From positions 65,818 through 129,817 of the forward strand of contig CAZIUL010000009.1 of NCBI GenBank assembly GCA_964542475.1: a stretch of DNA of 64,000 nucleotides, given 5' to 3'. Positions 1 to 64,000 of the stretch are shown here, piece by piece; positions within the stretch are counted from its first letter, which is position 1, and the number at the start of each line of letters is the position of its first letter. The translations under genes were made by a program, and so were the position numbers. The notes beneath the pieces are model-generated. The model searched no databases, was not told where the DNA came from, and worked only from the letters and a program-made list of their open reading frames with translations. Source of the DNA: an uncultured Phycisphaerales bacterium. GTDB lineage: Bacteria; Planctomycetota; B15-G4; CAYZWU01.

Positions 1-2650
1 TCGCAAGGACTTTTCCGGTGGAAGATACCTTGATCGTGTGTGCGCTCTCTATCATGATCTTTCCGCCGCCGGATCCGCCACCCGCACCATGCAGCCAACG
101 CGGCAGCTGAAAGGGCGGCTGGAAAGTCGTCTTGTATGTTCCTGTGAGCTCGATGCCTGAACCGCCTCCCCCGGCGCCACCCATAGATTCAGGCGGATAG
201 ATGATGAAAAGCGTACCGATGTCCGCACCGACAACATCCGTAACGAGGTCGTGGCCGTTCTTTAGCTCTTCAACTGTCAGTGTATCAGCGGTGTTGCCTG
301 TAATCCTGAAGATCCAGTCGTTGGTTGTATTCGGATCCGCATCATCATAGTTGGGATTGACTCGATAATCAACGAGGCCGTCAGGTGCCCACGAACTCAG
401 GTCGGCATCGATCTGGAGCTGTACAGGAGGAGTTACTGAAACCACGGTCCCGGTCAAAACGACGGGGTCGCCTCCTGGTCCGCCGACTGTCTCGTCAAAG
501 CTGTTGCCGCCCATGCTGATGCTGGCATCCCAGTAGGTGGCGCCGGCCACACCCGCTTCCGATCCACCGCCTCCGCCGCCACGACCGGCAGCGGCAAGCG
601 TCAATATGGTCTGGGCAACCGACAAAGGATCTCCGCCTTTCCCGCCCGGATCGAAAACAGTGCCGTCCTCCCCATCGCTGCCCCTGAGATATCCCACAAG
701 GTATGGGTCGCCCGCCTTGACAATGGGCGGAGGCGGAAAACCCGGATTCTTGGACTGATCCGTGAGCATCCCGCGATACAGCGCATGTTCCGTGTCGCTA
801 TAAACCCAAATCTTGTTTGGATCCACGTCATCGACCTTCTCGATGTAGAACGTGTTGTGGTTCGTTACGAAAACATCGTTGCCGTCGCCCATTCCAACGT
901 TCGGCTGGAGCATCTGGTTGACGATGAATGTTTCTATCGTGGAAAAATCCACATTTGTGTCCACGAGATAGTAATCCCCTATCTCTGTGCTGAGCCCGCT
1001 TACTCCCTCGAGATCCGGGTCCGTGGGGCTGCTGAACACGCCGCCGAAATCCCACTCAAGATCCAGGGTCTCGGGATCGCTGTCTGAAGGCACACATCCC
1101 CCCTGTCCTCCCATATAACCACCGGCATAGCACACACCACCCGTGGTACCATCCGGACCCGAGCTTATATCATCGCTCCCGCCCTGGCCGCCGTTCACTT
1201 CCACGGTCCCATCGATCTCAACATTACCGGTAACCAGAATGTTCAAGGCCGGGAAAGCGTCGCCGACTTTCGCTGCATCTGGAAGCGATTTCGGCTTGAT
1301 CGTCCAACCCGAAGGCACTTTGAAGTAGCTGAAGTTGTAGGTATAAGGTTCCCATACATTACCAGGAAAGATCTCCCAGGACGTTGGCAGATATACGATG
1401 TTGTTTGAGCCGTCGACAACAACACCCAGGTTAACATCCTGCGGGTAATCATCGGGTGGGAAAAACTTCCCGTCCGAACCGTCTCCTCCCCCGCCGCCGA
1501 GGGTCAGGTAACCTTCGTTCCCTTCTGCGTCCCAGTTGGCGGAAGTCGCGCTTGTGTCCTCGTAGTGTGAATTAATGAAGTCTTCCTCGATAGGATCTAA
1601 ATCCGGACTGCCGACAATCTGGAACAAACGCTCGTCATGTATTCCGTATGGATCATTGTTACACAGACCCTTGGTGTTGCCCGCAAGGTCGGACACGGTC
1701 CCGTCGGCGATCAGGTGGAGATACTCGCCCTGATTGAGTTCCGGAAGAGACTGCAGTTCATTGTGCGGCCAGAACTCCAGGTAAGTTTCGTATGGATCTA
1801 CCGAGTTCTTCACGAAAAGCCATGCGCCCGGAATGGATAAGGGTACGCCGTATTGATCGTAGTAAACAACATGCAGCGCATCCGATGTATGATCCGTTGA
1901 GTTTATCAGGTATATGCTTCCCCATGCGAGAAGAACCGGTTCGCTGTATCTGATTCTGAACATCGGCCCTGACTCAGGCAGGTCCTGGATTCCTATCTCA
2001 GGGATTTCGCCCTCCTTGACCAGCACCTCTCCACCATTGTCAATCAAGTAAAACTTTGGCTCGGGCCATTCAGGATTGGTGTAGAGATCATATATCGTAT
2101 CCGTTGTGATGAAAGCAACCGGCTTGCCCTTGGGTATGGAAACCTTCTTGCCGGAGGTTGATTTCACAACATTTTGATCCGGCGAAAGAGTGAACTTGAT
2201 CTCATAAGCCGCATGGTCCAGGAAACCAAAATCAGGGTTGCCCTCCGGAGTAAAGCTTGTAATAGGGACTATATAAAGAGTGGACTTGTTGACTACAAAC
2301 TCCACCGTGGCTCCGTGTCCTCCTCCCCAGTGGACAAGGTTATCCGGGTCATCACCGTCAGGCACGGTAATCGTTCTCACCTGGATTGAATTATGGTTGA
2401 CGGAGGCGGGATCGATATCATCGTTGAAATAGAGTATTACCGGAATGTTCACACCATCCAGCATTGGGAACTCGTTCGATGTGCCTGATCCGGTGGTGTT
2501 CCCGAAAATCTCGGAAAACCCGAAACCCGTCCCCTCGAATCCGAAATCTTTGTCACCACTGCCGCCTCCACCCCCACCGCCTCCGCAGGAAGCGAAACCC
2601 AAAAAAAGAAGCAACAATCCTAAGCCGGTAGCAAGTTTGGTCGTGTCCAT
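1..2650 (-). CDS. Giant predicted surface lipoprotein, paralogue A (N-terminal ~880 aa; continues beyond window start)
   Basis: Reverse-complement of 2560-2650 translates MDTTKLATGLGLLLLFLGFASCGGGGGGGG (signal peptide, lipobox Cys, poly-Gly). Frame stays open to position 1, and no minus-strand ORF in that frame appears in the track. The antisense plus-strand ORF 2445-2681 shows the complementary poly-Pro. Same architecture as 14477-18575 and 18668-21952. Confidence 0.55.
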   Translation of the reverse strand, partial: MDTTKLATGLGLLLLFLGFASCGGGGGGGGSGDKDFGFEGTGFGFSEIFGNTTGSGTSNEFPMLDGVNIPVILYFNDDIDPASVNHNSIQVRTITVPDGDDPDNLVHWGGGHGATVEFVVNKSTLYIVPITSFTPEGNPDFGFLDHAAYEIKFTLSPDQNVVKSTSGKKVSIPKGKPVAFITTDTIYDLYTNPEWPEPKFYLIDNGGEVLVKEGEIPEIGIQDLPESGPMFRIRYSEPVLLAWGSIYLINSTDHTSDALHVVYYDQYGVPLSIPGAWLFVKNSVDPYETYLEFWPHNELQSLPELNQGEYLHLIADGTVSDLAGNTKGLCNNDPYGIHDERLFQIVGSPDLDPIEEDFINSHYEDTSATSANWDAEGNEGYLTLGGGGGDGSDGKFFPPDDYPQDVNLGVVVDGSNNIVYLPTSWEIFPGNVWEPYTYNFSYFKVPSGWTIKPKSLPDAAKVGDAFPALNILVTGNVEIDGTVEVNGGQGGSDDISSGPDGTTGGVCYAGGYMGGQGGCVPSDSDPETLDLEWDFGGVFSSPTDPDLEGVSGLSTEIGDYYLVDTNVDFSTIETFIVNQMLQPNVGMGDGNDVFVTNHNTFYIEKVDDVDPNKIWVYSDTEHALYRGMLTDQSKNPGFPPPPIVKAGDPYLVGYLRGSDGEDGTVFDPGGKGGDPLSVAQTILTLAAAGRGGGGGGSEAGVAGATYWDASISMGGNSFDETVGGPGGDPVVLTGTVVSVTPPVQLQIDADLSSWAPDGLVDYRVNPNYDDADPNTTNDWIFRITGNTADTLTVEELKNGHDLVTDVVGADIGTLFIIYPPESMGGAGGGGSGIELTGTYKTTFQPPFQLPRWLHGAGGGSGGGKIMIESAHTIKVSSTGKVLA

Positions 2651-3013
2651 GAATACCTCTGGCAATGCCTCAAGTGGATAGTAAAGCCTCTATATTATGA
2701 ACTTACGCCTTCACGTTTTCATATGGAGCACAATAGTGTATCTTAATTCCATCAAAAGTAAAGGCGTCCTGTTAAGAGTGTTTTAGCCTGAAGGCAGATC
2801 CTGCAGGTTCGAAAGGCCCAAGCCACATTAAAACCTTAATGACTTTAATTTCAAAGAGTTAAAACGTACACTATCATATGGCTCGGGAGGTGAAGTATCG
2901 GTTCTTTAAGCCGTTTAAGCTATATAGCAATGTTACTACTAGATAGTATCATACTAAACCCTTGAACAAAACCGACTACCGTAAAAAAGATCCGCTGAAA
3001 ACAGGAGCAGACC

Positions 3014-4009
3014 ATGAAATGGATTCAAGCCGCGACCTTGTTGATACTGGTTGTATTGTTGGGTTGCGTCTGGTTGTTCTTTCAGAAGCTCGACAAGATG
3101 GATCAACGCCTGAAGAAAACGCTCAGCTCAACGGAAGTGGATGAACACATCGATGGCTTGAGAGAAAGAATTGCCGTGTTGCGCAGCGACACGAACAATA
3201 CAATCTCCGGAATCTACGACCAGATCTCCGCAATAGAAACAGGAAGCGGAAAGCAGCTGCGCGGTCCTAAAACACCGGGCTTCCTTCTAACGGACCTTGA
3301 GCGCTGGATTCATCTGAAAAAGGATGCGGCTATGGAGCCCGACAATGAAAAGGTGGCCAAGGACAAGATCGAGGAGACTATCAACGCGCTCTTAAAGCTG
3401 CATTCCGAGGGTGAAGAGGTCTTATCGCTGATCTTTGACCGCACCAAGTTAAACAGCGGTCCGAATGTCAGGGCCGCACTAATCAGGGACGTTCTCTGGA
3501 GGTTCGGGCCGGAAGCTGTGGATGGGCTAATGGAGCTGTTCATCGACCGGGAGTTTTCCAGCAACCTCAGGAACCTGGCAGCCGGTTCCGCGCTCAAGTC
3601 AGGGGGCAGAGAGGATGAGCTTCTCGATACCTTTGCCCGGCATCTTGAGGATCCCGAAGAGTTCATGACAATAAAAACGGGCCTTGTTCAAAACGTGTTC
3701 ATGGATCATCTCCACGAGCGAGTGGTGAAGCTCTTGATCGAAGGGGCACGGAATCCTCAATACCCACAGCCGCATCGTATCGCATGCCTGAAAGCCCTTG
3801 GCAGCTATGACCATCCTGAAGTGATCAAGGCGCTCGAAGAAATCATCTACATCGGTGAGGATCAGGTTTGGGTCGTCAACTGCGCTATCCAGTCTTATCA
3901 CAAGCTTATGGGTGAAAAAAGCCTCCCGTTCCTTGAAAAGCTGCTCGAGGAAGGCAGGGTGGACAACACCAACCGGGCGAAGATCAAGAATATCTTGGGC
4001 GAGTACTAA
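3014..4009 (+). CDS. Membrane-anchored HEAT/ARM-like repeat protein (N-terminal TM helix plus coiled coil)
   Basis: AGGAG 8 nt upstream of ATG 3014. Hydrophobic helix ATLLILVVLLGCVWLFF. Repeated alpha-helical LxxL units typical of HEAT-like repeats. Bidirectional terminator downstream. Confidence 0.5.
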   Translation: MKWIQAATLLILVVLLGCVWLFFQKLDKMDQRLKKTLSSTEVDEHIDGLRERIAVLRSDTNNTISGIYDQISAIETGSGKQLRGPKTPGFLLTDLERWIHLKKDAAMEPDNEKVAKDKIEETINALLKLHSEGEEVLSLIFDRTKLNSGPNVRAALIRDVLWRFGPEAVDGLMELFIDREFSSNLRNLAAGSALKSGGREDELLDTFARHLEDPEEFMTIKTGLVQNVFMDHLHERVVKLLIEGARNPQYPQPHRIACLKALGSYDHPEVIKALEEIIYIGEDQVWVVNCAIQSYHKLMGEKSLPFLEKLLEEGRVDNTNRAKIKNILGEY

Positions 4010-4073
4010 GGGGATCAGGCTTTAGGGCTTTAGGAAGAGTCCGACAGGTCAGGCAAGTCCGACAACAGTGTTA

Positions 4074-4149
4074 ATCCGCATATTTCATCCTCTCTGCCAC
4101 AACTCAGTTTACGGCACCTCGCGACGAAGAGTATGAAATAAGCGGGTTA
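4074..4149. repeat. Family-A palindromic intergenic repeat (compact copy): ccgcatatttcatcctct ... agagtatgaaataagcggg
   Basis: Inverted copies of the ~38-nt motif cccgc(a/t)tatttcat(c/a)ctcttc..gcggcaccgtaa flanking a 36-nt spacer. The right arm is identical to the left arm of the 12331-12510 copy. Confidence 0.7.
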
Positions 4150-4161
4150 AGAACCACGAAC

Positions 4162-4200
4162 AAAAAAAAACCCCGGATCCGAGTCCGGGGTTTTCTTTGT
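4162..4200. terminator. Bidirectional rho-independent terminator
   Basis: A9 run, then hairpin ccccggatccgagtccgggg, then T-rich run. Serves the convergent genes 3014-4009 (+) and 4228-4950 (-). Confidence 0.75.
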
Positions 4201-4227
4201 GTGTGTTGAATTTTCAAATACTGCGGA

Positions 4228-4950
4228 TCAGTTGCAGCACGTCCAGATTCCGGTATCGATTGCCGGGTTCGGGCTGCCGCTGATGGACAGGTTGTCGGAC
4301 ATTAGTCCGGCACCGCCGTTTTCATAAGCAGCCAGTCCGGCGGGAACAGCGGTCAAGCTGGTGTACTGCTGGATCTGGTTGCTCGTCTGCAGCACGTCAC
4401 CGCGATGGTTGCTCATGAACGCCCTGTTACCGCTGTTGCCGCGCGATATCGGCCATGCGTAGCATGCCCAGAAGTCCTCCGACGGGTCGCAGCCGCCTGG
4501 AACCGCAGCCCACCCTTGAGCAGCGCCGCCGTCTCCACCGTTCGGTTGCTCCGGATAAGGGAGACAGGCGCTATCGGGAATGTACATCAGGAAGTAGTAA
4601 CCCGACTTGTTCACGTAGCCGTTTCCATCGACAATACCCAGCGAGGATGAAAGTACGGCAGGGCTCAGCAGCACAGCGGGTGAGGCTGCGTCGCACCTGA
4701 TGGTAACCGTACCCGCCATTTCAGCGAAATAGCCGTACTCACCGATGCCGTCCATGTCCACGTCGATCGCCACCTGGGAATGAACCTGTGATTGTGCGGA
4801 AATCACGTTCCTCAGGGTTGCAATCGCTGCGGATTCGTTGGTGTTCAACCGCGCTGACAGAAGGTTGGGAATGGCAATGGATGCAATAATCGCGATGATC
4901 GCCACAACAATCATCAACTCAATCAAAGTAAAACCCCTATTCTTCCTCAC
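4228..4950 (-). CDS. Type IV pilin / pseudopilin with prepilin-type N-terminal methylation motif (240 aa, unusually large; C-terminal CC pair)
   Basis: N-terminus (V/M)RKNRGFTLIELMIVVAIIAIIASIAIP is the class III signal with a G-F cleavage site and Glu+5. GTG start with AAGGAGAG SD 7 nt upstream. A prepilin peptidase is encoded nearby. Confidence 0.8.
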   Translation of the reverse strand: MRKNRGFTLIELMIVVAIIAIIASIAIPNLLSARLNTNESAAIATLRNVISAQSQVHSQVAIDVDMDGIGEYGYFAEMAGTVTIRCDAASPAVLLSPAVLSSSLGIVDGNGYVNKSGYYFLMYIPDSACLPYPEQPNGGDGGAAQGWAAVPGGCDPSEDFWACYAWPISRGNSGNRAFMSNHRGDVLQTSNQIQQYTSLTAVPAGLAAYENGGAGLMSDNLSISGSPNPAIDTGIWTCCN

Positions 4951-5044
4951 AGTAACTCTCCTTAACTAAATTCCCCAGAAATATATTTCTATACACAGTT
5001 GCATTCATCAGCCAGATTCATTGTTCCCTGTTCTGCGAACGGCT

Positions 5045-5707
5045 TCACATCCATTTCTTTTCCAAAAACCTCAGTTCGTACCCGCTTCTGTAGCTGAGGA
5101 TACGCTCGTACAGTTTTTGGAATGTAGTCTGGTCATCGAACAGATCTTCCCAATTAACTTGAAACGCCGGACCAAAGACCCCTGTTTCCAAGGCTATATC
5201 CATGTTTTCCTCAAAACACCTATCGTCATCGAGCATGAGTGAACTTAAGGCAATAATTAATCTTGATGCGACGTTTTCACCAAAAAACTCGAGATTAAGC
5301 CGAGCATAGCGTCTTGCATCGAAATATCGGCTGGTCTTCAGCGCAAGCCTGCTTATTGTATCGAGAAGAGCTCTTTCGATCTCAGGATGCCCCCCGGCCA
5401 GCGGAAAAGCCTTTTCGTAAGCTGCAAGAGCCTCGCCTGCATTGCCGGATTCGCTCCGGATATAAGCCTTCATCAGAATAGCGTAGAGGTTCTCAGGATC
5501 ACGCCTGAGGATCTCCTCGATGTTTTTTTCGGCAGCACCGATCTTCTTGATGGTCATGTTGATGGCAAGCGAAGCCTCGAGATCCCCAAGGCTCATCTGA
5601 GGCGCGGGTTCATAGACAAAACCAGCCATAAGAATGGTGACACAAACAGCTGCGCCCGCTGTGTAGAGTACAAATCGGCCCCAGAATCCGTTTCTTTTAT
5701 CATCCAT
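5045..5707 (-). CDS. Membrane-anchored TPR-like protein (possible T4P accessory)
   Basis: The ORF as given overlaps the pilC 3' end, so the likely start is the internal ATG (MDDKRNGFW) at 5707. One TM helix (FVLYTAGAAVCVTILMAGFV) followed by an alpha-helical TPR-like region (AYEKA...). Same strand and tight spacing with pilC. Confidence 0.45.
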   Translation of the reverse strand: MDDKRNGFWGRFVLYTAGAAVCVTILMAGFVYEPAPQMSLGDLEASLAINMTIKKIGAAEKNIEEILRRDPENLYAILMKAYIRSESGNAGEALAAYEKAFPLAGGHPEIERALLDTISRLALKTSRYFDARRYARLNLEFFGENVASRLIIALSSLMLDDDRCFEENMDIALETGVFGPAFQVNWEDLFDDQTTFQKLYERILSYRSGYELRFLEKKWM

Positions 5708-5720
5708 GACGCATTTATCC

Positions 5721-6953
5721 TCAACCGCCTTTCGAGAGAGTTTCCTGCAGCTTGAATATGGGCAGGAACACGGCAAGCACGATTCCACCCACTATGAATC
5801 CCATGACTCCGATCATCAATGGCTCGATCAACGATGTCAGGCTTTTCACCTGGGCGGATACCTGCTCGTCGTAAAAGCAGGAGATCTTCTCGAGCAGTTC
5901 CTCCAGCGAGCCGGACTTTTCACCGATGCTGATCATGCGCGTTACCATGGGCGGAAAAACCCAGCTCTTCGAAAGCGGATCCGACAGCGTGTTTCCGTTT
6001 CTCACGCTCTCCTTCGCCTCGGATACGGCATCGAATATGATGCTGTTTCCTGATGTGGCAGCCACTATGTCGAGCGAGCCCAGTATCGGAACTCCGCTTT
6101 TGATCAGGGTTGAGAACGTTCTGCTGAAACGGGAAAGGGCAACCTTCCTGAAGAGAGGGCCAAAGACCGGAGACTTGAGAAACAGCCAGTCCAGCATGCG
6201 CGATCCTCTCTTTGTCCGTTTGAAAGCACCAAGCACAAAAAACACGGCAAGCGCGCCACCGCAATAGATATACCAGTTGTCCTTCAGGGTTTCCGATACG
6301 TTGAGCACTCCCTGTGTAATTCCCGGCAGCTCGATATCAAGGTTCTCGAAAACGGGTTTGAACGAAGGCACAACCCCGATCATCAAGAACATCGTGATCC
6401 CTAGGATAAGGACAAGCGAAACAACCGGGTAGGTCATTGCCGACTTGATCTCCCGCTTCAACCTGGCAGCGGCTTCGAGATACTCGGCCAGGCGCACCAG
6501 GATCTCGTCGAGCTGACCCGAAACTTCGCCGGCGCGAACCATGTTCACGTAGATGTTCGAGAAACAGTTCGGAAAGTTGCTCAAGGCCTTGGACAGGTCG
6601 CTGCCTGTACGGATATCCTCCGCAACACGCTCAAGAACATTCGAAAAACGCGGATTCTCCGTCTGGCCCACAAGGATATCCAGGGCATCCATGAGCGTGA
6701 TCCCGGCTGTGATCATTGTCGAAAGCTGCCGGGTAAAAACAACGAGCTCGTCCTTTCTCGGTTTTCCGGGCTTCTTGCTGGTTCTTCTTTTCGAACCCAG
6801 TTGCCCGCCCTTCGTGGAAGCCTTGGAAATGTTCATGGCCATCAGGTTCTTTTTTCGAAGTTCGCCGATAACATCGGACTCGCCTGTGGCATCAATCACT
6901 CCCTTGACCGTGTTCCCTTCGGGATTCTTCGCAATGTACTTGTAACTGGCCAT
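5721..6953 (-). CDS. pilC: Type IV pilus assembly platform protein PilC (GspF family)
   Basis: 410 aa. Duplicated GspF domains, three TM segments, canonical PilC N-terminus (YKYIAKNPEGNTVKGVIDA). 4 nt downstream of pilB. Confidence 0.9.
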   Translation of the reverse strand: MASYKYIAKNPEGNTVKGVIDATGESDVIGELRKKNLMAMNISKASTKGGQLGSKRRTSKKPGKPRKDELVVFTRQLSTMITAGITLMDALDILVGQTENPRFSNVLERVAEDIRTGSDLSKALSNFPNCFSNIYVNMVRAGEVSGQLDEILVRLAEYLEAAARLKREIKSAMTYPVVSLVLILGITMFLMIGVVPSFKPVFENLDIELPGITQGVLNVSETLKDNWYIYCGGALAVFFVLGAFKRTKRGSRMLDWLFLKSPVFGPLFRKVALSRFSRTFSTLIKSGVPILGSLDIVAATSGNSIIFDAVSEAKESVRNGNTLSDPLSKSWVFPPMVTRMISIGEKSGSLEELLEKISCFYDEQVSAQVKSLTSLIEPLMIGVMGFIVGGIVLAVFLPIFKLQETLSKGG

Positions 6954-6956
6954 GCA

Positions 6957-8726
6957 TTACTCCTTTTGAGCCGGTATCACATTCCCGTCATGACTGTTGG
7001 CAGCCATTTCATCCTCGGCAGGCACTTCATCCCCCATGGTCACCCTGAGAACCTCTTCCATCGATGTTTTGCCGCGCATGACATTGAGCATTCCGCAGCG
7101 CCTCAAGGTCATCATGCCGTCCTTGAGTGCGGCCTGCTTGATATCGATGGCGGATTTACCGTCGATAACCAGCCGCTTGACCCGTTCTGTAACCGGCAGC
7201 GTTTCCAGCAGTGCGAAGCGGCCCTTGTACCCCCCGTTGCACCGGTTGCAGCCCACGGCCCTGTAAACAGTCCCCTCTTCTGCCTCTTCTTCCGTCAAAC
7301 CGTTGGATATCAGCCGCTCGGCGGGCACATCAATCCGCTCCTTACACGAGGAGCACAATACCCTTGCCAGCCGCTGAGCAGCCACGAGGAGCACAGAAGA
7401 TGCGACCATGAACGGATCAAGACCCATGTCTATCATTCGTGTAATGGTTGAGGCCGCGTCGTTGGTGTGCAGAGTGGAAAGCACGAGGTGGCCGGTCAAA
7501 GCCGCCTTTACGGCTATCTCCACTGTTTCCGAGTCGCGGATCTCGCCGACCAGGATCACATCCGGATCCTGACGCAGTATTGAACGCAGCGCTCCGGCAA
7601 AGGTCATGCCCCGCTTGGCATTGACAGGCACCTGATTGATGCCTTCGAGCTGGTACTCGACCGGGTCTTCAACCGTAACGAGGTTTATCTCCGGGTTCCA
7701 TATCTCCTTTACCGCCGAATAAAGCGTTGTGGATTTCCCGGATCCCGTGGGTCCGGTGATCAGTATCATGCCGTACGGCTGCTTTATGGAATATCTGTAG
7801 TTGTCCAGGGCCTTCTTCTCGAACCCGAGGTTTTCGAGGTTCAAGGTAAGATTGGAAACGTCCAGAAGCCTTAGTACAACCTTTTCTCCATGCACGACAG
7901 GAAGTATCGATACCCGAAAATCAACCTGACGATTCTCGACCTTCACCTGAAACTTACCGTCCTGCGGTCTCCGCTTTTCAGCAATATCCAGGGAAGCCAT
8001 GATCTTGAGCCGCGAGACGATCGAATTCTGCATCGCTCTCGGAGGGCTCATGACCTCTTTCAAAACACCATCCTGGCGGTAGCGCACAACTATCTTCTTC
8101 TCGAACGGCTCGATGTGTATGTCGGACGCACGGTCACGGATGGCGTTTGCCACTATCAGATTCACAATACGGACTACAGGAGAGCCTTTCTCGGAGATAT
8201 CGAGATCCAGCTCATCGCCCTTCTCATGCTCCTCGTTTATCTCGACATCCACATTATTGATGTTGTCGAGAATGCTGGCCATCCTCTCCTCGTCATCACT
8301 GAAAGCCTTTTTTATGATCTCGTTGATCGACCTTTCCGAGGCGACAACAGGGCGCAGCTCGCAGCGGGTCAGGATGCAGATGTTGTCCATTTTGAGAATG
8401 TCGAACGGATTCGCCACAGCGAGGGTCAGGAAGTTGCCTATCTTCGCTACCGGAAAAACCACGTACTCCTCAGCCATCTTCTGTGGAATGAGGTTGAGAA
8501 GGCTGTCGTCCGCTGATAGACGCTCCGTGTCGATCGGCGGGAAGCCGCTCTCGCTGGCCAGGATCCCTATCAGCTCCTTTTCTTCGATCTTCCCGGCATC
8601 AACGAGGGCCGAGGCAAGGGACTTTTCCTGGCCCTGTGCGGTTTCCAATGCTTCGGAAATCACATCTTCTGAAAGGCTGGCTCCTTTGATCAGAACCGAG
8701 CGTACTTTGTTGTTGAAAGTGGACAT
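6957..8726 (-). CDS. pilB: Type IV pilus assembly ATPase PilB (GspE family)
   Basis: N-terminal GspE_N-type domain. Walker A ITGPTGSGKSTTLYS, Asp box, His box. C-terminal tetra-Cys zinc motif CSSCK...CNRCNGGYKGRFA. Confidence 0.9.
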   Translation of the reverse strand: MSTFNNKVRSVLIKGASLSEDVISEALETAQGQEKSLASALVDAGKIEEKELIGILASESGFPPIDTERLSADDSLLNLIPQKMAEEYVVFPVAKIGNFLTLAVANPFDILKMDNICILTRCELRPVVASERSINEIIKKAFSDDEERMASILDNINNVDVEINEEHEKGDELDLDISEKGSPVVRIVNLIVANAIRDRASDIHIEPFEKKIVVRYRQDGVLKEVMSPPRAMQNSIVSRLKIMASLDIAEKRRPQDGKFQVKVENRQVDFRVSILPVVHGEKVVLRLLDVSNLTLNLENLGFEKKALDNYRYSIKQPYGMILITGPTGSGKSTTLYSAVKEIWNPEINLVTVEDPVEYQLEGINQVPVNAKRGMTFAGALRSILRQDPDVILVGEIRDSETVEIAVKAALTGHLVLSTLHTNDAASTITRMIDMGLDPFMVASSVLLVAAQRLARVLCSSCKERIDVPAERLISNGLTEEEAEEGTVYRAVGCNRCNGGYKGRFALLETLPVTERVKRLVIDGKSAIDIKQAALKDGMMTLRRCGMLNVMRGKTSMEEVLRVTMGDEVPAEDEMAANSHDGNVIPAQKE

Positions 8727-8764
8727 TTCGCCTGCAGGTCTACCTCATATCGAAAAACACGCTT

Positions 8765-9829
8765 TTAATGATGCGTCAACATCCGTTCCAGCTCATCGGT
8801 TTCCGTTGTATGTGACATGGCATCTTCGTATGTAATCTGGTTGCTGTTGTACAAGTTCGCCAAAGACTGATTCATCGTTACCATTCCAAACCTGTGGTTG
8901 GTCTGGATTATGCTGTATATTTGGTGGGCCTTGTCGTCACGAATAAGCGCCTTGACAGCAGGATTGGTCAGCAGGACCTCTGCTGACAGAATTCTTCCCT
9001 TGGCATTGGCCGCGGGCAGAAGCTGCTGACAAAATACTCCTGCCAGCGTAAAGGAAAGCATTGTCCTTATTTGCTGTTGCTGGTAATCAGGGAACACATC
9101 CACGATCCGGTTGATTGTCTGAACGGCATCTGAAGTATGAAGCGTTGCCAGGGTCAGGTGCCCTGTTTCCGACAGTGTCAAAGCCGCTTCGATTGTTTCG
9201 AGATCGCGCATCTCGCCGACCATGACAACATCGGGATCCTGCCTAAGCACCGAACGCAGCGCCTTCTTGAAGGCATGCGTGTCCGAGCCCACTTCCCTCT
9301 GGGTTATCAGCGCGTTCTTGTTCTGGTGCAAAAACTCGATCGGGTCCTCGATGGTCACTATGTGACAGCGCCTTTTCGCGTTGATCTGATCCAACATGGC
9401 AGCCAGCGTCGTGGACTTACCGGAACCTGTCGCCCCGGTAACGAGAATGAGGCCTTTTGGGAGGTTGCACAGGTTTTCGCAAACCTTGCGCGGCAGCCCA
9501 AGGTCATCGAAGTTATCGATCCTGTACGGTATGACCCGCAAAACCGCTCCGACGGCACCGCGCTGCACAAAAACGTTCGTTCTGAAACGGCCGAGCCGCT
9601 GCAGCCCGAAGGAAAAATCCAGTTCCAGCTCCTTTTCGAACTTTGCGATCTGATCGGAGGTCAATATCGAATAGATAATCGACTTCGTGTTCTCCGGCAT
9701 CAGAACATCGTACTCCGTGTTCTGAAGCACTCCGTTGATTCTCAGCTTTGGTGGTGACCCGGCAGCAATATGAAGATCCGATCCTCCCCTTTGAGTCAAC
9801 ACTTCAATCAGCTCTTGCATACTCAACAT
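8765..9829 (-). CDS. pilT: Twitching-motility (retraction) ATPase PilT
   Basis: 354 aa. Walker A VTGATGSGKSTTLAAM. PilT-type AIRxLIRE-like segment ALIRDDKAHQIYSIIQT. Immediately upstream of pilB. Confidence 0.85.
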   Translation of the reverse strand: MLSMQELIEVLTQRGGSDLHIAAGSPPKLRINGVLQNTEYDVLMPENTKSIIYSILTSDQIAKFEKELELDFSFGLQRLGRFRTNVFVQRGAVGAVLRVIPYRIDNFDDLGLPRKVCENLCNLPKGLILVTGATGSGKSTTLAAMLDQINAKRRCHIVTIEDPIEFLHQNKNALITQREVGSDTHAFKKALRSVLRQDPDVVMVGEMRDLETIEAALTLSETGHLTLATLHTSDAVQTINRIVDVFPDYQQQQIRTMLSFTLAGVFCQQLLPAANAKGRILSAEVLLTNPAVKALIRDDKAHQIYSIIQTNHRFGMVTMNQSLANLYNSNQITYEDAMSHTTETDELERMLTHH

Positions 9830-10103
9830 GTTGAACTCCCCAATCCCATTCTCTACAGAACAAATTCCCGCATTTCACGGAAACATGCGATGACTTCCAC
9901 AAAAGAAGATTTATAGAATATATCGAGATTCTTCGAGCCCAAGTTGAGAGGAATGATTTCCAGTATTACTAAAGTTCGGCAGGAATTGGGGTTGGCATTC
10001 GGGATCGGGGTCGGGAAGGGCACGTCAAGGGGTGCACACGCGGGCGCGCCCCTGCGCGATCAACGTAATATTGACATTATTCGTGTTGGGGCACAGGGAG
10101 CGG

Positions 10104-12146
10104 TCAACCCTCATCTTCTTCTTTGTTATACTTGGCGATGATTGCTTCTGCAATCTTGGATGGGACCAGATCGTAGTGGGAAAACTCTATGGTATAGGAC
10201 CCCTCACCGGCTGTGATTGACCTCAGATCCGTTGAATATGTCTGAATTTCCTGAAGCGGCACCGTAGCCTTGATGATCTGAATGTCGCCGATGGAATCCA
10301 TTCCTTGAATCCTTCCCCTTCGTCCGTTCACGTCAGAGGTGATGTCCCCCATGAACTTCCCGGGAATCGAGACTTCAATATTGGCGATCGGCTCAAGCAA
10401 AACAGGCCGCGCCTTCATAAACGCGTCCTTGAAAGCTTTTGTGGCAGCAACCTTGAAAGAAGCCTCTGATGAGTCAACGTCGTGGTAGGAACCGTCTACC
10501 AATCTCGCCTTGACATCGACCACTGTATAACCCGCAATCACCCCGGCATCGAGCACTTCCCTTATCCCCTTCTCGACCGCTGGTATGTACTGCCTGGGTA
10601 TAACGCCGCCGACGATCTCGTCGGAAAAAACGAAACCCTCTCCTCTCTCAACGGGTTCAAGGATCAGCTCAACTTCACCGTACTGGCCGTGACCGCCCGT
10701 CTGTTTCTTGTGCTTGTGATGCCCCCCTGATGTCCCCTGTATTGTTTCTTTAAGAGGAATCTTCGGCAGCTTCGTCTCAACTTCCACCTTGTAGCGCGAC
10801 TTCATCCTCTTGATGATGTTTTCCAGGTGAAGCATACTTATCCCAAGAATGATCATTTCAGCGGTCTGGGGATCCCGCTTGGCTTCGAATGTAGAGTCCT
10901 CGGTGTTCAATTTTTTCAGGGCTGTACCGAGTTTTTGTTCGTCATTCCGGCTTTTGGGAGAAACCGCAAGAGAAACCATCGGCGCAGGCATGTCCATGGC
11001 CGGCACAACGACATTACTCTTTTCATCGGTTACCGTGTCGGAGTTCTCCAACGTTTCAATCTTCGAAAATACCAGTATGTCACCCGCCACAGTCTGCTCT
11101 TGAACAGGCTCGAGCTCCTTTCCCTGGGGGCGGAAGACGTTACCGATCTTCTCGTTTTTCTCGGTCCGTGGATTGTATATGATCAGGCCGGGACTGATGG
11201 ATCCGGTGTACATCCTGATGTAGTTCATCTTGCCCACATAAGGATCTGTCACCGATTTGAATACGAAACCAACCGGGTCATCGCTTTCCCTGGGATCAAG
11301 GCGGATTTCTTCGTCTCCCTTGGAAGCGGAGCGAAAAGGTCCATCCAATGGGGAAGGAGCGTATTCAGCCAGGAACTCCATCGCTTCCGCTACTCCAAGA
11401 TCCTTTTCCACGGCCGTGCAAAGCACGGGCACCAGGCTCTTGTTGTTGATGGCAATCCTTAGCAGTTTTTTCAGATCCGCCGGTTCGATGGTTTCGCCCT
11501 CGAGATATCTCTCCATCAGCTCTTCGTCGTTTTCGACCAGCGCTTCAATGAGATCCAACCTTGTTTGTTCGACCCGATCCTTCATGGAGTCGGGCGCTTT
11601 TTCTGGAGCGTTGAGGCAATCGACCAGGGTGGAAACCTTGCCCCCGGTCGTATCCGGAATAAAGACAGGATAAATGTTGCTGCCGAAGAACTCCCTGAGG
11701 TTCCCTATGAGCCCGTCCCAATCAACGTTTTCCATGTCGACCTTGTTGATGATGATCACCTTGGCAAGGTCCAGCTTACCGGCTTCCTCCCACAGCTTGC
11801 GTGTATTGTATAAGATACCGTTGAAAGCATTGATATTGACCAACGCTGTTTCAGCGGCATAAAGCGATGATATGGCTTCACCGATGAAATCGGGGTATCC
11901 GGGTGTATCCAACAGGTTGATTTCGTGCTCGTTGTGGTTCAGGTGCATGATTGACAGGTTGATCGAATGTTTCTTGTCCTTTTCTTCAGGATCGTAATCC
12001 GAAACGGACGTGTTGTCATCGATCTTGCCGAGCCTGGTCACAGCCCCTCCCTTGAAAAGAAGCGCATCGACCAGAGAGGTTTTCCCTGAGTCCGCCCCAC
12101 CGATAAAGGCTATGTTTCTTATAGCTTTTGCCTCATAGTCAGCCAT
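10104..12146 (-). CDS. Elongation factor G-like GTPase (EF-G paralogue, divergent P-loop)
   Basis: 680 aa. Five-domain EF-G architecture (G domain, then domains II to V). G1 motif GGADSGKTS instead of the canonical AHVDAGKTT. DTPGYPDF (G3) and NKVD (G4) present. Confidence 0.75.
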   Translation of the reverse strand: MADYEAKAIRNIAFIGGADSGKTSLVDALLFKGGAVTRLGKIDDNTSVSDYDPEEKDKKHSINLSIMHLNHNEHEINLLDTPGYPDFIGEAISSLYAAETALVNINAFNGILYNTRKLWEEAGKLDLAKVIIINKVDMENVDWDGLIGNLREFFGSNIYPVFIPDTTGGKVSTLVDCLNAPEKAPDSMKDRVEQTRLDLIEALVENDEELMERYLEGETIEPADLKKLLRIAINNKSLVPVLCTAVEKDLGVAEAMEFLAEYAPSPLDGPFRSASKGDEEIRLDPRESDDPVGFVFKSVTDPYVGKMNYIRMYTGSISPGLIIYNPRTEKNEKIGNVFRPQGKELEPVQEQTVAGDILVFSKIETLENSDTVTDEKSNVVVPAMDMPAPMVSLAVSPKSRNDEQKLGTALKKLNTEDSTFEAKRDPQTAEMIILGISMLHLENIIKRMKSRYKVEVETKLPKIPLKETIQGTSGGHHKHKKQTGGHGQYGEVELILEPVERGEGFVFSDEIVGGVIPRQYIPAVEKGIREVLDAGVIAGYTVVDVKARLVDGSYHDVDSSEASFKVAATKAFKDAFMKARPVLLEPIANIEVSIPGKFMGDITSDVNGRRGRIQGMDSIGDIQIIKATVPLQEIQTYSTDLRSITAGEGSYTIEFSHYDLVPSKIAEAIIAKYNKEEDEG

Positions 12147-12330
12147 GGATATCTCCCTGCTTTGTTTTTAAGCGTGAGCATAAGCCTGATCATGGTAAAG
12201 CCAAATGCCATGACAGGATATACATTGATCCGGTCCACAAGCTATGTATCACTCGTGGTTATTTACAAAAACGATCTATACTAATTCCAGATCCTGTATA
12301 AATCAAGCTCCGGTTTTAACATTTCACATC

Positions 12331-12510
12331 TAACCCGCTTATTTCATACTCTTCGTCGCGAGGTGCCGTAAACTGTGTTGTGGCAAGGCGCATGTCAGGA
12401 GACGACCGCAGGCCTGTTCCTACAGGTTGAGGATCGTCTCCTGGCATGAAACGCAGCCACGGCGCAGGTTACTGTGCCGCAGCAGAAGAGGATGAAATAT
12501 GCGGGCTAAA
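12331..12510. repeat. Family-A MITE-like element, full-length copy (~180 bp) with ~40-bp terminal inverted repeats and an internal hairpin
   Basis: Left end taacccgcttatttcatactcttcgtcgcgaggtgccgtaaactg. Right end is the reverse complement of cccgcatatttcatcctcttctgctgcggcacagtaa. Internal inverted repeat caggagacga/tcgtctcctg. The same ends recur at 6 other loci. Confidence 0.75.
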
Positions 12511-12587
12511 CGGTTTCTACGCAAGAACCGCATCGGGGGATAACGCTTGGGTCATTATTTAAACTTCGAACCATTCATGTAACCCCC

Positions 12588-13469
12588 TTATCTCCATAGG
12601 GATGAAGCAAATCGCGGCCATTCCTCCAAGAGCTCGATGATCTCCGCCCTGAAGAATATAACGGTCACGACCCCCAATGAAAGGAAAGGCCCAAACGGGA
12701 CCTCATGCTTTCCGGTGATTAGCCTGTACGGCACGCCAACTATGCTGCCTGCCGCACAGCCCGCGACAAATACCATCAAAACACCTTCCCATCCGAACAT
12801 ACCACCCACAAAAGCCATGAACTTGACATCTCCCATGCCAAGGGCCTCCTTTTTCAGCGCGGCCTTTCCGATCCACCCAACGGCAAGGAGGGTTCCCCCG
12901 CCTACCAGAGCGCCGCCAAGCGAGGAGATGAGGCCCGCAAGATGGGCGTTTAAAGCCTCGATGAAAAGGCTGCTGTTCTCCTGCAAGCCCGGCAGGAGCG
13001 CGCATGCCAACGGTGCTGCCACAATCCCGGAATAGGTAATCTCATCCGGAATGATCTTGAAATCCAGGTCGATGAAAGTAACCACCAGCACGGTTGCTAG
13101 CATGTACATCTGGATGATGTAGATTCCTAAAAGTTGAAGACGTTCGGACCCGCTGTTGATGATGTCGGGTGCATGGCCGATGGTCAGGCACACGAATAGT
13201 ATTGATGTGAGGGCTTCGACCAAAGGATATCGCCACGAAAGCAAGCCGCCGCAAAAACGGCATCGGCCGCGCAAGCGGACGAACGATACCACTGGTATGT
13301 TGTCATACCATGGTATCGATTTTCCGCAAGCCGGGCAAAACGACCTCATTGGGCGTGTTACTGTAAGGGATTCCCTTGGAAGCCGGTAGATGAGAACATT
13401 GAGAAAGCTGCCGACCATGGCCCCAAAAACGCCCGCGACAACCGAAAACAAACAGATCGGAAAGCTCAT
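12588..13469 (-). CDS. pilD: Prepilin peptidase / N-methyltransferase PilD (A24 family)
   Basis: N-terminal tetra-Cys zinc motif (CPACGKSI...CRFCGG). Multi-TM body with the catalytic Asp region (GMGDVKFMAFVGG). 293 aa. Confidence 0.9.
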   Translation of the reverse strand: MSFPICLFSVVAGVFGAMVGSFLNVLIYRLPRESLTVTRPMRSFCPACGKSIPWYDNIPVVSFVRLRGRCRFCGGLLSWRYPLVEALTSILFVCLTIGHAPDIINSGSERLQLLGIYIIQMYMLATVLVVTFIDLDFKIIPDEITYSGIVAAPLACALLPGLQENSSLFIEALNAHLAGLISSLGGALVGGGTLLAVGWIGKAALKKEALGMGDVKFMAFVGGMFGWEGVLMVFVAGCAAGSIVGVPYRLITGKHEVPFGPFLSLGVVTVIFFRAEIIELLEEWPRFASSLWR

Positions 13470-13503
13470 CTATGGCTTCTCCATCCAGCACAAAAAACCG
13501 TAA

Positions 13504-14367
13504 TCATTGGCAGTCGCAATTGATCCATATATGACTGAACGTGTTTTCTATCCTATTCCCGCCAAAATCGGTAAAGCCCAGAAGATCCCTCCAAAGCTCG
13601 TAGCGGCGCCCTTTCAGAAAACCCCCTGACGGCTTCACATCAACAAACGAACTGCCGGTCCCTGCTGTGCTGATCGAACAGACAAGGTCCAATCCGCCAA
13701 AGTCATTGTCAACCTCTCCGCTCCCGCCTTTTGGCTCTTCACCAATTTTAACTACCTCATTCGAAACACGCATACCCGCTCTTTGGCCCAGCACGGAACC
13801 GGGAAACAAGGGCTCTGAAAACTTCAGCCGTAAAAGCGACCCCGGAGTCACATCAAGGCCGCGAATGTTTATTTCTTGCACAGGCTTGCTGTTCACCGCC
13901 ACGAGCACCGGGGCTGATCCGGGATCACAATCAACAAAATGAGAAAGTCCTACAGGTTCGCCGGATACGGTACTGAAAGAAGATGAATAACAGCGGTCAA
14001 GGTGAAACCCCCCTGTTGATAAAACAGCAATATATGATGGAAACCCATTGAAGCAGACCTTGTATTCGCATCCTGGAAGGAGACCTGAGTCCGAGCAATC
14101 CTGTGCTTGCGGAAGAGCGGGGAAAAACCTGGCCTCGCTGCCGTTGACAATCCAGCGCCCCCGGGCTGCCTCTCCATCCGCGTTCAAAATCGACACCGTA
14201 TCCGGGTTGATTGATGACCTGTCGACTTCTTTGTTGAATTTGAAAACCAGCGCTTCGTTCAGACAAACACCGTTTTTCTCTTCCTGGATAAAACTCAAAA
14301 GTGAAAAGTCGGAAGCTCTTCCGCAGCCAATCATAATCAGGCACAAAAAACAGAGAGCTTTTTTCAT
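13504..14367 (-). CDS. Cys-rich predicted lipoprotein, function unknown
   Basis: Likely start at internal ATG giving MKKALCFLCLIMIGCG (lipobox LIMIGC). Rest soluble with about 10 Cys. Co-directional between pilD and the giant lipoprotein genes. Confidence 0.5.
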   Translation of the reverse strand: MKKALCFLCLIMIGCGRASDFSLLSFIQEEKNGVCLNEALVFKFNKEVDRSSINPDTVSILNADGEAARGRWIVNGSEARFFPALPQAQDCSDSGLLPGCEYKVCFNGFPSYIAVLSTGGFHLDRCYSSSFSTVSGEPVGLSHFVDCDPGSAPVLVAVNSKPVQEINIRGLDVTPGSLLRLKFSEPLFPGSVLGQRAGMRVSNEVVKIGEEPKGGSGEVDNDFGGLDLVCSISTAGTGSSFVDVKPSGGFLKGRRYELWRDLLGFTDFGGNRIENTFSHIWINCDCQ

Positions 14368-14476
14368 GAACAGGGCCCGTATCAAATCGTCATCACGAAG
14401 CAGGGGGACAGGTTTTGATTTGTAACGTATCAAAACCCGTCCCCCTGCATTTTAAATCATGTCGGCAGTGCTGTCG

Positions 14477-17400
14477 CTAATACTTAAACCTCATCCGCAC
14501 GTAGTCGATTTGTGGTTTTTTGCTTTCCGGACTCAGGGTGCCAATCCAAGCTGAATCGAGCCTGATACGAAAACGGATGAACTGCTTCCCGGATAACTCG
14601 GTCAGGTCGTGTGTCCATGTGTCTTCGTTAACAACAGCTGGGTCTTCGTTCGCAACCTTTGATCCCGGGATCAGCGCATCGGTTCCCTGGAACTGAAAAG
14701 CCACATGGTTGTCCTCCGGGATATAGTCGATTTGGGCCACCTTACTATCCGGGGCTTCAACCTTGAAGTCGTTGGAGTCCTCATCATCGGGAGGAGTTGC
14801 ACCGTTCAACACATAATGACCGATAGTATATGCCTCAGCCCACGACTGTCCGCCTATGGTGGTTTCCCTGACCCCCCTGAAACCGTCCAGCAAGTCAGGA
14901 AATGTACCCGGTTCCGGGTTTTCGAACCAGAAATACGGCGGGATTTCATCGTTGATAGGGTTCCTGTCGATAATACGCCCCATGTCGATCCACTTGGACA
15001 CTGCATACGTATGCGAGCTTATGGTGGACTTGGTCTTATACGGATCCACAAGGCATTCAGTGGTTCTGGGAAACTCACCATAGTAGTTCTTGGGAGTGCC
15101 CTTGACCCGGACCTCAAAACGGGAATAGTAGACTTGCTGGCCTGCATTATAATGCTTCATCTTGTCAGGCTCCCATTGGATCTTGCAGATGTCGCATTCA
15201 ACCGATGTCCATTCTTTCGGCTCTCCATCAGGCCACCCCACCATGACCAGGTCGTTCTCCGGATCAGGCACCATAAGTTGAATGAGGCCGTATCCTCCAT
15301 ACCCGCCGTCTCCGCGTGACCAGGAACAAAAAGCCGAATAATTCAGGAGCCCGTTGCCTGGTTGGATTTTGCATGGCTCCAGGATTCCAACATAACCCAC
15401 TCCAGTGGTTTCCTTGGCGTCATCTCCCCAACCCCCAGCCACATTGAGACAACCGTTTTCTTCGATTGTGATGGTCTTTGCGGAGTTCAGGATGATGGCT
15501 CCTCCGCTGCCACCTCCCGCACCGCCTCCGAAACTGGAATGGCCGATCACTTCACCGCCCCCTCCTCGCCCGCCCATAGCATATATACAGCCGGTGCTCT
15601 CTATGCTGATTCCCTCCAGGCTGTGGATTGCGATGGAGCCGCTGCCGCCGCCGCCGCCGCCGCCCTTGGAATCGTAACAGCTTGCAGCCTTGGGAGGATT
15701 TTGCGCCGCGCCCTGACCCTTTGTAACCGGGCGCATGCTGTCCAGCCGTGAACCACCGCCACCCCCGCCCTGTCCGCCGATAAGCTCTTTCACCTCGCCG
15801 TATTCACCGATGAAATCGTTGTCCTCATCTCCATCCTTGAAAACCAAGTTTCCAATATCCCCGGGATGAGGTGCATGATCAATGTGCTCATCACCGGTGT
15901 TTCCGAACTCGTTTATCTTCGTCTGTTCATCAAGAGGATCGCCTTCATGCCATGTAGGATCGTATTCGTAAGATCCATCCCACCACTCCCAGACGTCCCT
16001 GATATAAAACTCCCCATCTTCATCCACACCATACTGCCCCTTCCCAGGATATCCTATATGTCCTTCCTGGTAAAAGGAGCCTCCTCCGCCGCCTGCGCCG
16101 CGGCTGTCAGGATCATTTTTCGAACCCTGCCAGGGAACAAACTTGTCCTTTGCGCCGCTCTCACCCCCAAAACCTCCTGTCTGCTTGATGTTGCCTGGAC
16201 CATAGCCTCTCTCGCCGGTCGGCACGGATTGAAGGTCTGTCAGGTTCTTGAAATTCGGGGGGATGGGAGGCTGACCCATGCCGCCGCGGCCGCCGCCGGG
16301 TCCCGGGGGGCCGCCAGGCGTCGGCATGAACGCAGAATTGAAAGTGGTGTCATTTGTTCCATTCTGCCCGGAAACGTCGATCGTGCCCCCTATCGTCACT
16401 TCTCCTGTAGCCGTAAAAACCAATGGTTTTGATCCCATGGCCATCACAGTCACACCGTACGGTATATTGATCTCCCTGAAATGGAACTCACCGGTCTTGA
16501 TAATAACAGGTTTTGTTATGTCAGGAGTTGCACCGTTGTTCAGAGGCAGCGGCTGGTAATCAGTATCCAGCATCACGATCGATGCCACACCAACCACGGG
16601 GCGGAAATCTCCGAGTTCCCCGCTACCGCTGAGACCGAGCCCGGCAAGAAGGTGCTTGTACTCAGGAGGTTGGCCATCCAAATCCTGAACGTTCCAGATA
16701 GCTCTGGCGTTGGCGAGCTCGTGCTTAGTCTGTTCCATCTCGTTATCGAGGAACTCTTCCATGAAGAAGTCTTCGATAACCGCATCACCTGGACCGGGAT
16801 CATAGGTTTCGAAGCTTCCAACGAATTCGGCACCGTACGGATCGAAGCCATAGTTTTCGTGCATGCTTCCACCGCTCAGGTTCTTCAATGAAAAACGCAC
16901 CATCATCTCGATGCGCTTTCCTATCGGGAGAATTCCGGAAGGTTCGAGCTTGACCGTAGCCCCGTGATATGAGTTGTTCAAAAGAGTAACCGTTCCACCC
17001 AGCTCGTAATGCCTGAGCGCGAAGTCTACCCTTCTATCGGAGGTCAGCTGTGCATCGTCGATCGCATGGGTTTCCTTCACAGACCCGGTTTGCAGGTCCA
17101 GATGGACCACCTCCATAGCGTTGGCCTCATAAAGAACCATTGTGTCGATATGAAAAAAATCCAAGCTGCAGTAATCGCCTGAAAGGCCGGACACCACGGT
17201 CTCACAGGTCAGGTTGGAGTTGATCTTTTCGATGGATGAGATGGCGTTCGGCGTGCCGGGATCATATACCCTAAGGCCGTAAAGAGCACCGTCCCTGCCC
17301 ATGGTCAGATCCACGAAGTCTCCAAGGCCGGCTACCAATGTTCCGAGCACGACCACAGCTCCGGTGTCCACGTCGATTTCCAAAAGGGAAGTTCCAAGGT

Positions 17401-18575
17401 CGTTCAAACCATAAAGCTTGCGCTGCAGCTCGGTATCCAGACGGATACAGATCGAACTTGCCTTGACTCCCAAAGGGCTGAATAACCTTTCGTTGGACAG
17501 CTCGCAGATCGTAAACGGCGGAGTGCCTGAAATATTCTCGAAGTCCGCGTCATAAAGGGCGGTCTCTGAGCAGACCAGCATCATGTGCTGTTTCGTTGCC
17601 ACAATCGACTTGACACCTACCTTGGTCATGTTGAAAAACGTATACCCCAGAAACTCGAACTCATCCGAGCCTGCTTCCATCATCGCAAGATATCCAAGCT
17701 CGGAGAATGTCTCGTCAACAGCCGTGTACATGACTGAATCATCGTATGCGAGAAATATGTTCTCCTCACTGACGGTATCCCCATCAAGGTCCGAGCCCTG
17801 GATGTTATCGCTGTCAAAATCAAGGGGCTGATCGAACTGAATCTCGATGTCCCTTGGCGCGGGAAAACCCTGCAACTCGCCTGAAACACTGTTGATGGGG
17901 AAATCCACGGTGCCGTCCACAGGATCGGTGGTCACCACTCCGGGTGGCAGGACCGGCTGGTTCTTGAAGAAAAAAGCAGGCATTTCTTCGGGCCAGGTTG
18001 TAAACTCGATCGGAAAATCCACACCTGGATCAATGGCAACCAGATCTTCGATACTCCCCGATGTTCCGGTCGGTACAAAAACGGTGTATGTATAACCCGG
18101 CAGAAGACCCGGGACGTTTTGGGCCACCGCATTTATCGAAAGATCGATCTCCCCCGTGGGTATATAGGGAGTAAAAACAACTACGTTGTCCATGATCTCG
18201 TATGTGCCCCTGGCAACGATTAGGTTCTTTGTCCCATCGAGAGCAACATCCGGGCCCTGATAATCCAAGCCGGGGTTGGCATTGATGAGAATGTTCCCTG
18301 AATGGACATCACCCGCTACCGGATCGGAAAAGGTGAACAGGACCTGCTGGCTCAACGGCACATTCGCAGGAGGTGTTTTCGTAGCTCCTGACAAGTCGGT
18401 GTATTCGGGAAAGGTTATGGATGTCAGCGTCTGGCCTTTGTATCCGGCCCCTCCATGTCCGCCGCCGCCGCCACCGCCGCCGCCGCCGCAGCTCGACAGG
18501 GCAAACGTAAACAGGAACGAGCAAAACAAAACCACTGAAAACCGAGCAGGATGAAATGCCTTAAACCGTTTCATG
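14477..18575 (-). CDS. Giant predicted surface lipoprotein, paralogue B (~1365 aa) with poly-Gly tether and internal Gly-rich / beta-helix-like repeats
   Basis: Likely start MKRFKAFHPARFSVVLFCSFLFTFALSSCGGGGGGGGGGHGG (AAGGA SD upstream). The track ORF begins 17 codons earlier at a GTG/TTG-type start. Internal tracts GGQGGGGGGS, KGGGGGGGSGS, GGRGGGGE, and the motif GGAIILNSAKTITIEENGCLNVAGG. Collagen-like PGGPPGPGGGRGG. Confidence 0.7.
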
Positions 18576-18667
18576 GTTCCAATTCCTTTATATTGAAAAC
18601 CGAGCCATACAATAAAAACTCGCATTTCCTGTACAAAAACTACGGCATCAGCTTCCAGATGCCATTG

Positions 18668-21600
18668 CTAATCTTCAACGATCAGATAAGGAATCACAAT
18701 CGAGTCTATGCTGGGAACCACCCCAGCATCCACATTTGCTGTAAACAGGGCCTTGAAACGAATATAATTGTAATTCTTATATGCCATATTCACATTGAAA
18801 CCCATAACCTCGCCAGGCTGAACCCACCCTGATTGACTGCCCGGGATATAAGGATTGGCCGTGGTTTGAAAGCTGAGGTCCAAGCCTGTCCCTTCAGGGA
18901 TATTTTCCAGATCCGGCAATATAATCGGGTTAATGAACTGCATGTCATAACCGCCTTGGATATCAGTGCCGAGATAAGGCGACACTATTGTAGATTTCCG
19001 TTTTACGTAGTCGAAGATCATGAAATACCGCGAATTGTCGCCGTATTTACCTGTAAAATTTGTCAAGGGGCCCTGGGCATTCGGATATTTGCCTGGTTGT
19101 GTACAACCGTAGACAAGGCCAATGACGGAGTTTGGACTGGTAGGATCGTCACCGCGTGTGTATACCCTGAACCTCGGCAGCGCGCTGGACAAGATCGCTG
19201 CATGATAGGTAAAACCGTTACTTATTGATGCGCTGGCCTTCGTGTTCGGGTCCGTCCTGTACTCGATAAGCATGGACTGGTTCGAGTCGTATTCAAAGCC
19301 CGGATTTCCGACCGGTTTGTCAAACTCCGGCCACGGTACGTAGTAAAAAAAATTCTGACTCCCAGCGTTTTTGGGCGCGTAGAGGTTATGCCAGTCCATT
19401 GAATAGGGCACACCATCATTGTTTTTCCCGAGCACAACTGTATGGACATAAGGCTGGCGGTTTTGATTGAAATTCTGAACGAGACCGCTTTGGGGGTGGT
19501 CCGGGATCCCATCGCAATTATCGTCGTTTGACAAAGGTACAATGTTTGTCAATGAAATGAGAATCGACATCTTCTCAATCACTGAGTTCGTTATCCAGCC
19601 GCCGATAGGAGCCCAGGAAAGGCCGATCAGATCCAGAACCGTATCCTCATAAGCAAGTATATCCGGGGAACAATCGCCCCGCCGGTATGTGTGTTGAAAC
19701 CGGCTCCCGTATGAACTGTTAACCGGCGTACCCGTGCCGAAGGGGAGTGCGAACAACGGATCCGGATAGTGCGGCGAGGACGGGGGTGGTGGATTCCATT
19801 CGTCGAAAATATGTTCAATGAACTCCACTGAATGTCCGCTCAAAAAACCGTTCAGGCCTAACGCGATGTCAGCGATGTGTGGACCATAGACCATGGGATC
19901 GCCTTGGCCATCGACCTGGTGGTCATAAAAGATACCACCCGAGATGGGCGGGTTTCCCACAGTTCCTGTTTCCGGCAAGCCCATGAACCTGTGCACCAAA
20001 ACGCCGTTCTCCGGACGGCTCTCCGGGTCAGGCGCTGCTTGAATGTTGAACTCGTACTTAAAATCCACCGCGGGCGGAAACGCCCCGTAACCCGTGCTGT
20101 CCGAATACGCCACGCACCATTTGCTCCCTTTATCGAAAAAGTAAGCGGGCAGCCCCAAAGCCTGTCCCCCGAGGCTCATGACCCCCAACACGCCGATCTT
20201 TTCCAGATCCTCTTCTACGCCCTCGGGCAGGTCATCGCCGAAAGAATCGTAAAAATCATTCAAGACCTGATCAGGGGGCACCGTGCGAATCGTCATGCGA
20301 AGAGATTTGGGCTGACCACCGAAGCCTACCAGCTGTTCCCCGGTAAGGCCGAACTGGTCGTCAACTATCGGTTCGAATGAAAGAATGCTGTTGCTTTTAC
20401 GTGCTGCCGTACGACCGACTTTCATGTAGTCGAAACCGGGATCTTCGATGTTCACGGAGCCTTTACAAACATAAAAAGTTTCGTACGGTCTGAACGAACC
20501 CGGATCCATGGCTTCTGAAAACCGGAAAGAAAGCCGCCAGTTGGAATCTACAGAATTGGTTCCGCTGGAGCCGGGATCGTAGTCAACTTCCTCCCAGATC
20601 TCATCGTTCTCGTTCCACTCCTCCCAGATCACGAAATTGAAAAGATCGGAGTTCTTGGCATCCTCAAGATCATCATCGTCTTTAGGGTAGTTATCCGGGT
20701 CTACGGCGGCCAAAGGATCTCCGGTTCCTGGGATCGGTTCGAAAAACTCGGCCCGCTGCAGGTGGTACTCGTCCGGATCCTGGACGCCTGGAATACCGGG
20801 ATCAGGCGGGACGTTGAACTGTCCCACTATATAAAGTGTGTCCGGCGTGTTGTGATCGACGCGTACTTTCTCCTCTGTCGCCGTATTTTGGCGCAGCGTC
20901 AACAGTGCTCCCGCCCACTCCCCATCGCCTCCGTTTGCTTCATCGTTGAAGCTGTTTTCCGGGTTCTGGGGGTCCCAGATCGGGCCCATATCCGGGTCAA
21001 CTATCGCTGTCAATCCGGAACCGTTGCCCACGGAACCCTCCTCGTCCTGATCGGAAGGATACCTTACTTCCCGTATGATCCTGGGCGGTGTCAGGTCAGG
21101 GAGAAAACCATTGAAAGAAATGTCTCCGAAGTTGATGAAATCGAGATAGGTATTTCCGGGATTGAAGCCTACCGGCTTGCCCGGTGTTCCCAGAAGATCT
21201 TCCCTCGCGCTCAATGAGGTGCCGGTAGCGGATTGGAGAACGTTGTTTCCTGTTCCTTCCGAGTAAATCCTGATTCTCAGGTATCCATCCTGAGAGGCTA
21301 TTGGGTTCCCTGCCTGGTCGAATATGAGGGGGCTAGCTGGAAAACCCACCGCACCCTCGACAACCGGATTCAAAACCAACCTGTCGCCAAACAGCACCGC
21401 TTCAACCGAAATCAAATTATCAATATCCGTCCTGATCTGGACCGGGCTCTGAGCCGTTAAAAAACCGTTACCGTCTAGGTTAAGGCACTTGCTGTCCAGC
21501 TCCTTCGAAAAATCCAGGATCAACACACTGTTTCTTGGAATAATCGGTACCTTGAAAGACGAGTTGGGGAGATCCGTGAGACCGAAAGAACCAAGGTCGA

Positions 21601-21952
21601 GCTTCTTCACTTGGTTAAGCGGCATGCCAGGATCGAAAAGCGATTTGGGGTAACCGCTCACCAGGAGTCCGGTGATGGGGTCCGTCTCGATAATGGTTTC
21701 CGGGCTGACCACTTCAGCAACATTCCCCGCAGGATCAAGCAGTGACCTTCCGAAATATATCTCTTCCAGATAAAATTCGCTATCCCCTTGTTGCCCACCG
21801 GGATTGGAAGAACCACCTCCTCCACCCCCGCCGCCCCCGCCGCCCCCGCCGCCGCATCCCCCAAGAACCACGGCGACGACAAGAAAAGAACCAAAGCATA
21901 CCTTACCGAATCTAACTGCTGTGGACCCACTCATGTAACTTACCCTCAGCAA
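18668..21952 (-). CDS. Giant predicted surface lipoprotein, paralogue C (~1090 aa) with poly-Gly tether
   Basis: N-terminus ...MSGSTAVRFGKVCFGSFLVVAVVLGGCGGGGGGGGGGGGGGSSNPGG (ATG at 21934 with GAGG upstream, or TTG at 21952). Long Asp/Gly/Pro-rich body. 42 bp downstream of paralogue B. Confidence 0.7.
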   Translation of the reverse strand: MLRVSYMSGSTAVRFGKVCFGSFLVVAVVLGGCGGGGGGGGGGGGGGSSNPGGQQGDSEFYLEEIYFGRSLLDPAGNVAEVVSPETIIETDPITGLLVSGYPKSLFDPGMPLNQVKKLDLGSFGLTDLPNSSFKVPIIPRNSVLILDFSKELDSKCLNLDGNGFLTAQSPVQIRTDIDNLISVEAVLFGDRLVLNPVVEGAVGFPASPLIFDQAGNPIASQDGYLRIRIYSEGTGNNVLQSATGTSLSAREDLLGTPGKPVGFNPGNTYLDFINFGDISFNGFLPDLTPPRIIREVRYPSDQDEEGSVGNGSGLTAIVDPDMGPIWDPQNPENSFNDEANGGDGEWAGALLTLRQNTATEEKVRVDHNTPDTLYIVGQFNVPPDPGIPGVQDPDEYHLQRAEFFEPIPGTGDPLAAVDPDNYPKDDDDLEDAKNSDLFNFVIWEEWNENDEIWEEVDYDPGSSGTNSVDSNWRLSFRFSEAMDPGSFRPYETFYVCKGSVNIEDPGFDYMKVGRTAARKSNSILSFEPIVDDQFGLTGEQLVGFGGQPKSLRMTIRTVPPDQVLNDFYDSFGDDLPEGVEEDLEKIGVLGVMSLGGQALGLPAYFFDKGSKWCVAYSDSTGYGAFPPAVDFKYEFNIQAAPDPESRPENGVLVHRFMGLPETGTVGNPPISGGIFYDHQVDGQGDPMVYGPHIADIALGLNGFLSGHSVEFIEHIFDEWNPPPPSSPHYPDPLFALPFGTGTPVNSSYGSRFQHTYRRGDCSPDILAYEDTVLDLIGLSWAPIGGWITNSVIEKMSILISLTNIVPLSNDDNCDGIPDHPQSGLVQNFNQNRQPYVHTVVLGKNNDGVPYSMDWHNLYAPKNAGSQNFFYYVPWPEFDKPVGNPGFEYDSNQSMLIEYRTDPNTKASASISNGFTYHAAILSSALPRFRVYTRGDDPTSPNSVIGLVYGCTQPGKYPNAQGPLTNFTGKYGDNSRYFMIFDYVKRKSTIVSPYLGTDIQGGYDMQFINPIILPDLENIPEGTGLDLSFQTTANPYIPGSQSGWVQPGEVMGFNVNMAYKNYNYIRFKALFTANVDAGVVPSIDSIVIPYLIVED

Positions 21953-22395
21953 TAAAACCCTCAGAATCCAATTAAGCTTGGCTGCAACACAAAACCAGTA
22001 CCGACAATTGAAAACTCAAGCCTTCAATCAGAAAACCTGGAGCCCTTGTAAAATCATATACAAAAAGCGCCTACCGGGATTTTTTGGTCGATTCGCAACC
22101 TTGGCTCGGAAAAGACACAATAAGATTTTCGAAACAATATAGCCAATATGAATTTTAATCGAAATATCGGTTAAATCAAACTAATAACCTCCATTCCATA
22201 GCCGATAAAGCACTTAAAGCAATTACCATTCCCTCTCGGAACACAATGGTTGCCTGCAACCACATAGTGTACAACGAATTACACAAACACAACTTTTGGC
22301 TCGGGATCAGGTTGGTATCACAATGAGTGCCAAATCGCTCATCTTCTGTTTCAGTGGTAATATACTCACAACTCTCAAAACAGTAACCGGCTATC

Positions 22396-22460
22396 TAACC
22401 CGATTATTTCATACTCTTCGTCGCGAGGTCCCCGAGCAGAATAGGATGAAAAAATCGGGC
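22396..22460. repeat. Family-A palindromic repeat (short hairpin copy)
   Basis: taacccgattatttcatactcttcgtcgcgaggt ... aggatgaaaaaatcggg, i.e. the motif plus a degenerate inverted partner. Confidence 0.6.
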
Positions 22461-22465
22461 TTAGT

Positions 22466-23701
22466 TCAGGGATGAGTCATGGGACATGGATACAGGTAGC
22501 TATCGAGCCTTGAGCAAAGCCTCGAATCGGGCGTTAGCGTCTCCAGGGCTTTTCTTGCTCTTCTAACCATCGCAAGCTGTCTTCGGTTCACCAACACTGG
22601 TTCTTCCCGGACAACAAGCTTCCTTAATCCCAGAGACAGGGCCATTTTTTCGAGAAGCGGTTCGAGCCCGACCCTATTTAAAGCTGAGACATTTACAGAC
22701 ATTGCTCCTCGACTCATAGAAAAGGAGGCCGGCTGGATTTCTTTCCCTCGCTTCATTAGGTCCACTTTGTTATGAACGATGATAAGCCTTTTCTTCTCGT
22801 TTGTCGGGCGCTCATGGCTCTTGCTGAACGATGCGAATGATTCGGCTTCCCTGCAGTCAACCACGAAAATGAAAAGATCACCGTCGCGCTTGAGGTGCCC
22901 GGCCACCTGAAAAGCTTTGCGCATCAGCTCGGAGCCGCTGCAGCTCTGTTCGCCCGGTAAATCGAAAAGGCGTACCGGAAACCCATCGAGCAGCAGTCCG
23001 GCCTCAACAGGATCCCTGGTGGTTCCCGGTGTCTTTGAGGTCAATGCCCGGTGCTCGTCAAGAAGGGCGTTGAAAAGCGTGGACTTCCCAGCGTTGGCAG
23101 GGCCATGGATAACTACCCTGGGTGAGCTGTGGAGAAACCTCCCCACGCTGTAGCTCTCCTCGAGACGAATCGCCGATTTCAAGGCCGATGGCACCGTCCC
23201 ATCATCGGTTTTATGCTCCTCGGAACGAAGCACCAGTAGTGCCCCGACCAGCTTTTGTAACTTCTCCCTGAGAGTACCTCCTAGCAGGTGGGCAATAACA
23301 GCGGCCTGATTGCCGCCCTCACCGCGAAGCAGGTCGGTCAACAGGTCGTGGTCCAATGTTTTTTTCTGTAAAAGCCGGTCCCAGGAGGTTGCTTGCGCTC
23401 CGTAAGATGTCAGCAGCTCCAAAATGGATGAGGCGGGAGCCGAACCTCCGTGACAACAGATTTCATAGGCGGGAGGAGCCGTGCTCGTGCACACAACAAG
23501 CACTTCATCCAGAAGCCTGCCGGCGCGCTCGATAAAACCATAAGCTGCACGGCTGTCCGCTGGAAGCGGTGGCCTGTCGGTTCGAGCCCGCCGGAAAAAA
23601 CGAGCCAGCAACCCCTCGGATCCGATGCCTGTCAGCAGAATGACGGCAACACCTGACGGCGACCGCGGAGTCAGGAGAGCAACAAGAGGCATGTCGATCA
23701 T
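22466..23701 (-). CDS. mnmE: tRNA modification GTPase MnmE (TrmE)-like protein
   Basis: N-terminal MnmE-type domain (start MIDMPLVALL at 23701). Central G domain with GPANAGKSTLFNALL and TPGTTRD. C-terminal helical part lacks the canonical CIGK tail, hence the -like call. Confidence 0.6.
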   Translation of the reverse strand: MIDMPLVALLTPRSPSGVAVILLTGIGSEGLLARFFRRARTDRPPLPADSRAAYGFIERAGRLLDEVLVVCTSTAPPAYEICCHGGSAPASSILELLTSYGAQATSWDRLLQKKTLDHDLLTDLLRGEGGNQAAVIAHLLGGTLREKLQKLVGALLVLRSEEHKTDDGTVPSALKSAIRLEESYSVGRFLHSSPRVVIHGPANAGKSTLFNALLDEHRALTSKTPGTTRDPVEAGLLLDGFPVRLFDLPGEQSCSGSELMRKAFQVAGHLKRDGDLFIFVVDCREAESFASFSKSHERPTNEKKRLIIVHNKVDLMKRGKEIQPASFSMSRGAMSVNVSALNRVGLEPLLEKMALSLGLRKLVVREEPVLVNRRQLAMVRRARKALETLTPDSRLCSRLDSYLYPCPMTHP

Positions 23702-23796
23702 CTTTTCACGAAAAGTAGATAAAAGTGTGCTGCTGTACCGCACGGGTATAGACGGTCTTCAAGAGGCCGGTGCCAAATAACACCACCACGTCCGAA

Positions 23797-24558
23797 TCAC
23801 TTGTGCGCCGCAAAAAAGGCCAATGCGAGCCCCTTCAAGACCAGGTCCGGATCGTGATAATCCACGCAGGATGTCCTTGAGACGAATAGCGGCCCATCTC
23901 CTCCGGTCACAACCACGCGACACCCTTTTTCAGCTTCCGCAAGAAACCTCTCGACCAGCAACTCGACCATGGCCAGATAACCGTTTTCAACACCGGAACG
24001 GATGGCTGATTCGGTGTCCCTGCCAAGCAAAGAAGGCTGTTTTGCAGCTCCAATGTCAACGCTTGGAAGCCCAGCACAGCCGACAGCAAGAGACCGCGCC
24101 ATGAGGCCCAGTCCAGGCGCAATCGCTCCTCCCATAAAAGCTCCTGTTCCATCGATACGGTTGAAGGTTACAGCGGTTCCACAATCAACCACTATCAAAG
24201 GAGAACCGTATATTTTTTCGGCAGCCAGACAATCCAACAGGCGATCATGGCCTGTTTGTTCGGGTAGAGCAGTCAGGTTCGTGATCGGTAATGCAAAGTC
24301 ACGGCCCAGCACCTGCATCGATTTGGGAAACAGATCGCTGAAGGATGAAAAAACAGGAGGGTTCACGGAGGAAGCAAGGATCGGAACATCGTTTCCACGC
24401 TCTCGGAGCAGCCAATCCATCAATTCGGGCCAGGACTCCCGCTCGGCAACTGCCGAGCGTTTTCTGGTCAGCACATCGAGGTCGTCCAGAATTGCGGATG
24501 ATATCCAGGAATTTCCAAAGCTGAGAACCGCCACTCTCAAGGGGAGCACTCCCTGCAA
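23797..24558 (-). CDS. coaX: Type III pantothenate kinase
   Basis: 253 aa. Acetate/sugar-kinase fold motifs VVDCGTAVTFNRID and GGAIAPGLGL, characteristic of CoaX. Confidence 0.8.
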   Translation of the reverse strand: MQGVLPLRVAVLSFGNSWISSAILDDLDVLTRKRSAVAERESWPELMDWLLRERGNDVPILASSVNPPVFSSFSDLFPKSMQVLGRDFALPITNLTALPEQTGHDRLLDCLAAEKIYGSPLIVVDCGTAVTFNRIDGTGAFMGGAIAPGLGLMARSLAVGCAGLPSVDIGAAKQPSLLGRDTESAIRSGVENGYLAMVELLVERFLAEAEKGCRVVVTGGDGPLFVSRTSCVDYHDPDLVLKGLALAFFAAHK

Positions 24559-24643
24559 CCAATCAAAACCGTTTTCCGGTCAACGCCAAAGTTCACCTGG
24601 AAAAAGCGCGGGAGCTCTATGCTGTCCACAGGCAACGACTCCG

Positions 24644-25732
24644 TTAATCATTGGGAACAAAAAAGGTTTTCGTGATGTGCTTGCCGTGCCGGCTTATGAC
24701 CACAACGTATTTCCCTTCGTTCGGATGATCCTTGAAGTAGTTGATGGCTCCGGCCTTGTTATGAACCGGAAATCCGTTGATTGAAACAAGAATATCTCCT
24801 GCCTGTAAACCATAGCTGGTTCCAAGCGAACTCTTCTCCATGGCTGTCAGTTTCAGTTCCGTCTTCCCTGTCTTGGGGTTCGTCATCGATGCCCAGGTTA
24901 TTTTCGCCAGCTCGTTTTCATAGCCGGTGCGTAGCTGATCATGATCGTTCTTGGACACGAAAAAGTGATCCGGTTTGAATTCGGTGGTCTGTTCGGGAGG
25001 GTTCTTGAGGTACTCCTGAACCTCCTCGAAATCCTCCGGGCTTACAGCATTCTTGGCATCGGAGCCGGATCCATCCGCATTCAGGAACTCGAGGGAAACA
25101 GCCGATTGCTTTCCGCAATAGGAAAAAATCACCCGGTCTTTTTCGATCTTGAGAACCTTCCCGTTGAAAGGATGAACATCGTAGGGCGGCTTGAGCGGAT
25201 CGCCCTCCTTGCTCCAGATCTGCAGCTTGAACGGTTTCTCGCTCTCCTCCGCTTCCAGTTCCGGATAGTAAATTCTGGCCATGCTTTCCGTGGGATCGGC
25301 GGATTTCAGAATTATGATTACAGACAGGATGTCTTCAATCGGCCCTTCTTCAAGTGCATCGATTGTATCGTTATCCAGCTCGGCGGCTTCCACCCTTTTA
25401 AATCCGCTTATCGGTGCCTTCCAAATAGCGGAATAATTGTTGATGTCGATTACGGTTTCGCCGCGCTTTATGTCCCCCCTTTTGACTCCCTTTTCATAGT
25501 CGTTCAGAAAAACCTTTCCGCTCGTGGGCTGGAATTTTCCTTCGGCCTTCTTTTGGTAGATCAATATGAATGTAAACGCGATGCATAGGATGATCAGGAT
25601 GTTTAACGTCCAGATCAGGGTCTTGCTCCGGCGGATGTTCATTCGAAAAAGCATGGATGTATGCTCCAAATACCTATGGGCCAAATTGGCGATGTGTACT
25701 GGTGTAAGGTTTTTCGCCCCTGCGGAAACCAC
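24644..25732 (-). CDS. PDZ domain-containing membrane protein (GspC/PilP-like candidate)
   Basis: N-terminal TM helix (TLIWTLNILIILCIAFTFILIY). C-terminal PDZ-like segment GLQAGDILVSINGFPVHNKAGAIN. Lies immediately downstream of a pilT-family gene. Confidence 0.5.
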   Translation of the reverse strand: MVSAGAKNLTPVHIANLAHRYLEHTSMLFRMNIRRSKTLIWTLNILIILCIAFTFILIYQKKAEGKFQPTSGKVFLNDYEKGVKRGDIKRGETVIDINNYSAIWKAPISGFKRVEAAELDNDTIDALEEGPIEDILSVIIILKSADPTESMARIYYPELEAEESEKPFKLQIWSKEGDPLKPPYDVHPFNGKVLKIEKDRVIFSYCGKQSAVSLEFLNADGSGSDAKNAVSPEDFEEVQEYLKNPPEQTTEFKPDHFFVSKNDHDQLRTGYENELAKITWASMTNPKTGKTELKLTAMEKSSLGTSYGLQAGDILVSINGFPVHNKAGAINYFKDHPNEGKYVVVISRHGKHITKTFFVPND

Positions 25733-25918
25733 CTGTTCGCGTATACGAGCGAAAAATTTTTCGCCACAACGGTATCATTTCCATGAAGAATGTAAAACAA
25801 AAACATTCCTGACCAAGCCGGTGCAAAGCGTCGGGTCAGGTTGATCTATGCTTCTATGACCGGCGTTTGTCCAGGAAAATTCCCGGCATCAAGCACGGGA
25901 AAAACAGTTGGTGCCGTA

Positions 25919-27013
25919 TCAAGATCTTATATCCGCGAGCCTGATGCCCCTCGAAATCCCGCTGATAACGAGCTTCAACTCGTCGGGGTTGTCCGCTGCA
26001 TCCAGCGCCTCGTGGTACCCTATCTTCCCTTCGCTGTAAAGCTGGGCCAGGGACTGGTTGAACGTGACCGTGCCAAAGTACTCCCCTTCCCTCAGCGCCT
26101 TTGTGAGCTCGATGGTTCTCCCCTCTTTTATGATCTCCTTTACTGTCGGAGTATCAATCAACAATTCGCAAGCCGGAACGCGTCCGGTTCCATCTATAGT
26201 TTTAACGAGCCTCAGGGAGACCACTCCGGAAAGCACCAGCGAAAGCTGGAGACGGATGAGTTCGTGCTGGTGAGGGGGAAAATGTGCGAGAATCCGCTCA
26301 ACGGTCTGAACAGCGTTTACTGTATGAAGAGTGGAGAGCACCAGATGCCCCGTTTCAGCGGCTTTTATCGCCGCTTCCATTGTATCCATGTCGCGCATTT
26401 CGCCCATGACAATCACATCCGGGGCCTGTCGAACGGCATGTTTGAGAGCTGTTGTGAAATCCTTGGAATCCCTGCCGACTTCCCTCTGGGTAATGACGCT
26501 CCCCTTGTCGGTGAACACGTACTCTACCGGATCTTCGATGGTAATGACATGGCGGTGCATGTTGAGGTTGATGTGCTCGATCATGGAAGCCATACAGGTG
26601 GACTTGCCGCTTCCGGTGACCCCGGTTACCAGCACAAGACCACGGCTCAAACTGGAAAGCCTTTCCAGCTGTGGAGCGGGTAGGTTGAGCTTTCTGAAGG
26701 AAGGCACTTCGGATTGAATGTAGCGGAAAACCAACCCGGGCTCACCCATCTGTTTGAAGATGTTTACACGAAACCTCCCTACTCCGACTACGGCATATGA
26801 CAAGTCTATCTCTTCACCCTTGACATACCGCTCCATCCCCTGATCCTCGAGCAACTGGGCAAGAATCAGGGTTGCGAAATCCCGGGATATCTCATCCTCG
26901 GATATGAACTTGAGACCACTTTTCCCCCGAACAGTGGGTCTGCACCCTGTTTTCAAAATCAGGTCGGACGCGTTCTCTTCCATCGTGATCTTTAGTAAAT
27001 CGTTTAGTTTCAT
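25919..27013 (-). CDS. PilT/PilU-family type IV pilus retraction ATPase (second paralogue)
   Basis: 364 aa. Walker A VTGVTGSGKSTCMASM, Asp and His boxes. A PilT-like C-terminal region that diverges from the 8765-9829 copy. Confidence 0.85.
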   Translation of the reverse strand: MKLNDLLKITMEENASDLILKTGCRPTVRGKSGLKFISEDEISRDFATLILAQLLEDQGMERYVKGEEIDLSYAVVGVGRFRVNIFKQMGEPGLVFRYIQSEVPSFRKLNLPAPQLERLSSLSRGLVLVTGVTGSGKSTCMASMIEHINLNMHRHVITIEDPVEYVFTDKGSVITQREVGRDSKDFTTALKHAVRQAPDVIVMGEMRDMDTMEAAIKAAETGHLVLSTLHTVNAVQTVERILAHFPPHQHELIRLQLSLVLSGVVSLRLVKTIDGTGRVPACELLIDTPTVKEIIKEGRTIELTKALREGEYFGTVTFNQSLAQLYSEGKIGYHEALDAADNPDELKLVISGISRGIRLADIRS

Positions 27014-27221
27014 TTCTCTTCCCTAGGATGCCTGTGGCTTTCCTTGTGAGCCAGGAAACCTGACCCCCTTAGTTTACCGTAACCGCATATAGACCAACAT
27101 GTTAATTATCGGTTCTTCGAGTATGACATCTTTAATGGAAAACCGGGTACTAGAAACAGAATCGACGAAAAGAGGGGGCGGCAGGCAAAATCCGGAGCGG
27201 GTCAACCTGTCACATGATCAC

Positions 27222-28217
27222 TCAATGGGCTTTCAGGTCGAGTTCACTAAGGATTGCACCGAGAAGACGGTTCAGGCCTTGGCCGCTGTGAGATGATATG
27301 AGGAAAACAGGACAGCCGATAGCTGTTGAGATCTTGCCAAGGTTCAAAGGAGGCCCTGTGAAAACGTCCGCCTTTGTGATAGCCACCAGCTGCGGCTTGG
27401 ATGCTATTTTAGATGAATAGCTTTCGAGCTCTCTGAAAACGGTTTCATAGGCCTTCTCGAAAGAAGATTCGAGACCCTCGCGACAATCGATGAGATGAAG
27501 CAGAATACGGGTTCTTTCCACATGTCGGAGAAACCGGTCCCCGAGTCCGTGGCCGGAATGCGCACCTTCGATAAGGCCTGGAATGTCCGCAAAAACGATC
27601 CGGTGAAAATCCACATCCACTACACCCAGCTGAGGCACAAGTGTTGTGAACGGGTAATCAGCGATCTGGGGAGTTGCTTTTGAAATCCGCGAAAGAAACG
27701 TCGACTTCCCTGCATTGGGCAGGCCGATGATGCCGACATCGGCAATCATCTTCAGCTCCAGAATGACCGACCGTTCCTCTCCCGGCTTGCCTTTCTCAAA
27801 CCTTCGCGGGACCTGATCCACTGACGTGGCCATGCCTGCGTTCCCACGACCACCACGCCCTCCTCGCAGCAAAACGAAAGGTTTTTCAGAATCGGTTAGA
27901 TCCTTGAGAATATTACCATGAGAAGCATCTTTGAAAACGGTGCCTGGCGGAACCTTCAGTAGCAGGTCTTCCCCGGATTTGCCGGTGCAGTTGCTCCCCC
28001 CCCCGGGCTTTCCGTTCTGAGCCGCGAAACGCTGGTTGTTATGGTATTTACCAAGGCTTGCAAGGCCGGGTTCCACCATAAAGACAACGTCTCCGCCATT
28101 GCCCCCATTCCCTCCGTCCGGACCGCCTTTGGGGATGTACTTTTCCTTGCGGAAAGAAAGGCAACCGCTTCCACCACTTCCGGATCGAGCGTGAATAAGA
28201 ACCTCATCCTTGAACAT
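27222..28217 (-). CDS. obg: GTPase Obg/CgtA
   Basis: Obg fold with Gly-rich GGPDGGNGGNGGDVVF. G domain GLPNAGKSTFLSR. Downstream of rpmA, a conserved arrangement. Confidence 0.9.
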   Translation of the reverse strand: MFKDEVLIHARSGSGGSGCLSFRKEKYIPKGGPDGGNGGNGGDVVFMVEPGLASLGKYHNNQRFAAQNGKPGGGSNCTGKSGEDLLLKVPPGTVFKDASHGNILKDLTDSEKPFVLLRGGRGGRGNAGMATSVDQVPRRFEKGKPGEERSVILELKMIADVGIIGLPNAGKSTFLSRISKATPQIADYPFTTLVPQLGVVDVDFHRIVFADIPGLIEGAHSGHGLGDRFLRHVERTRILLHLIDCREGLESSFEKAYETVFRELESYSSKIASKPQLVAITKADVFTGPPLNLGKISTAIGCPVFLISSHSGQGLNRLLGAILSELDLKAH

Positions 28218-28453
28218 CTACCCATCTATCCCCAAGGTATGCCGTACAGAATATCGTTTCTTCAGGCGACAGGCGAAAAAAGGAAGTCATGTCCATGAGG
28301 AATTAATTGAGACAACGGAGGTGTTTAATTATTAATGAGTTAGCGCAATCAAGCCCCTTTTCACCAGCCACGGTAAAAAAAACCGTGTTTCTTAACTCTT
28401 GTCGGACTTGCCTGACCTGTCGGACTCTTCCGGAAGCCTTCTTCGCTATGAGA

Positions 28454-28696
28454 TTACTGCGCGTCTACGGAGATCTTTTTCCCCGGATGATATGTAACAA
28501 CCCCATCCACCAGCGAATACAAGGTAAAGTCGCGCCCCATACCCACATTCTTTGCGGGCTTGAATGGTGTACCGCACTGTCGCACCAGTATGGTTCCTGC
28601 AGTCACATACTGCCCTGCATACCGTTTGATGCCACGGAACTGCGCTTTGGAGTCCCTCCCGTTTCTTGAAGATCCCTGTCCTTTTTTATGTGCCAT
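28454..28696 (-). CDS. rpmA: 50S ribosomal protein L27
   Basis: [29 protein letters not shown]... is the canonical L27 sequence. The track ORF is extended by 6 upstream codons. Confidence 0.9.
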
Positions 28697-28796
28697 AAAA
28701 CACCTCGTTATCATATGTCGAGCTGATGCTTTCCCTTTTCAACACATCCGGCTCTGATTCAGTTTCATGCTTCGTAAACGATGCCGTAAACAGTCG

Positions 28797-29120
28797 CTAT
28801 GATGCCTCAATGGACTTGATTTCAATCCTGGTATACTTTTGGCGGTGGCCTATGAGGCGACGGTACTTCTTGCGCCTCTTGAACTTTTGTACGCGAATCT
28901 TCTTCCCCAGCTCCTTCCCCTTTACAAGCCCCACGACTTTTGCCCCTTCGACAAAAGGTTCACCGATCTTTCCATCCACGAGAAGCACGCGGTCAAAACT
29001 GATCTCGCTGCCTTCAGCCGCCTGCTTCCAGTCGATGAGAACGCTATCGCCCTCTTTAACCTTGAACTGCTGGCCACTGTCCTGAAAAATTGCAAACACC
29101 ACTATTAACTCCTTCCGCAT
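28797..29120 (-). CDS. rplU: 50S ribosomal protein L21
   Basis: FAIFQDSGQQFKVKEGDSVLID...RRKKYRRLIGHRQKYTRIEI matches L21. Exact start uncertain; the true start may be a few codons inside the ORF. Confidence 0.8.
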   Translation of the reverse strand: MRKELIVVFAIFQDSGQQFKVKEGDSVLIDWKQAAEGSEISFDRVLLVDGKIGEPFVEGAKVVGLVKGKELGKKIRVQKFKRRKKYRRLIGHRQKYTRIEIKSIEAS

Positions 29121-29289
29121 GACCGGACGAGATGATTACTTGCCAGCCGATAACAACCGCGCAAAGGACTATCCGTTGCATCGTCCTCTGAAAACAAGGC
29201 TATTCCCGGCAAACAAAAGGCCGCAATCATATACATAACCGAAGCCTTGTTCAATCTTTTTTTCGAGTTGGTTCTGTTTTTTCAGGATT

Positions 29290-30846
29290 CTATGGGCGCC
29301 CATTCTCTGAGTTCTGGAAATCAACGGCTTCATTCTCGATTATGATCTCCCCTAACGGAACCCGCCAGGAACCGACAATGGTGACTTTTTTGTTGCTGAT
29401 ATCCTCTAACTCAAGTAATAAACGCCTTTTGTGGTTGTTTATGTAATCAGCTATCTTAGGGTTCACAACAATGTTCAGTTCCTTTTGCTTGTTTGTAACC
29501 CACAACCTGATTTTTCGAATGATGTTCAGGGTCGATGTCTCAAGAGAAGCCACGTAACCCGTGCCATTGCAGTTATCACACCGATCGAACACAGAAAGTT
29601 TTAAACTAGGGCGCACACGCTGCCTGGTCAACTCGATTATTCCAAATGGCGACATGCGGGCAAGCTTGATCCTGGCCCGGTCTGGTTTGAGGGAGTCTCG
29701 GAACATCTTTTCAACAGCACGTTTATGTTCATCCTCCTGCATGTCGATGAAATCACAGATGATCAAACCGCCAAGATCACGAAGCCGGAGCTGGCGTGCG
29801 ATCTCCTTCGCAGCCTCAATATTGATCTGAAATGCGGTCTCCTCCAGCTTTCCCCCCTTGAACTTGCCAGAGTTAACATCTATGGCCACCAAGGCCTCTG
29901 TCTGCTCAATGACAAGAGAGCCGCCTGATTTCAATGGTATGTCTCGGTCAAGAAGCATCACAAGTTCTTTTTCGACGTTATAGTGGTCAAAAAGCGGATG
30001 TTTACCCTTGTACAGCTTCACCGAATTCGCCTGTCTGGGCATCACGATCTTCATAAAATCGCTGATACGCTTATAAACATCTTCCGAATCCACCAGAACC
30101 TCCTCGACGTTCGAGGAATAAAGGTCCCTGAGAGCCCGTATGGCAAGATCGTTTTCCAGGTAAAGTGTGGCTGGAGCAGCCTGGGATTTGATTCGCTTCT
30201 GTATTGCTTTCCACAGGTTGTTCAGATATCTGATGTCCTTCTTGAGCTCCTGCTTGGTCTGTCCCGCCCCCGCTGTTCGTACGATCAGACCCATCTTCTC
30301 CGGAATATCCAGGCTATCAATGAGCTCTTTCAGCTTGTTACGTTCCGAATCATCCTCTATCTTGCGTGAGATCCCCCGCTTCGCTGTCCCTGGCATGTAT
30401 ACCAGATATCGCCCCGGCAAGCTGATGTATGTCGTGAGAGCCGGGGCCTTGTTCCCGATACCGTCCTTGGTCACCTGGACGATAAGGTCCTGACCCTTGG
30501 ATAGAAGCTTCCCGATGGACTGGGCATTCTTTTTGGAACTTTTCCTACCGGTTTTCTTTTTCTTGTCGTTTTCATCCGAGCCGGAACCCGATCCCTCTTT
30601 TTTCTGCTCCTTTACGTTTTCCATCAGATCTGAAACATGCAGAAAACCATGCCTTGAGCCTCCGAAATCAACAAATGCGGAATCTATGCTCGGCTCGATG
30701 TTAACGATCTTCCCCATGTAAATGTTCCCGATACGCGAACATAACGATGACCTCTCCATGTAGAACTCATCGAGCTTGTTATCTTCGAGTATCGCCACCC
30801 GGCTCTCTTCCGCCTCGGTGGCGTTAAACAGCATCACTTTTACCAT
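29290..30846 (-). CDS. rng: Ribonuclease G/E family endoribonuclease (Rng-like, 518 aa)
   Basis: N-terminal S1 domain (GNIYMGKIVNIEPSIDSAFVDFG). RNase E/G catalytic core with the DFIDM motif. Internal Lys/Ser-rich insert. Confidence 0.85.
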   Translation of the reverse strand: MVKVMLFNATEAEESRVAILEDNKLDEFYMERSSLCSRIGNIYMGKIVNIEPSIDSAFVDFGGSRHGFLHVSDLMENVKEQKKEGSGSGSDENDKKKKTGRKSSKKNAQSIGKLLSKGQDLIVQVTKDGIGNKAPALTTYISLPGRYLVYMPGTAKRGISRKIEDDSERNKLKELIDSLDIPEKMGLIVRTAGAGQTKQELKKDIRYLNNLWKAIQKRIKSQAAPATLYLENDLAIRALRDLYSSNVEEVLVDSEDVYKRISDFMKIVMPRQANSVKLYKGKHPLFDHYNVEKELVMLLDRDIPLKSGGSLVIEQTEALVAIDVNSGKFKGGKLEETAFQINIEAAKEIARQLRLRDLGGLIICDFIDMQEDEHKRAVEKMFRDSLKPDRARIKLARMSPFGIIELTRQRVRPSLKLSVFDRCDNCNGTGYVASLETSTLNIIRKIRLWVTNKQKELNIVVNPKIADYINNHKRRLLLELEDISNKKVTIVGSWRVPLGEIIIENEAVDFQNSENGRP

Positions 30847-31003
30847 TTTACATCCGTACGAATCAAACCCGGCATGCTGTCTCCCACAATCGAAAAAACG
30901 TTAACGGCACCAGATCAAGAACAAACATACAACTCCTGCTCTACTATATTCGTTGCTAACAATCAGCTATGCTCGATAAAAAAATAAAAATCCAAGGTCC
31001 GGA

Positions 31004-31735
31004 TCATCTGTTTGATTCAAGGCCGCTCTGAGGATTTCCATGGATAACGGGTGAATGTATGATTCTGAGCGCTTTGACCATTACATGTTCCTGCGAGGCC
31101 AGCTTGTAAAGGGCCCTGGCCAAGTCACCAATCCGCGGCTGCCTGCCGCCCATGCCTTCCAGCTCAAACAGCACAAACCCGTCTCTCATCTCATAACGTC
31201 GTATTAAAGGCCGAACATCCACGGTAAAACAACGGTCTTTTCGCGTGACGGTTGTTTCGATTTTTTCCATGGCGATCCATCTTCCAGCGGCTGATTCGAC
31301 ATCCTCGGCAGGGCCGTCAAAACAAAGAGTAAGCCCGATCTCTTCGGCATCCAACCCTTCCGGCCCGCCCCTGACAGCCTTGGTGATTGTAAAGCCTCCG
31401 GGCAGCTGTGCGTTGAGACTACTGCAAAGTTCCCCTGGGTTAACCTCATCCGCCAGTTTCACGGAGATCCATTCACCGTCGGTTTCGACCCCAACTGGAA
31501 CGGCCCTGAATGAGGACAGCCGGATATGCGGATTACATCCTTGTGTAAAGCAAAGAGGCAGGCCTGTCCTCCTCAAGGCCCTTTCAAGGATCCTGATCGT
31601 GTCCAGGTGTGAGAAAAAAACCGCATCACCGCTCTTGGTATAGATAAATGAAAACAAAGGACCCTCTGGCATTCTTGCCTTCGACTGTTCAACATTCAGC
31701 ATTCGACATTCGCCTGCCGGAGCCTGAAGAAACAA
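31004..31735 (-). CDS. DUF2344 (TIGR03936) family protein, commonly partnered with rng and a radical-SAM gene
   Basis: Motif FSHLDTIRILERALRRTGLPLCFTQGCNPHIRLSS is typical of DUF2344. Start may be an internal ATG (MPEGPLFSF). Confidence 0.6.
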   Translation of the reverse strand: MFLQAPAGECRMLNVEQSKARMPEGPLFSFIYTKSGDAVFFSHLDTIRILERALRRTGLPLCFTQGCNPHIRLSSFRAVPVGVETDGEWISVKLADEVNPGELCSSLNAQLPGGFTITKAVRGGPEGLDAEEIGLTLCFDGPAEDVESAAGRWIAMEKIETTVTRKDRCFTVDVRPLIRRYEMRDGFVLFELEGMGGRQPRIGDLARALYKLASQEHVMVKALRIIHSPVIHGNPQSGLESNR

Positions 31736-31826
31736 ACAGACAAAATACTACCTGTCAGCAAAAACAGGCAAGGAAAATATCATGGATGTATAAAGGGCCA
31801 GACCGGAACAGGGAGGGGAAAAGGAA

Positions 31827-31856
31827 GCCGGCGCCCTGTTGTCAGGATACGCCGGC
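31827..31856. terminator. Possible terminator hairpin downstream of pilQ
   Basis: gccggcgccctgttgtcaggatacgccggc is a 7-bp GC stem. On the minus strand it is followed by a U-rich stretch (ttccttttcc). Confidence 0.35.
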
Positions 31857-31929
31857 TTCCAACCGCCTATGATGTCCTTCGTGTTCCACGCCGCGTCAGG
31901 CGCATTCAGGCTGCCCTGCCTTTGGACGA

Positions 31930-33780
31930 TCAGTTTTCCTCTTCGATAACGACCTCGCCCACGCCCATGTCGCCCACGAGATCGGAGAACTCTTCTCCAC
32001 CGCTTTCATAGATTCTTAAAAATTCCTCGCTGAGGTCCATCTTTGCCTTGCTGGCCCCTCCCTCGATGATCCTTGGCCTGATCATGACGATCAGGTCTTC
32101 CTTGATCTTAATGCTCGATTTCGACTTGAACAGATACCCGAGGTAAGGTATGTCACCCAGCCAGGGAACTTTGGTGACAACCTCTGTTTCACGGTTGCTG
32201 ACGAGGCCTCCTATCACCCCGAACTGTCCCGACTCCAGCATCAGGTTCGTGACCACGGTCTGACTCCTTACGCGCGGGAGGTACATCTCGTTGAGAAAGC
32301 CTGCAGCGTATATGCTGAACTTGTCGAAGCCCTCCATGTTTGCGTCCGTGCTCTTGCCGCTGAGCGATTCGGCCTTAGGGATGATCGACATGACGATCCG
32401 GTTCGTGCCCGGAATGACGTGCGGCGTGACAAAAAGCTGAAACCCCAGATGAATGGGCGAGTTCGAGGCCTCCTTGATCGTGTACTGCAGATCACCGGCC
32501 TGGCCCGCCTTGGCCTCGATCTGGGCCCACCTGACCGTGTCTCCGACATTGATCGTGGCCTCGTGATGGTCCAGGGTCACAACGTGAGGGTTCTGAAAAA
32601 CCCTGCTCGAGGAGCTGATCTCCACCAGGTGAACCAGAAACTTGATCGGGGAAAAGTCCAGGGTTCCGTTGGTAACACCGGGCACCGGTGTCCAGTTGTT
32701 GATGTCAATATTAGGTGTCGGGCCCGGCATGACGGTGTCATTAAACCCGCCCTTGCCCAGATTGAAAGGAAAAGCAAGCGCCCTCTTGGCACCATCCCAG
32801 CTTGCGCCGATGCCTGTCCCGTTCAGCGGATCGGTAAACCCGAAAGATGCGTCGAAGTTGTCCCTCTTTTCGAAACTGATGAACTGAACATCGATCAGAA
32901 CCTGTAGCGGTTCCTGGTCAAGCCTCTCCAGTATCTCATCGATCCTGTCCAGGATGGGCTTGATGTCTTTCACGAAAATAACGTTGTCCTTCGGGAAAAA
33001 ATCAAGCTTTCCGTTATCCGAAAGCAGGCTTTCAATAGCCTTGAGGAGAGGAAAGTCCACCCTTGATTCGTGCTGTGCGGGCTGGTTTTCGCCTTCGATG
33101 TATTCGCTCGCGATCTTTGGAACATAGATGTTTCTCGGCCTTATGTACTTCAACTCGAAAACACGCGTTTCGAGCTGCTGCACGAGAGACTCGGAGGTGA
33201 CGATACGATACACGCCGCGGTTCTCCTCGACCATGTGGTAGCCCAGGGTCTTGACAACATTCTCCATCGCGTCTTTCCAGGGAATGTCGTCAACGTTCAT
33301 GTTCACGGTTCCCTCGACATCAGGCGCTATGATTACATCCGCGTTGCCGGCCAAGGCTATTGCGGTTATAACACGTTTGATGTCCTCATCGACGAAGGTG
33401 AACTGCACACGCTCGGGTTTTTCCACCCTGAATACCTTCGAGGATTTTTCTATCACGATACAGCCGGCCTTCTCCGCAACGATGTCAAGGGCATCGCGCC
33501 ACGGAACATTGTTTAGGGTCAGGCTTATCATTGCATCCTTGCCCTGCTCAAGCAGTATGTTGACGCCGACCTCGTTGATAATATGATCAAGCACGTCAGA
33601 CAACGGCCGCTCCTTGGCAACAATGCTAATCATCGCATCATCGTTTATCAGGCCCGGCACTTTCTCGCCTTCTCCAAGCACCTGGGCGCTTGAAGCCGAC
33701 CATGACGAACTCAACAAAAGAACAGCAACACACACCAACAAACACTCGATGCCACGCTTGAATACCGGAACAGGCGTCAT
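31930..33780 (-). CDS. pilQ: Type IV pilus secretin PilQ
   Basis: Signal peptide, N-terminal AMIN/secretin-N-type domains. C-terminal secretin signature VVTKVPWLGDIPYLGYLFKSKS. Last gene of the pilM-N-O/P-Q operon. Confidence 0.85.
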   Translation of the reverse strand: MTPVPVFKRGIECLLVCVAVLLLSSSWSASSAQVLGEGEKVPGLINDDAMISIVAKERPLSDVLDHIINEVGVNILLEQGKDAMISLTLNNVPWRDALDIVAEKAGCIVIEKSSKVFRVEKPERVQFTFVDEDIKRVITAIALAGNADVIIAPDVEGTVNMNVDDIPWKDAMENVVKTLGYHMVEENRGVYRIVTSESLVQQLETRVFELKYIRPRNIYVPKIASEYIEGENQPAQHESRVDFPLLKAIESLLSDNGKLDFFPKDNVIFVKDIKPILDRIDEILERLDQEPLQVLIDVQFISFEKRDNFDASFGFTDPLNGTGIGASWDGAKRALAFPFNLGKGGFNDTVMPGPTPNIDINNWTPVPGVTNGTLDFSPIKFLVHLVEISSSSRVFQNPHVVTLDHHEATINVGDTVRWAQIEAKAGQAGDLQYTIKEASNSPIHLGFQLFVTPHVIPGTNRIVMSIIPKAESLSGKSTDANMEGFDKFSIYAAGFLNEMYLPRVRSQTVVTNLMLESGQFGVIGGLVSNRETEVVTKVPWLGDIPYLGYLFKSKSSIKIKEDLIVMIRPRIIEGGASKAKMDLSEEFLRIYESGGEEFSDLVGDMGVGEVVIEEEN

Positions 33781-33900
33781 ACAACACCTCCTTAGCTACA
33801 CAAAACTTCTCTGGCGACTATCACATCGCATCGCCACCAGTGCCTTTTCCTTTGAATGGTCCCCGGAACCGGCAAAAACCCCTCATGATAATCTTATCCT

Positions 33901-35343
33901 TCATGGATTGATTTCGAAGGGCTGGTTCTTGTACCGGAACATGACTCTTTCTGTTTCGATTTTTTCGACAACCAGATCCTCCTGCACAAACTGCCCCTCC
34001 ATGAGAACCTGACCGTTTACAATTATGACGGATCGCTCCGTTTTGCTGATAATACCGCTGATCTTTATAGGAATCTTGTAGAACTCCCGGGCAGCGCGCG
34101 CCTTGATGTATATCTTCTCGATCTGGTTAATAACCGATCCCCTCTCATCATCCAACTCAGCAGCAGCCAATGCCTGGACTCCTATGTCCCCTTTCATCAG
34201 CTCGTAATCTCTCACGCACCTTTCATAATCCCCGGTGTCGAGCATCGTTTTGAGCTTGTCCCGCATATCCGTCAAGTGACCCAGCAAAACACCGGAAGGC
34301 ATAACCTCCTCATCCCCGGTGTTTATCTTGTTGATTTCCTTCAGGCCGGGCAAAATTATGCGGTCCATTTTTTTCACGCATGCCGGATCCGTGATCCACC
34401 TCTTTTCGATCGCCTCGTTGACCCGGTTGTTAATCTCGATTATTTTCTCCGCGGCCTCTTTTCTGATCTCTAACCCACGAATGAACGGCATACTCACCGT
34501 GTCCTTCATATACTCTAAAAGCCCGTTTACCTCGAATATCTTGTCCATCATGCCGGAAATGAACTCTTCCTGATCGGCCACATCCAGCCCGAAACCGCCT
34601 TTTCCCGAGGCGGCCCACCTTCTCGGGTCGATAAACGGGTCGCGAATTGTCGGGTCAGCAACATGTTCGTAGTGGTCGATCTTGAAATCACCCCGCCAGG
34701 TGATGATCTCGTCGATGATCATGTCCCGTTTTTTGTTATAATTTTGTATTTTCGTGGCACCCGCTTTTCCCTCGTTTCCATGATACACGTATGTCTCCAC
34801 GAGCATGTCCATTCCATGTGACACATCGCTCCGAAGCGTGTCCTCGTCGTACTCTCCGGCCTTGATCCTGATTTCGGTGATCTTCAAGAACCGCTCGTAG
34901 TTTTCGATCATGGAGATAAAATCGAGGAATTGAAAAATATTGCATCGCAAGTCGAGTCTGAAAGATTCCTTATCGAAAATCTGCGGGCCCTTTCTCTGTC
35001 GGATCGACCGCCTGTCGTCCCTCAAGCTCGTCAGCACGACATTGGACTTGTTCGCGAAATCGCTCAAACCCTTGACGAATTCGTTTACCTCCTTTGTATT
35101 CGGCAGGATCTTAACGTACCGGTTTACATTCTCACGGATTATGATGACTTCCTTCTCCAATGAAGCGACCTTGCCGCACTTGATCTTTGCAACGGCCACT
35201 TGACCCCGCAAAGCCTCCTCCTCCTCCACTACCCTCTGATACTCATCATAAATCCAGTAAGACAGGCCCCCGCTTCCCAGAAGAATCAACAAAGTGAAGG
35301 CAACCATGAAAATCTGGTATTTTTTCCGTGTCATCTTGGCCAA
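33901..35343 (-). CDS. Fused PilO-like / PilP-like inner-membrane T4P alignment protein (480 aa)
   Basis: N-terminal TM plus coiled coil plus a PilO-like segment (KILPNTKEVNEFVKGL). ~250-aa unassigned middle region. C-terminal PilP-like beta domain (ERSVIIVNGQVLMEGQFV...VVEKIETERVMFRYKNQPFEI). Sits between pilN and pilQ, where pilO and pilP normally lie. Confidence 0.55.
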   Translation of the reverse strand: MAKMTRKKYQIFMVAFTLLILLGSGGLSYWIYDEYQRVVEEEEALRGQVAVAKIKCGKVASLEKEVIIIRENVNRYVKILPNTKEVNEFVKGLSDFANKSNVVLTSLRDDRRSIRQRKGPQIFDKESFRLDLRCNIFQFLDFISMIENYERFLKITEIRIKAGEYDEDTLRSDVSHGMDMLVETYVYHGNEGKAGATKIQNYNKKRDMIIDEIITWRGDFKIDHYEHVADPTIRDPFIDPRRWAASGKGGFGLDVADQEEFISGMMDKIFEVNGLLEYMKDTVSMPFIRGLEIRKEAAEKIIEINNRVNEAIEKRWITDPACVKKMDRIILPGLKEINKINTGDEEVMPSGVLLGHLTDMRDKLKTMLDTGDYERCVRDYELMKGDIGVQALAAAELDDERGSVINQIEKIYIKARAAREFYKIPIKISGIISKTERSVIIVNGQVLMEGQFVQEDLVVEKIETERVMFRYKNQPFEINP

Positions 35344-35383
35344 CGCTACAGCTCCTCTACCTTTTTTAAGAACCAGTTGGGGA

Positions 35384-36061
35384 TCAATGGTTGTTTTCGC
35401 TCCCGCTCGTCGTACCGGCGCTCTTTTTCAAAATCGGTCTCTTCGCCGCAACCGTGTTTTTATCCCTGAGGTTCAATGTCCAAGCGTATTCGATCGCCTC
35501 CGGCGGGCACATTTTGTCGTCTATTACTGTTGTACCGGTGGGATTCGTTATCGAATCGAAGTCATCTACGAACAGATCATGGTTTTTCAAATCTTCGTTG
35601 AAATTGGACAATTGTTCGTACTGATCACCTGACAGATACCCCTTCAGATCAATCCCTTTCTGACGGGAATCGTTCATGCGGGCATGCATCTCCTTCAGCC
35701 AGACACAATGCCGTTCCGGATTCATTCGGTTGCTTACGACCTGGCACAGCTGATCCAGTTTCCTGGTCCAGTGAATCCGTGTGGCCTCGATATCCCTGAT
35801 GATGTTCTTGCGCTGCATAAACTCGGCTTTCTCCGCCTCAAGATCAGACGCATATTCCGCCATCGGTTTCAGATTCTCGAACTCCTCCTTGACTATGTTC
35901 CGCTCTGTCTCAGCGCCAGCGAGAATCACGAAATATAAATAGGCGACTATGCAGAGTGAGGATACGGATAGGACCGTTCCGGCGGCAACCATCAGATACG
36001 TCCCGGCCGTCCTTCTTTCGAACTCCCGATATTCTTGGGGGAGCAGGTTTATCTTCAGCAT
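35384..36061 (-). CDS. pilN: Type IV pilus assembly protein PilN
   Basis: Start MLKINLLPQEYRE at 36061 is the conserved PilN INLLP motif, followed by a single TM helix. The track ORF is extended 26 codons upstream. Confidence 0.75.
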   Translation of the reverse strand: MLKINLLPQEYREFERRTAGTYLMVAAGTVLSVSSLCIVAYLYFVILAGAETERNIVKEEFENLKPMAEYASDLEAEKAEFMQRKNIIRDIEATRIHWTRKLDQLCQVVSNRMNPERHCVWLKEMHARMNDSRQKGIDLKGYLSGDQYEQLSNFNEDLKNHDLFVDDFDSITNPTGTTVIDDKMCPPEAIEYAWTLNLRDKNTVAAKRPILKKSAGTTSGSENNH

Positions 36062-36086
36062 CTTTCCTTTTTTTACCTCCTCAGGT

Positions 36087-37118
36087 TCAACCCTTGATTC
36101 TGGATGCCAAGCCCATCGCCACCCCGAGGGACAGCGCATTCTCCGTGAGCAGTTCCGAATCCACCATGTCCGGATCCACGCCTACCCCGGCCACCGGGCT
36201 CCAGTAGATCGTTTTACGTTCAAAGATCTTTTCGAAGGCTTCGTCCAGGCCAAGCGCGCGACCCCCGCCGCCCGAAAGATAGATCGCCTCAACCTTGCTC
36301 TCGTACTGGTTTTCGTAATAGTCGAGAGAAAGGTTGATTTCGCTTCCCATCTCCTCGATTCCGGGGGCTATGGCATCCGCAACCTTGTCCGCTTCATCAC
36401 CGGGAGACCTCTTCATCTGCTCGCTTTCGAACAGCTCCAGGCCCTGCTTCTTTGCTATATATGAGGTGAAGTCGTTCCCACCCATGTAGATTTCGCGTGT
36501 AAAATACAACTCCATGCCCTGCAGGATGCTGATGCATGTCTTGTTTCCGCCTATGTCCAACAAGGCGACAACCTTGGTTTCCACGTCGTTTTCCGCGTTC
36601 ACGGAGTTCGAAAACTCGAAGGCGTTTGCCAGGGCAAAAACATCAACATCGGTAATCGCGGGCTGTAGGCCGCAGCCTTGCAGGAGCCGGTACTGATCTT
36701 CAACAACTTCTCTCATCACCGCGACCAGGATCACCCTCATTTCGTTTTTTGACAAACCGGTCGCTTCCTTCAGCCTCTGGCTGTCCAGCAGCACGTCATC
36801 GATCTCGAACGGTATGTATTTGTCAGCCTCGTACCGGAGCGCATTGTTGAGGTTATCGTCGGGCATCTCGATGATGTTGAGAAAGCGAACAATGACGGAT
36901 CTGCCGGAAACAGCCGTGGCCACACGTTTGCTTTTGAAGCGACAGGTGCGCAACAGCTCGCTCAAGGCGTCAGCCCTGGCATCTTCAGATGAAATATCTA
37001 TCTGGCCGTAACCGGTAATAATGTAATCATCTCGGTCAAATGAGAGCTCGATAGCCTTGATACATTCCGATCCCAGATCCAACCCTACGATAGACTTCCT
37101 TTTGCGCAAGAATACCAT
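36087..37118 (-). CDS. pilM: Type IV pilus assembly protein PilM (actin-like ATPase)
   Basis: N-terminus IVGLDLGSECIKAIEL. Actin/FtsA fold motifs (DIGGNKT..., GGGGRALGL). 343 aa. First gene of the operon. Confidence 0.9.
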   Translation of the reverse strand: MVFLRKRKSIVGLDLGSECIKAIELSFDRDDYIITGYGQIDISSEDARADALSELLRTCRFKSKRVATAVSGRSVIVRFLNIIEMPDDNLNNALRYEADKYIPFEIDDVLLDSQRLKEATGLSKNEMRVILVAVMREVVEDQYRLLQGCGLQPAITDVDVFALANAFEFSNSVNAENDVETKVVALLDIGGNKTCISILQGMELYFTREIYMGGNDFTSYIAKKQGLELFESEQMKRSPGDEADKVADAIAPGIEEMGSEINLSLDYYENQYESKVEAIYLSGGGGRALGLDEAFEKIFERKTIYWSPVAGVGVDPDMVDSELLTENALSLGVAMGLASRIKG

Positions 37119-37345
37119 TCCGGAGATCCTTATATATGCTGTTCGACGTGTATGATAGAACCCCTTTTCCCTTTAAACCCAGCCGATGTCTGATAGGGCA
37201 CAATCGGCGGTACTCTCGAATCTTCGGAAATTAACCTCCCTAACTTTAAACAAATCCCCATCCGCACGCCCACAAGGCAAAATTAGCGCGTCGAGCAATG
37301 CCGGCTGGTACGCAGGCAACCCACCCCTGAGGCTGTCAAGGGCTA

Positions 37346-37383
37346 TCCCGCATATTTCATCCTCTTCTGCTGCGGCACCGTAA
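37346..37383. repeat. Family-A repeat, solo copy (atcccgcatatttcatcctcttctgctgcggcaccgtaa)
   Basis: Exact match to the motif core. Generates the spurious ORF tail ...IPHISSSSAAAP in 37186-37383(+). Confidence 0.7.
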
Positions 37384-37445
37384 AGCGGGCTATGGCATCA
37401 AACGATATGAAAGGGAAAAAAGAGGGCGTGGGCAAAAAGCGATTA

Positions 37446-37706
37446 TCACTCGAAAAAGCCATTGGTCACGAGATCGACAAGCGAACAGATGAGCTCATCC
37501 GAATCAACGCCTTCGCTGATGAGTTCCATCTCATGGCCATAAGCACAGGCCAAGGTCATCAGTTGAATAATCGACTTTCCATCCACCGTGCAGCCATTGC
37601 ATGTAACAGTGAGACTCGCCTGGAACCGGGTGGAAATCTCCACGAATTTGCTAATAGGCCTCGCGTGAAGCCCGGCGCGGTTTGTAATCTTCACTTTCTT
37701 TCTCAA
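37446..37706 (-). CDS. ptsH: Phosphocarrier protein HPr / NPr
   Basis: KVKITNRAGLHARPISKFVEI... (the His-containing active-site region) and an overall HPr-like ~87 aa. No ATG in frame, so a TTG/GTG start near 37706 is inferred. The track ORF runs into the family-B repeat. Confidence 0.7.
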   Translation of the reverse strand: MRKKVKITNRAGLHARPISKFVEISTRFQASLTVTCNGCTVDGKSIIQLMTLACAYGHEMELISEGVDSDELICSLVDLVTNGFFE

Positions 37707-37744
37707 CTTATGGGCGTTCCGTACTCTGGCTGACCCTTGGTACA

Positions 37745-37903
37745 AGGGTCAGAGGTTGAGAGGTTGTGGAGAGCGATGATGATAATCGGACAATTCGAGG
37801 CTTGGCAGTCGGCACCGGTTCATCAATGTACAACAGGCCGAGGGTTTGATGCCGAGACTGATGCGGAGTTCAACGATGTCTACAGCAACCTTGAACCTCT
37901 GAA
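37745..37903. repeat. Family-B MITE-like element (~160 bp; TIR ggtcagaggttg ... caaccttgaacctctgaa)
   Basis: Highly similar to 42075-42236, including a conserved internal core (ccggttcatcaatgyacaaca.gc.gagggttt.at.cc.ag...agttcaacgat). Inserted between ptsN and hpr. Confidence 0.75.
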
Positions 37904-37917
37904 AACAAACGCGTGTA

Positions 37918-38379
37918 TCACTCGCTGAGTTCCTTGAGAATACCGCATATCTCTTTCCCGTTTTTAGCGTTTCTGACGAAACGACTGAAGTCCTGATGTC
38001 TCGCCATCCGGGAAATCCACTGGAGAATGCTCAAATGCTCTTCTGCGTGCCCGGTGGAAGAAACCAGGAGGAAAAGGATGTACACCGGTTCACCATCAAC
38101 TGCGCTGAAATCCACGCCCGCCTTCGAACGAGCCATAAGCATGAGCCGCTCCTGGCAACCGTCGATCTTCACATGCGGTATGGCCACCCCGTGCCCCAAC
38201 CCGGTGGATCCCAGTTTTTCACGATCGAGCAAAGCCTCAAAAGTGCTTTTCTTCTTGTTTTTCGGAAAGACACCTTGAGACACGGCGAAATCGAGCATCT
38301 CCTCGATCACCATTTTTTTCTCAACAGCCCCAAGGTCTTCGATTATATTATTTTCCTTAAACAATTGCAAATAAGACAT
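37918..38379 (-). CDS. ptsN: PTS EIIA(Ntr)-type nitrogen regulatory protein PtsN
   Basis: 153 aa. EIIA fructose/nitrogen-family fold with active-site His context GHGVAIPHVKIDG. Located in an rpoN cluster. Confidence 0.8.
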   Translation of the reverse strand: MSYLQLFKENNIIEDLGAVEKKMVIEEMLDFAVSQGVFPKNKKKSTFEALLDREKLGSTGLGHGVAIPHVKIDGCQERLMLMARSKAGVDFSAVDGEPVYILFLLVSSTGHAEEHLSILQWISRMARHQDFSRFVRNAKNGKEICGILKELSE

Positions 38380-38482
38380 CTATGCTCACCTCTTCAGTAA
38401 CGCGTCTTCGAAAAACAACAGTTAAGCATGCCTGATAAAGAGGCGCTCACGCATGCGCCAACGCTTGATTATAGAAAACATT

Positions 38483-38875
38483 TCAGGATTTCCCCTTGTA
38501 TTTTTTCCTGATAATTTCCTCGTAACTCAATTCATCATCCACATCCTGATCTGACTCAGGTTCGGGAGGTACACCTTTCACATGCCTATGGCCCCTCAAT
38601 CGCTCCTTGAAGCGCACCAGCTGTCTTTCCATTTTATCCATGAGCAAGTCTATAGCAGCATGTCCGTCCTGATGAGCCATACTCCCCACCAGCTGCTGAC
38701 CCCGCGAAACAGAAATGATCATCTCGACCGCATGCTTATCTTTTTCATTGTCGAGAATCACTTGCACCCTGGAGATGTTGTTAAAATACTTGATCAGCTT
38801 TTTCGCCTTGTCGCGAGCATAGTCCTTAATCTCTTGAGACTTGTTTTCATGCCTCCCGATTACTTCGATTTTCAA
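38483..38875 (-). CDS. hpf: Ribosome hibernation promoting factor (HPF / sigma-54 modulation protein)
   Basis: MKIEVIGRHENKSQEIKDYARDKAKKLIKYF... matches the YfiA/HPF family. Classic position downstream of rpoN. Confidence 0.85.
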   Translation of the reverse strand: MKIEVIGRHENKSQEIKDYARDKAKKLIKYFNNISRVQVILDNEKDKHAVEMIISVSRGQQLVGSMAHQDGHAAIDLLMDKMERQLVRFKERLRGHRHVKGVPPEPESDQDVDDELSYEEIIRKKYKGKS

Positions 38876-39029
38876 GTGGCCCTCCTTGCAATCAGCATAT
38901 TAAAAAGAGTCCTTTTCTCACCTACAACGCGCTACCCCTGTTGAAAACAGCAATAGCCCGGAGTTCATCCTGACATGCATCAGCAACCGATACGGGAAAC
39001 GATCCCTGGTTTTCCATAAGTAAGCCGAA

Positions 39030-39776
39030 TTAATAATTCACTCTCCACAAAAAAAGTCCTTTTGCCGGATATGTGGGCGGAGCAAGAGTCCTGTCCCCCG
39101 AATCGAGAATCTCTACAGCTCTCTTTTGCGATATGCTTCCGTCAGCCGTTGCCATGACGAAAGATACCATATTACGGACCATTCGGTAAAGGAACCCTTC
39201 TCCTGTGAAAAAAATTCTGACACATTCTTTTCGCCTCCTGACCTTGATCGACAGAATCCTGCGACGGCTGGACTTCACATCGGCGCCCGAAGCCCTCATT
39301 GCGGCAAAGTCCCGATCTCCCACTAGCAGCGAAGCAGCTTCGCGGATGGCTGCCTCACCAGGCAATTTACGAACACGGTGAAGGAAACGGCTTCTGAAGG
39401 GATCGTCAAACGGAGCTTCGACTATCTGATAAAAATAGGTCTTGTGGCGGACAGAGAACCTGGCATGGAAATCCAAGGGAACCCTCGATGCGCGAAGAAC
39501 TCTGATATCGCCCGGCAGAATGGCGTTCAGCCCCTTGACCAGGGTCTCTTCCGCGATCTCCTTGTCCAGATGAAACGAAGCAACCTGGCCAAGGGCGTGA
39601 ACTCCCGAATCGGTGCGTCCGGCGCCGGCGATGGAAACCTCTCTCCCGGTCAACCGGCTGATCCCGTCTTCGATAATCCCCCTCACTGTCCTTTCACCCT
39701 GAGCCTGTTTTTCCCATCCACAGAACCCCGTACCGTCATACGCAAAAATAAGCTTAAAGCAAAGATCCAAAGCCAT
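39030..39776 (-). CDS. truA: tRNA pseudouridine(38-40) synthase TruA
   Basis: FAYDGTGFCGWEKQ...AGAGRTDSGVHALGQV contains the catalytic Asp motif RTDxGVHA. Confidence 0.85.
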   Translation of the reverse strand: MALDLCFKLIFAYDGTGFCGWEKQAQGERTVRGIIEDGISRLTGREVSIAGAGRTDSGVHALGQVASFHLDKEIAEETLVKGLNAILPGDIRVLRASRVPLDFHARFSVRHKTYFYQIVEAPFDDPFRSRFLHRVRKLPGEAAIREAASLLVGDRDFAAMRASGADVKSSRRRILSIKVRRRKECVRIFFTGEGFLYRMVRNMVSFVMATADGSISQKRAVEILDSGDRTLAPPTYPAKGLFLWRVNY

Positions 39777-39867
39777 TCATCCGCCCAGGTGGTAAACTCG
39801 ACTCGTAAAGATCGAATTGAACCGATTCTTCAGCCCGCCCGGTTCGGCGCAGGCTTGTCTCTTTTCA

Positions 39868-41331
39868 TCAGTACACCCTTCTTTGCCGAGAGGAAGGCAC
39901 ATTCAACGCTTTTCTGTACTTGGTAACTGTCCGTCTGGCTATGCTGAGACCTTCCATCTCCAGGATTTTCATTATTTCCTGGTCTGACAACGGTTTCGTT
40001 TTGTTTTCGTTGTCGATCAGGTCCTTGACCTTCTGCTTGACTCCAACGCGCGATTCTACTTCACCGTCAGAAGACTTTGTAGCCCCGGTAAAAAAGCTCT
40101 TCAAAGAAAATATCCCCCTGGGCGCCTGGACATATTTGTCCGATATCGTACGGCTGATCGTTGAAACGTGGAGGCCAAGCTTGTCAGCCACCTCCTGCAT
40201 TTTCAGGGGTTTGAGGTGTTTTGTACCACGGTCAAGAAAATCACGCTGATGTTTCACAAGCACATCAACCACTCTTGAAAGCGTGCTTCTCCTCTGCTCA
40301 ATGGATTCGATGAGCCATTTGGCGGATTCGATCTTCTTGCGGAAGTGCATTCGCAGCTTTGGATCCAGGGACTTGTCCATGTACATCTTGAGATATGCTT
40401 CGCTGATTCCCAGTTTTGGGTAGTAGTCGTTCTGGAGCTGGATTTCGTACTCCCCGTCAATAAGCTCCAACACAACATCTGGATTGACATAAGGGATCGG
40501 GTCCGTCCTGAAAAGGCGTCCCGGTATTGGATCCAGATGGCTTATGTTCTCCAATGCATCCTGCACCTCTTCTATTGACCTGCTTGTTCGTTTCGCGATC
40601 TTGGGGAGCTGGTTCTTCGAAAGATCTTCGATGTGGTCTACAATGATCTTACGCATCAACTCATGGTCTGTGTGTGACGCATCCAGCTGGAGTAAAAGGC
40701 ATTCCCGAAGGTCTCTGGCACCGACCCCGGTTGGTTCGAAGGACTGAACCAGAACCAGGGCCTCTTCTTTCTTGGCTTGAGTATGATCTCCGGCTGATGG
40801 CATGTGGATCTCTTCCAGAGGATACAACAGGTAGCCGCGATCATTGATGTTGTAGATTATCTGCTCCGCAATAATCCTGATGTCCTGATCACAATCGGAC
40901 AGGCCCAGTTGGTTCTTCAAATGGTCCTGCAGCGTCATCGGCCGTGACATCGTGTTTTGCATCGCCCGGAACTTTGGATCATCCTCGCCGCTTTTGTGGC
41001 TGGAGCCGGTTCTCGTCCGATCCTTGTTCATTTCGATCATGTTTTTGAGACGCTCCATCTCTTCATCCAAGGAGAAGGAATCGTCATCGTCACCGTCTCT
41101 AGCGTCGTCCCCGTTTCCGTCGATGCTATCGCTCCGGTCAGAGCCTTCCGTCTGCTTGATCTCTTCCAGCGGCTCAACCTGCTCGAGAACTTCGTTTTCC
41201 ATCAGCTCGTTCTCTATGAGCTCCTTGAGATCCATGGACTGCAGCTGCAGAATCTCGATCCGCTGTATAAGCTGCGGAGACATCTTGAGCTTCTGCTCAA
41301 GACGCATGTTCTGCATGAGTTCCAGCTTCAT
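39868..41331 (-). CDS. rpoN: RNA polymerase sigma-54 factor RpoN
   Basis: N-terminal Gln/Leu-rich region I (MKLELMQNMRLEQKLKMSPQLIQRIEILQLQ). Acidic region II. C-terminal HTH and RpoN box ARRTVTKYR. Confidence 0.95.
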   Translation of the reverse strand: MKLELMQNMRLEQKLKMSPQLIQRIEILQLQSMDLKELIENELMENEVLEQVEPLEEIKQTEGSDRSDSIDGNGDDARDGDDDDSFSLDEEMERLKNMIEMNKDRTRTGSSHKSGEDDPKFRAMQNTMSRPMTLQDHLKNQLGLSDCDQDIRIIAEQIIYNINDRGYLLYPLEEIHMPSAGDHTQAKKEEALVLVQSFEPTGVGARDLRECLLLQLDASHTDHELMRKIIVDHIEDLSKNQLPKIAKRTSRSIEEVQDALENISHLDPIPGRLFRTDPIPYVNPDVVLELIDGEYEIQLQNDYYPKLGISEAYLKMYMDKSLDPKLRMHFRKKIESAKWLIESIEQRRSTLSRVVDVLVKHQRDFLDRGTKHLKPLKMQEVADKLGLHVSTISRTISDKYVQAPRGIFSLKSFFTGATKSSDGEVESRVGVKQKVKDLIDNENKTKPLSDQEIMKILEMEGLSIARRTVTKYRKALNVPSSRQRRVY

Positions 41332-41344
41332 GATCAGCCCAGCC

Positions 41345-41941
41345 CTACAGTTTCATCGCTATTCTGTCAGCGAGCGCGTCCGACAGCATGGCCTGGTTTG
41401 CGTATTCGATCTTAGATCCCGTGGCAATGCCGCGCGCTATCCTTGTGATCATTATTCCGGTTCCTTCCAGTTTCCTGGCCAGCAAAAGGGCGGTTCCATC
41501 TCCCTCGAAATCCGGATTTGTTGCAATAATGATCTCCTTCGCCTCACCTTCATTGGCTCGATTCAGAAGAGCCTCCAACGTCAGGTGCTCCGGCAACACA
41601 CCCTCAATCGGATCCAGCGCCCCTTGCAAAACGTGATACAGCCCCCTCCAGCCGGCATCCTCCAGGGCGGTTAAATCGCCCAGCCCTTCAACAACAAGGA
41701 TCCTCTCCCTGTCCCGGTCAGGGGACCGGCAGATGGGACAAGGATCGTCTTCCGAGGTATTGAAACAGATGGAGCAGGACCTGCTTTTTTCCGCAACCAT
41801 CCGAACGGCATCGGCAAGCGCAAGAGCATTGAGCTTGCCGCTCCTCAGAAGGAAAAGCGTCATCCGCTCCGCTGTTTTCTCTCCTATTCCAGGGAGCTTT
41901 TTGAACTCCCCTATCAAACTGTCAATACACTCGGGATACAT
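41345..41941 (-). CDS. recR: Recombination protein RecR
   Basis: HhH motif LPGIGEKTAERM. C4 zinc finger CSICFNTSEDDPCPIC. Toprim domain. 198 aa. Confidence 0.95.
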   Translation of the reverse strand: MYPECIDSLIGEFKKLPGIGEKTAERMTLFLLRSGKLNALALADAVRMVAEKSRSCSICFNTSEDDPCPICRSPDRDRERILVVEGLGDLTALEDAGWRGLYHVLQGALDPIEGVLPEHLTLEALLNRANEGEAKEIIIATNPDFEGDGTALLLARKLEGTGIMITRIARGIATGSKIEYANQAMLSDALADRIAMKL

Positions 41942-42074
41942 GTCATACCATCGCTAAAAAAGTGACAATCTCCTGTGGTAACAACTATCGGCGACCGGTT
42001 ACGCCTTCATGCATAGATTATACTCGAAAAAACCCGGGGTTTCCAGTTAGTGGGGAGAAGGATGGATTTCTTTT

Positions 42075-42236
42075 GGTTCAGAGGTTGTAGAGGGGGATGA
42101 TGAAAATCGAGTGATTCGAGGATAGGAGGATTGGCAGTTGCCGCCGGTTCATCAATGCACAACAAGCAGAGGGTTTAGATACCAAGGCCGATTCGTAGTT
42201 CAACGATCTCCACCGACAACCTTGAACCTCTGAACC
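42075..42236. repeat. Family-B MITE-like element, second full copy
   Basis: ggttcagaggttgtagagg ... caaccttgaacctctgaacc. Collinear with 37745-37903. Lies between recR and ybaB. Confidence 0.75.
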
Positions 42237-42247
42237 TCGAACCTCCG

Positions 42248-42568
42248 CTAAAACATGCCTGGAAACGTCAATCCTCCCGTCAGCTTGGACAGCTCATTTT
42301 CCTGCAGCTCCTTTGCCGCGGTGAGCCCCTGCTTCACTGCAGCCACGACCATGTCTTCCAGCAGTTCGACATCTTCAGGATCCAGAACGCTTGGATCTAT
42401 CTTGATCGAGAGGAGTTCCCTGCTTCCGTTTACCCGGGACACGACAGTCCCGCCTCCAGCCGATCCTTCGATAACCTTCGATTTCAACTCTTCCTGGATC
42501 CTTGTCACATCTTTCTGCATTCTCTGGGCTTGCTTCAAAAGGTTGGAAAAATCTCCTAATCCACTCAT
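42248..42568 (-). CDS. ybaB: Nucleoid-associated protein YbaB/EbfC
   Basis: Start MSGLGDFSNLLKQAQRMQ at 42568 (ATG verified) with a GGAGAG SD. The track ORF is extended 25 codons from a TTG. Confidence 0.9.
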   Translation of the reverse strand: MSGLGDFSNLLKQAQRMQKDVTRIQEELKSKVIEGSAGGGTVVSRVNGSRELLSIKIDPSVLDPEDVELLEDMVVAAVKQGLTAAKELQENELSKLTGGLTFPGMF

Positions 42569-42623
42569 GTGTCTCTCCTGCTCATATCCGTGGTTTACCG
42601 CACAACTCAGCATCCGGTCCCGG

Positions 42624-44303
42624 TCAGACGAGGTCCCCTTCAAAATGGTCTATTGTCTTCCGGACAATGGGAGGTATTTCCTTTTTGCCCGAATGCGGCG
42701 CCGCTTTCACAGAAAAACCGAACTGCCTTCCGAAAACGCTCTTCGAGGCGTTATCGACCGTTTTCATGTTCTCTTTGCTGTTCAGGCTAAAAACAGTTCC
42801 GCCCTCCTTCTCCTCTGGATCAAGCAGCTCAAAAGATTTACCGTCAAAGGAAATGATCTCCAGCCGTCTGAGATATGTTGCCAGGGTTTTCGATCGCTTC
42901 TCGACCTCACCGAGGATCTTCGAAAAGACGGCTGAAGGGGTTTCTCCCTCTAGAGACGAACCCGCCGGGACTGAAGAGGCGCTGCCACGCGACTCCCTCT
43001 TTTTTCCGCTCCCGGGTGGTGGTTGGGACGGATGCCCGGATACGGGTTTCCTTCCGGCGGGCTTGTTTCGCGGGGATCCCTTGCCGGTTTCAGGGTCAGC
43101 GCCGGATGGCGACGGAGCTACCGGACCCGCTTTCCCAGCGGCAGCCCCGCCTGCACCGCGGTCTTCTCTGCCGCCGCCTTCTCCCAGCGACCGCATGGCA
43201 TCGGACAGTGCCATCGAATAAGAAAAGCGGGCCATCTTCAGAAGGGACATCTCCGTAAGCACTCTTTCATCATCGAACCAGCGGGTCTTTCGCAAGGCTT
43301 CCAATGTAATCTGCAAGCAACCCAGAATACGATCCAGGTCGGTTCTCTCCGCCTGCTGCCTGCATCTCTCCTCAAGTCCGGACAGGCTGTTTGTGATGTC
43401 CTCCCTCGCCCCTGCCGCAACAAGCATCAAAGCCCGCAGGTAATCAAGCAGGTCTTTCAACAGATCCTCCCCCTGTGTACCGGATTCATACACGCGATCT
43501 ACAAAATCGAGAACCATGGAAAGGTCTTCATCCAGAACACCATCCATCAGATCAGCGATATCGCTCGGTGAAAGCCTTCCGGTAAGCGAGTTCAACGACT
43601 CGAAGTCCGCACATCCTCCACCCAGCGCGGCAACCTGGTCAAGGAGGGATTCGGCATCCCTCAACCCCCCCCTGGACAATGCGGCTATCCTCTGCAGAAC
43701 CCCGGTATCGCATTCAATCGACTCGGCCACGGCGATGTTTTCAAGCCTCGCTGCGATGTCCGAACTCGATATGCGCCGGAACTCATAACACTGGCACCGG
43801 GAGCGCACCGTCTCCGGCATCTTCTGCGGTTCTGTTGTAGCAAAAATGAACTTTACATGCTCGGGCGGCTCCTCAAGCGTCTTGAGAAGCGCGTTGAAGG
43901 ATTCCATGGTAAGCATGTGCACTTCGTCTATTATGTAGATCTTGTGACGGCTGTTGGCAGGAACATACCTGACGTTTTCCCTTAGAGCGCGTATGTGGTC
44001 TATGCCCCTGTTGGATGCGGCATCGATCTCCACAACATCCATATCATTACCGCTTACAATCGAGACACATCGCTCACACTTCAGGCACGGCTCAGCGGTT
44101 GGTCCCTCCTCGCAGTTCAGAGCCTTGGCCAGGATGCGCGCCATCGATGTCTTTCCGACTCCGCGCGGACCGGAGAACAGGAAAGCGTGTGCGACACGCT
44201 CCTTTTTTATGGCGTTTTCGAGTGTCCTGGAAATCCACTCCTGGCCGATTATCTCCTTGAATGTGCCAGGTCTGTACTTCCTTGCAAGAACTGTATACGA
44301 CAT
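42624..44303 (-). CDS. dnaX: DNA polymerase III subunit tau/gamma DnaX
   Basis: AAA+ clamp-loader motifs (GPRGVGKTS, DEVHML, SRC). C-terminal Pro/Gly/Ser-rich tau linker. In-frame A AAA AAG heptamer at 42999-43005. Confidence 0.9.
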   Translation of the reverse strand: MSYTVLARKYRPGTFKEIIGQEWISRTLENAIKKERVAHAFLFSGPRGVGKTSMARILAKALNCEEGPTAEPCLKCERCVSIVSGNDMDVVEIDAASNRGIDHIRALRENVRYVPANSRHKIYIIDEVHMLTMESFNALLKTLEEPPEHVKFIFATTEPQKMPETVRSRCQCYEFRRISSSDIAARLENIAVAESIECDTGVLQRIAALSRGGLRDAESLLDQVAALGGGCADFESLNSLTGRLSPSDIADLMDGVLDEDLSMVLDFVDRVYESGTQGEDLLKDLLDYLRALMLVAAGAREDITNSLSGLEERCRQQAERTDLDRILGCLQITLEALRKTRWFDDERVLTEMSLLKMARFSYSMALSDAMRSLGEGGGREDRGAGGAAAGKAGPVAPSPSGADPETGKGSPRNKPAGRKPVSGHPSQPPPGSGKKRESRGSASSVPAGSSLEGETPSAVFSKILGEVEKRSKTLATYLRRLEIISFDGKSFELLDPEEKEGGTVFSLNSKENMKTVDNASKSVFGRQFGFSVKAAPHSGKKEIPPIVRKTIDHFEGDLV

Positions 44304-44663
44304 TTGATCCCATCCAAACGACTACCGCAACGAAAAGGGCCGTGCGCCGTTTATCGAGGAATCCGCACTTCCTGAAAAACCCGCTGAAGCTCAGTCCGAG
44401 TACTCCCTCACACCTAAGATCAAAATGCTTATGGCTGCTCCCGTCAGGGCCTGACCAGGTTCACACCTTCTTACCGTAAAGGAACTCTTTCCTCAACACT
44501 CCAATCGGGCAACCGGAAAGCACCGATATCCCCTCAAAACGGCATCACCCCCGCGTATAGAGGATTTCGGGTACAAGGCACCCCTAATGCCCCGGCTGCA
44601 CGGCCAAATTATATATGCTAAAAACCTCTCTGCCGGTACACATCGTACAAGCAGGTTGATGGC

Positions 44664-44756
44664 TGGCGGAGAGGGCGGGATTCGAACCCGCGAGGCAGGG
44701 AATACCCGCCTACACGCTTTCCAAGCGTGCTCTTTCGGCCACTCAGACACCTCTCC
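44664..44756 (-). tRNA. tRNA-Ser (anticodon GGA), class II, CCA encoded
   Basis: The reverse complement folds by hand into a cloverleaf. Acceptor stem GGAGAGG/CCTCTCC. Anticodon loop TTGGAAA. Long variable arm. T-arm GCGGGTTCGAATCCCGC. Confidence 0.8.
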
Positions 44757-44885
44757 AGAACAGTTACATTACAAAAGAACGCTTCGATATCAGCCGACAT
44801 CTCTTTCAGCCCTGCATCAAGCGGGCTGTGTTATCCCCGGGCCCTCCTGTCAGCATCCCCGCTCCTCAAGGGACGGTGAAAAAAG

Positions 44886-44975
44886 TGGCGGAGAGGGAGG
44901 GATTCGAACCCCCGGGCCCATTACTGGGCCAACGGTTTTCGAGACCGCCCCGATCGACCGCTCCGGCACCTCTCC
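44886..44975 (-). tRNA. tRNA-Ser (anticodon CGA), class II, CCA encoded
   Basis: Acceptor stem GGAGAGG/CCTCTCC. Anticodon stem-loop GCGGT-CTCGAAA-ACCGT. Long variable arm. T-arm GGGGGTTCGAATCCCTC. Confidence 0.8.
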
Positions 44976-45149
44976 GCTTCTGGAAAATCAAACCGAAGAA
45001 ACCCGCTAACCGGGGTACCATCGGACAAAAACAGATCCAAAGAGGCCGGGAAGGCGCAACAGCAAAGGCAAGCCAAATAGCCTTTCCATGGATCTTCAGG
45101 GATTTTATCCGTTTTTTTGCAGAAATAAAAACAAAAATACGAGAGGGCA

Positions 45150-45240
45150 AGCCCGCATATTTCATCCTCTTCTGCTGCGGTACCGTAATCTGCGCTGCGG
45201 CTGCGTTTCATGCCGGGAAACGATCCTCAACCTGTAGGAC
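45150..45240. repeat. Family-A element, truncated copy (left ~90 bp) abutting the tadA stop
   Basis: gcccgcatatttcatcctcttctgctgcggtaccgtaatctgcgctgcggctgcgtttcatgccgggaaacgatcctcaacctgtagga aligns base for base with the right half (reverse complement) of the 12331-12510 element. Confidence 0.7.
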
Positions 45241-45242
45241 AA

Positions 45243-45713
45243 CTATCGCTTGGACCTGAAAAAACTCTGCAAAAGAGCCCGGCAGTCATGCTCCAGCACT
45301 CCAAAATCAATGGAAAGGGAATGGTTCAAGGCGGGATGCCCCGCTACATCGATGACAGATCCGCAAGCGCCCACTTTGAAATCAGGGGTTCCTATGACAA
45401 GGCGTTGCACTCTGGCGTGAACAAGTGCACCGATGCACATCAAGCAAGGTTCTTTGGTGACAAAAACCTCCACGGAAGTAAGCCTTTGAGCTTCCATGAC
45501 GGCACAAGCCTGAGTGATTCCGATCATCTCCGCATGCGCGGTGGGATCGCCAAGGCCCTCACATTGATTTCTCGACCGTGCAATGACCTTGTCGCCATGA
45601 ACGAACACGGCGCCAACAGGGATCTCTTCTTGATCAGCCGCTGCCTCGGCCTCGAGCAATGCGATTCTCATGTAGCCTTTGTCTCTTTCAGACACAGTCA
45701 TGTTGCACCTCAC
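45243..45713 (-). CDS. tadA: tRNA-specific adenosine deaminase TadA
   Basis: CMP/dCMP deaminase zinc motifs HAEMIGI and PCLMCIGAL. 156 aa (start may be the internal ATG MTVSER). Confidence 0.85.
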   Translation of the reverse strand: MRCNMTVSERDKGYMRIALLEAEAAADQEEIPVGAVFVHGDKVIARSRNQCEGLGDPTAHAEMIGITQACAVMEAQRLTSVEVFVTKEPCLMCIGALVHARVQRLVIGTPDFKVGACGSVIDVAGHPALNHSLSIDFGVLEHDCRALLQSFFRSKR

Positions 45714-46162
45714 CCAAAATCGTTTGCCTCATGAACCACAACAATAGGGCAAAAAAAACATGTCCTTATCCCGCATGCAGCATGGATAAGGATTGCATTG
45801 TTACCGAAGCCGACAGAGCCGCACTTACAGCTGCAAACTGTTCCTATCTGAGAAGGCCGTTTATCGAACAACCTATAGTAAGAAATTTTACAGAATTTTC
45901 TAAATTTTTACATCAAAGCACCGATTATAAAATTGGTTGGCAGTTTCTGTTCGTTTCTTCTTTTTGTCGGGTTCATTTCCATCTCAAAGTTCCCAACAAA
46001 AAACTGAAGAAATGCTTCTAACCTTTCAGGTTGAACTGTTTCAACAATTGTTCTTCATAAAATTGTCGTTCAAACACAGCGCCGCACCATGCATTTTGTC
46101 GTGTAAAACGAACCGATGATCAAAGTTCCTGCTAACAGGATATGGAACTTTTTAGTGGCGCG

Positions 46163-46193
46163 CTCGAGAGTTCTTGGTCTTTAGACTCTCGAG
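46163..46193. promoter_or_regulatory. Perfect 9-bp inverted repeat ctcgagagt-N13-actctcgag upstream of the histone-like gene (candidate operator)
   Basis: Palindrome centred ~45 bp upstream of ATG 46224. Preceded by a ~130-bp AT-rich tract (45880-46010). Confidence 0.35.
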
Positions 46194-46223
46194 AAAAATT
46201 CACTCTTTTAAGGAGTAGTGGAG

Positions 46224-46466
46224 ATGGCAGCGAAGAAGAAGACCAAGAAGGTGGCGAAAAAGAAAAAAGTCGCCAAGAAAAAGAAGGTGGTCAAGAAAAA
46301 GGTAGCCAAGAAAAAAACAAAGAAGAAGGCGAAGAAAAAGGTAGCCAAGAAAAAAGTCGCCAAGAAGAAGACAACCAAGAAGAAGACAAAGAAGAAAGCA
46401 AAGAAAAAGGTAGCTAAGAAGAAGAAGACAAAAAAGAAAGCGAAGAAAAAAGCAAAGAAGCGTTAA
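46224..46466 (+). CDS. Histone H1-like Lys/Ala-rich basic protein (about 80 aa of KKxAKKK repeats)
   Basis: AAGGAG SD 8 nt upstream of ATG. Entire ORF is (V/A)KKKxKKK repeats with strong codon periodicity. Terminator immediately downstream. The antisense ORF 46200-46508 is just the complement. Confidence 0.7.
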   Translation: MAAKKKTKKVAKKKKVAKKKKVVKKKVAKKKTKKKAKKKVAKKKVAKKKTTKKKTKKKAKKKVAKKKKTKKKAKKKAKKR

Positions 46467-46495
46467 TCGAGCAACATCTTCGTGACCGTAATCCG

Positions 46496-46530
46496 AAAGG
46501 GGCCGCAAAACTTGCGGCCCCTTTACTTAT
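46496..46530. terminator. Rho-independent terminator hairpin (bidirectional position)
   Basis: aaaggggccgcaaaacttgcggcccctttac, a GC-rich 9-bp stem. Lies between the convergent histone-like gene (+) and spoVR (-). Confidence 0.65.
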
Positions 46531-46548
46531 CTGCAGCGATCATTTCGA

Positions 46549-48075
46549 CTATGCGCCGTCTTCCTGCCCATCCGTTTCATCTTCTTCCTGAACATCAACC
46601 TGCCGAACTGTAACCTCCTTCCCATCATAGCTTAAGAGCGTTTCCTTTCCGTCGATGGCTGTCAGGATGTGCACGGGTCTGTTCCAAATCCTGCCGACAT
46701 TCTTCAGGGTGTCCAGTGCATGATTCGTCTGGAGCTCGATTCCGGTCCAGTTGTGGATAAGAAGCAGCTCGCCCCTGTTTTGATGGTTTCCGTCGCCGAC
46801 GTAGATAAAGGGTTGGCCAAAGTTGGTCAGCGAAAAAAGCAGGCTGTCCTTCACCTTCCTATGGTCCCTGTCAGCAATCTCATACTGCCCTGTCCGGGGG
46901 TCTCGCTTGTAGACGAATAGCTTCTGGGCTTCGCAGAACTCCTTCGTCATGAAGGTGTCTATAAAAGTGATATCGTTGTAGATTTTCCTAACATCAAAAA
47001 TCTTCTTGAGCCCTTCGTTCAACTGTTTATCCCACGTCTCCTTTTCGTAAAAATCATCGCACTCATCGTACTCCCTTCCGTAGCGCCCCTTGTTCCAGCG
47101 GTTCTCGATATCCCGGAAAAGCTCGATCCCGAGCTTGTAAGGGTTCAGCCTGCCCGGGGAAGATGCGAGTGTTCCCGAGTGATGATCCGCAAACTCCACT
47201 ACTTCCGAATCCCGCAGGATCTTTTCGGTCATCATGGTCGAATGCCAGTAACTCGCCCATCCCTCGTTCATGATCTTTGTTTGAGCCTGCGGGGCAAAGT
47301 AATAGGCTTCTTCCCTTACTATGGAGAGCACCTCCTGCTGCCACCTTGTCAATGGTGCGTGATCCAGCAAAAACCGCAGAACATCCTTCTGCGGCTCAGA
47401 CGGAAACTGTTTCTTCATCCTTATCTCTCTCTCGATGCTCTCCTTCTGCCTGGCGACATGCTCGGTCGGGTTGATATAGCGGTCCATGTACTGCTTGGCC
47501 TTCAGTTTCTTCACATCTCGCGGGCTTCGGGAACCGCCTTCATGACCAGACCGGTCGGCCGCGCCGCGCACGATGTAAGGAGCATGAGGATCGATGAGGT
47601 TGTCGAGAGAGAGACAGCACTCCAGGAAACCCTCCACTGCTCTGATGCCATGTTTCTCGATGAACTTCCTCATCTTGGTCCCGTGGTTCGCCATGTTGTC
47701 CATCATCTTCCGGTCCGTCTTCGAGAACCAGTAGTTGTTCTTGAAGAAGTCGCAATGAGCGTAAACATGGGCAATCACGATCTTTTGATCCACCAGATGG
47801 TTACACTTCAAGAGATAGGCATAGCAAGGATCGTTGTTGATCACCATCTCATAAATCTTCTGAAGGCCGTATGCGTATCCCTTGGAAAGGCGGTTATACT
47901 CCATGCCAAAGCGCCAGTGAGGATAGCGGGTGGGAAATCCTCCATAGGCGGCCACCTCGTTCAGCTCATCGAAATCGAGCACCTCGAAGATGGTTTCATA
48001 GAAGTCCAGGCCGTATCCCCTGGCAAACCCTTCGATCTCGATTTGTATCTTCCGAAGTTCCGATTCGATGCTCAT
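46549..48075 (-). CDS. spoVR: SpoVR-family protein
   Basis: 508 aa. Diagnostic N-terminal region [40 protein letters not shown]. Third gene of the prkA-yeaH-spoVR module. Confidence 0.9.
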
Positions 48076-49169
48076 TTGCCCTTACCCAGAAATTCCCTTA
48101 TCGAATCCATAATACCGTCCCGATCCGGGATATCAGACGTTATCAACCGGTTGTCGTCCCCGAAAACCTTGTCCAAATCTTTCTTGAACTGCCCGGACCC
48201 GTAAGCGGATTTTACCTGACCGTAACAAAAAACATTGACAGCGGGAAAGATGTCGTCCTTGAGAAAATCGATACACTTTTCCGTGTCCCTACTGCTCCAG
48301 TTGTCGCCGTCCGAAAAATGAAACGGGTAGATATTCCATTCAGAAGGATGAAACTTATCCTCGATCATCTTGATACAGAGCTCAAATGCTGATGAAATCT
48401 TTGTGCCGCCTGATTCGCGCAGATGGAAAAAGGTGTGCTCATCCACTTCCTTTGCGGCCGCGTCGTGGACAATGAAGCGCCTTTCGATGCTCTTGTACTG
48501 CGATTTGAGCCAGGTGTCGATCCAGAAGGTCTCCAGCCTGACGACATCCTTTTGTTCATTGCCCATGGAACCCGAAACATCCATCATGTAGATGATGACG
48601 GCGTTGTTGTCGGGGTTTTGCCGCTCTGTCCAGGAACGATACCGTCTGTCATCCCTAATAGGAATGATCACCGGATCTTCCAGATCGTAGTTCCCGGTGG
48701 AAAGCTCGCGCTTGAGCGCCTCCTTGAAGGTTCGCTTGAAATGACGCAGCGACTCAGGGCCGACGCGCCTGATACCTGAGTATCGTCCTCCTGACGAAGT
48801 GATGTTGTCCTTCCCTCTCGGCTCTATTCTCGGCAGCTCCAGCTCTTCACCAAGGATCTGTGCCAGCTCCTCGAGCGTCACCTCAACCTCCAGGATGTGA
48901 GATCCCGGCTGATCTCCGGCAGCCCCCCGCCCATCATCCCCATCTACCGGCGTTCCCGCGTCTCCTTCGCCCTTCCCCACACCTTCCTTTTTGTTGTCGC
49001 CGTAATGAAAACGCGGCAGATCGATCTGTGGAATCGGTATGCTTACGATATTCCGTCCCTTCCTCCCTATCATTTCACGACCGGAAATGTACTTCTTGAG
49101 GTTCTTCTTGATCTTGCCCTTGACTATCTGATCGAAGCGGCTCTTGTCCTTGTCTATCTTGCGAACCAT
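48072..49169 (-). CDS. yeaH: YeaH/YhbH (DUF444) family protein
   Basis: DUF444 signature with a Gly-rich acidic loop and a vWA-like C-terminal half. 4-bp overlap with spoVR, 66 bp after prkA. Confidence 0.85.
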
Positions 49170-49235
49170 GATACCTCGCGGCCCCGTTCTGTAAGAAAAC
49201 CTTTTCGAATCGCCTTGCCGGATGACCGGTTGTAC

Positions 49236-51290
49236 CTATTGCTCATCATCCTTCACATCACCACGGGCAAATATACTCGCCACGAAGTTCAACACATCGG
49301 TTGCACAAATATCGCAGTAACCGTGGTTCCTTATCAGCCGCGACTTGACAACATCAATCTTCTCCTGCGTGTCCTTGTCCACAACGGTGGAGATGAGGCT
49401 TGTCAGCTTGATCGTGTCTTTCTGATCTTCGAAAAGCTTCAATTCCAGCGCCTTTTGGAGACGTTCGTTCGACTGCCATGTAAAAGACTTGCCCTCAACC
49501 GCCAGGGCGCCTATGTAGTTCATTATCTCCCGCCTGAAATCGTCCTTGCGGGAATCAGGAATACCTATCTTCTCTTCAATGGACCGCATCAACCTCTCAT
49601 CCGGCTCATCGTCATGGCCGGTGTACTTGTTCTTGATCTTCTCCTTCTGGGTATATGCTTTCACGTTGTCCAGGTAGTTTCCGCAAAGCTTCGCGACCGA
49701 CTCTTCATCCGCTGATATTGCGCGCTGGACTTCGTTCTTGACGATATCCTCGTACTCTTCCTTTACCATGGACAGAAGATCCCTGTACCGCTTCTTCACA
49801 TCTTCAGATGTGATGAGGGAGTGATGGGAAAGCCCTTCCTCCAGCTCGTTCATGACCATGAACGGATTGACGCACGGCTCGCCTGTATCGGTGACCAGGG
49901 CGTTGGAAACCTTGTCCTGAATGTAGCGGGGAGAGACACCGTCCATGCCTTCCCTGACAGCCTCCATCTGAAGCTCTTTTATGTTGTCCTTGGTAAAGCC
50001 GGGCAGAGTCTTCCCGTTGTAGAGCTTGAGCTTCTGGAGCACCGACAGGTTGGCGTTTTTAGGCTCTTCCAGGCGCGTCAGAATGGCCCACATCGCGGCG
50101 ATCTCTACCGTGTGGGGCGCGATGTGCTTGCCCGATATAACGGTGTTGCTGTAGTCTTTGCGGTATATCTTGATCTCTTCGTCAAGCATGATGTTGTAGG
50201 GGATGTCGATCTTGATTGTCCTGTCCCTGAAGGCCTCCATGAGCTCGTTGTTCTGGAGCTTGCGGTATTCGGGCTCGTTTGTGTGGCCGATGATCACCTC
50301 GTCGATATCCGTCTGCGGGAACTTTTTCGGCTTGACTGAATGTTCCTGGGAAGCGCCAAGCAGATCGTACAAAAACGCAACATCCAGCTTCAGCACCTCG
50401 ATGAACTCGATGATACCGCGGTTTGCGATGTTGAACTCGCCGTCGAAGTTGAACGCCCTGGGATCTGAGTCGGACCCGTAAAGGGCTATCTTCCGGTAGT
50501 TGATATCTCCGGTAAGTTCGGTTGAATCCTGGTTTTTTTCATCCTTTGGCTGAAACGTTCCAATCCCCTTCCGGTCCTCCTCCGAGAGAAGAAGCCGGTT
50601 CGCCTTCACATGGCCAAGGATCTTATCCCACTCACCGTTGTATTTGTTCATCAAGCTGGTGAAGTAATACCGGCAGTGCGGACAAAGAGACCCTTCGACT
50701 GAAAGCAGATAATCGGAGCTGTGCTTCTGGTTAAGATCATCGACGATTTCCCGGCGCGCCTCCTCGGGGATAATTCGCAGCGGCTCCTCGTTCATGGGGC
50801 ATGGCGTCCACTCCTCCTCTTCCGACATTCTCCATGAGAAGGTGAACTGCGGACCCTTTTCCGAGTGGGAGTAATGCTCCAATCCGCGTTTCATCAGCCT
50901 CACTATGGTTGACTTGGAGCTCCCCACTGGGCCGTGCAGGAGCAGCACGCGTTTTTCCACGCCGTATCCGTAGGCAGCCGATTTCAGGTTAGATACAAGA
51001 CGCATCAAGGGGCGTACCAACCCGAAAACAGCGTCTTTCCCGTCCCCAAGGACATCGTCGAAAAACTTGTAACGAATCAGGTTGTCCTTGGGATCTCCTA
51101 TCTCGAACGAACCGTAGCTTATGATCATCTCGTAAAGCCGCTGGAACGCGTTCCGTATTACCAAGGGATTTTCCCTGACCTTTTCGAGGTACTCCTCGAA
51201 GCTGCCCTCCCAGTGAAGCTCCTGGAATGCAGCAGGGTCAACACGCTGCTTAACGATTGAAATGTAATCACTTTTGCCGCTTTCCATCAT
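49236..51290 (-). CDS. prkA: PrkA-family serine protein kinase (AAA+ / kinase fusion)
   Basis: 684 aa. N-terminal P-loop [18 protein letters not shown]. PrkA-type C-terminal domain. Confidence 0.9.
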
Positions 51291-51410
51291 TGCCTCCCTC
51301 CGCTAAGGAGCTTTTTTATTTTTTTACCGGTTTGCTGGTAGCGATACCGCCTGCTCACCACTGTTTATAACGTATACATCGCCAGGATAACCGAAGAAAA
51401 CAATAGCAAA

Positions 51411-51427
51411 GGTTCAGAGGTTCAAAG
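51411..51427. repeat. Family-B repeat, left-end fragment (ggttcagaggttcaaag)
   Basis: Matches the left terminal inverted repeat of the 42075 and 37745 copies. Together with the right-end fragment at 54656-54684 it brackets the YfhO gene 51500-54442. Confidence 0.5.
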
Positions 51428-51499
51428 TTCTAGGTTTAAGGATACAGCCTGTAAGCATGGGAACCTGTTGTCAATCATTGATTTAGCAGGTGGATCATG

Positions 51500-54442
51500 T
51501 CAGGCCGGGGTCTCCCGCTTTTGCATTAGCCTGGTCAGGCCAGGCACTACAATGAACGCGAGGCACAAAAGAAGCGATGATAAAGCGATGTAGATCCCGC
51601 CATAAAAGGATGAGGGAGAGTACCTGAACTCAACCTCGTGCAGCCCCTCCTTCGCAAGCGGAACAGCACGAAAGCATGCGGTTGTTTTCAGTATCTGGAC
51701 CTCTTCACCATCCACAAACGCCTTCCAGCCGGGAAAATGGTTGTCTGTCAAAACAAGAAGCACCGGGCCTTCGTTTTTCGCCGAGAGACGGACATACTCG
51801 CTTTCGTAAACCTGGATATCCACCGACCCTTTCCCGCCCTTGGCAATGGGAGGCTCATTATGAAGAACCGGTTTGTTTCGCAGGTCGCTCCTCAAAACAT
51901 CCTCTATCGGATGGTCTTGCAGGTTGATCCAATCACCAACGATAAAGGCCCGCTTTCTTGCGTTGGTGTTTTCGTAGATCCTGACCTTTCCGTCGAAAAC
52001 CAGTTTGAACTTCTCGATCTTCGTCAAATCAAATTCGTTTTTGACAAGAACATACTTGATCCCCATGAAATCAAACAACGGGTGTTCCAGGTTGAAGTTC
52101 AAAACATTCAACTCGCGCGGCTTGGCAAGATGATCTCTTTTTATGTGATTGCATACTTTCCAGTACCCGTCGATTCCCAACCGATCATCCCACTCCATGT
52201 GTTCTATTCCGTACGGAAAGTTCGTGTTGGGCTGGAGTATGCCTCCTTCCGCGAAGATCCTGAACGGTTTTTCCCGGCTTGCAAAAAAATCGGTCACATC
52301 GGTGGGAGGATAGATGTCCTCTGTCGCTGATGTCTTGTTGTACCCCAGTCCAAAACAGCAAAGATCCAGGCCCAGCACCACAATCACCAGGGCGGCACGA
52401 AAAGCCGGGGGAAAGGTCCTGCTGAGCAGAAACAGAAACACCGCGACCGACAGGCAGAAAACAAGAAGGTCCTTCCGCGTCACGGTCTTTTCCCGGACAA
52501 GGCGCACATCGACCCAGTCGCCGTAAACGGCTTCTGAATCACCCTGGTTCGCACCGCCAGACTTCGACGGCATAACCCGTAGCTTATAAGTGCCCTCATC
52601 CAATGTGTCCAACGGATACGATAGCTCAAAACTTTTCGGGTACTTTTCGAGAGTAGCCCTATCTAACGATGCCGAGGGTTGATCCGTGCCTTCCTGTACG
52701 GCCGCGGCCCGGCCGGATTCTGTCTCCAGGCCGGAGGCATCGACCGTGCGCACGTCGCCCGCGAAAAGGTTGTCCAGGGTCGCGCGGACGTGCTCCACAT
52801 CCCGCGCAGCCCTTCCCCTGATCACGAACTCGTCGAGCCCGTTCTGAATGGTGCCCTTGACAGGGGAAGAGATGAGGATCTTGGCCTCTGCCGGGCTATC
52901 CTCTCCCATCAGCTCCTTTCCGGTTTCGAAAAAAGTCCACCCTGACACAATGACAGCCCACAATACGACCAGAGATGCCACTACAACACCACAGACGGCA
53001 GCGCTTTTTCCCCTGATGTTTGCGGCCCTGAACAGGAGATCCTCCAAGCCGAACGGCGCGATCACCGCGATTGAAAAGGCGGTGACGCATAAGAGTGAGC
53101 TGTTGTGGATCCAGCCCAGGAAAGGGACGGCCTTCAGGATGTGCACGAGCCAGGGTATGCTGTGCACCGCGCCAAAAGAAAAAATGAATAAAAAGATGAA
53201 GAACTGCAGCGGCCGTCTTTTACAGGGAGCGACAAATGTATACAGGGCCAAAAAGGCGGTGATGACCCCTACATAACCGCCGTTCAGTGCAGAATACGAG
53301 ATATCTCCAACCGTCCGGCACCCCCCATTCGCTGCACCGTACAGCTCCGGGAACACCTGCATCAAAAGATGCGGCTTCGCACCCAGCCAGAACCCGATCC
53401 TGAGCGCCACGATGAGGCATAAACCGCCGAGGAGGCCGGACCATACACCGATAAAGATCGTGTTTTTCCGCTGCAGGAGACCGATGGACGCACCCACAAA
53501 GACCGGAAAGAGCAGGCCCATGAAGACACCGAAAAATGTCAGGAGCCTGCCCGCCCCCCCGTTTAGAAACTCGCTCCAGTTTCCGATTCTCATCTCAAGG
53601 CCATAGCTGTGCCTGAGGTATTCGAAAAAGGGCAGCAGCTGAAACGAGGCAAGGGCCGCGCCGAGTAAACCGGCTAGCGCGCCGTAAAAAAGCAGTGACA
53701 GGCCTTCGGATCCGAAAAACTCCGCCTCCTGCCTGATACGATACAGCAGATATAGCGCCCATGACAAAAACAGGACAAAAGAAGTTTCCGGGCTTCCTCC
53801 CAGGAACTGCAGTCCGAGGAGAACAGCGTTGAAAACGATCGTGACACCAGTTCTTCTTTTCAGGTAAAACTCCACTGCCAGAAACAGCGCCGGCAGGAAA
53901 AGAGCAACATTGGAATGGGGATGGTTCATCCAGCATACCTGGAATCCGCTGAACCCGAAGGCTATTGCCCCTACCAGGCAGCTCAAAAATCGAAGCCCAT
54001 AGGTACGGAGAAGCATGTAGGCGAACACAGCGCCGGCCAGGAGCTTCAAGCCTCCTGCCAGGCTCCAGAACAGATCGAACGGCACAACCAACCCAAGCCA
54101 GTTAAGGGGATAAAAACATGCACAGGACATGTTCCCCATGAACGGCGTACCCCCGCCGGCCAGGTGCGTCCACAAAGGGATTCTGCCCTGGCGAATAGCA
54201 TTCCATGTGTGCTGCATCCAGGGGAGAACGACAAGCGCCTGATGATCAAGGGCCGGATTGAACGCGGCTGAGCTGTCGCGTTCCGAGTTTTCCCACGGCT
54301 GGATCGAGTAAAGAGGTTCGATGCATATCCCGGCTCTTGAGCTGAACAGCCCGTCCGAAACCAGAAAGGCGGCAAAACACAAGAACAGGAGTACCGCAAT
54401 AATACCTTTTCTCATGGTTTTGAAATTTCCGCTGTCATTCAT
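51500..54442 (-). CDS. YfhO-family polytopic membrane glycosyl-/arabinosyl-transferase-like protein (980 aa)
   Basis: About 14 predicted TM helices in the N-terminal 500 aa. Large periplasmic C-terminal part ending with the YfhO-type motif VLTDNHFPGWKAFVDGEEV...HEVEFRYSP and a final TM helix. Confidence 0.65.
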   Translation of the reverse strand: MNDSGNFKTMRKGIIAVLLFLCFAAFLVSDGLFSSRAGICIEPLYSIQPWENSERDSSAAFNPALDHQALVVLPWMQHTWNAIRQGRIPLWTHLAGGGTPFMGNMSCACFYPLNWLGLVVPFDLFWSLAGGLKLLAGAVFAYMLLRTYGLRFLSCLVGAIAFGFSGFQVCWMNHPHSNVALFLPALFLAVEFYLKRRTGVTIVFNAVLLGLQFLGGSPETSFVLFLSWALYLLYRIRQEAEFFGSEGLSLLFYGALAGLLGAALASFQLLPFFEYLRHSYGLEMRIGNWSEFLNGGAGRLLTFFGVFMGLLFPVFVGASIGLLQRKNTIFIGVWSGLLGGLCLIVALRIGFWLGAKPHLLMQVFPELYGAANGGCRTVGDISYSALNGGYVGVITAFLALYTFVAPCKRRPLQFFIFLFIFSFGAVHSIPWLVHILKAVPFLGWIHNSSLLCVTAFSIAVIAPFGLEDLLFRAANIRGKSAAVCGVVVASLVVLWAVIVSGWTFFETGKELMGEDSPAEAKILISSPVKGTIQNGLDEFVIRGRAARDVEHVRATLDNLFAGDVRTVDASGLETESGRAAAVQEGTDQPSASLDRATLEKYPKSFELSYPLDTLDEGTYKLRVMPSKSGGANQGDSEAVYGDWVDVRLVREKTVTRKDLLVFCLSVAVFLFLLSRTFPPAFRAALVIVVLGLDLCCFGLGYNKTSATEDIYPPTDVTDFFASREKPFRIFAEGGILQPNTNFPYGIEHMEWDDRLGIDGYWKVCNHIKRDHLAKPRELNVLNFNLEHPLFDFMGIKYVLVKNEFDLTKIEKFKLVFDGKVRIYENTNARKRAFIVGDWINLQDHPIEDVLRSDLRNKPVLHNEPPIAKGGKGSVDIQVYESEYVRLSAKNEGPVLLVLTDNHFPGWKAFVDGEEVQILKTTACFRAVPLAKEGLHEVEFRYSPSSFYGGIYIALSSLLLCLAFIVVPGLTRLMQKRETPA

Positions 54443-54655
54443 GACCGCCCCAGGCGAACCTTTTTATGACCTGCCAAGGCAAGATATACTTTTCCGGACA
54501 GGAATACAAACAAAAGACCGTACTCTTCCGGCGGATCTGTTCGGTGTTCAGGAAAAGGGGGGTTCGCGAACCGCCTCTACACGATCAAATGAATCTATAC
54601 GTTCTTCTTGTGGGGCGGTCTCCTGCGGTTGCCCTCCGGGTTCGCGCGCCTTCCA

Positions 54656-54684
54656 CAACCTTGAACCTCTGAACCTTGAACCTC
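54656..54684. repeat. Family-B repeat, right-end fragment with internal duplication (caaccttgaacctctgaaccttgaacctc)
   Basis: Matches the right terminal inverted repeat of family B. Confidence 0.5.
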
Positions 54685-54958
54685 TTCATCCTCCTCCGCG
54701 ACCTTCGCGGCTTTGCGAGAGTTATTTCTTAAATTTCGAACATCCGGTGTATGGACAATCGCCTCGATTTTTGATTATCTGAACCCTTTGTTCGGGTGGT
54801 TTCATGAAACACTGCTCCTATACCAATACTGGAAAATGCTTACAGGCCCCTTTTCCCCTCAGGAAACGCGTGTTACCGGGGACGAAAAACGACCCCGGAA
54901 TAAACCCGAGCGGCCCGTTCCGGACAAGGACTAATCCTAAGGCCCCAGGCTGATATAA

Positions 54959-55675
54959 ATGTTCACAAGCGTAATCATACCGGTATTCAACGAGTCCTCC
55001 TGCATCGAGTGTAACATCGAGGCTGTCAACGCCTTCCTGGGGCAGCGTTTCCCGGACAAGAGCGAGATAATATGTGTTGACGACGGAAGCACTGACAACA
55101 GCCTGGAGATACTTGGCGGGCTGGCGGAACAAATGCCCCTGTCCGTGCTTTCCAACGGAAGCAACATGGGTAAAGGCGCGGCGATCCGGAACGGAATGCT
55201 CGCGGCCAAAGGCGAGATCCGCTTTTTCTTCGATGCCGACCTGTCAACGCCGCTGACCGAAATCGACAGGTTTCTGCCGCAGCTCGAAAAGGGCTTCGGC
55301 GTGGTCATAGGCAACCGCAAATCACGCGATGCCCGGATCAACAGGTACCAGCCCGTCTACCGCGTTCTGATGGGATTGGGATACACCCGCATGGTAAACC
55401 TCGTCATGGGCATGAAGGTATCCGACTACACGTGCGGCTTCAAAGCGTTTTCAGAAAAGGCCGCGGACCTGATCTTCAAAAGAGCCCGGATAAACGGCTG
55501 GTCGTTCGATGTCGAGATCCTCTACATCGCGCACAAGCTCGGCCTTGACTTGTGCGAGGTCCCCGTAACCTGGGAAGACAGGCCCGGGACCAAGGTGCGC
55601 CTGGTAAAAGACACAATACGTTCTTTTCTGGAGGTGCTCAGGGTGCGCAGGCTCCACCGCAGTTTGAGCGCCTGA
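54959..55675 (+). CDS. GT2-family polyprenol-phosphate glycosyltransferase (DPM1/ArnC/GtrB-like)
   Basis: IIPVFNES...ICVDDGSTDNS (DXD region) and a catalytic core ending before any TM. 238 aa. Divergent from the YfhO gene. Confidence 0.8.
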   Translation: MFTSVIIPVFNESSCIECNIEAVNAFLGQRFPDKSEIICVDDGSTDNSLEILGGLAEQMPLSVLSNGSNMGKGAAIRNGMLAAKGEIRFFFDADLSTPLTEIDRFLPQLEKGFGVVIGNRKSRDARINRYQPVYRVLMGLGYTRMVNLVMGMKVSDYTCGFKAFSEKAADLIFKRARINGWSFDVEILYIAHKLGLDLCEVPVTWEDRPGTKVRLVKDTIRSFLEVLRVRRLHRSLSA

Positions 55676-55823
55676 TGACCGATAAAGAACCGTGGCGGTC
55701 ATGGAATCGTCACTACAGGAATAGGCCCGGAATTTCGATGACAATCAAAACACATAACTTCGGACATACTGAAGAGTTGGCGGCAGAGAACTTCTTTTCA
55801 CAGCGCCGGCGGAATGACCAGAG

Positions 55824-57227
55824 ATGAACAAAGTAGTAACAATACTTGGAGCGGGGCTGACCGGGCTTAGCACAGGGTATGCTCTGGCGAAAGCCGGAGT
55901 CGCTGTCCGGATCATCGAAAAAGAGCACTATATCGGCGGACTCGCCACCAGCTTCGTCTCGGGCGATTTCACCTACGACCTGGGCCCGCACCGATTCCAC
56001 TCCCACGACGACAAGGTTCTCGATCATGTGAAGGATCTGCTTCTCGACAACTGGCACTACCGCGACCGACTCTCCAGGATCTTCATGAGAGACAGGTTCT
56101 TCAACTACCCGTTGAAAGCATCAAACGTGCTGAAAAACCTGCCAATGCCCTTCCTGGCCAAGGCGTTCGCGAATTACATCGGGATCCGAATCAGGAACAG
56201 CGTACGGCCGATACCTGACGACTGCTTCGAAAACTGGGTAATGAAGAGGTTTGGCAAAACCCTTTACGAGACGTTTTTCGGCATGTACACGGAAAAGGCA
56301 TGGGGCATGCCGTGCACGGAGATCTCAGCGGACTGGGCCGCCCAGAGGATCACCCTTCTTAACCTCTGGGACACGGTCAAAAAGACGTTGTACAAACCCA
56401 AGAACATGCCGAGAACGTACGTTTCCAAGTTCATCTATCCGATCAAAGGCGGCATCCGCGCGATCTGCGACCGCTACGCCGAAGAGATATGTAAAAACGG
56501 AGGCGAGATCATACTGGGGGCAAAGATCAAGGGGATCGAGACCAAAGGAACAAGAGCTCAAACGATTAGCTTTGAGGTCAAGGGTGCCATCCGCACGTTG
56601 GAAATCGAAAGGTTGGTTTCTACGATACCCTGCACCGTGCTTCTCGACTACGTTCATCCAGCCGCACCGGAACCGGTCAGGGCGGCGAACAGCGCCTTGA
56701 AGCACATCTCGATAGTGTTCGTAATACTCGACCTCGCGCTGGACAAACTGACAGACGATCACTGGATCTACCTGCCGGAGCACCACCTGACGATCCATCG
56801 CATATCAGAGTTCAAAAACTTCTCGGACCAATCCTCCCCTGCGGGCAAGACCGTGATCTGCGCGGAGATCACCTGCTCCAAGGGCGACAGGATCTGGAAC
56901 TCGGACCATGCAACAGTCAAAAACATCGTTGCAAAGGATCTACAGGTGCTCGGGTTGATCAAGCCGGGTGATGTGGGACGGGCGCGCATCCACAGGGCCT
57001 CTCACGCGTACCCCACTTACGATCTGAAATACAAGAACAACCTCGATACCCTGCTCGGGTACCACAACTCATTCGAGAATATACTCACAGCAGGGCGCCA
57101 GGGTCTCTTTAAATACAACAACATGGATCACTCGATCGAGATGGGGCTCGATGTGGCGGAATCCATCCTGACCGGAAAAAAACAGGGGCATGGAACAATC
57201 GCCTCCGAAAAGAAGTATTTCGGGTAA
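55824..57227 (+). CDS. FAD/NAD(P)-binding oxidoreductase (amine-oxidase / UDP-galactopyranose-mutase-like fold)
   Basis: N-terminal Rossmann motif VTILGAGLTGLSTGYALAKAGVAVRIIEKEHYIGG. 467 aa. Confidence 0.6.
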   Translation: MNKVVTILGAGLTGLSTGYALAKAGVAVRIIEKEHYIGGLATSFVSGDFTYDLGPHRFHSHDDKVLDHVKDLLLDNWHYRDRLSRIFMRDRFFNYPLKASNVLKNLPMPFLAKAFANYIGIRIRNSVRPIPDDCFENWVMKRFGKTLYETFFGMYTEKAWGMPCTEISADWAAQRITLLNLWDTVKKTLYKPKNMPRTYVSKFIYPIKGGIRAICDRYAEEICKNGGEIILGAKIKGIETKGTRAQTISFEVKGAIRTLEIERLVSTIPCTVLLDYVHPAAPEPVRAANSALKHISIVFVILDLALDKLTDDHWIYLPEHHLTIHRISEFKNFSDQSSPAGKTVICAEITCSKGDRIWNSDHATVKNIVAKDLQVLGLIKPGDVGRARIHRASHAYPTYDLKYKNNLDTLLGYHNSFENILTAGRQGLFKYNNMDHSIEMGLDVAESILTGKKQGHGTIASEKKYFG

Positions 57228-57244
57228 AACAAGGTATTGCTCAG

Positions 57245-58150
57245 ATGATGAACGAGCCGGCATACACGGAAGAGTTCCCTTGTCTGCTATGCAATGGCAG
57301 GGCCTACAACGTGCAGCACCGGAAAGAACCGTTCAAATCGGTCCGGTGCAAAGGATGCGGCCTGGTGTACATAACACCGCGCCTGGCCTCCAGGGCGATA
57401 ATCGACCTCTACAGCGAAAGCTACTGGAAATCCGACCGGGCCAAGGACTACGGCTACACCGACTACCTCGCCGACTCACAGCTCTACCTGTCGACTTTCA
57501 GGATGCGCTCACGCGTCATCGACAGGTACAAGCCCGTGCCCGGCAAGGTGCTGGATGTCGGGTGCGCCGCCGGTTTCTTCCTGAAGGTCATGGACGAAAA
57601 GGGGTGGGAAACCCACGGCGTGGAGGTGTCGGACACGGTGGCGGAGTTCGCCAGGACCCAACTGAACCTCTCAAACGTCCACACCGGAAACACGTCAACG
57701 CTGCAGGCCATGCCTGAAAAAGAGTTCGACGTGATCACCTTCTGGGACGTTGTCGAACACCTCGAAGATCCGGTTTCAGCGATCAGCGCCGCGCACCGTC
57801 TTCTCAAGGACGACGGAATAATAATCGTGGAAACGCAAAACGTCGAATCAGCCTTTGCCTACCTTCTTGGGCCGAGGTGGCAGCACTACAAGTACGAGGA
57901 GCACCTCTACCACTTCTCTCCACAGACGCTCAGGCTGCTGCTTTCCAGCGCCGGATTTCACATCGTGGAAAACACGGCCCGCTACGGCGGCAAAAAGGTA
58001 TCGATCAGCTTCATCGTCGAGAGGGTGGGAAAGCTGCATCCACTCTTAACAAAACTCTTGTCACCGCTGAAAATCATTGGAAACTGTAACCTGTACCTTA
58101 ACTTCTTCGATGAGATGATAGCGGTTGCCCGAAAAACCGGGCGCGGGTAA
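57245..58150 (+). CDS. Class I SAM-dependent methyltransferase with N-terminal Cys4 zinc ribbon
   Basis: CLLCNG...CKGCG, then methyltransferase motif I VLDVGCAAGFF, post-I and motif II. 301 aa. Confidence 0.7.
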   Translation: MMNEPAYTEEFPCLLCNGRAYNVQHRKEPFKSVRCKGCGLVYITPRLASRAIIDLYSESYWKSDRAKDYGYTDYLADSQLYLSTFRMRSRVIDRYKPVPGKVLDVGCAAGFFLKVMDEKGWETHGVEVSDTVAEFARTQLNLSNVHTGNTSTLQAMPEKEFDVITFWDVVEHLEDPVSAISAAHRLLKDDGIIIVETQNVESAFAYLLGPRWQHYKYEEHLYHFSPQTLRLLLSSAGFHIVENTARYGGKKVSISFIVERVGKLHPLLTKLLSPLKIIGNCNLYLNFFDEMIAVARKTGRG

Positions 58151-58152
58151 AG

Positions 58153-58929
58153 ATGCACGATCTGGCATATCATCAGTTTCTCAAGCTAGAGAAGTCGCAC
58201 TGGTGGTTCATCGGGCGGCGTCGCACAGTTTTCTCCATCCTCGAGCGGTATCTCGAACGGAACAAGAACGCCCGTGTAATGGATGTGGGATGCGGCTTCG
58301 GCGGCATGCTCGACAACCTGGCCGGGTTCGGCCACCCCATGGGATTGGAGATCGACCTGGAATCCGCGAGGTGCTGCAAACAGCGAGGATTCGAAGGCGT
58401 CTGCCTTGGTTCCGGATATTCCCTGCCGCTCAAGGACAACTCGCTCGACCTGATAACGCTTTTCGATACTCTCGAGCACATGAAAGACGACCGGAAGGTT
58501 GTCCGGCAGTGCGCAGCAGCGCTAAAGCCCGGCGGGCATCTCATGATCACCTCCCCTGCATACCAGTTCCTCTACGCGGACAACGATCGTATCGCCCAGC
58601 ACCAGCGCCGTTACACGCTCTCCAACCTGAAGCGGATTGTGAGCTCATCGGGCCTGGATGTTGTAAAAGGAACCTACTTCAACGTGCTCCTGTTTCCGTT
58701 GATTCTCCCAGCGGTGCTTCTGCTGAAAGCCAAGCAGGGGCTGTCGAGGATGCTCTTCAAAACAGCCGGAAGCGCGACAAACCTCTCGTACCGGTACCCG
58801 GGGCCGCTCCAAAGCGCTCTCAAATGCATCTTTTCTTTTGAACGCCACCTGCTGACAAGAATCTCTTCCCCTGCAGGGCACTCGATCGTGCTGATCGCTG
58901 TAAAACCGGAACCCGGGGAAAAAAGATGA
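58153..58929 (+). CDS. Class I SAM-dependent methyltransferase
   Basis: Motif I VMDVGCGFGGM. LKPGGHLMI (motif III). Start 3 bp after the previous stop. 4-bp overlap (ATGA) with the downstream YfhO gene. Confidence 0.7.
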   Translation: MHDLAYHQFLKLEKSHWWFIGRRRTVFSILERYLERNKNARVMDVGCGFGGMLDNLAGFGHPMGLEIDLESARCCKQRGFEGVCLGSGYSLPLKDNSLDLITLFDTLEHMKDDRKVVRQCAAALKPGGHLMITSPAYQFLYADNDRIAQHQRRYTLSNLKRIVSSSGLDVVKGTYFNVLLFPLILPAVLLLKAKQGLSRMLFKTAGSATNLSYRYPGPLQSALKCIFSFERHLLTRISSPAGHSIVLIAVKPEPGEKR

Positions 58930-61589
58930 TTCCGGGGCGAAGCAGCACCTTGCAGGCGATGGTGATTCTCGGCCTTGCCGCCCTCCTTCTCTTTGCGGAG
59001 CTGCTGTTTTCTGGAAGGCTTCCGTTCCCGGCGCACACCGACGCTTTCCTGCCATGGAGAAGCGGCTCAAGCCCGGAGCACCTGGCTGCGGTCAGGGAGC
59101 GCATGAACCACGAGGTCACGGACAAGCAGTTCTCGTTTCACCCGGACAACCAGGTCGCCTGCGACGCCTTTCAGGACGGCCGCCTGCCGCTCTGGAATCC
59201 GTACCAGATGGCAGGGCTTCCCTACCTTGGCCAGAGCCTCTACGGTGTCTTTTACCCGCTGAACCTTCCCATGTTCATTCCAGGCCCGCCGGAAAAGTGG
59301 TACGCGCCGCTCGCGGCTTTGCACTTCTTCATGGCCGGTTTTTTTACATATCTTTTGCTGAAACGTCTCGGTCTTTCAGGCGCGGCCGCGCTTGCCGGTG
59401 GACTGATCTTCATGTGCTCGGCGAACATGACCGCCAGGTTCCACTACTACATGACGATCTACCCCATGGCCTGGGCCCCGCTCATGCTCTACCTCGTGCA
59501 CAAATACAACAGGGACCGCTCAATCCTGAGCCTTTGCGGACTCGCCGCGGTGAGCGCTCTCACCCTTCTGACCGGGTTCCAGCAGGTGGCTGCCTACCTG
59601 TTTTGCCTGGTCATGGTTTTCAGCCTGTTCTGGTGCGCCCGAGACCGGTACGAGATCAGGGTGAAGCCGGGCCTGCTCGCTGTGGCAGCTGTCGGGGCCG
59701 CCGGACTCGCTGCTGCAGCCGCCGGCATGAATCCGTGGATGGCCTACACATTCGGCGCGCCCCTGGCGGTTCTATGCTTCTTCGCGGTAGGCAAGGGGTT
59801 TTTCCGGTGGATCTCGGCCGCGCTGCCCGTGGGGTTCGCGCTCTGCCTGAGCGTAGGCCTTGCAGCGGTGCAGCTTGCGCCGGTCCTGGCCTTGATGCCG
59901 CTTTCGATGCGGGTTCCCATCGCTCCCATGTCGATGATCAATGATCTGCACCTTCCGGGCGCGGGATTGATCGGGCTCATCATGCCCACCCTGCTGAACG
60001 ACCCGGTCTGGGCTCTTTCAAGCACTTCCTTCAACCTGGCGGGCACGGTGCTGGCGGGCGGGGTTAAAGGGCTGAACTACACGGAGAACAGCCTCTACAT
60101 CGGAGTGCTTCCCCTGGTCCTTGTCGCCTTTTGCGCGTTCAAAGGCAAGGGCAGCGGCAAAGCGGTTCTGATCGCTGCACTCTGTCTGGTTTGCGTGGGC
60201 ATCGCCTTGGGGATCTCCTTGGTCATTCTTCCCTACTGGTTAGCCCCGCCGTTCAGGTACGGCGATCCCAGGCGGGCACTGCTCGTTTTCTCGTTCCTGA
60301 TGAGCCTTCTGGCAGCTTTCGGATTCGAACGTATCCGAAAGGGCGCAATAGGGACAACGCGCGCTCTCGTGCCTGCCCTAGCTCTTGTGGCAGTTGCCGT
60401 TGCATGCGCGGCAGGAGCGGTTTTCGCATGCGTGCCGATCGCGGAGTTCTTTCACGGATGCCTGGTCGCGAGCTCCCCGGAAGCTGCATCACAGCTGCCT
60501 GGAGGTTTAACGGATGAGATCATCATGGAAAACGGCGGACAGGTCCGCTGGGCCCTGCTCCATCTCGCGCTCGCGTCCGCGCTCGGGGGCGCGGCCCTGA
60601 TGCGCCTGTCGTTCAGGCCGGGCCGCCTTGCCATCGCGTTGGTGCTTCTTGCCGTGGCCGTGGATCTTATGCCGCTTTCCTGGCGTGTAAACCCGCCCCA
60701 GGACCCAGAAGGTTTCCTGGGAACCGATCCGAGCATCGCTGTCATGTGCAAAGACACGGACAACGGCCCGTTCAGGATCTACCGCTACACCGAAGAGACC
60801 GCCTCCGCCGCCCGGATTCCACTCCCCCCTGACATGACGACACATTTCCAAATCGAGGATGTGGAAGGCCACGTGGCACAGCCGCTCAAAAGGTACTTCG
60901 AGCTCTTAAACGCGGTGCAGCCGGATCCCCCGGTTGCGCCCATAGGCTCCAAGGTGCTGCCGATCTCAAAAACCGAAGCGCTCGATTCCCCGCTGCTCGA
61001 TCTTCTCGGGGTCAGGTACATGCTAACAACCCGCGAAATCCCCGATGGAATGGGATATGAGAGCGTCCATGCCGCAAATGGAATCCATGTCTACGAAAAC
61101 AAGGAGGCGTTCCCGCGCGCTTTCCTCGTTCCATCGGCGCGGTTCATCGAAGCGGAAGATCAGGATGCCCGGGCCGAATCGCTGAAAGCCGTGCTTGAGC
61201 TCGGTCCGGGACAGGGCCTGCGCTCGCAAGCCGTGGTGGAAGGAGATCCTTTCGGTTTCTTTCCCGCTGAAGGCCCGCTGCCGGAGGCCAGGGTCATCTA
61301 CCGCTCCCCTGAGGAGGTGGAGGTCGCCTTTGACACCCCGGCGCCGGGCGGGTTGCTGGTGCTCACCGACACATACTACCCCGGATGGAAGGCCGAGATC
61401 GACGGGAAAGAACACCCGGTCATGCCTGCTGACCACGCATTCCGCTGCGTGTGCGTGCCGCGAGGAAGCCGAAAGGTCGTGTTTTCTTTCGAACCTCCCG
61501 AGGTAAAGGTGGGCATCGCTGTGAGCCTGGCGAGTGTTGCCTTGTTGCTCCTCGCCTCAGCCTGGGTCCTCCTCAAAAAACGCCCGTAG
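58926..61589 (+). CDS. YfhO-family polytopic membrane transferase-like protein (887 aa), second paralogue
   Basis: Many TM helices. C-terminal motif VLTDTYYPGWKAEIDGKEHPV...RKVVFSFEPP plus a terminal TM. Same architecture as 51500-54442. Confidence 0.65.
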   Translation: MIPGRSSTLQAMVILGLAALLLFAELLFSGRLPFPAHTDAFLPWRSGSSPEHLAAVRERMNHEVTDKQFSFHPDNQVACDAFQDGRLPLWNPYQMAGLPYLGQSLYGVFYPLNLPMFIPGPPEKWYAPLAALHFFMAGFFTYLLLKRLGLSGAAALAGGLIFMCSANMTARFHYYMTIYPMAWAPLMLYLVHKYNRDRSILSLCGLAAVSALTLLTGFQQVAAYLFCLVMVFSLFWCARDRYEIRVKPGLLAVAAVGAAGLAAAAAGMNPWMAYTFGAPLAVLCFFAVGKGFFRWISAALPVGFALCLSVGLAAVQLAPVLALMPLSMRVPIAPMSMINDLHLPGAGLIGLIMPTLLNDPVWALSSTSFNLAGTVLAGGVKGLNYTENSLYIGVLPLVLVAFCAFKGKGSGKAVLIAALCLVCVGIALGISLVILPYWLAPPFRYGDPRRALLVFSFLMSLLAAFGFERIRKGAIGTTRALVPALALVAVAVACAAGAVFACVPIAEFFHGCLVASSPEAASQLPGGLTDEIIMENGGQVRWALLHLALASALGGAALMRLSFRPGRLAIALVLLAVAVDLMPLSWRVNPPQDPEGFLGTDPSIAVMCKDTDNGPFRIYRYTEETASAARIPLPPDMTTHFQIEDVEGHVAQPLKRYFELLNAVQPDPPVAPIGSKVLPISKTEALDSPLLDLLGVRYMLTTREIPDGMGYESVHAANGIHVYENKEAFPRAFLVPSARFIEAEDQDARAESLKAVLELGPGQGLRSQAVVEGDPFGFFPAEGPLPEARVIYRSPEEVEVAFDTPAPGGLLVLTDTYYPGWKAEIDGKEHPVMPADHAFRCVCVPRGSRKVVFSFEPPEVKVGIAVSLASVALLLLASAWVLLKKRP

Positions 61590-61611
61590 GGGCGAAAACC
61601 CTTCCGCCCTC

Positions 61612-61651
61612 TAACCCGCATATTTCATCCTCTTCTGCTGCGGCACCGTAA
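61612..61651. repeat. Family-A repeat, solo copy
   Basis: taacccgcatatttcatcctcttctgctgcggcaccgtaa. Generates the spurious ORF tail ...NPHISSSSAAAP. Confidence 0.7.
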
Positions 61652-61652
61652 A

Positions 61653-61690
61653 CAAAAAAAAGGGGCGCTTTTCAGCGCCCCTGATTTTTT
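61653..61690. terminator. Bidirectional rho-independent terminator
   Basis: aaaaaaaa-ggggcgcttttcagcgcccc-tgatttttt. Lies between the convergent YfhO (+) and citrate synthase (-) genes. Confidence 0.8.
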
Positions 61691-61714
61691 CGATATATTT
61701 CCGCCTGAATGCTT

Positions 61715-63019
61715 TTAGTTGAAAAAGTTCTCCTTGGCGAACTTGGTGGTGAATGTTTTCGGCCGCTCGAGCGGGAGGAGCAGGCCGCGGTCCCAGACCA
61801 GGTTTCCGCACACGCCCATCGCCCTTGAGACGCCGAACAGCACCGTGTAGAAGTCGTACTCGGTCATGCCGTAGTGTACGAGCAGGCAGCCGGAATGGGC
61901 ATCAACATTGGGCCACGGATTCTTGGCCTTGCCTTGCTCCCTGAGGATGTCCGGCGCGACCTCGTAGATGCCGCTGACGACCTTGAAGATCTCGTCTTCC
62001 GGCAGGTGCTTCAGGGCGAACTCTCTCTGCGCCGAATACCTGGGATCGGTCTTTCTCAGCACGGCATGTCCGTAACCGGGGATGACCTGTCCGCTGTTCA
62101 GGGTGTCCCAGAGGAACTTGACGATCTGGTCCTTGGTGGGAACACCGCCGCCGAGCTTCTCCTTGACATCCATGATCCAGCGCAGCACCTCCTGGTTCGC
62201 AAGCCCGTGCAACGGACCGGCGAGCGCGTTGATGCCGGCTGACAGCGAGTAGTACGGATCCGAAAGCGTGGAGCCTACCAGGTGAGTGGTGTGAGCGCTC
62301 GCGTTGCCGCCTTCATGGTCCGAATGAATGGTCAGGTAGAGGCGAAGGAGCTCTTTGAACTTCTCGTCGTCGTAACCCATCATCTGTGCGAAGTTGCCGC
62401 CCCAGTCCAGGTTGGAATCGGCTTCGATCTTCTGGCCGCCCTTGTAGGAACGGTTGTAAACCATCGCGGCAAGCGCTGGGAGCCTGGCGAGGAGGTTCAT
62501 GACGTCCTCATATGTCGGATCCCAGTACTCCATCTTGTTGATGCCCTCGCGGTACTGCTTGGCAAAGATCGAATCTTTCTGCATGGAAAGGATGCCCAGG
62601 GAAAACTGGGTCATGGGGTGCATATCCGTTGGCAGGGAATCGAGCATCTTCACGGTGTAGTCTGGAAGCGCGCCGCGGCTCCTCCACTCTTCGGTTACCT
62701 CCGCGACTTGGGCAGCCGTGGGAAGCTCGCCTGTCATGAGAAGCCAGAACAGGCCTTCGGGCAGAGGCTCGGCTCCTCCCTTGGCCTTGGGCAGCTTCTC
62801 CTGGAGCTCCGGAATGGTGTAGCCCCTGAACCTGATCCCCTCTTCCGGATCCAGATAGGAAAGCTCCCACGACATGCACTTGATGCCGCGCATGCCGCCG
62901 TAAGCCTGCTTCAGGGTCACTTCGTGGATAACGTCATCGCCGTGCTCCTTGATGAGCGACTTGATCTCCTCTCCCTGTGCGAGGATTGCGGTTCTGACCT
63001 TTTCTTTTAATGTTCCCAT
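61715..63019 (-). CDS. gltA: Citrate synthase, eukaryotic (mitochondrial)-type
   Basis: 434 aa, collinear with animal mitochondrial citrate synthase (GGMRG, LHPMTQFS, HSDHEGGNASAHT, GYGHAVLRKTDPRY, NVDAHSG). This is not the usual bacterial hexameric type. Confidence 0.9.
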   Translation of the reverse strand: MGTLKEKVRTAILAQGEEIKSLIKEHGDDVIHEVTLKQAYGGMRGIKCMSWELSYLDPEEGIRFRGYTIPELQEKLPKAKGGAEPLPEGLFWLLMTGELPTAAQVAEVTEEWRSRGALPDYTVKMLDSLPTDMHPMTQFSLGILSMQKDSIFAKQYREGINKMEYWDPTYEDVMNLLARLPALAAMVYNRSYKGGQKIEADSNLDWGGNFAQMMGYDDEKFKELLRLYLTIHSDHEGGNASAHTTHLVGSTLSDPYYSLSAGINALAGPLHGLANQEVLRWIMDVKEKLGGGVPTKDQIVKFLWDTLNSGQVIPGYGHAVLRKTDPRYSAQREFALKHLPEDEIFKVVSGIYEVAPDILREQGKAKNPWPNVDAHSGCLLVHYGMTEYDFYTVLFGVSRAMGVCGNLVWDRGLLLPLERPKTFTTKFAKENFFN

Positions 63020-63164
63020 ACTCCTGCTCCTTGTTAAACAAACAAATATTGATTAATGCAACAATGCCTTACTTTACATGAATGCAAAACCGAGACTTTA
63101 ACAAAGAACGTCAATTTTGCAGTGCTGCCGAGTTGTTTTCAAGCATAAAAACAGGGGAGTTTTG

Positions 63165-63215
63165 GAAGATTAAGGAAGGAGGAAGGAGGAAGGAGGAAGA
63201 AGAAGAGGAAGAGAA
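63165..63215. repeat. Purine-rich simple repeat (aaggaggaaggaggaaggaggaagaagaagaggaagag)
   Basis: Tandem GGAAGGAG-like units in the gltA upstream region. Polypyrimidine on the gltA sense strand. Confidence 0.6.
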
Positions 63216-63241
63216 CCACGGATCAACACGGATAAATCATT

Positions 63242-63991
63242 TTATAGCGGTTCTCTTCTCCCGATCCCCACCCCGGCCAGGTAAAGGAAAAGCGTCACAG
63301 TCGCCAACAGGTGAAGGGCCGCGGGTACACAGCTAGAGATTGACCCGCCTGCCAGGGTGATGGGATCGAGGCGGCTGAACGCGGGTGTAAAAAGCGCCAG
63401 CGGGAGGGGGATGAAATCGGAGGCGTAACCCAGCACAAGGACAAGCGCGGCGCACACACATGCCGGGGCATATGAAAAAAACCTGGATATCATCAAGACA
63501 AGCGCACACACAGGCAGGCAGGAAAAAAAAGCGCACACTGTCCCGGTCAAGGGTCCTGCCCGGACGGCTGCCCTTGAAACGCAAATTTCCCAGACCACGG
63601 ACAGGAAAACGCCGCCAAGCAGGAAATAGATGAGAAGCGCCAGGGCAAACCCGGTAAAAAGGCCTGTAACAACCGCGTTCTTTCCAGGAGAAAGGGCGAA
63701 AAAAACCTCGCTGGCCCGGCGTCCTTTCGAAGGCACCAGCAGAAGGGGAACGAAAATCAGAGCGCTCAAGCAGCCCCCTGTGTAAAGCGTGGAAACTCCG
63801 GCATCCGTGTAATGGCGCGCGTCAGCCGCGATCCCCGGGGAAAACGGCACTGTACTCAGGCAGCTGAGCACGATAAAAAACGCGGAACAGATCAGGAACC
63901 CCGGGCGTCTGGCAGTGTCGAGAAAAGCGACCCTTGCAAAGGCGGTCATCTGGTTAATGAAAGCGGTGGATTTGTTCATCTTAACCCGCAT
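63242..63991 (-). CDS. Polytopic membrane protein, function unknown
   Basis: 249 aa, about 6 hydrophobic helices, no recognisable motif. Start uncertain. Confidence 0.4.
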   Translation of the reverse strand: MRVKMNKSTAFINQMTAFARVAFLDTARRPGFLICSAFFIVLSCLSTVPFSPGIAADARHYTDAGVSTLYTGGCLSALIFVPLLLVPSKGRRASEVFFALSPGKNAVVTGLFTGFALALLIYFLLGGVFLSVVWEICVSRAAVRAGPLTGTVCAFFSCLPVCALVLMISRFFSYAPACVCAALVLVLGYASDFIPLPLALFTPAFSRLDPITLAGGSISSCVPAALHLLATVTLFLYLAGVGIGRREPL

Positions 63992-64000
63992 ATTTCATCC
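63982..64000. repeat. Family-A repeat, copy cut by the window end (taacccgcatatttcatcc)
   Basis: Exact match to the first 19 nt of the motif. Confidence 0.6.

Follow-up and report, generated by a model that had tools for sequence, protein, structure and literature searches.

The window analysed here, a stretch of 64 kb, opens inside a reading frame on the minus strand (gene A) whose predicted product begins with a lipoprotein-type cysteine followed at once by a run of glycines, and a block of type IV pilus genes separates this frame from two others that begin in the same way. The locus raises the question of what kind of protein gene A encodes, and of whether the likeness of the three N-termini and the proximity of the pilus genes say anything about its ancestry or its role. 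The preliminary description had taken A to be the third giant poly-Gly lipoprotein paralogue of the locus, running off the window edge divergently from a HEAT-repeat membrane protein. The genes concerned are as follows.

2..2650, minus strand: gene A, codons 1-883 of 1134; frame open throughout, translation identical to P0001 residues 1-883.
2651..3013, no strand: divergent intergenic region, 363 bp long, separating gene A from the HEAT-repeat gene (from the ORF coordinates).
3014..4009, plus strand: HEAT-repeat protein, 331 aa, with a hydrophobic N-terminus (HEAT_2, E 2.4e-9, above the Pfam cut-off).
13504..14385, minus strand: gene D, a fourth lipoprotein candidate of ~293 aa, lipobox MIGC without poly-Gly, flanked by B and the prepilin peptidase gene.
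14477..18574, minus strand: gene B, a 1365-aa predicted lipoprotein, lipobox LSSC followed by ten Gly; remote homologue of A.
18668..21934, minus strand: gene C, a ~1088-aa predicted lipoprotein, lipobox LGGC followed by 14 Gly; only end domains in common with A and B.

From its ATG at 2650 the frame of gene A is stop-free down to base 2, and the stop codons that might have lain hidden within 1-2560, a concern of the preliminary description, are absent. On the opposite strand of 1-2650 there are, as had been stated, only short antisense ORFs, none longer than 100 aa. A public contig (L001) that is identical to the window (0 mismatches over an overlap of 14,009 nt) supplies the remaining 251 codons and the stop (L001 6233-6987), placing the end of the gene 756 nt past the window edge and its total length at 1134 aa. 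The gene is thus intact, and a pseudogene or spurious ORF is ruled out by full-length orthologues at 27-51% identity in which the motifs are conserved. A real lipoprotein-type gene therefore does run off the edge, but once it has been extended and translated in full the word "giant" has to give way to large. The mature protein, of ~118 kDa, is acidic (pI ~4) and rich in Gly and Asp.

The N-terminus, MDTTKLATGLGLLLLFLGFASCGGGGGGGGSGDK, has the layout of a lipoprotein signal peptide. The rule applied requires, besides a basic residue in the n-region, an uncharged h-region, the pattern [LIVMFWSTAG]2-[LIVMFYSTAGCQ]-[AGS]-C and a cysteine at position 15-35; A conforms to it with K5 in MDTTK and with LLLLFLGFAS-C22, as do B (C29), C (C27) and D. 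The lipobox is kept in 18 of the 24 Met-starting members of the A family and in 14 of 16 members of the B family, and a Gly/Ser-rich stretch follows the cysteine in nearly all A orthologues in the family alignment. A six-frame scan of the window recovered only three sites at which a cysteine abuts a Gly run, all on the minus strand and all at the N-termini of ORFs (2650, 18574 and 21934/21952), while the window's remaining clear candidates for a lipobox, gene D (14385) and an ORF at 63949, are without poly-Gly. The sequence at 2650 was thus exactly as reported, with the same signature as the pair at 14.5-22 kb. As evidence of paralogy the signature fails, since 77 of 144 distant relatives inspected carry lipobox and tether too; to judge from these sequences it is a generic lipobox followed by a Gly/Ser tether. 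It also agrees with the P2'-P4' motif of type II secretion system (T2SS) lipoproteins (GGG, Gly/Ser-rich or N/D-rich), reading C-GGGGGGGG in A, with B and C conforming as well.

Behind the tether, the following segments of protein A were delimited, all encoded on the minus strand within the window.

2585..2650, minus strand: residues 1-22, signal peptide of lipoprotein type with K5 in the n-region, a hydrophobic core and, with Cys22, the lipobox F-A-S-C (PS51257-type rule).
2561..2584, minus strand: eight-Gly run, residues 23-30, abutting the predicted lipidated Cys; flexible tether, possible sorting motif.
2480..2560, minus strand: Phe/Gly-rich segment SGTGFGF..FGNTTG.GTSN.YP, residues 31-57 (family alignment); predicted disordered.
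2093..2473, minus strand: Ig-like (Big_5-like) beta-sandwich domain 1, residues ~60-186 (hhalign to the C family, sub-threshold Big_5, Foldseek).
1613..2068, minus strand: second beta-sandwich region, residues ~195-346 (AlphaFold2 (AF2) strands at pLDDT 80-93; Foldseek tandem-Ig).
1091..1597, minus strand: central "Mid" module, residues 352-520 (hhalign of A against the B family; Mid HMM).
197..1006, minus strand: A-family-specific insert, residues ~549-818, comprising small beta domains and an invariant motif, LQPNVG.G (family alignment).
2..193, minus strand: residues 820-883, first part of the Gly-rich beta-helix-like rungs, which continue past the edge; GGG.GGG-I.I.S...I.V...G.I.A.GG.GG.

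An initial AF2 run on nine sequences gave a pLDDT of 54 and a Foldseek output that was meaningless; the prediction was rerun with 42 sequences, giving an all-beta model with a mean pLDDT of 83.7 and a pTM of 0.75. In that model A begins with a disordered tether that leads into tandem Ig-like domains; a Gly-rich module resembling a beta-helix, split by an insert, and a C-terminal beta-sandwich follow. Residues 1-57, Gly run included, have pLDDT values <50, although an FG[WFY][DN]P motif persists among distant orthologues. The preliminary description had seen in the body both GxGxF-type and beta-helix-like repeats; the GxGxF segment (31-57), predicted to be disordered, is not a folded repeat, whereas the Gly-rich repeats are real, with units 851-895 and 896-940 aligning at z = 9 and a score that 0 of 500 shuffles reached. 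Only the unit at 851-895 lies partly inside the window. The model places three-strand rungs at 864-882 and 908-926 and a single strand at 955-960, all at pLDDT >90, for a helix of about three or four rungs only. Polyglycine-II helices are found in ALK and in phage gp38, and the Gly runs of A that are modelled with high confidence as neither helix nor strand may be of this kind. The insert is missing from compact relatives of ~870 aa, which match profile positions 1-525 and 827-1010 only. The Mid module has the consensus EDF..YED..SA.W ... YNFTSF.IP.GWTVKP ... PL.I..TG.V.I.GT.DVSG, is common to gene B and hundreds of other proteins, and finds no match in Pfam or NCBIfam. At the other end the protein closes with ...KYTNLKIDKVVIVVSQ, a tail neither hydrophobic nor basic, and searches of NCBIfam and Pfam gave no C-terminal sorting signal or beta-barrel (PEP-CTERM, T9SS CTD or autotransporter).

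Of these parts only the N-terminal third resembles known structures. Domain 1 was modelled as an Ig-like fold (pLDDT ~70-93 at residues 61-190), and Foldseek matched the N-terminal ~300 residues to tandem Ig-like folds, the best being the N-terminal BIg domains of LdtMt2 (PDB 3vyn), together with antibody Fab, over ~300-340 columns (E 1.2e-4, prob 0.99). With target-normalised TM-scores of ~0.2-0.3 and ~10% identity this is a match to the generic Ig-like fold only, and the transpeptidase catalytic domain of LdtMt2 has no counterpart in A. The beta-sandwich also aligns with domains of Big_5 (PF13205) type, and many distant relatives of A with a homologous N-terminal half, named "Ig-like domain-containing protein" by NCBI, carry Big_5 above threshold. 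A itself differs in having no Big_5 match at E <= 1 (the gathering score of 23.6 bits is not reached); in the A family three of nine members match, all below threshold (best E 0.006), and the similarity covers at most ~120 of 1134 residues and is uninformative on function. For the last ~780 residues there was no match in Pfam, NCBIfam, PHROGs, PDB or BFVD, and the good model found only Ig-like folds when compared by Foldseek with PDB and BFVD. Two candidates were discarded, namely the single match of a PDB sequence profile search (E 0.09), which was spurious low-complexity, and a phage "glycine-rich domain" protein in the Foldseek output (E 0.06), too weak to use. Across A, B, C and D, comparison with Pfam, NCBIfam and PHROGs yielded sub-threshold Big_5 and one uninformative PHROG match (to B), with nothing in Pfam for D; the whole-family alignments and one repeat unit of a 7437-aa relative were compared with Pfam only. 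The product of gene A is an uncharacterised protein of a fairly ordinary kind, most of whose body is an undescribed Gly-rich domain.

Whether A, B and C are paralogues could be judged only with profile methods, BLASTP being nearly blank (160 residues of A-B aligned at E 0.014-0.02, and no match for the pairs A-C and B-C). The A and B families align by hhalign over the central module with a probability of 99.8% (E 1.3e-28), and HMMs of the Mid module and of the Gly-rich rungs (Cmod) both recover protein B (E 2e-13 at residues 595-774 and E 1e-11, respectively). By these profiles the homology of A and B is genuine though remote, with two modules in common in the same order, and a C-terminal segment aligns at 90% probability. 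Protein C stands further off: it overlaps A in the N-terminal Ig-like domain (prob 96%, E 4e-9 to 5e-9 for domain 1 of A against the C family) and in a short C-terminal segment of ~70 residues that is marginal at 66% (E ~1e-5 to 1e-9 for the A-C overlap), and B in a C-terminal segment only (E 8e-8 to 7e-7). The C-family HMM matches neither A nor B, and neither it nor BLASTP found similarity over most of the mature length across the three. The proposed third paralogue is thus only partly borne out, by the remote homology of A to B, and the relation of the three, read from their profiles, is a mosaic.

The modules of A reach well beyond this locus. The A-family profile as a whole matched 916 representative clusters at E <= 1e-3, mainly from Planctomycetota metagenome-assembled genomes (MAGs), and most of the best 150 of these matches that were inspected cover the Mid and/or Gly-rich positions. 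Among the relatives, the Gly-rich module is fused to Kelch, Peptidase_C25 or Beta_helix domains and is repeated in the 7437-aa "Ig-like domain-containing" protein; together with the Big_5 domains of related proteins, such varied fusions and repetition form a pattern typical of extracellular display modules. The source organism of the window, itself an uncultured member of the Planctomycetota, is known from metagenomes only.

The surroundings of gene A are as described. The divergent HEAT-repeat gene adjoins A in L007 and L009 as well, with TatD in its place in L008, and a promoter and terminator scan of the intergenic region gave consensus-level promoter-like matches only, no more than chance. 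The three Cys/poly-Gly genes flank a block of pilin, PilC, PilB, PilT and PilD, confirming the location of the pilus genes between A and the other two, and PilM, a PilO/T2SSB protein and a secretin that includes a GspD N0 domain are encoded further along the window. Close relatives have the same gene order, B-PilD-EF-G-like-A, as do two deeply diverged MAGs, and the four lipoproteins (C, B, D, A) form a block conserved with PilD across genomes in which the EF-G-like proteins are 42-45% identical; gene D bears only a weak likeness (E 4e-5) to its positional counterpart in L008. All four are single orthologues at a conserved position, core-gene-like and unlike variable adhesins. A close functional link with the pilus genes was nevertheless downgraded, because three more distant relatives of B and C have no pilus or secretion neighbours and because housekeeping genes (DHH, Metallophos, EF-G-like) belong to the conserved block too.

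On balance we lean towards A being a surface-displayed binding or structural protein tethered to the outer membrane. Predicted Sec export would be followed by lipidation of the cysteine and cleavage of the signal peptide, and the lipid anchor would hold A in a membrane, most probably the outer one, since the +2 position is occupied by Gly instead of Asp; the sorting rule applied here was established in E. coli, and Planctomycetota may not follow it. The Gly tether and Ig-like stalk would then keep a beta-helix/beta-sandwich head off the membrane, where it would serve in binding, adhesion or structure and not as an enzyme. As the C-terminal ~780 residues have no analogue of known function, the label "binding or structural" is drawn from the architecture only, and the housekeeping genes of the conserved block hint at a core envelope role over that of an accessory adhesin. 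Similar arrangements are familiar from the Slam-dependent lipoproteins of Neisseria (TbpB, LbpB, fHbp, NHBA), in which a Gly-rich linker keeps the beta-rich binding domain at a distance from the outer membrane. A resembles them in its predicted lipidated cysteine, flexible Gly-rich linker and beta-rich domain, and differs in that they are much smaller, consist of beta-barrel and handle lobes of unrelated fold and depend on the Slam translocon, for which the window shows no gene (DUF560). The class of surface lipoproteins to which they belong has been reviewed (PMC7857515). Within the PVC superphylum, A and the chlamydial Pmp proteins are both cell-surface proteins with Gly-rich parallel beta-helix rungs, on prediction in the case of A. 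The Pmp are GGA[ILV]/FxxN beta-helix adhesins, and protein B contains "GGAI"; A has no Pfam Pmp match at E <= 1 and, in place of a C-terminal autotransporter barrel, a predicted N-terminal lipid anchor, and the resemblance is a lead only.

Surface placement might also be achieved by the neighbouring machine itself, with A, B and C as its cargo, the Gly run as a sorting motif and the secretin as the route across the outer membrane. Such is the position of PulA of Klebsiella, a surface lipoprotein exported by a T2SS (PMC7857515), and of the T2SS-dependent lipoproteins of Acinetobacter baumannii, which carry GGG at P2'-P4' and among which InvL (CGGGGDGY) requires its native motif for GspN/T2SS-dependent surface localisation (PMC12802150). 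A is like InvL and PulA in its lipobox signal peptide, in the Gly run directly behind the (predicted) acylated cysteine and as a large extracytoplasmic protein encoded beside genes of a secretin/pseudopilin-type machine, and both the restriction of poly-Gly to the three large lipoproteins of the window and the gene order kept in the two diverged MAGs speak for a connection. The mature parts have neither sequence nor fold in common. The window does encode a secretin, PilB/GspE-like and PilC/GspF-like proteins, pilin and PilD, but as a set (PilM, PilO, a PilQ-type secretin, two PilT) these look more like a type IVa pilus than a T2SS, and no GspN/AsmA-like gene was seen within the 64 kb. Gly/Ser tethers are common in lipoproteins that use other export routes, as in TbpB and fHbp of Neisseria. 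The A. baumannii motif is, moreover, not sufficient for export (PMC12802150), the more distant B and C relatives lack the pilus or secretion neighbours, and with housekeeping genes in the block its synteny may be simple inheritance. Export as cargo of the pilus-type machine is accordingly considered unlikely. The same conserved block with PilD, persisting where the EF-G-like proteins have diverged, together with the single-copy, core-gene-like behaviour of its members, would suit a periplasm-facing lipoprotein that joins B, C and D in a lineage-specific envelope complex, perhaps a scaffold for the pilus apparatus or for the unusual planctomycete envelope, with the conserved disordered FG-rich segment as a possible docking peptide. 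Surface display is the more usual setting for an acidic multi-domain protein of 118 kDa that has an Ig-like stalk, A has no similarity in Pfam or NCBIfam to known pilus-alignment or pilotin proteins, and distant relatives are unlinked to pilus genes, leaving a periplasmic scaffold rather improbable.

An enzymatic role for A is conceivable, since right-handed beta-helices commonly carry polysaccharide-active sites and the A family has invariant Asp, Glu, Asn and Arg residues. The Gly-rich beta-helix would in that case be a catalytic domain, for instance of a surface-tethered polysaccharide lyase or hydrolase; one distant relative has a Pfam Beta_helix and another a Peptidase_C25 domain, and polymer-degrading enzymes are abundant in Planctomycetota (PMC11131199). 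Yet no enzyme family in Pfam or NCBIfam turned up even at an E of 1, pectate-lyase-like or other enzyme beta-helices are absent from the top PDB Foldseek matches, and the helix has few rungs; the A-family alignment contains no invariant His and no invariant Cys beyond that of the lipobox. Catalysis by A thus appears very doubtful, and the tethered binding or structural protein remains the preferred reading.

The envelope biology of the Planctomycetota is poorly understood. About two-thirds of A consists of a Gly-rich beta module, modelled with confidence, for which domain libraries and structure collections have no description, and its recurrence in hundreds of clusters, mostly from Planctomycetota and with varied N-terminal partners, makes it a candidate for a new domain definition. 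It is a speculative and improbable proposition, taken as a whole, that the Mid module and Gly-rich rungs (~300 residues without inserts) constitute an undescribed extracellular domain family and that A to D are planctomycete-specific core envelope lipoproteins directed to the surface by Cys-GGG through the pilus/secretin machinery. Were it true, lipoprotein export of the T2SS type, which to date has been demonstrated in Gammaproteobacteria, would be extended to the PVC group, and the Cys-GGG N-termini beside pilus and secretin genes, in echoing the Acinetobacter T2SS motif, offer a testable idea of how planctomycetes may place such proteins on their surface.

The minus-strand reading frame of gene A runs for 883 codons without a stop from ATG 2650 to base 2 of the window, while plus-strand ORFs within 1-2650 reach at most 100 aa. 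The finding in this region is real and its sequence-level description accurate: none of the stop codons feared for 1-2560 in the preliminary description occurs in the frame, and translation gives the same N-terminus, MDTTKLATGLGLLLLFLGFASCGGGGGGGGSGDK. The HEAT-repeat membrane protein reported as divergent neighbour is likewise confirmed, as a gene at 3014-4009 with a hydrophobic N-terminus and a HEAT_2 match above threshold. Exact-identity look-up of this HEAT protein retrieved public contigs with the same locus, including L001, from a 129.9 kb ENA metagenome scaffold; its 14,009-nt overlap with the window has 0 mismatches, and it reaches 6,987 nt further. Complete A measures 3,405 nt and 1134 aa in L001, so that the window lacks only the last 251 codons and "giant", as the protein had been labelled, must give way to "large". 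Downstream of A in L001 lie DHH/DHHA1 and metallophosphoesterase genes, then GT-C-type PMT_2 genes and cutA.

A six-frame scan of the 64 kb for a Cys followed by a Gly run found three sites and no more, the N-termini of A and of two further lipoproteins, B (14477-18574) and C (18668-21934); a small lipoprotein candidate, D, lacks the run.

N-terminus at 2650, minus strand: A
N-terminus at 18574, minus strand: B, 1365 aa counted from Met18
18575-18625, minus strand: extra ORF start of B, upstream of the signal-peptide Met
N-terminus at 21934/21952, minus strand: C, ~1088 aa
21935-21952, minus strand: extra ORF start of C, upstream of the signal-peptide Met
13504-14385, minus strand: D, lipobox MIGC without poly-Gly, ~293 aa, between B and PilD

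Taken mechanically, the B and C ORFs begin 17 and 6 codons 5' of the Met from which a proper signal peptide results, and public gene calls for B start at Met18 (1365 aa). A, B, C and D all fit a PROSITE PS51257-type lipoprotein rule (early Lys/Arg, uncharged hydrophobic core, lipobox, Cys at position 15-40), and among family members beginning with Met the rule also fits 18 of 24 for A and 14 of 16 for B. The whole window has just six ORFs of this kind, of which A, B and C alone carry poly-Gly after the lipobox Cys. D has no Pfam match, and its counterpart by position in the DHS20C15 MAG is only weakly similar (E 4e-5); the N-terminal part of D looks, by eye, like a Big_5 motif. The HEAT-repeat protein, too, formally fits the lipobox rule at its N-terminus (3014-3070, plus strand; LLILVVLLGC-VWLFF); the case is ambiguous, a transmembrane anchor appearing more likely than a lipoprotein signal because hydrophobic residues run on past the Cys.

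An exhaustive profile search with A returned 916 representative clusters at E <=1e-3, about 25 of them full-length orthologues (1070-1500 aa). A first AlphaFold run with 9 sequences was poor (pLDDT 54); a model from 42 of the profile-search sequences reached a mean pLDDT of 83.7 and pTM of 0.75, and underlies the following layout of A.

Residues 1-57: disordered; signal peptide, Gly run and SGTGFGF..FGNTTG.GTSN.YP segment
Residues ~60-346: beta-sandwich domains with a tandem Ig-like Foldseek match
Residues 352-520: module common with B, its last part a first rung, PALNILVTGNVEIDGTVEVNGG
Residues ~549-818: A-family-specific insert with an invariant LQPNVG.G motif
Residues 820-960: Gly-rich rungs, two full three-strand rungs of ~45 residues with a Gly run before each
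Residues ~1000-1134: C-terminal beta-sandwich, ending ...FVRFKIKM...KIDKVVIVVSQ
Residues 31-57 (window 2480-2560, minus strand): Phe/Gly-rich segment, strongly conserved, directly after the Gly tether

Foldseek matched residues ~60-346 to LdtMt2 (3vyn_B, E 1.2e-4, prob 0.99) and to Fabs. Outside this Ig-like part, A has no match in Pfam, NCBIfam, PHROGs, PDB sequences, PDB folds or BFVD. The two full rungs are followed by one more strand (955-960), and the two clearest rungs align to each other with z = 9. Mature A has a mass of 118 kDa and a pI of 4.05, with 14% Gly and 10% Asp. The Phe/Gly-rich segment, which shrinks to FG[WFY][DN]P in distant orthologues, is conserved yet modelled as disordered, suggesting a docking or sorting peptide.

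The resemblance of the N-termini had been taken as a sign that A is a third paralogue of B and C. The strict Cys + Gly pattern is, however, present in 77 of 144 distant relatives inspected; it is a generic lipobox followed by a Gly/Ser tether, and no evidence that the mature proteins share descent. Homologue collection gave 10, 18 and 84 matches for A, B and C, of which few are named, almost all being "hypothetical protein" from Planctomycetota MAGs. BLASTP aligned 160 residues of A with B at E 0.014-0.02, together with two further collinear segments below significance, and found no match for A-C or B-C. Family profiles of A and B matched with 99.8% probability (E 1.3e-28, A352-516 / B600-762); HMMs of A's central module (E 2e-13) and Gly-rich C-terminal module (E 1e-11) both hit B, the order of the two being kept, and the full A-family HMM did at E 3e-20 (small local database). 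Between A and C, only the N-terminal Ig-like domain aligned well (prob 96%, E 4e-9 to 5e-9), the C-terminal ~70 residues being marginal (prob 66%); B and C have only that C-terminal segment in common (prob 92-94%), and the C-family HMM matched neither A nor B. Judged by these family-profile and HMM comparisons, B is a genuine remote homologue of A, the only one of the pair, and C a mosaic relative with the end domains alone in common, outside which A and C are not related.

In many relatives of ~860-900 aa the A profile matches at just positions 1-525 and 827-1010; these proteins share A's architecture minus the insert, and their N-termini match Big_5 above threshold. Other proteins carry the Gly-rich module behind a Kelch, Peptidase_C25 or Beta_helix domain, and a 7437-aa Desulfopila protein named "Ig-like domain-containing protein" has six to eight copies; the module thus behaves as a mobile extracellular unit. 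A scan by motif, covering one genome from each GTDB species, yielded just 3 loci, each in a MAG of Planctomycetota or Phycisphaerales. The A family is uncharacterised and largely Planctomycetota-restricted, and its main module is in no domain library.

Among the genes of the window is a set resembling that of a type IVa pilus.

4228-4950: pilin gene, with TPR protein, PilC, PilB and PilT beside it
8765-9829 and 25919-27013, minus strand: two PilT-like T2SSE ATPase genes
10104-12146, minus strand: EF-G-like GTPase, 680 aa, flanked by pilT and the prepilin peptidase gene
12588-13469: PilD (prepilin peptidase), followed by D, B and C
31930-33780: secretin, GspD N0 domain
33901-35343: PilO/T2SSB protein
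36087-37118: PilM
37918-38379, minus strand: PTS EIIA-type gene
39030-39776, minus strand: pseudouridine synthase, between the sigma-54 and PTS EIIA-type genes
39868-41331, minus strand: sigma-54 gene, ~1.5 kb from the PTS EIIA-type gene
44340-44975, minus strand: bacterial large SRP RNA (129 bits), then two tRNA-Ser genes (anticodons GGA, CGA)
46549-51290, minus strand: PrkA / DUF444 (YeaH-like) / SpoVR triad, a conserved stress-response cluster
51500-54442 (minus strand) and 58926-61589 (plus strand): two YfhO-like genes, GT-C-type membrane glycosyltransferase-like
L001 1-4173: two PMT_2 genes near A, GT-C-type membrane glycosyltransferase-like

Sigma-54 could control the pilus genes of the window, and the GT-C-type genes round the locus might glycosylate envelope proteins or lipids; a PMT_2 gene near A is kept in the relatives' loci L007, L008 and L010. 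The EF-G-like gene, which may be a divergent EF-G paralogue instead of the main fusA, stays adjacent to PilD in the same three loci, at only 42-45% identity in L008 and L010. Pilus assembly genes are intermixed with those for an MnmE-like GTPase, pantothenate kinase, Obg and RNase G. Gene order in the close relative L007 (A 46% identical) is that of the window. In two deeply diverged MAGs (A 27%, EF-G-like 42-45% identical) the order is B, small ORF, PilD, EF-G-like, A, DHH, Metallophos, PMT_2, and the pilin/PilCBT/HEAT block between EF-G and A is absent; DHS20C15 has one more large ORF, cut by the locus edge, ahead of B. No pilus genes lie near three more distant B or C relatives. Linkage of the A/B block to pilus genes is therefore real in one lineage; as it is not general and also includes housekeeping genes, however, it is a weak pointer to a functional tie with the pilus.

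What is solid for A is that the gene is intact, that the lipoprotein signal is canonical and the Gly tether conserved, and that the body is acidic, all-beta and multi-domain. Somewhat favoured is a surface binding or structural element: A would be exported by Sec, acylated and cleaved at Cys22 and anchored in the outer membrane, where an Ig-like stalk would display the beta-helix and beta-sandwich head. That A, B and C might instead be cargo of the adjacent secretin/pseudopilin-type machine, marked by their Cys-GGG N-termini, is suggested by analogy and by those neighbouring genes. The classical T2SS-exported lipoprotein is PulA (PMC7857515). In A. baumannii, T2SS-dependent lipoproteins such as InvL (CGGGGDGY), which the N-termini of A, B and C resemble, reach the surface by way of GspN/T2SS only when their native GGG-type motif is in place at P2'-P4' (PMC12802150). 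Such a cargo role is nevertheless unlikely, since the window machine is of type IVa pilus character, a GspN was not seen among the window genes, distant relatives lack pilus linkage, and in A. baumannii the motif alone did not suffice for export (PMC12802150). Membership of A in a periplasmic envelope complex is rather improbable. The family alignment contains no invariant His and no invariant Cys besides the lipobox Cys; an enzymatic beta-helix is very improbable. What makes A of interest is its undescribed Gly-rich module, together with a possible connection, open to testing, of Cys-GGG lipoproteins to secretin-type machines outside Proteobacteria.

Follow-up and report, generated by a model that had tools for sequence, protein, structure and literature searches.

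EF-G2 (EFG II) is a widespread subfamily of translational GTPases whose cellular role has been settled in few organisms, as a factor for translation under starvation in Bacteroides and as one with a role in stress in mycobacteria. In a 2011 survey, the genes of this subfamily always occurred alongside another EF-G, and every EF-G present as a single copy belonged to EFG I (PMC3150367). EFG II proteins carry Gly16 and Leu25 in the P-loop, at positions where EFG I has Ala and Thr, and Thr291, Gly333, and Lys or Arg at 352 in domain II, according to the numbering of 1WDT (PMC3150367, including its Table 1). The nine EFG II sub-subgroups listed at that time did not include Planctomycetes; spdEFG1 and spdEFG2 were reported from these bacteria, the former defined by a three-residue KDG insertion in switch I (PMC3150367).

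The characterized members of the subfamily differ in their activities. Carbon starvation induces fusA2/EF-G2 of Bacteroides thetaiotaomicron, an alternative elongation factor (PMC10994844). The EF-G2 of Mycobacterium smegmatis reportedly has a ribosome-dependent GTPase activity that is minimal, takes no part in recycling, and has a role specific to stress, and in M. smegmatis EF-G1 the H88Y substitution leaves almost no GTPase activity (bioRxiv 10.64898/2026.05.25.727771). For Thermus thermophilus EF-G2, in which the catalytic position is likewise Tyr, both GTPase and translocation activity are reported to be retained (bioRxiv 10.64898/2026.05.25.727771), so that the characterized EF-G2 proteins disagree.

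The window, by which we mean the whole 64-kb stretch of DNA that was analyzed, derives from a Planctomycetota MAG related to Brocadiia and contains a real, intact gene of this type (Table 1). The reading frame starts at an ATG with GGGAG 7 nt upstream, and Pfam assigns its 680-aa product the modules GTP_EFTU (residues 7 to 265), EF-G_D2 (293 to 374), EFG_III (386 to 459), EFG_IV (461 to 579), and EFG_C (582 to 667). The AlphaFold2 model (pLDDT, 88.8; pTM, 0.81) matches full-length EF-G and EF-G2 structures with TM scores of 0.85 to 0.90, and the superposed structure with the highest sequence identity is T. thermophilus EF-G2 (38%). These results agree with a preliminary description of the locus, which had called a full-length, five-domain EF-G-like GTPase. 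Pfam and the model together show the five-domain architecture with the G' insertion that characterizes EFG II, and the G' region and the tip loops of domain IV are conserved. Judged by the mean column identity of 64% over 24 homologs, the full-length gene is under clear purifying selection.

Table 1. Features of the EF-G2 gene and the surrounding pil genes (positions in the window)
Feature	Position	Strand	Basis or remark
EFG II (EF-G2-type) translational GTPase gene	10104..12146	-	680 aa, five domains
P-loop/G1 GGADSGKTSL, EFG II-type Gly16 and Leu25	12072..12101	-	Translation; Margus 2011 Table 1
G2/switch I DKKHSIN, Ser61 for Thr of RGITI	11958..11978	-	Alignment; EFG II G2 consensus xxxSx
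Tyr84 codon in DTPGY, position of the catalytic His of EF-G (DTPGH)	11895..11897	-	Alignments
Domain IV loop 1 HHKHKKQTGGHGQYGEV, EFG II-type KK	10671..10721	-	Translation; homolog comparison
Domain IV loop 2 DGSYHDVDSS, conserved with canonical EF-G	10467..10496	-	Alignment, translation
Three ORFs (309, 1382, 1094 aa), no significant Pfam domain	13504..21952	-	Syntenic upstream of pilD in relatives
Prepilin peptidase, PilD-like (A24_N_bact and Peptidase_A24)	12588..13469	-	Pfam
Spacer between pilD and EF-G2 gene, 441 bp	12147..12587	-	Sequence not conserved among relatives
Spacer between EF-G2 gene and pilT, 274 bp	9830..10103	-	Stable hairpin after stop codon, no U tract
PilT retraction ATPase	8765..9829	-	TIGR01420 471 bits (cut-off 319)
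PilB-type assembly ATPase (MshEN and T2SSE)	6957..8726	-	Profile matches
PilC platform protein (T2SSF, two copies)	5721..6953	-	Profile matches
Small protein, weak TPR-like matches, syntenic after pilC	5045..5788	-	Gene callers: 220-aa product
Type IV pilin, N-terminal methylation motif	4228..4950	-	Pfam

On sequence grounds, the protein is a member of the published EFG II/EF-G2 subfamily and not a canonical fusA product. It scored 706 bits against NF009891 (cut-off, 597) and 566 bits against TIGR00484, the model of canonical EF-G, which is below the cut-off of 659.4. A canonical EF-G used as a control (the second copy at L035) gave the opposite pattern, with 1,019 bits against TIGR00484 and an NF009891 score below the cut-off. 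The match to NF009381 (825 bits; cut-off, 583) was dropped as evidence for EFG II because canonical EF-G passes this model too, so it is not specific. In phmmer comparisons of the G domain, the EF-G2 proteins of M. smegmatis (9k0z, 118.9 bits), B. thetaiotaomicron (7uvp, 112.3 bits), and T. thermophilus (1wdt, 102.9 bits) scored high, with all canonical EF-G chains at or below 71.7 bits. A neighbor-joining tree, built with one outgroup and lacking references for spdEFG and Tet, placed the protein inside a Planctomycetota-type EFG II clade with 100% support, and support within the early-branching grade was low (25 to 73%) with this single outgroup. The earlier call of a divergent EF-G paralog distinct from housekeeping fusA is upheld by the TIGR00484 score and by the absence of AHxDAGKT, RGITI, and DxPGH, and the lack of an rpsL/rpsG/tuf context on which it drew is also apparent, the immediate neighbors being pil genes. 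The accompanying remark that the functions of EF-G paralogs are mostly unknown needs qualifying here: the paralog is not of an unknown kind, EFG II/EF-G2 being a published subfamily with solved structures and biochemistry.

Several other assignments were rejected. Canonical EF-G (fusA, EFG I) fails on the motifs GGADSGKT, KKHSI, and DTPGY and on the neighbors pilD and pilT. The proteins spdEFG1 and spdEFG2, which are related to mitochondrial EF-G1 and EF-G2 and occur in Spirochaetes, Planctomycetes, and delta-proteobacteria, share the domain plan; the KDG insertion of spdEFG1 is missing from the aligned switch I, mtEF-G1 and mtEF-G2 scored 315 and 210 bits as against 458 to 490 bits for EF-G or EF-G2, and mtEF-G2 keeps the catalytic His where the window protein has Tyr84. 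The tetracycline protection proteins Tet(M)/Tet(O) were dismissed on scores of 285 bits against NF012153 (cut-off, 775) and 200 bits against NF033148 (cut-off, 1,100), and the Bacteroidota EF-G2 on a partial match of 519.5 bits to NF058620 (cut-off, 1,000).

The letters GGADSGKTS reported earlier for the P-loop are those of the translated codons at 12072 to 12101, but the motif, which had been called degenerate, is not so: G16-x4-G21-K22-T23 is the Walker A consensus GxxxxGK[ST], in the form typical of EFG II. In G2, KKHSI aligns to RGITI, with Ser replacing the Mg-coordinating Thr, and the nucleotide-binding pocket has an NKVD motif. Domain II has Gly342 and Lys362, neither of which varies within the clade, and the Thr291 position of 1WDT, which is Thr in most EFG II, is occupied by Ser298, a conservative variant that was mapped via EF-G I alignments and not directly to 1WDT. 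In domain IV, H479-K480-K481-Q482 places Lys-Lys ahead of QTGGxGQYG, and 82 of 87 EFG II sequences have KK ahead of QTGGxGQ[YF].

The position of the catalytic His, mapped by alignment to Staphylococcus aureus EF-G and to the EF-G2 proteins of M. smegmatis, T. thermophilus, and B. thetaiotaomicron, is Tyr84. Among the 121 closest homologs in which the DxPG motif was found, the next residue is Tyr in 120 and Phe in 1; among 87 EFG II sequences across phyla, it is Tyr in 73 and Phe in 5. His occurs in neither set (0 of 121 and 0 of 87), and Tyr also occupies this position in the solved Thermus and Mycobacterium EF-G2 structures, indicating that Tyr84 is a family trait and that the missing catalytic His is no peculiarity of the window gene.

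The structural representative of EFG II, T. thermophilus EF-G-2 (PDB 1WDT), shares with the window protein the five domains, the Gly16/Leu25 P-loop, Ser in the G2 motif xxxSx, Gly and Lys at two domain II positions, KK before QTGGxGQYG, and Tyr after DxPG, at 38% identity and TM scores of 0.85 to 0.88. Like the window gene, EFG II genes lie outside the str operon, but no pilus neighborhood has previously been reported in the family. M. smegmatis EF-G2 (PDB 9K0Z/9K10), the best G-domain match, has DTPGY in common with the window protein and the P-loop GxxxxGKTTL, and differs in its overall sequence (~33% identity), its length of 709 aa with indels, and a genomic context unrelated to pili. B. 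thetaiotaomicron EF-G2/fusA2 (PDB 7UVP/8DMF; NF058620) has an EFG II-type G domain with Ser at the catalytic position, where the window protein has Tyr, and neither has the catalytic His; its group is Bacteroidota specific and does not include the window protein. Canonical EF-G (fusA, TIGR00484) has the same fold, highly similar domains III to V (490 bits for full-length S. aureus EF-G), and the same conserved G' region and domain IV loops, and differs in the catalytic residues of G1, G2, and G3 and in its rpsL-rpsG-fusA-tuf context.

Full length, purifying selection, and conserved domain IV loops would also be expected of a working housekeeping EF-G that had moved out of the str operon, no second EF-G was seen within the 64-kb window, and T. 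thermophilus EF-G2, despite its Tyr, is reportedly active in translocation. We nevertheless regard such a relocated fusA as highly improbable. The protein is below the TIGR00484 cut-off and lacks AHxDAGKT, RGITI, and the catalytic His; the 2011 survey paired every EFG II with another EF-G, found only EFG I as single copies, and reported spdEFG1 and spdEFG2 from Planctomycetes (PMC3150367); and in a Caldiserica locus EFG II adjoins a canonical EF-G.

If function is transferred from relatives at 33 to 38% identity, which differ among themselves, the window EF-G2 is most likely an alternative or stress factor that binds the ribosome and is a weak GTPase. By analogy with the characterized EF-G2 proteins, it would bind the ribosomal factor site and GTP and hydrolyze GTP poorly or not at all, and it may serve elongation or ribosome regulation in an alternative, slow, or stress-specific capacity, next to the housekeeping EF-G(s), reported for Planctomycetes as spdEFG1 and spdEFG2. 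The proper label is EF-G2-like, rather than elongation factor G.

The placement of the gene between pilD and pilT in a common orientation, as initially described, is correct, with all neighbors on the minus strand, and pilD is syntenic in 16 related loci (L004, L006, L008 to L010, L031, L050, L059, L091 to L093, L171 to L174, and L176). Folding of the 274-nt spacer gave a z-score of -2.7 for the hairpin 3' of the EF-G2 stop codon, and no conserved block emerged when the spacers of five relatives were aligned. No Rfam family was found near the EF-G2 gene, the whole window containing SRP RNA and two tRNAs. A scan of positions 8600 to 13600 for sigma-70 promoters and terminators gave counts not above those in shuffled sequence, and a sigma-54 promoter pattern had 22 matches (29.6 expected), none in the spacers. 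In the window genome, the long (441 and 274 bp), nonconserved spacers and the hairpin after the stop codon count against co-regulation.

Gene content at related loci was taken from tblastn and precomputed gene calls. Linkage to pil genes was found in 11 of 13 early-branching Planctomycetota loci and in 5 of 6 further Brocadiia-like loci (positive in L171 to L174 and L176), compared with 1 of 29 loci from the derived Planctomycetia/Phycisphaerae. As a control across phyla, a scan of genome contigs gave, among the matches listed, relatives at ≤45% identity to the window EF-G2; of 45 EFG II loci from other phyla, none has the linkage. The incidence is hence 11 of 13 in early-branching loci and 1 of 74 elsewhere. 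At PilT identities of ≤60%, none of 77 PilT loci has an adjacent EF-G2 gene, and their order is pilB-pilT-pilC, as elsewhere. Conservation of the linkage, for which the preliminary description had proposed a check, is therefore a property of the early-branching Planctomycetota, the linkage being nearly absent from the derived classes and absent from the other phyla listed.

Within this part of the phylum, the order pilD-EFG-pilT recurs in relatives with 75, 67, 52, 51, and 46% EF-G2 identity, and adjacency to pilD and/or pilT is retained to ~41 to 50% identity. Rearranged orders also keep the adjacency (with E for the EF-G2 gene and other single letters for pil genes, D-E-T-B-C, D-ompA-E-T-HEAT-B-C, D-E-T only, E-T-B, and, in L041, B-T-E). 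With pilD on one side and pilT on the other, EF-G2 is part of an old arrangement, pilD-(ompA-like)-EF-G2-pilT-pilB-pilC-pilin, that early-branching Planctomycetota have retained. The distance from the EF-G2 stop to the pilT start is 1 bp in L172 and L176 and ~11 bp in L011, a near-overlap that implies co-transcription in these loci, and EF-G2 is almost certainly co-transcribed with pilT in some early-branching lineages.

A canonical terminator lies between the EF-G2 gene and pilT in L006, and L093 has pilD-ompA-pilT-pilB-pilC-pilin without an EF-G2 gene, so the pil cluster can exist without it. Brocadiales/Scalindua retain pilD-ompA-hisH-(hisF)-EFG, which in L173 goes on with pilC-pilin; in Scalindua, the EF-G2 gene stays after pilT/pilB have left the neighborhood and adjoins nirS. 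The L006 terminator, the L093 cluster without the gene, the his insertions, and the mixing of the window pil genes with other housekeeping genes count against reading the linkage as co-regulation.

We consider it probable, at roughly 0.7, that the gene encodes an EFG II-type alternative or stress factor beside the housekeeping EF-G(s) and that its linkage to pil genes reflects shared regulation or inherited synteny. Such an account of the linkage would be the most economical, with direct mechanical involvement in the pilus not favored, and a slow-growing, attached state is a plausible common setting for a low-cost translation factor and pili.

Retention of pilD or pilT adjacency to ~41 to 50% identity despite rearrangements, the stop-to-start distances of 1 and ~11 bp, and the enrichment among early-branching loci would all suit an EF-G2 that has become integrated, as a working component, into the type IV pilus module of these bacteria, co-transcribed and translationally coupled with pilT. 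This stronger proposal is unlikely: the linkage is limited to a section of a single phylum, being absent from the other-phyla loci listed and from the PilT loci; L093 has the cluster without the gene and L006 a terminator before pilT; and the gene outlasts pilT/pilB in the Scalindua neighborhood, next to nirS. The window protein carries no additional domains that could bind pilus proteins and conserves all ribosome-contact features, and a literature search for EF-G with pil genes (pilT/pilD) in Planctomycetes found no relevant paper. It is similarly doubtful that such a factor might sustain or tune the translation of pilin and pilus proteins at low GTP or energy, or pass information on ribosome or nucleotide status to PilT/PilB. 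The restricted linkage, L093, and L006 likewise weaken the regulatory or translation-coupling role raised in the preliminary description.

At the other extreme, the linkage may be pure historical synteny, an ancestral arrangement not yet broken up, with no shared regulation or function. This is a tentative alternative, which fits the restriction of the linkage to one lineage and its loss in Planctomycetia/Phycisphaerae, the unrelated genes (hisH/hisF, OmpA-like, and HEAT) inserted in the slot, the spacers of the window, and the scattering of the window pil genes among housekeeping genes over ~33 kb. However, gene order seldom outlives 41 to 50% protein identity without operon-level selection, pilT adjacency survives the rearranged order in L041, and the near-overlapping stop and start codons in L172, L176, and L011 imply co-transcription there.

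The EF-G2 family being already described, the new point, which we offer as a lead, is that its position among pil genes is conserved across early-branching Planctomycetota. Computation offers few leads to function, of which a conserved neighborhood is one, and here it points, within one deep lineage that includes anammox bacteria, to the gene being co-expressed with the retraction ATPase of the pilus. If EF-G2 were indeed a working part of the pilus module, this long-enigmatic family would gain a concrete cellular partner; if the linkage is inherited synteny only, the result is an ordinary annotation refinement.

The genes inserted in the slot across related loci are hisH/hisF, in anammox lineages, and those for an OmpA-like and a HEAT protein. 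In the window itself, the pil genes lie on one strand, among unrelated housekeeping genes, and are interspersed with Obg, RNase E/G, and MnmE-like genes. The three ORFs upstream of pilD are possibly part of the pilus module.

Alongside the pil genes, the window encodes a GTPase with all of the EF-G domains (Pfam GTP_EFTU at residues 7 to 265, EF-G_D2, EFG_III, EFG_IV, and EFG_C), its start codon preceded at 7 nt by a Shine-Dalgarno-like GGGAG. The fold is intact in a confident AlphaFold2 model (pLDDT, 88.8; pTM, 0.81; input alignment of 24 homologues), which matches full-length EF-G and EF-G2 structures at TM scores of 0.85 to 0.90. These domains and the flanking gene calls bear out the preliminary description of a five-domain EF-G lying beside pil genes on the same strand, outside any str-operon context. 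The nearest homologues are from Planctomycetota metagenome-assembled genomes, and those about 49% identical bear the names Candidatus Scalindua or Brocadiales.

Features of the window discussed in the text
Feature	Position	Strand	Remarks
Pilin	4228..4950	-	Pfam
PilC	5721..6953	-	Pfam/NCBI models
PilB	6957..8726	-	Pfam/NCBI models
PilT	8765..9829	-	Pfam/NCBI models
EF-G2-type gene	10104..12146	-	ATG start, 680 aa
Prepilin peptidase (pilD)	12588..13469	-	Pfam
Three ORFs	13504..21952	-	309, 1382, 1094 aa
MnmE-like GTPase	22466..23743	-	between pilus genes
Second PilT/U-like ATPase	25919..27013	-	
Obg	27222..28217	-	between pilus genes
RNase E/G	29290..30846	-	between pilus genes
Secretin	31930..33780	-	
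PilO-like	33901..35343	-	
PilM	36087..37118	-	
rpoN to tRNA-Ser region	39868..44975	-	
Large bacterial SRP RNA	44340..44603	-	129 bits
PrkA-family kinase, DUF444 protein, SpoVR-like protein	46549..51290	-	684, 365, 508 aa
Large membrane protein	51500..54442	-	980 aa
Large membrane protein	58926..61589	+	887 aa

The protein fails the model for canonical EF-G (TIGR00484; 566 bits against a cutoff of 659.4) and passes NF009891 (706 bits against 597), the reverse of the pattern in a canonical EF-G control from a Caldiserica locus (TIGR00484, 1019 bits; NF009891 under its cutoff). Because the control also passes NF009381, that model was set aside as evidence for EFG II. These scores support the earlier view that the gene is unlikely to be the housekeeping fusA. 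That this is the organism's sole EF-G is highly improbable; in a 2011 survey, EFG II never occurred without another EF-G, and Planctomycetes had spdEFG1 and spdEFG2 (PMC3150367).

Among solved structures, the G domain is most similar to EF-G2 of M. smegmatis (118.9 bits), B. thetaiotaomicron (112.3 bits), and T. thermophilus (EF-G-2; 102.9 bits), as opposed to at most 71.7 bits for any canonical EF-G. The defining marks of EFG II are Gly16 and Leu25 of the P-loop, a G2 that has shrunk to xxxSx, residues at three sites of domain II, and a Lys-Lys pair conserved in loop 1 of domain IV (Margus et al. 2011, PMC3150367). In the window protein these appear as G16, L25, S61 (KKHSI where EF-G has RGITI), G342, K362, and K480-K481, but Ser298 stands where most EFG II have Thr. 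Its switch I lacks the KDG insertion and it is therefore not spdEFG1; the Tet-type and Bacteroidota EF-G2 models score far under their cutoffs, and mitochondrial EF-G1 and EF-G2 are far less similar to it than EF-G or EF-G2. On HMM scores, G-domain similarity, and diagnostic residues, the protein is classified as a member of EFG II/EF-G2. In the Caldiserica genome (L035), EFG II and canonical EF-G genes occur together (9178..11205 and 16019..18067, about 5 kb apart on one strand); the canonical copy has AHIDAGKT, RGITI, and DTPGH and served as both tree outgroup and HMM control.

The P-loop string GGADSGKTS had been read correctly but termed degenerate, which it is not: G16-x4-G21-K22-T23 conforms fully to Walker A and has the EFG II form. 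A more striking substitution, previously missed, lies in switch II (DTPGY), where Tyr84 aligns with the His of EF-G. In EF-G, the His of DTPGH activates GTP hydrolysis on the ribosome. The position following DxPG is Tyr or Phe in each of the 121 nearest homologues where the motif could be located; across EFG II from many phyla it is Tyr in 73 of 87, Phe in 5, and His in none, and it is Tyr again in the EF-G2 structures of Thermus and Mycobacterium. By these alignments, loss of the catalytic His is a family trait of EFG II. In M. smegmatis EF-G2, Y98 is directed away from the gamma-phosphate and ribosome-dependent GTPase activity is minimal, and an H88Y change nearly abolishes the GTPase activity of EF-G1; Thermus EF-G-2, also with Tyr, is reported to keep GTPase and translocation activity (bioRxiv 10.64898/2026.05.25.727771), so activity is not readable from Tyr84 alone.

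Ribosome binding and contact with the decoding center are probably kept, to judge from the conserved NKVD (G4), G' region, and tip loops of domain IV (KKQTGGHGQYG and SYHDVDSS). The protein would bind the ribosomal factor-binding site together with GTP and either serve as a translocase that is slow or needs no hydrolysis or regulate translation specifically under stress, and bulk translation would fall to the housekeeping EF-G(s). Such a role matches those described for mycobacterial EF-G2 and for Bacteroides EF-G2, which is induced under carbon starvation (PMC10994844).

Linkage to pilus genes, which the preliminary description proposed to check, is conserved within one part of the Planctomycetota and not beyond it. 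Exact-protein look-ups recovered pilD-(ompA)-EFG-pilT in relatives with 75, 67, 52, and 51% EF-G2 identity, followed in most by pilB-pilC-pilin. Two relatives at 48 to 49% (L172 and L176) share the order pilD-ompA-EFG-pilT-MshEN-pilB-pilC-pilS, in which the EF-G2 stop is separated from the pilT start by 1 bp. The Scalindua/Brocadiales order is pilD-ompA-hisH-(hisF)-EFG, followed in one case by GAF, response regulator, pilC, and two pilin genes and, in Scalindua, by nirS instead. Three Scalindua-type anammox loci (L010, L171, and L174) have a nirS-like cytochrome cd1 nitrite reductase and radical-SAM/SPASM genes downstream of EF-G2, with no pilT there. L172 (4810..6144), L176 (4607..5953), and L009 (6700..8031) encode, directly upstream of pilD, a TPR protein part of which resembles the C-terminal domain of RNA polymerase alpha, and all three have a PilS-like sensor kinase after pilC.

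A pattern-based scan covering one genome for each GTDB species yielded at least 80 EFG II loci, at 45% identity or lower and drawn from many phyla; pil genes adjoin EF-G2 in 5 of the 80 listed, all Planctomycetota, including one EF-G2-pilT-pilB order with an 11-bp gap and one rearranged pilB-pilT-EF-G2 order. In a bootstrapped neighbor-joining tree, Planctomycetota-type EFG II forms one clade (100% support), with pil-linked loci in its early-branching part (11 of 13 linked); linkage occurs in 1 of 29 members of a derived clade (90% support) of Gemmatales, Pirellulales, Phycisphaerae, and nested sequences labeled gamma-proteobacterial or Streptomycetaceae, and in 0 of 45 from other phyla among the matches listed. 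Nine such nested loci (L045, L046, L063, L065, L074, L077, L079, L082, and L087) fall with good support among Phycisphaerae-type sequences, reflecting either lateral transfer or mis-binned contigs; of all the sequences, these score best against NCBIfam NF009891.

When the window's PilT was used to search metagenome contigs, the order pilD-EFG-pilT-pilB-pilC-pilin recurred in two of the three closest loci (66 to 67% identity). In the third (L093, 6086..9152; PilT identity, 66%), a natural control, pilD is followed by an OmpA-like gene (6919..7785) and then by pilT-pilB-pilC-pilin, and EF-G2 is missing. None of 77 further PilT loci (identity of 60% or less, pilB-pilT-pilC order seen elsewhere) has EF-G2. 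The likeliest basis of the linkage is inherited synteny, whether or not regulation is shared; a direct pilus role is unlikely.

Co-transcription of EF-G2 and pilT appears to depend on lineage: it is likely where gaps are 1 to 11 bp and doubtful in other lineages, possibly including the window's own, given long spacers (here 441 bp to pilD and 274 bp to pilT), a stable hairpin just 3' of the EF-G2 stop codon (z-score, -2.7; no U tract), and, in the 67% relative (L006, about 12040..12250), a canonical intrinsic terminator, GGCCGG-ttat-GCCGGCC plus T9, between EF-G2 and pilT. Neither spacer holds a sequence block conserved across aligned relatives, and around the gene, promoter, terminator, and sigma-54 scans gave nothing above chance and an Rfam scan no RNA element.

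EF-G paralogues had been described as mostly of unknown function, but the literature already covers the family, its pattern of motifs, and the replacement of His by Tyr; in the NCBI pipeline, such proteins are called "elongation factor G." The Planctomycetota EFG II clade appears to be new, without a place among the sub-subgroups listed in 2011 (PMC3150367), and its long-conserved position in a pilD/pilT cluster was apparently undescribed, no paper on it being found within the searchable library. This context is a modestly interesting lead on EF-G2.

The window's pil genes are scattered over about 33 kb of one strand and intermingled with genes for Obg, RNase E/G, and an MnmE-like GTPase, a long co-directional block with no tight pilus operon. 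Between PilC and the pilin, the same strand encodes a small protein whose TPR-like matches are weak. The three ORFs directly upstream of pilD have no significant Pfam domain (a sub-threshold Big_5 match only), keep their synteny in three relatives (L004, L006, and L008), and may encode pilus-associated surface proteins. Further along, rpoN (sigma-54) and dnaX lie with the SRP RNA and two tRNA-Ser genes (GGA and CGA); the sigma-54 promoter consensus is not enriched anywhere in the 64-kb window. The adjacent PrkA, DUF444, and SpoVR-like genes are a conserved yeaG-yeaH-ycgB-type stress/starvation triad. For both large membrane proteins, similarity is limited to the C-terminal end of YfhO, and G+C content at 58 to 62 kb is 0.59 to 0.60, versus about 0.51 elsewhere.

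Follow-up and report, generated by a model that had tools for sequence, protein, structure and literature searches.

MITEs that are palindromic over their whole length are known from ERIC and YPAL in Yersinia and other enterobacteria and from Correia/NEMIS in Neisseria (PMC3733652). The REP/REPIN unit is a self-palindrome of 20-40 bp that is tagged GTAG or CGTC at one end (PMC3733652), and the insertion sequence IS5 makes 4-bp target-site duplications (TSDs) with the motif 5'-YTAR-3' (PMC5009759). Here we describe a repeat, family A, found in a 64,000-nt stretch of DNA (the window, meaning the whole stretch analyzed). We assign it, with a probability of roughly 85%, to a foldback-type MITE family of an uncultured marine Planctomycetota bacterium. 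Family A is previously undescribed; in kind it is ordinary selfish DNA and does not represent a new kind of system.

The original prediction had placed a short motif at seven loci of the window. Scanning for TAACCCGCWTATTTCATMCTCTTC with at most three mismatches returns eight matches in the window against 0.00 expected from 100 dinucleotide-preserving shuffles, and each of the seven loci is real; a ninth family-A copy, at 63982, is cut by the window end. A repeat search ties together positions 4072, 12331, 22396, 37344, 45149, 61612, and 63982, and the seven window loci are recovered by both blastn and nhmmer. The loci of the original prediction read as 4072-4149, 12331-12508, 22396-22461, 37344-37396, 45150-45239, 61612-61653, and 63982 onward. 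Flanking DNA reached through the window proteins adds a full copy, L024:1989-2160, which lies 8 kb left of the window. A second contig, reached via a paralogue of the window-linked GT39/TPR protein (246-kb JGI Ga0171658_1000005 and ENA scaffold_5234, same ENA sample as the window), contains three more, at L039:1-119, L039:3885-4056 (full length), and L039:6290-6440. This contig has the same GC content as the window (0.53) and a tetranucleotide correlation with it of r = 0.92, compared with only 0.53-0.76 for relatives, and thus fits the same genome. Confinement of the repeat to one region, which the original prediction had named as speaking against itself, is therefore not what we find.

Family A totals 11 loci in ~96 kb of the same genome, distributed over two contigs. 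If this density of ~1 copy per 9 kb holds, the genome-wide count is, by extrapolation, probably in the hundreds. By exact protein matches the window corresponds, in reverse, to positions 88-64087 of scaffold_112 (129,904 bp) in ENA ERZ23498658. Contigs near-identical to the window are present in several JGI, ENA, and Logan assemblies. Across the independent ENA, JGI, and Logan assemblies, 12 contigs break inside copies at a total of 15 termini, which is the behavior expected of a high-copy repeat. A search of genome contigs with a 20-mer element pattern gave, among the matches listed (at least nine), only single chance matches in unrelated taxa. The best named homologues of the EF-G paralogue and of the GT39/TPR protein are from Planctomycetota MAGs.

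The full element measures 172 bp (CCCGC...GCGGG), a length that is identical in all four full copies. These share 92-98% mutual identity, and similarity ends abruptly at CCCGC and GCGGG, beyond which the flanks are unrelated. The leading TAA, which the original prediction had counted as part of the motif, belongs to a 4-bp flanking direct repeat, and the element proper at this locus is 12334-12505. The master element starts with CCCGC(T/A)TATTTCAT(A/C)CTCTTC and the inverse forms the opposite end, with CCCGCTTATTTCATACTCTTC and CCCGCATATTTCATCCTCTTC as terminal inverted repeats (TIRs). An A end (CCCGCTTATTTCATACTCTTCGTCGCGAGGTGCCGTAAAC...) and a B end (CCCGCATATTTCATCCTCTTCTGCTGCGGCACCGTAA...) can be distinguished and are inverted in the 12331-12508 copy, which is indeed full and two-ended as had been proposed. 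The whole 172 bp form an imperfect palindrome (67 positions match between the aligned 86-nt consensus arms), and the same copy folds into one long hairpin, with -106.2 kcal/mol and z = -10.8 on the plus strand and -92.2 kcal/mol on the minus strand. The element has no coding capacity and contains stops in all six frames; its six-frame peptides have no match at E <= 1 among 5.8 billion proteins.

Outside CCCGC/GCGGG we find 4-bp direct repeats whose sequence varies by locus. Five are perfect (CTAA/CTAA at 12334, TTAG/TTAG at L024:1989, TTAA/TTAA at 4075, CTAT/CTAT at 37347, and CTTG/CTTG at L039:3885), and two contain one mismatch (CTAA/TTAA at L021:8864 and CTAA/CTTA at 22399); copies with just one flank available show TTAG, CTAG, CTAA, and CAAG. 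The variable positions 1 and 4 match directly and not as complements, and CTTG and CTAT match too, so that we regard the repeats as target-site duplications and not as part of the TIRs. Such duplications, which the original prediction had suggested looking for, are thus present, 4 bp long, matched within each locus and differing between loci. All four variants of the YTAR consensus (CTAA, TTAG, TTAA, and CTAG) are seen, and a YTAR 4-mer stands on at least one side at 8 of the 11 loci; the CTAT and CTTG duplications are off the consensus. A 2-bp TA duplication of the IS630/mariner type is ruled out, as the fourth base and the CTTG copy fit a 4-bp repeat. A 3-bp TAN duplication is ruled out as well, because the 4-bp model fits all copies. 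Judged from the length and consensus of the duplications alone, the transposase would most likely be of the IS5 type, with other IS families that make 4-bp duplications also possible. The readable ~96 kb of this genome yielded neither an autonomous element nor a transposase with ends that match, and a Pfam scan of the unannotated ORFs beside the L039 copies detected no transposase. A family-A copy sits at the 3' end of each of two GT39/TPR paralogues that are 51% identical (L024:1960-2175 and L039:6260-6445). Both gene ends (TTAGCCCGCTGA and CTAAGCCGCTGA) resemble an element terminus plus target 4-mer (CTAA+CCCGCT), a likeness which suggests that family A may prefer TIR-like targets.

The window copies retain different portions of the element. 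The full 172-bp copy (12334-12505, plus strand) has its A end on the left and its B end on the right, is bordered by CTAA at 12330-12333 and 12506-12509, and lies between a pilD-like gene (12588-13469, minus strand) and an EF-G paralogue (10104-12146, minus strand). An internally deleted 72-bp copy (4075-4146, minus strand) consists of ~18 nt of the B end and ~55 nt of the A end, with TTAA at 4071-4074 and 4147-4150; the genes on either side converge on it, and a strong terminator (4167-4194) is 18 nt away. A second internally deleted copy of 61 bp (22399-22459, plus strand) is more diverged and combines ~34 nt of the A end with ~28 nt of the B end between CTAA and CTTA, with minus-strand genes on either side. 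The 43-bp mini copy (37347-37389, minus strand) comprises 40 nt of the B end and the A-end terminal nucleotides, is flanked by CTAT at 37343-37346 and 37390-37393, and is located between HPr (37446-37706, minus strand) and pilM (36087-37118, minus strand). These 72-, 61-, and 43-bp copies keep both termini and the flanking repeats and are devoid of the center.

Single-ended forms occur as well. The truncated ~90-bp copy that had been predicted at 45150 is an 88-nt half element (45152-45239, minus strand), which extends from the B terminus to the exact center of the palindrome, shares 92% identity with the B arm of the full copy, and has CAAG as its left flank; it lies between the stop of a deaminase gene (45243) and a tRNA (44975). 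A solo B end of 39 nt (61615-61653, minus strand; left flank CTAA) has a YfhO-like gene and a citrate synthase gene converging on it, and a bidirectional terminator (61661-61682) is 7 nt away. The predicted locus at 63982 is real and can be refined: positions 63985-64000 (minus strand) are the first 16 nt of the B end of a full 172-bp copy that runs past the window (L021:8864-9035) and is flanked by CTAA and TTAA. As each short form is structurally unique, we interpret the set as products of in-situ deletion from an unstable palindrome that probably decayed in place, rather than as separately transposing subfamilies.

The window also contains other repeats and RNA genes. The segment 44340-44975 (minus strand) encodes a large SRP RNA of the bacterial type (129 bits) together with two tRNA genes, with a tRNA located 177 nt from the half element at 45152-45239, which lies upstream. 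Further along, a lysine-rich ORF (46142-46470, plus strand) with degenerate KKKVAKKK-type tandem repeats, in 10 overlapping 69-nt copies, resembles a histone H1-like or nucleoid protein. A 44-nt repeat with two TGTCGGACT units is present at 4026-4069 and 28395-28438 of the window (93% identical) and at L021:8838-8860; it directly abuts a family-A insertion in two cases (4075 and L021:8864), and the TGTCGGACT 9-mer alone shows no enrichment. A second, unrelated MITE-like family of ~155 bp (37752-37906 and 42083-42237, 82% identical) has the inverted termini GGTTCAGAGGTTG... and ...CAACCTTGAACCTCTGAA. The 20-mer at its terminus has 4 occurrences where 0 are expected, and solo ends are found at 51410-51429 (minus strand) and 54657-54676 (plus strand).

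We compared the syntenic loci of four related planctomycetes (L018-L020, L036-L038, L042, and L043) using blastn-short and nhmmer --max and detected no family-A copies. The EF-G of L018-L020 is 75% identical and the gene order is the same over 22 kb; that of L036-L038, which come from the same sample, is 67% identical. The spacer from pilD to EF-G measures 236 nt in L018 versus 441 nt here, and the conserved block starts 5 nt past the insertion. The same comparison places two giant proteins of the type IV pilus cluster (14477-18625 and 18668-21952, both minus strand; 1382 and 1094 aa, with poly-Gly/Cys runs) at conserved positions in L018 and L036; neither has a Pfam match on record, and a direct Pfam scan of the 1094-aa protein returned none. 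The L024:1989-2160 insertion lies where the GT39/TPR gene and cutA converge. Removal of the element and of one TTAG yields ...AAATCGTTAGCCCGCTGA, and the restored GT39/TPR ORF ends in ...KSLAR*, exactly the aligned position at which ten GT39/TPR orthologues stop. In the relative L042 no element intervenes: the TGA stop of the TPR gene and the cutA (CutA1) stop are immediately adjacent. The orthologous site is demonstrably empty in this relative, and the insertion is lineage-specific. No present/absent site polymorphism of family-A copies was seen within the population, and current activity of the family is conjectural. Thus, the proliferating non-autonomous, MITE-like element of the original prediction is borne out by TIRs, missing coding capacity, sharp ends, locus-specific TSDs, dispersed copies, and absence from relatives, and to these features of a MITE can be added a length of 172 bp, within the 70-300-bp range, and an empty site.

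All seven window loci are located in non-coding DNA, which makes up ~11% of the window (P about 2e-7 for random points), in line with the claim that the copies are all intergenic. The accompanying claim of a position at operon ends and next to terminators holds in part: terminators (4167-4194 and 61661-61682) adjoin two of the seven window loci. Copies occur in both orientations relative to the flanking genes, in convergent, tandem, and divergent contexts and at the 3' end of one gene. Several lie within pairs of genes that point the same way, where transcription of the copy is inevitable. In the rather unlikely case that the host has co-opted copies, the intra-operon hairpins (pilD/EF-G paralogue, HPr/pilM, and GT2/249-aa gene) could modulate expression, being either RNase-sensitive or stabilizing.

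The element also contributes to reading frames. The predicted fake ORFs exist as out-of-frame stretches ending in ...PHISSSSAAAP* (37177-37383 and 61433-61651) that are not called as genes, and the GT39/TPR protein at L024 has an element-encoded 10-aa C-terminal tail, LFHTLRREVP. A conserved, outward-facing AAGAGGA-N6-ATG is found in the B end. Both ENA and JGI start the 249-aa gene (63242-63991, minus strand) at an element-internal ATG, 6 nt after an element-borne AAGAGGA (Shine-Dalgarno), and the B end of the 63985 copy is 5 nt upstream of the second ATG of this gene, at 63979. Under the same rather unlikely co-option, the AAGAGGA-N6-ATG of the B end could act as a portable module for translation initiation, from which the 249-aa protein would now start. 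We also tested for a sigma-70 promoter in the B end and rejected it: there is one weak 9-of-12 match, which spans the boundary, and the total is not above that of shuffles. The public start call of a BlaI/Penicillinase_R-like repressor (L039:3489-3944, minus strand) is also inside a family-A copy, and a 113-aa ORF called by JGI (37392-37733, plus strand) begins at the edge of the 37347 copy, runs antisense to HPr (37446-37706, minus strand), and is probably spurious.

One feature of the palindrome does not sit easily with the MITE model. Between the consensus arms there are six transitions, eight transversions, and some indels. Each of the six transitions gives a G.U pair on the A-to-B strand, and the opposite strand shows no such pair (two-sided p = 0.03); the fold energies of the consensus are -112 kcal/mol on one strand and -89 kcal/mol on the other. 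A purely DNA-level parasite does not predict such a 6:0 asymmetry, which counts against the MITE model to this extent. It may reflect chance or mutational bias, and it is the sole hint that folding of one strand, as RNA or as single-stranded DNA, mattered. We consider it rather unlikely that the element goes beyond junk in the sense that its master sequence was shaped for one-strand folding and that its copies were in addition co-opted by the host.

A very low probability is given to a conserved structured RNA, either a small RNA or a cis-regulatory or processing hairpin under selection at the RNA level. The high stability of the hairpin, the G.U asymmetry, and the necessary transcription of several copies are what such an RNA would share with family A. 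In Rfam, however, no credible family is found at the gathering threshold or at E <= 10: the window contains only the SRP RNA and two tRNAs, and the element region only chance miRNA matches (E > 3), so that the check with Rfam/Infernal suggested at the outset leaves no family to explain the element. Five copies show 2 double changes together with several broken pairs, and their covariation term is +3.84 (positive values being penalizing); for three copies shuffles reach the observed covariation in 173 of 500 cases, although the copies in both sets are too similar to inform. Orientation relative to the flanking genes is not fixed, truncations are unrelated between copies, no common promoter or terminator exists, and the hairpin is missing from the orthologous intergenic regions of the four relatives that have the same gene order.

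Slightly less credible still, and highly improbable in our view, is a REP/REPIN-like system, in which the ~40-nt end module would be the unit, inverted doublets would form the hairpins, and a RAYT protein (HUH/Y1) would move single-stranded DNA. Solo modules of 39-43 nt do occur alongside hairpin doublets, the copies are strictly intergenic, and wobble pairs on one strand only would suit a single-stranded intermediate. Against this stand the locus-specific 4-bp direct repeats, since REP/REPINs make no target duplication, and the length of the full element, which is 172 bp and not 20-40 bp. No RAYT gene is present in the readable DNA. The 40-nt module is not self-palindromic, containing only a 5-bp complement (CCGCA/TGCGG), and has no terminal GTAG or CGTC, which together with the TSDs excludes REP/REPIN membership.

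A protein-binding or regulatory DNA site repeated at many operons (an operator, a nucleoid-protein site, or a terminator module) is scarcely plausible. It would be compatible with the intergenic location, with the strong terminators that adjoin two copies, and with the conserved AAGAGGA-N6-ATG facing outward from the B end. Yet the copies take no consistent position, being found between convergent, tandem, and divergent gene pairs and at a gene 3' end; terminators are near only 2 of 8 loci, TSDs are present, and relatives that keep the same operons are without the repeat. The two alternatives offered by the original prediction, a structured RNA and a regulatory site, are in our analysis both disfavored by the mixed orientations, the varied truncations, and the lack of a shared promoter or terminator and of useful covariation. 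An origin as integron attC sites or gene-cassette boundaries can be dismissed: the imperfect palindrome falls within the attC size range and two copies are preceded by ATCTAAC, which fits RYYYAAC, but the R'' and R' cores fit these 2 copies only, no integrase is found, TSDs are present, and a cassette reading is refuted by the gene context, in which copies stand 2-25 kb apart among housekeeping genes whose synteny relatives share.

We return to the foldback-type MITE and propose the following course of events. The gene for a DDE transposase, most likely of IS5 type, would lie elsewhere in the genome. The enzyme would bind the ~21-24-bp TIRs, cut YTAR tetranucleotides with a 4-nt stagger, and insert the element there, and repair of the cut would leave a target-site duplication of 4 bp. 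Once inserted, the long palindrome would decay in place: central deletions would give rise to the short two-ended hairpins (72, 61, and 43 bp), and loss of one arm would leave a half element or a solo end (88 and 39 nt). Insertions would persist only in the ~11% of non-coding DNA or at extreme 3' gene ends.

Family A explains why assemblies of this planctomycete population are fragmented at the same places, and it accounts for annotation artifacts such as gene starts and tails inside the element and the antisense 113-aa ORF. The 172-bp consensus can be used for masking or scaffolding these MAGs. The family represents a dense set of MITEs whose YTAR signature is clean and IS5-like, from a phylum in which such elements have been little described, and its natural insertions within operons and at gene ends form a small set for testing the effects of MITEs on expression.

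Comparison with IS5 and IS5-derived MITEs reveals a shared 4-bp TSD with the 5'-YTAR-3' consensus (PMC5009759). In contrast to IS5, family A has no attached transposase gene, nor does the readable ~96 kb contain a partner IS; its termini start with CCCGC, the likeness to IS5 is one of TSDs only, and two family-A targets (CTAT and CTTG) are off the consensus. With REP/REPINs it shares a short, palindromic form, an intergenic location, and occurrence both singly and in inverted doublets, whereas TSDs, the missing tag, a unit that is not self-palindromic, and a much greater length set family A apart. ERIC, YPAL, and Correia/NEMIS show no sequence similarity to family A in the collections searched, and viral contig, plasmid, and phage collections contain no similar sequence either (plasmids and phages by blastn). 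The host phylum differs (Planctomycetota), and effects on mRNA are documented for those families, whereas family A is known here from sequence alone. Correia elements are reported to duplicate TA at their target, in contrast to the 4 bp (YTAR) duplicated by family A. In architecture, ERIC, YPAL, and Correia/NEMIS nevertheless resemble family A: like them, it is 70-300 bp long, has TIRs and no ORF, includes truncated and internally deleted variants, and would reach hundreds of intergenic copies, a number extrapolated in the case of family A. A further likeness is that these elements form long RNA hairpins when co-transcribed and can donate expression signals to their neighbors.

Follow-up and report, generated by a model that had tools for sequence, protein, structure and literature searches.

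Three new families of large predicted lipoproteins with a poly-glycine tract, encoded beside the prepilin peptidase PilD in uncultured Planctomycetota

The A, B and C genes and their neighbors

The window (the whole stretch of DNA that was analyzed, 64,000 nucleotides) carries three very large genes, A, B and C, that encode predicted lipoproteins. They lie together with a smaller lipoprotein gene, S, a prepilin peptidase gene and type IV pilus genes:

1-2650, minus strand: gene C, first 883 codons of a 1134-aa lipoprotein; the window edge cuts the gene
2561-2587, minus strand: lipobox Cys22 and 8-Gly tract of C, mixed GGN codons
4228-9829, minus strand: type IV pilus/T2SS-like genes (Pfam N_methyl, T2SSF, T2SSE, MshEN), comprising the next five entries
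4228-4950, minus strand: pilin
5045-5788, minus strand: unknown gene
5721-6953, minus strand: PilC/GspF
6957-8726, minus strand: PilB/GspE
8765-9829, minus strand: PilT
10104-12146, minus strand: EF-G-family GTPase (Pfam), a regular companion of the block that separates PilD from either C or PilT
12588-13469, minus strand: PilD prepilin peptidase (Pfam A24_N_bact and Peptidase_A24)
13504-14367, minus strand: gene S, Cys-rich lipoprotein of about 287 aa (MIGC|GRAS), without poly-Gly, weak Big_5-like N-terminal domain
14477-18574, minus strand: gene A, start at 18574; translated ORF of a 1365-aa lipoprotein
18458-18490, minus strand: lipobox Cys29 and 10-Gly tract of A, mostly GGC codons
18668-21934, minus strand: gene B, start at 21934; translated ORF of a 1088-aa lipoprotein
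21812-21856, minus strand: lipobox Cys27 and 14-Gly tract of B, mixed GGN codons
31930-33780: secretin of the window's pilM-N-O-secretin operon
33901-35343: PilO of the same operon

An earlier note on this DNA had described three genes with a signal peptide, a lipobox Cys and a poly-Gly stretch, two of them in tandem beside pilD and a Cys-rich lipoprotein gene (S), and both observations hold. All three ORFs are uninterrupted on the minus strand, with MKRFKAFHPARFSVVLFCSFLFTFALSSC followed by G10 in A, MSGSTAVRFGKVCFGSFLVVAVVLGGC by G14 in B and MDTTKLATGLGLLLLFLGFASC by G8 in C; the complete gene C is found on the parent contig (L008:6236-9637, 1134 aa). The n- and h-regions and the lipobox are canonical in A, B and C, and the N-termini of A, B, C and S all fit a PROSITE PS51257-type lipobox pattern, with the Cys at positions 15-29.

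Runs of at least five Gly number only 10 in a six-frame translation of the whole window. Three lie directly behind the lipobox Cys of A, B and C and five inside A or C, so the placement of poly-Gly is not due to chance. The further Gly runs reported for the protein bodies lie in A or C; B has no internal run. The segment read as collagen-like (PGGPPGPGG) proved to be a single short conserved Gly/Pro segment in A, with no (G-X-Y)n repeat.

Sequence families and structural models

A, B and C are three new protein families. None of them can be assigned to a Pfam, NCBIfam, PHROG or PDB family, and the only matches are weak ones to the Ig-like Big_5 domain (PF13205), which is matched weakly in A and S and above threshold in relatives. 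Catalytic, carbohydrate-binding and pilus-related domains were sought and not detected. The 84 homologues of B are all hypothetical proteins, mostly from Planctomycetota MAGs where an organism is named.

The three genes had also been called paralogues of one architecture, which is true only of parts of them. Pairwise BLASTP among A, B and C gave no significant match, but hhalign with the A family profile revealed a remote relationship between A and C in two collinear body regions (A 931-1128 with C 822-978, 97.8% probability, E = 1.3e-12; A 551-743 with C 307-494, 81%, E = 1.2e-5). A and B aligned at 91% probability (E = 1.1e-6), or at 95.4% (E = 1.7e-8) for the last 120 aa alone, and have in common only a C-terminal domain of ~60-70 aa; profile comparison also identified an N-terminal region common to B and C. 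The end modules are therefore common, whereas the body of B is unrelated to those of A and C. The last residue is aromatic (F, Y or W) in 85 of 91 members of the A/C-type superfamily. The regions defined by these comparisons and by structure prediction are as follows:

14480-14728, minus strand: C-terminal domain of A, common with B (hhalign), ending in ...YVRMRFKY
15275-16342, minus strand: Gly-rich region of A (about residues 745-1100), common with C (hhalign), with invariant Gly clusters and beta-helix-rung-like motifs
16970-17752, minus strand: beta-propeller of A (about residues 275-535), AlphaFold block with pLDDT about 80-90
18671-18907, minus strand: C-terminal domain of B, a homologue of the A domain listed above (hhalign), ending in ...IVIPYLIVED

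The AlphaFold model of B (pLDDT 85.7, pTM 0.81) is compact, all-beta and multidomain, with residues 1-48 below pLDDT 50 and the remaining chain folded with confidence. A search of the PDB found no whole-chain match to this model; single domains resemble modules of S-layer SbsC, alpha-2-macroglobulin MG, CBM and phage tailspike proteins. The model of A is poor (pLDDT 47) and leaves its architecture mostly unconfirmed. Its propeller, the only part modeled confidently, matches generic propellers in Foldseek, among them those of BtuG surface lipoproteins and an S-layer propeller of the YVTN type. The beta-helix-like motifs exist in the sequence of A, but in a region that AlphaFold did not model (pLDDT of about 25), and a parallel beta-helix is only a candidate fold there.

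Conservation of the gene block

Searches seeded separately with B, A and C all recovered the order B-A-S-PilD-(EF-G)-C. It is shared by more than 25 loci from Planctomycetota MAGs and metagenomes, which bears out the proposal that A, B and C belong together and with the pilus genes. None of the related loci shows the suggested association with the glycosylation cluster (51.5-61.6 kb). B-A-(S)-PilD is present in 15 distinct genome loci, including loci in which B is only 33-35% identical, the order B-A-S-PilD recurs in L043, and the C-seeded search gave A-PilD-(EF-G)-C in 6 metagenome loci. S-like genes occupy the gap between A and PilD, and PilD, which lies next to S and A wherever a related locus is complete, is the invariant pilus gene of the block. 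C directly follows PilD in L019, L025, L027, L028 and L036, and pilus genes follow PilD-EF-G, as in the window, in L007, L011, L012, L033 and L038. B and A overlap by 4 nt in at least nine loci; 4-nt overlaps of S and PilD in three loci (L011, L012 and L038) point to a shared transcript.

The conserved stretch also holds housekeeping-looking genes (Obg, a PDZ protease, the pantothenate kinase PanK and a GTPase upstream, EF-G inside), so some of the synteny may reflect gene order passed down by descent and not a functional link. Together with the solitary extra copies of B and the solitary A-like genes elsewhere in the genomes, these non-pilus genes would fit A, B and C being unexceptional large proteins of the envelope or cell surface, for instance adhesins, particle binders or S-layer-like proteins, that have no tie to the pilus and owe their neighborhood to inherited order in one lineage. 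However, the B-A-S-PilD core outlives replacement of its flanks. In the more distant locus L038 (B about 22% identical), which reads B-like, A-like, A-like, S-like, PilD, OmpA, EF-G, PilT, PilB, PilC, an aspartate carbamoyltransferase gene lies upstream and OmpA has been inserted; EF-G is present in some loci and absent from others; and in the lineage of the window the pilus ATPases are inserted between EF-G and C. At the divergence of B in the main set and in L038 gene order is normally lost, and the S/PilD overlaps likewise argue against mere inheritance. We consider it unlikely that the pilus tie is absent.

A, B and S could instead belong to the pilus machine of this lineage as structural components that span the periplasm or associate with the outer membrane. 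They would then stand in for missing parts (PilP, pilotin, TsaP or something like PilY1) and be neither cargo nor independent surface proteins. S and PilD, as well as B and A, are translationally coupled; no PilP-like lipoprotein lies between PilO and the secretin in the pilM-N-O-secretin operon of the window, and minor pilins and PilY1 were sought in the window and not found. PilY1, like A, carries a beta-propeller. Against such a role, A, B and S show no sequence similarity to PilP, PilY1/PilC, TsaP or pilotins, and they evolve faster than the rest of the block (identities in L007 are 46% for A, 48% for B and 43% for S, versus 58% for PilD, 75% for EF-G and 82% for PilT) and are frequently duplicated, whereas machine components usually evolve slowly and are single-copy. 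In many lineages, moreover, PilD is the sole pilus gene near the block, which does not adjoin pilB, pilC, pilT or a secretin (next to C in L046-L052, there are no matches to PilT, PilB or PilC), and the lipid anchor has been lost from one B subclade, in which a signal-peptidase-I-type signal takes the place of the lipobox and whose member P0065 has a pre-peptidase PPC domain (PF04151). A part in the machine itself seems improbable on this evidence.

The poly-Gly tract, the proposed role and known systems

The tract is specific to the A, B and C families. A lipobox Cys followed by at least three Gly is found in 65 of 82 B homologues (median run 7), C-GG or longer in 7 of 8 A homologues, and the tract in 7 of 8 C-like genes from a metagenome scan. 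Within the related loci, 13/13 A, 15/19 B and 4/5 C genes carry it, or 32 of 37, compared with 1 of 21 other putative lipoproteins (Fisher p = 5e-10), the latter being a small sample chosen with a home-made pattern that may include false positives. The mixed GGN codons of B and C argue that selection acts on the protein, and against an origin by repeat slippage. Tracts range in length from 3 Gly to at least 14, and G/S-rich linkers replace the tract in distant relatives: of 83 distant full-length A/C-type proteins, only 21 have C-G(≥3), another 28 have no more than a G-rich stretch, and the linkers of 27 are of other kinds, often S/G/T-rich (e.g., CSGSGS, CSSSSEE). Some B homologues have C-S-G.., C-T-G.. 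or C-Q-R-G... Given this variability, the linkers of the relatives and the low pLDDT of B residues 1-48, the flexible tether suggested previously is the simplest reading.

The tract might also be a dedicated signal for a sorting or processing factor rather than a mere spacer, a role compatible with the explanation favored below; it could act as a surface-export signal like the Bacteroidota LES, as a stretch that passes through a pore in the outer membrane, or as a Gly-Gly endopeptidase site that releases the protein. It starts exactly at +2, the position of known lipoprotein sorting signals (PMC5080379), is limited to the three families of the block, with hardly an occurrence among the remaining lipoproteins of the same loci, and persists over deep divergence with mixed codons. 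All three families also have conserved C-terminal tails, and the F/Y/W end of the A/C-type proteins is reminiscent of the outer-membrane beta-signal. The variable length, the small share of distant A/C-type relatives with C-G(≥3), the deviating linkers of some B homologues and a block without a conserved candidate receptor or peptidase nevertheless make a dedicated signal doubtful. That A, B and C are assembly artefacts or pseudogenes, or that their Cys is not lipidated (signal-peptidase-I processing or a membrane anchor only), can be dismissed as highly improbable, since the ORFs of 1088-1365 aa are intact and fit the PS51257-type pattern, the identical A sequence is present on 11 independent contigs from several JGI and ENA assemblies, and the lipobox geometry recurs in dozens of full-length homologues.

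With moderate confidence, we favor the view that A, B and C are tethered lipoproteins outside the cytoplasm whose function is coupled to PilD and type IV filaments. The solitary secondary B copies, the many lineages in which the block has PilD as its sole pilus neighbor, and the negative search for pilus-related domains speak against such coupling. A, B, C and S would be SPII lipoproteins that form, with PilD, one co-transcribed block in a deep uncultured Planctomycetota lineage. The Cys would be lipidated, and the poly-Gly and the G/S-rich residues behind it would act as a long structureless tether (about 25 residues in B, up to roughly 9 nm at full extension) that may hold a very large beta-rich ectodomain off the membrane or allow its threading to the cell surface. 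Ig-like modules are predicted for these ectodomains; A and C would also have a propeller and a beta-helix-like, Gly-rich region, and the modules of B would be of the jelly-roll or Ig-like type. An exposed location is suggested by the fast evolution of A, B and S, the duplications and solitary B copies, the lipobox-less B subclade with the PPC domain of P0065, and the resemblance of the A propeller and the B domains to surface and S-layer modules. A, B and C are most likely surface-exposed, with binding or adhesin-type rather than enzymatic roles, and probably work with the pilus machinery as partners at the cell surface; we infer that their export or function depends on a type IV pilus/T2SS-like machine matured by PilD.

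Parts of this arrangement have precedents. Disordered N-terminal linkers occur in about half of E. coli outer-membrane lipoproteins (bioRxiv 10.1101/2021.01.05.425367). As in those Gram-negative proteins, an unstructured stretch here separates the Cys from the folded domain (B is disordered to residue 48), but its composition is extreme, with 8-14 consecutive Gly, and it is limited to particular families of the genome. The LES motif is short and carries negative charge. It is family-independent, lies directly behind the Cys and marks surface-bound lipoproteins of Bacteroidetes (PMC5080379). The poly-Gly tract resembles it in position but consists of uncharged Gly of variable length, in another phylum, and is at most a putative export signal. 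Big_5 matches in A, S and relatives recall Big_5 surface proteins, including S-layer SbsA/SbsC-type modules, but Big_5 covers only about 100 aa per protein here and the other 900-1500 aa have no family. PilY1/PilC adhesins are similar in size (about 1000-1500 aa), in having a beta-propeller and in their genetic link to type IV pilus genes; however, A, B and C do not match that family, are lipoproteins rather than signal-peptidase-I proteins and are not encoded beside minor pilins, and the propeller of A is central, whereas that of PilY1 is C-terminal.

The giant T2SS-displayed or secreted lipoproteins SslE (YghJ) of E. coli and pullulanase PulA carry a low-complexity G/S-rich segment behind the Cys, and E. 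coli sslE lies beside a prepilin peptidase gene (sslE-pppA-yghG-gsp). Secretion of the lipoprotein SslE requires PppA and T2SS-beta (PMC3707838). A, B and C resemble these proteins in their size of more than 1000 aa and their SPII signal and, in the case of SslE, in the adjacent prepilin peptidase gene (PppA there, PilD here). They differ in having no sequence or domain similarity to them and neither an M60-like peptidase nor a glycoside hydrolase domain, in a pure poly-Gly run instead of a mixed linker, in the three or four different lipoproteins per block and in a machine that is pilus-like, with PilT and PilM/N/O. By analogy, an SslE/PulA-like export route may be tentatively envisaged for A, B and C, which are new families within a known kind of system.

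Poly-glycine after the lipobox cysteine

The giant proteins A, B and C and the small Cys-rich protein S, encoded between A and the prepilin peptidase PilD, lie on the same strand. C is cut by the window start and is complete on L008, the parent contig.

14477-18574 (-), A, 1365 aa, in tandem with B
18668-21934 (-), B, 1088 aa
1-2650 (-), C, first 883 codons, cut by the window start
L008:6236-9637, complete C on the parent contig, 1134 aa
13504-14367 (-), S, small neighbour, with MIGC followed by GRAS
12588-13469 (-), PilD, between S and the EF-G gene

In translation, A, B and C each begin with a short charged n-region and a hydrophobic h-region, followed by a lipobox (LSSC with Cys29 in A, LGGC with Cys27 in B, FASC with Cys22 in C; S has MIGC with Cys15). 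All four N-termini fit a PS51257-type lipoprotein pattern (positively charged n-region, h-region, [LVI..][ASTG..][GAS]C, Cys at about 15-35), and A, B and C are predicted to be lipidated, that is, SPII lipoproteins. Directly after the cysteine come 10 Gly in A, 14 in B and 8 in C, as an earlier note on this DNA had described for the three genes. Six-frame translation of the 64-kb window contains ten Gly runs of at least 5, three being these post-Cys tracts and five lying inside A or C; the tract is encoded by mixed GGN codons in B and C and mostly by GGC in A. The open reading frames are uninterrupted, and several JGI and ENA assemblies contain the identical A protein, on 11 contigs in all; the genes are therefore intact and real, not pseudogenes, a possibility raised beforehand.

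A word-indexed search with B gave 84 matches, all 'hypothetical' and mostly from Planctomycetota MAGs. The same search under-sampled A (only 6-8 proteins, even after the Gly-rich part was removed); exhaustive phmmer with A 540-1365 recovered 354 clusters of the A/C superfamily at E ≤ 1e-3 and 168 at E ≤ 1e-10, clusters being defined at 50% identity. Full-length matches in this superfamily are mostly lipoproteins of 1000-1200 or about 1600 aa.

The lipobox is followed by C-G(3 or more) in 65/82 B homologues (median run 7) and by C-GG or longer in 7/8 A homologues. Among 83 distant full-length A/C-type proteins, 21 carry C-G(3 or more), 28 a G-rich linker, 27 another linker (many of these S/G/T-rich) and 7 no lipobox. 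By sequence, the poly-Gly tract is no fixed motif. Among B homologues, the tract is missing chiefly from a subclade (P0065-P0074, about 1320-1380 aa) with a longer N-terminus and a signal-peptidase-I-type signal (AxA followed by Q), lacking lipobox and poly-Gly; the lipid anchor would therefore be dispensable for at least some family members. One protein of this subclade, P0065, has a precomputed PPC-domain match (PF04151). Across the loci of related genomes, 32 of 37 A, B and C genes have the tract, compared with 1 of 21 other putative lipoproteins including the S family (Fisher p = 5e-10), so poly-Gly is not a general lipoprotein property in these loci. The post-Cys tract, whether poly-Gly or G/S-rich, is specific to the A, B and C families.

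The block around PilD

Read on the minus strand from high to low coordinates, the window has B, A, S, PilD, EF-G, PilT, PilB, PilC, an unknown gene, pilin, a HEAT-repeat gene (+) and C. Upstream of B, at higher coordinates, lie genes for a GTPase, PanK, a PDZ protein, a second PilT-like ATPase and Obg, and the secretin-PilO-PilN-PilM genes follow at still higher coordinates.

Searches seeded independently with B, A and C recovered the same block, B-A-S-PilD-(EF-G)-C, which bears out the claim that the three genes belong with the T4P genes. For B, individual homologues were looked up and GTDB genomes were scanned with a 9-sequence B alignment. The scan gave 27 loci, 24 of them titled Planctomycetota or 'uncultured Phycisphaerales' MAGs, the other three being an unclassified 'bacterium' and two contigs from one MAG with the label Pseudohongiellaceae. 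The order Obg-PDZ-PanK-GTPase-[B, or B,B, or A,B]-A-(S)-PilD-(EF-G-PilT, or C) is complete in 15 distinct loci, at B identities down to 33-35%, and the gap between A and PilD holds S-like small lipoproteins even where BLAST misses them. With A as the seed, the locus of the homologue P0115 reads B-A-S-PilD, that of P0225 reads GTPase-ATCase-[B-like, 1085 aa]-[A-like, 1117]-[A-like, 1115]-[S-like, 648]-PilD-OmpA-EF-G-PilT-PilB-PilC, and P0211 and P0142 lie within tandems of B-like and A-like genes. A metagenome scan seeded with the C sequence alone returned no locus, and one with a C-family alignment returned 12, including A-PilD-EF-G-C in five, A-PilD-C in one and PilD-EF-G-C in one. The C-like metagenome genes encode about 1480-1530 aa, with C-G(3-14) in 7/8 and the end ...ENKAF; C directly follows PilD in the related loci L019, L025, L027, L028 and L036.

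The core B-A-S-PilD-(EF-G)-C is kept and the flanks vary; in the lineage of the window, genes for pilus ATPases and the pilin lie between EF-G and C. Overlaps of 4 nt join B to A in at least nine loci, and S to PilD in L011, L012 and L038. The block with PilD is deeply conserved and partly translationally coupled. A, B and S diverge faster than the neighbouring genes in L007 (identities of 46, 48 and 43%, respectively, versus 58% for PilD, 75% for EF-G and 82% for PilT), and solitary extra B copies and tandem duplications are common.

Several neighbours and other window genes have features of their own.

3014-4009 (+), HEAT-repeat protein, opposite strand, between C and the pilin gene
8765-9829 (-), PilT-type ATPase in the pilus cluster
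10104-12146 (-), EF-G-family GTPase, between PilD and PilT (or C)
18642-18665 (-), terminator-like hairpin and T-run, directly 3' of the B stop
25919-27013 (-), PilT-type ATPase among Obg, PDZ protein and PanK, a place also conserved in L031
31930-33780, secretin
33901-35343 (-), PilO-like protein, unusually long (480 aa)
46549-51290 (-), three-gene operon: PrkA, DUF444 (YeaH-like), SpoVR (YcgB-like)
51500-54442 (-) and 58926-61589 (+), YfhO-like very large membrane proteins, 980 and 887 aa
55824-57227 (+), flavin oxidoreductase between the YfhO-like genes

The EF-G gene accompanies the lipoprotein/PilD block in L005, L007, L011, L038 and L044-L054, at 41-75% identity across very divergent lineages. 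Since the usual place of fusA is the str operon, among genes for ribosomal proteins, the EF-G of the block may be a second paralogue with a dedicated role. The PilO-like protein ends in a T2SSB (GspB) domain, and there is no PilP-like gene between its gene and the secretin; in gene content, the window's machine looks like a pilus/T2SS hybrid. The hairpin lies in a 93-nt B-A spacer, versus the 4-nt B/A overlap of many other lineages; a promoter/terminator scan gave nothing exceeding shuffled background. The N-terminus of the HEAT-repeat protein (..VVLLGC followed by VWLFF) is more membrane anchor-like than lipobox-like. Before the window start, downstream of C, L008:1-6036 encodes a DHH/DHHA1 phosphoesterase, a metallophosphoesterase, CutA1 and two PMT_2 family glycosyltransferases, one with TPR repeats.

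GC rises to 0.59-0.60 at the YfhO-like and flavin oxidoreductase genes, the 'glycosylation cluster' (51.5-61.6 kb) that the earlier note had placed near the lipoprotein genes; the flavin oxidoreductase has a weak, sub-threshold UDP-galactopyranose-mutase (GLF) match. We dropped a link between the two, the YfhO-type glycosyltransferase genes being absent beside the block in related loci.

Relationships, folds and C-terminal ends

No pair among A, B and C showed significant similarity in BLASTP, and simple paralogy is therefore rejected. Profile comparison aligned two collinear regions of A and C: A 551-743 with C 307-494 (81% probability, E 1.2e-5), and the Gly-rich, rung-like A 931-1128 with C 822-978 (97.8%, E 1.3e-12, a score that the Gly-rich composition may inflate). 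A and B have in common only a C-terminal domain of about 60-70 aa (91%, E 1.1e-6; 95.4%, E 1.7e-8 when the last 120 aa alone are compared), which C matches weakly (E 1.8e-4), and between B and C the alignment covers the signal peptide, poly-Gly and first Ig-like domain (96%, a score to which the low-complexity part adds). The earlier note's picture of paralogues with one architecture thus stands in part: judged by these profiles, A and C are distant paralogues and all three have a common N-terminal layout of lipobox, poly-Gly and Ig-like domain, and B is a separate family. Together they are three new lipoprotein families with common end modules.

Searches of Pfam, NCBIfam and PHROGs with the full proteins and their C-terminal 150 aa gave no above-threshold match, PDB sequence profiles had no match to the A and B families, and literature searches found no account of a poly-Gly lipoprotein N-terminus or of the three families, in agreement with the earlier statement that no characterised family is known; the families merit Pfam/NCBIfam models. 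The Ig-like model Big_5 (PF13205) scored 18.5 bits in A (E 0.0034) and 15.7 bits in S, both below the gathering score of 23.6 bits, had no match in B or C, and was above threshold in relatives (P0196, 28.0 bits; the L038 B-like protein, 30.7 bits).

The AlphaFold model of A (residues 196-1365, 8 sequences) is poor (pLDDT 47, about 25 in the Gly-rich half). Its only usable part is a beta-propeller at about residues 275-535; as modelled it is of a generic type, similar to the propellers of BtuG surface lipoproteins and an archaeal S-layer protein, among others. The model of B is confident and has no whole-chain structural match in the PDB. Two or three beta-helix rung-like motifs are common to A and C, neither of which matches Beta_helix or Chlam_PMP (GGA[ILV], FxxN repeats) in Pfam. 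The PTPGGPPGPGGGRGG segment of A, previously described as collagen-like, is a single copy without G-X-Y periodicity and so does not merit that name; A has no tandem (Gly-X-Y)n and no Collagen Pfam match. Nothing beyond Ig-like modules and the propeller was recognized as a known domain in A, B or C.

At the other end, the last residue is F, Y or W in 85 of 91 A/C-type proteins, with the C-terminal consensus FLRLPFRF (for example at 14480-14503 (-) of the window and in P0093-P0240), and B-type proteins end in ..IPY plus 1-5 residues. The FLRLPFRF-type end resembles, at the level of residues, the outer-membrane C-terminal beta-signal. The AlphaFold models of A and B contain no beta-barrel, and the last 150 aa of A, B and C have no Pfam match even at E ≤ 10, Por_Secre_tail (T9SS) being absent.

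Possible coupling to type IV filaments and known systems

We lean towards A, B and C being extracytoplasmic tethered lipoproteins functionally coupled to PilD and type IV filaments, and consider this somewhat more probable than otherwise. The Gly tract after the Cys would serve as a flexible tether: it is predicted to be disordered, it varies in length, other low-complexity linkers can stand in its place, and disordered linkers are known to be common among outer-membrane lipoproteins (bioRxiv 10.1101/2021.01.05.425367). Fast evolution, duplications, the signal-peptidase-I-type subclade and S-layer-, CBM- and tailspike-like modules suggest that the proteins are extracytoplasmic and probably surface-exposed. 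Their export or function would be tied to a type IV pilus/T2SS-like machine; by analogy, the export route may specifically be SslE-like, which we propose tentatively and at rather less than even chances. A, B and C lack the prepilin motif (G followed by F-T-L-x-E) and were rejected as PilD substrates; they were likewise rejected as prophage tail proteins, given no PHROG matches and a housekeeping context.

Surface proteins with no tie to the pilus, in a synteny simply inherited, would be a plausible if rather unlikely alternative, because the conservation extends to Obg, PanK and EF-G, and PilD is the only pilus gene near the block in many lineages; a conserved neighbourhood links the block to the prepilin peptidase gene, with the 4-nt S/PilD overlap in three related loci. 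Planctomycetota envelopes are unusual, and their protein composition is largely unknown. It is conceivable, at long odds, that this phylum has an envelope or surface apparatus not recognised before, with B, A, S and C as its subunits, built or run with type IV filaments and using poly-Gly and the aromatic C-terminal tail as its two recognition or threading signals. Such an apparatus could be a pilus/T2SS-dependent lipoprotein display system or a protein scaffold where pilus-like fibres emerge, and would bear on the uncharacterised crateriform structures, which join the inner membrane to the outer one and have fibres attached (PMC5394234). The tract might instead be a dedicated sorting or processing signal, in a post-Cys position comparable to that of the Bacteroidota LES (PMC5080379), a proposal that is compatible with a tether and to which we assign a low probability. 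That A, B and S are structural parts of the pilus machine itself seems quite improbable.

Coupling of tethered lipoproteins to PilD, the reading we prefer, has its closest precedent in SslE, a giant E. coli lipoprotein whose secretion needs the prepilin peptidase PppA and T2SS-beta (PMC3707838). A, B and C differ from SslE/AcfD M60-like lipoproteins in having no M60-like peptidase domain (Pfam, NCBIfam), and from PilY1 and Neisseria PilC in having no match to their C-terminal propeller family (Pfam, NCBIfam, E ≤ 0.1). If they are indeed surface lipoproteins that depend on a pilus or T2SS, the SslE/PulA paradigm would reach a further phylum, and A, B and C would be candidates for adhesion and for the capture of particles or polymers by the uncultured planctomycetes abundant in marine and soil settings. 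A poly-Gly N-terminus specific to these families is a simple candidate for a rule of lipoprotein sorting or tethering beyond Proteobacteria and Bacteroidota. Giant tethered lipoproteins encoded beside type IV filament genes are already known as a kind; what is new is the A, B and C families, the specificity of the Gly tract and a deeply conserved block of three giant lipoproteins and one small one, all without annotation.
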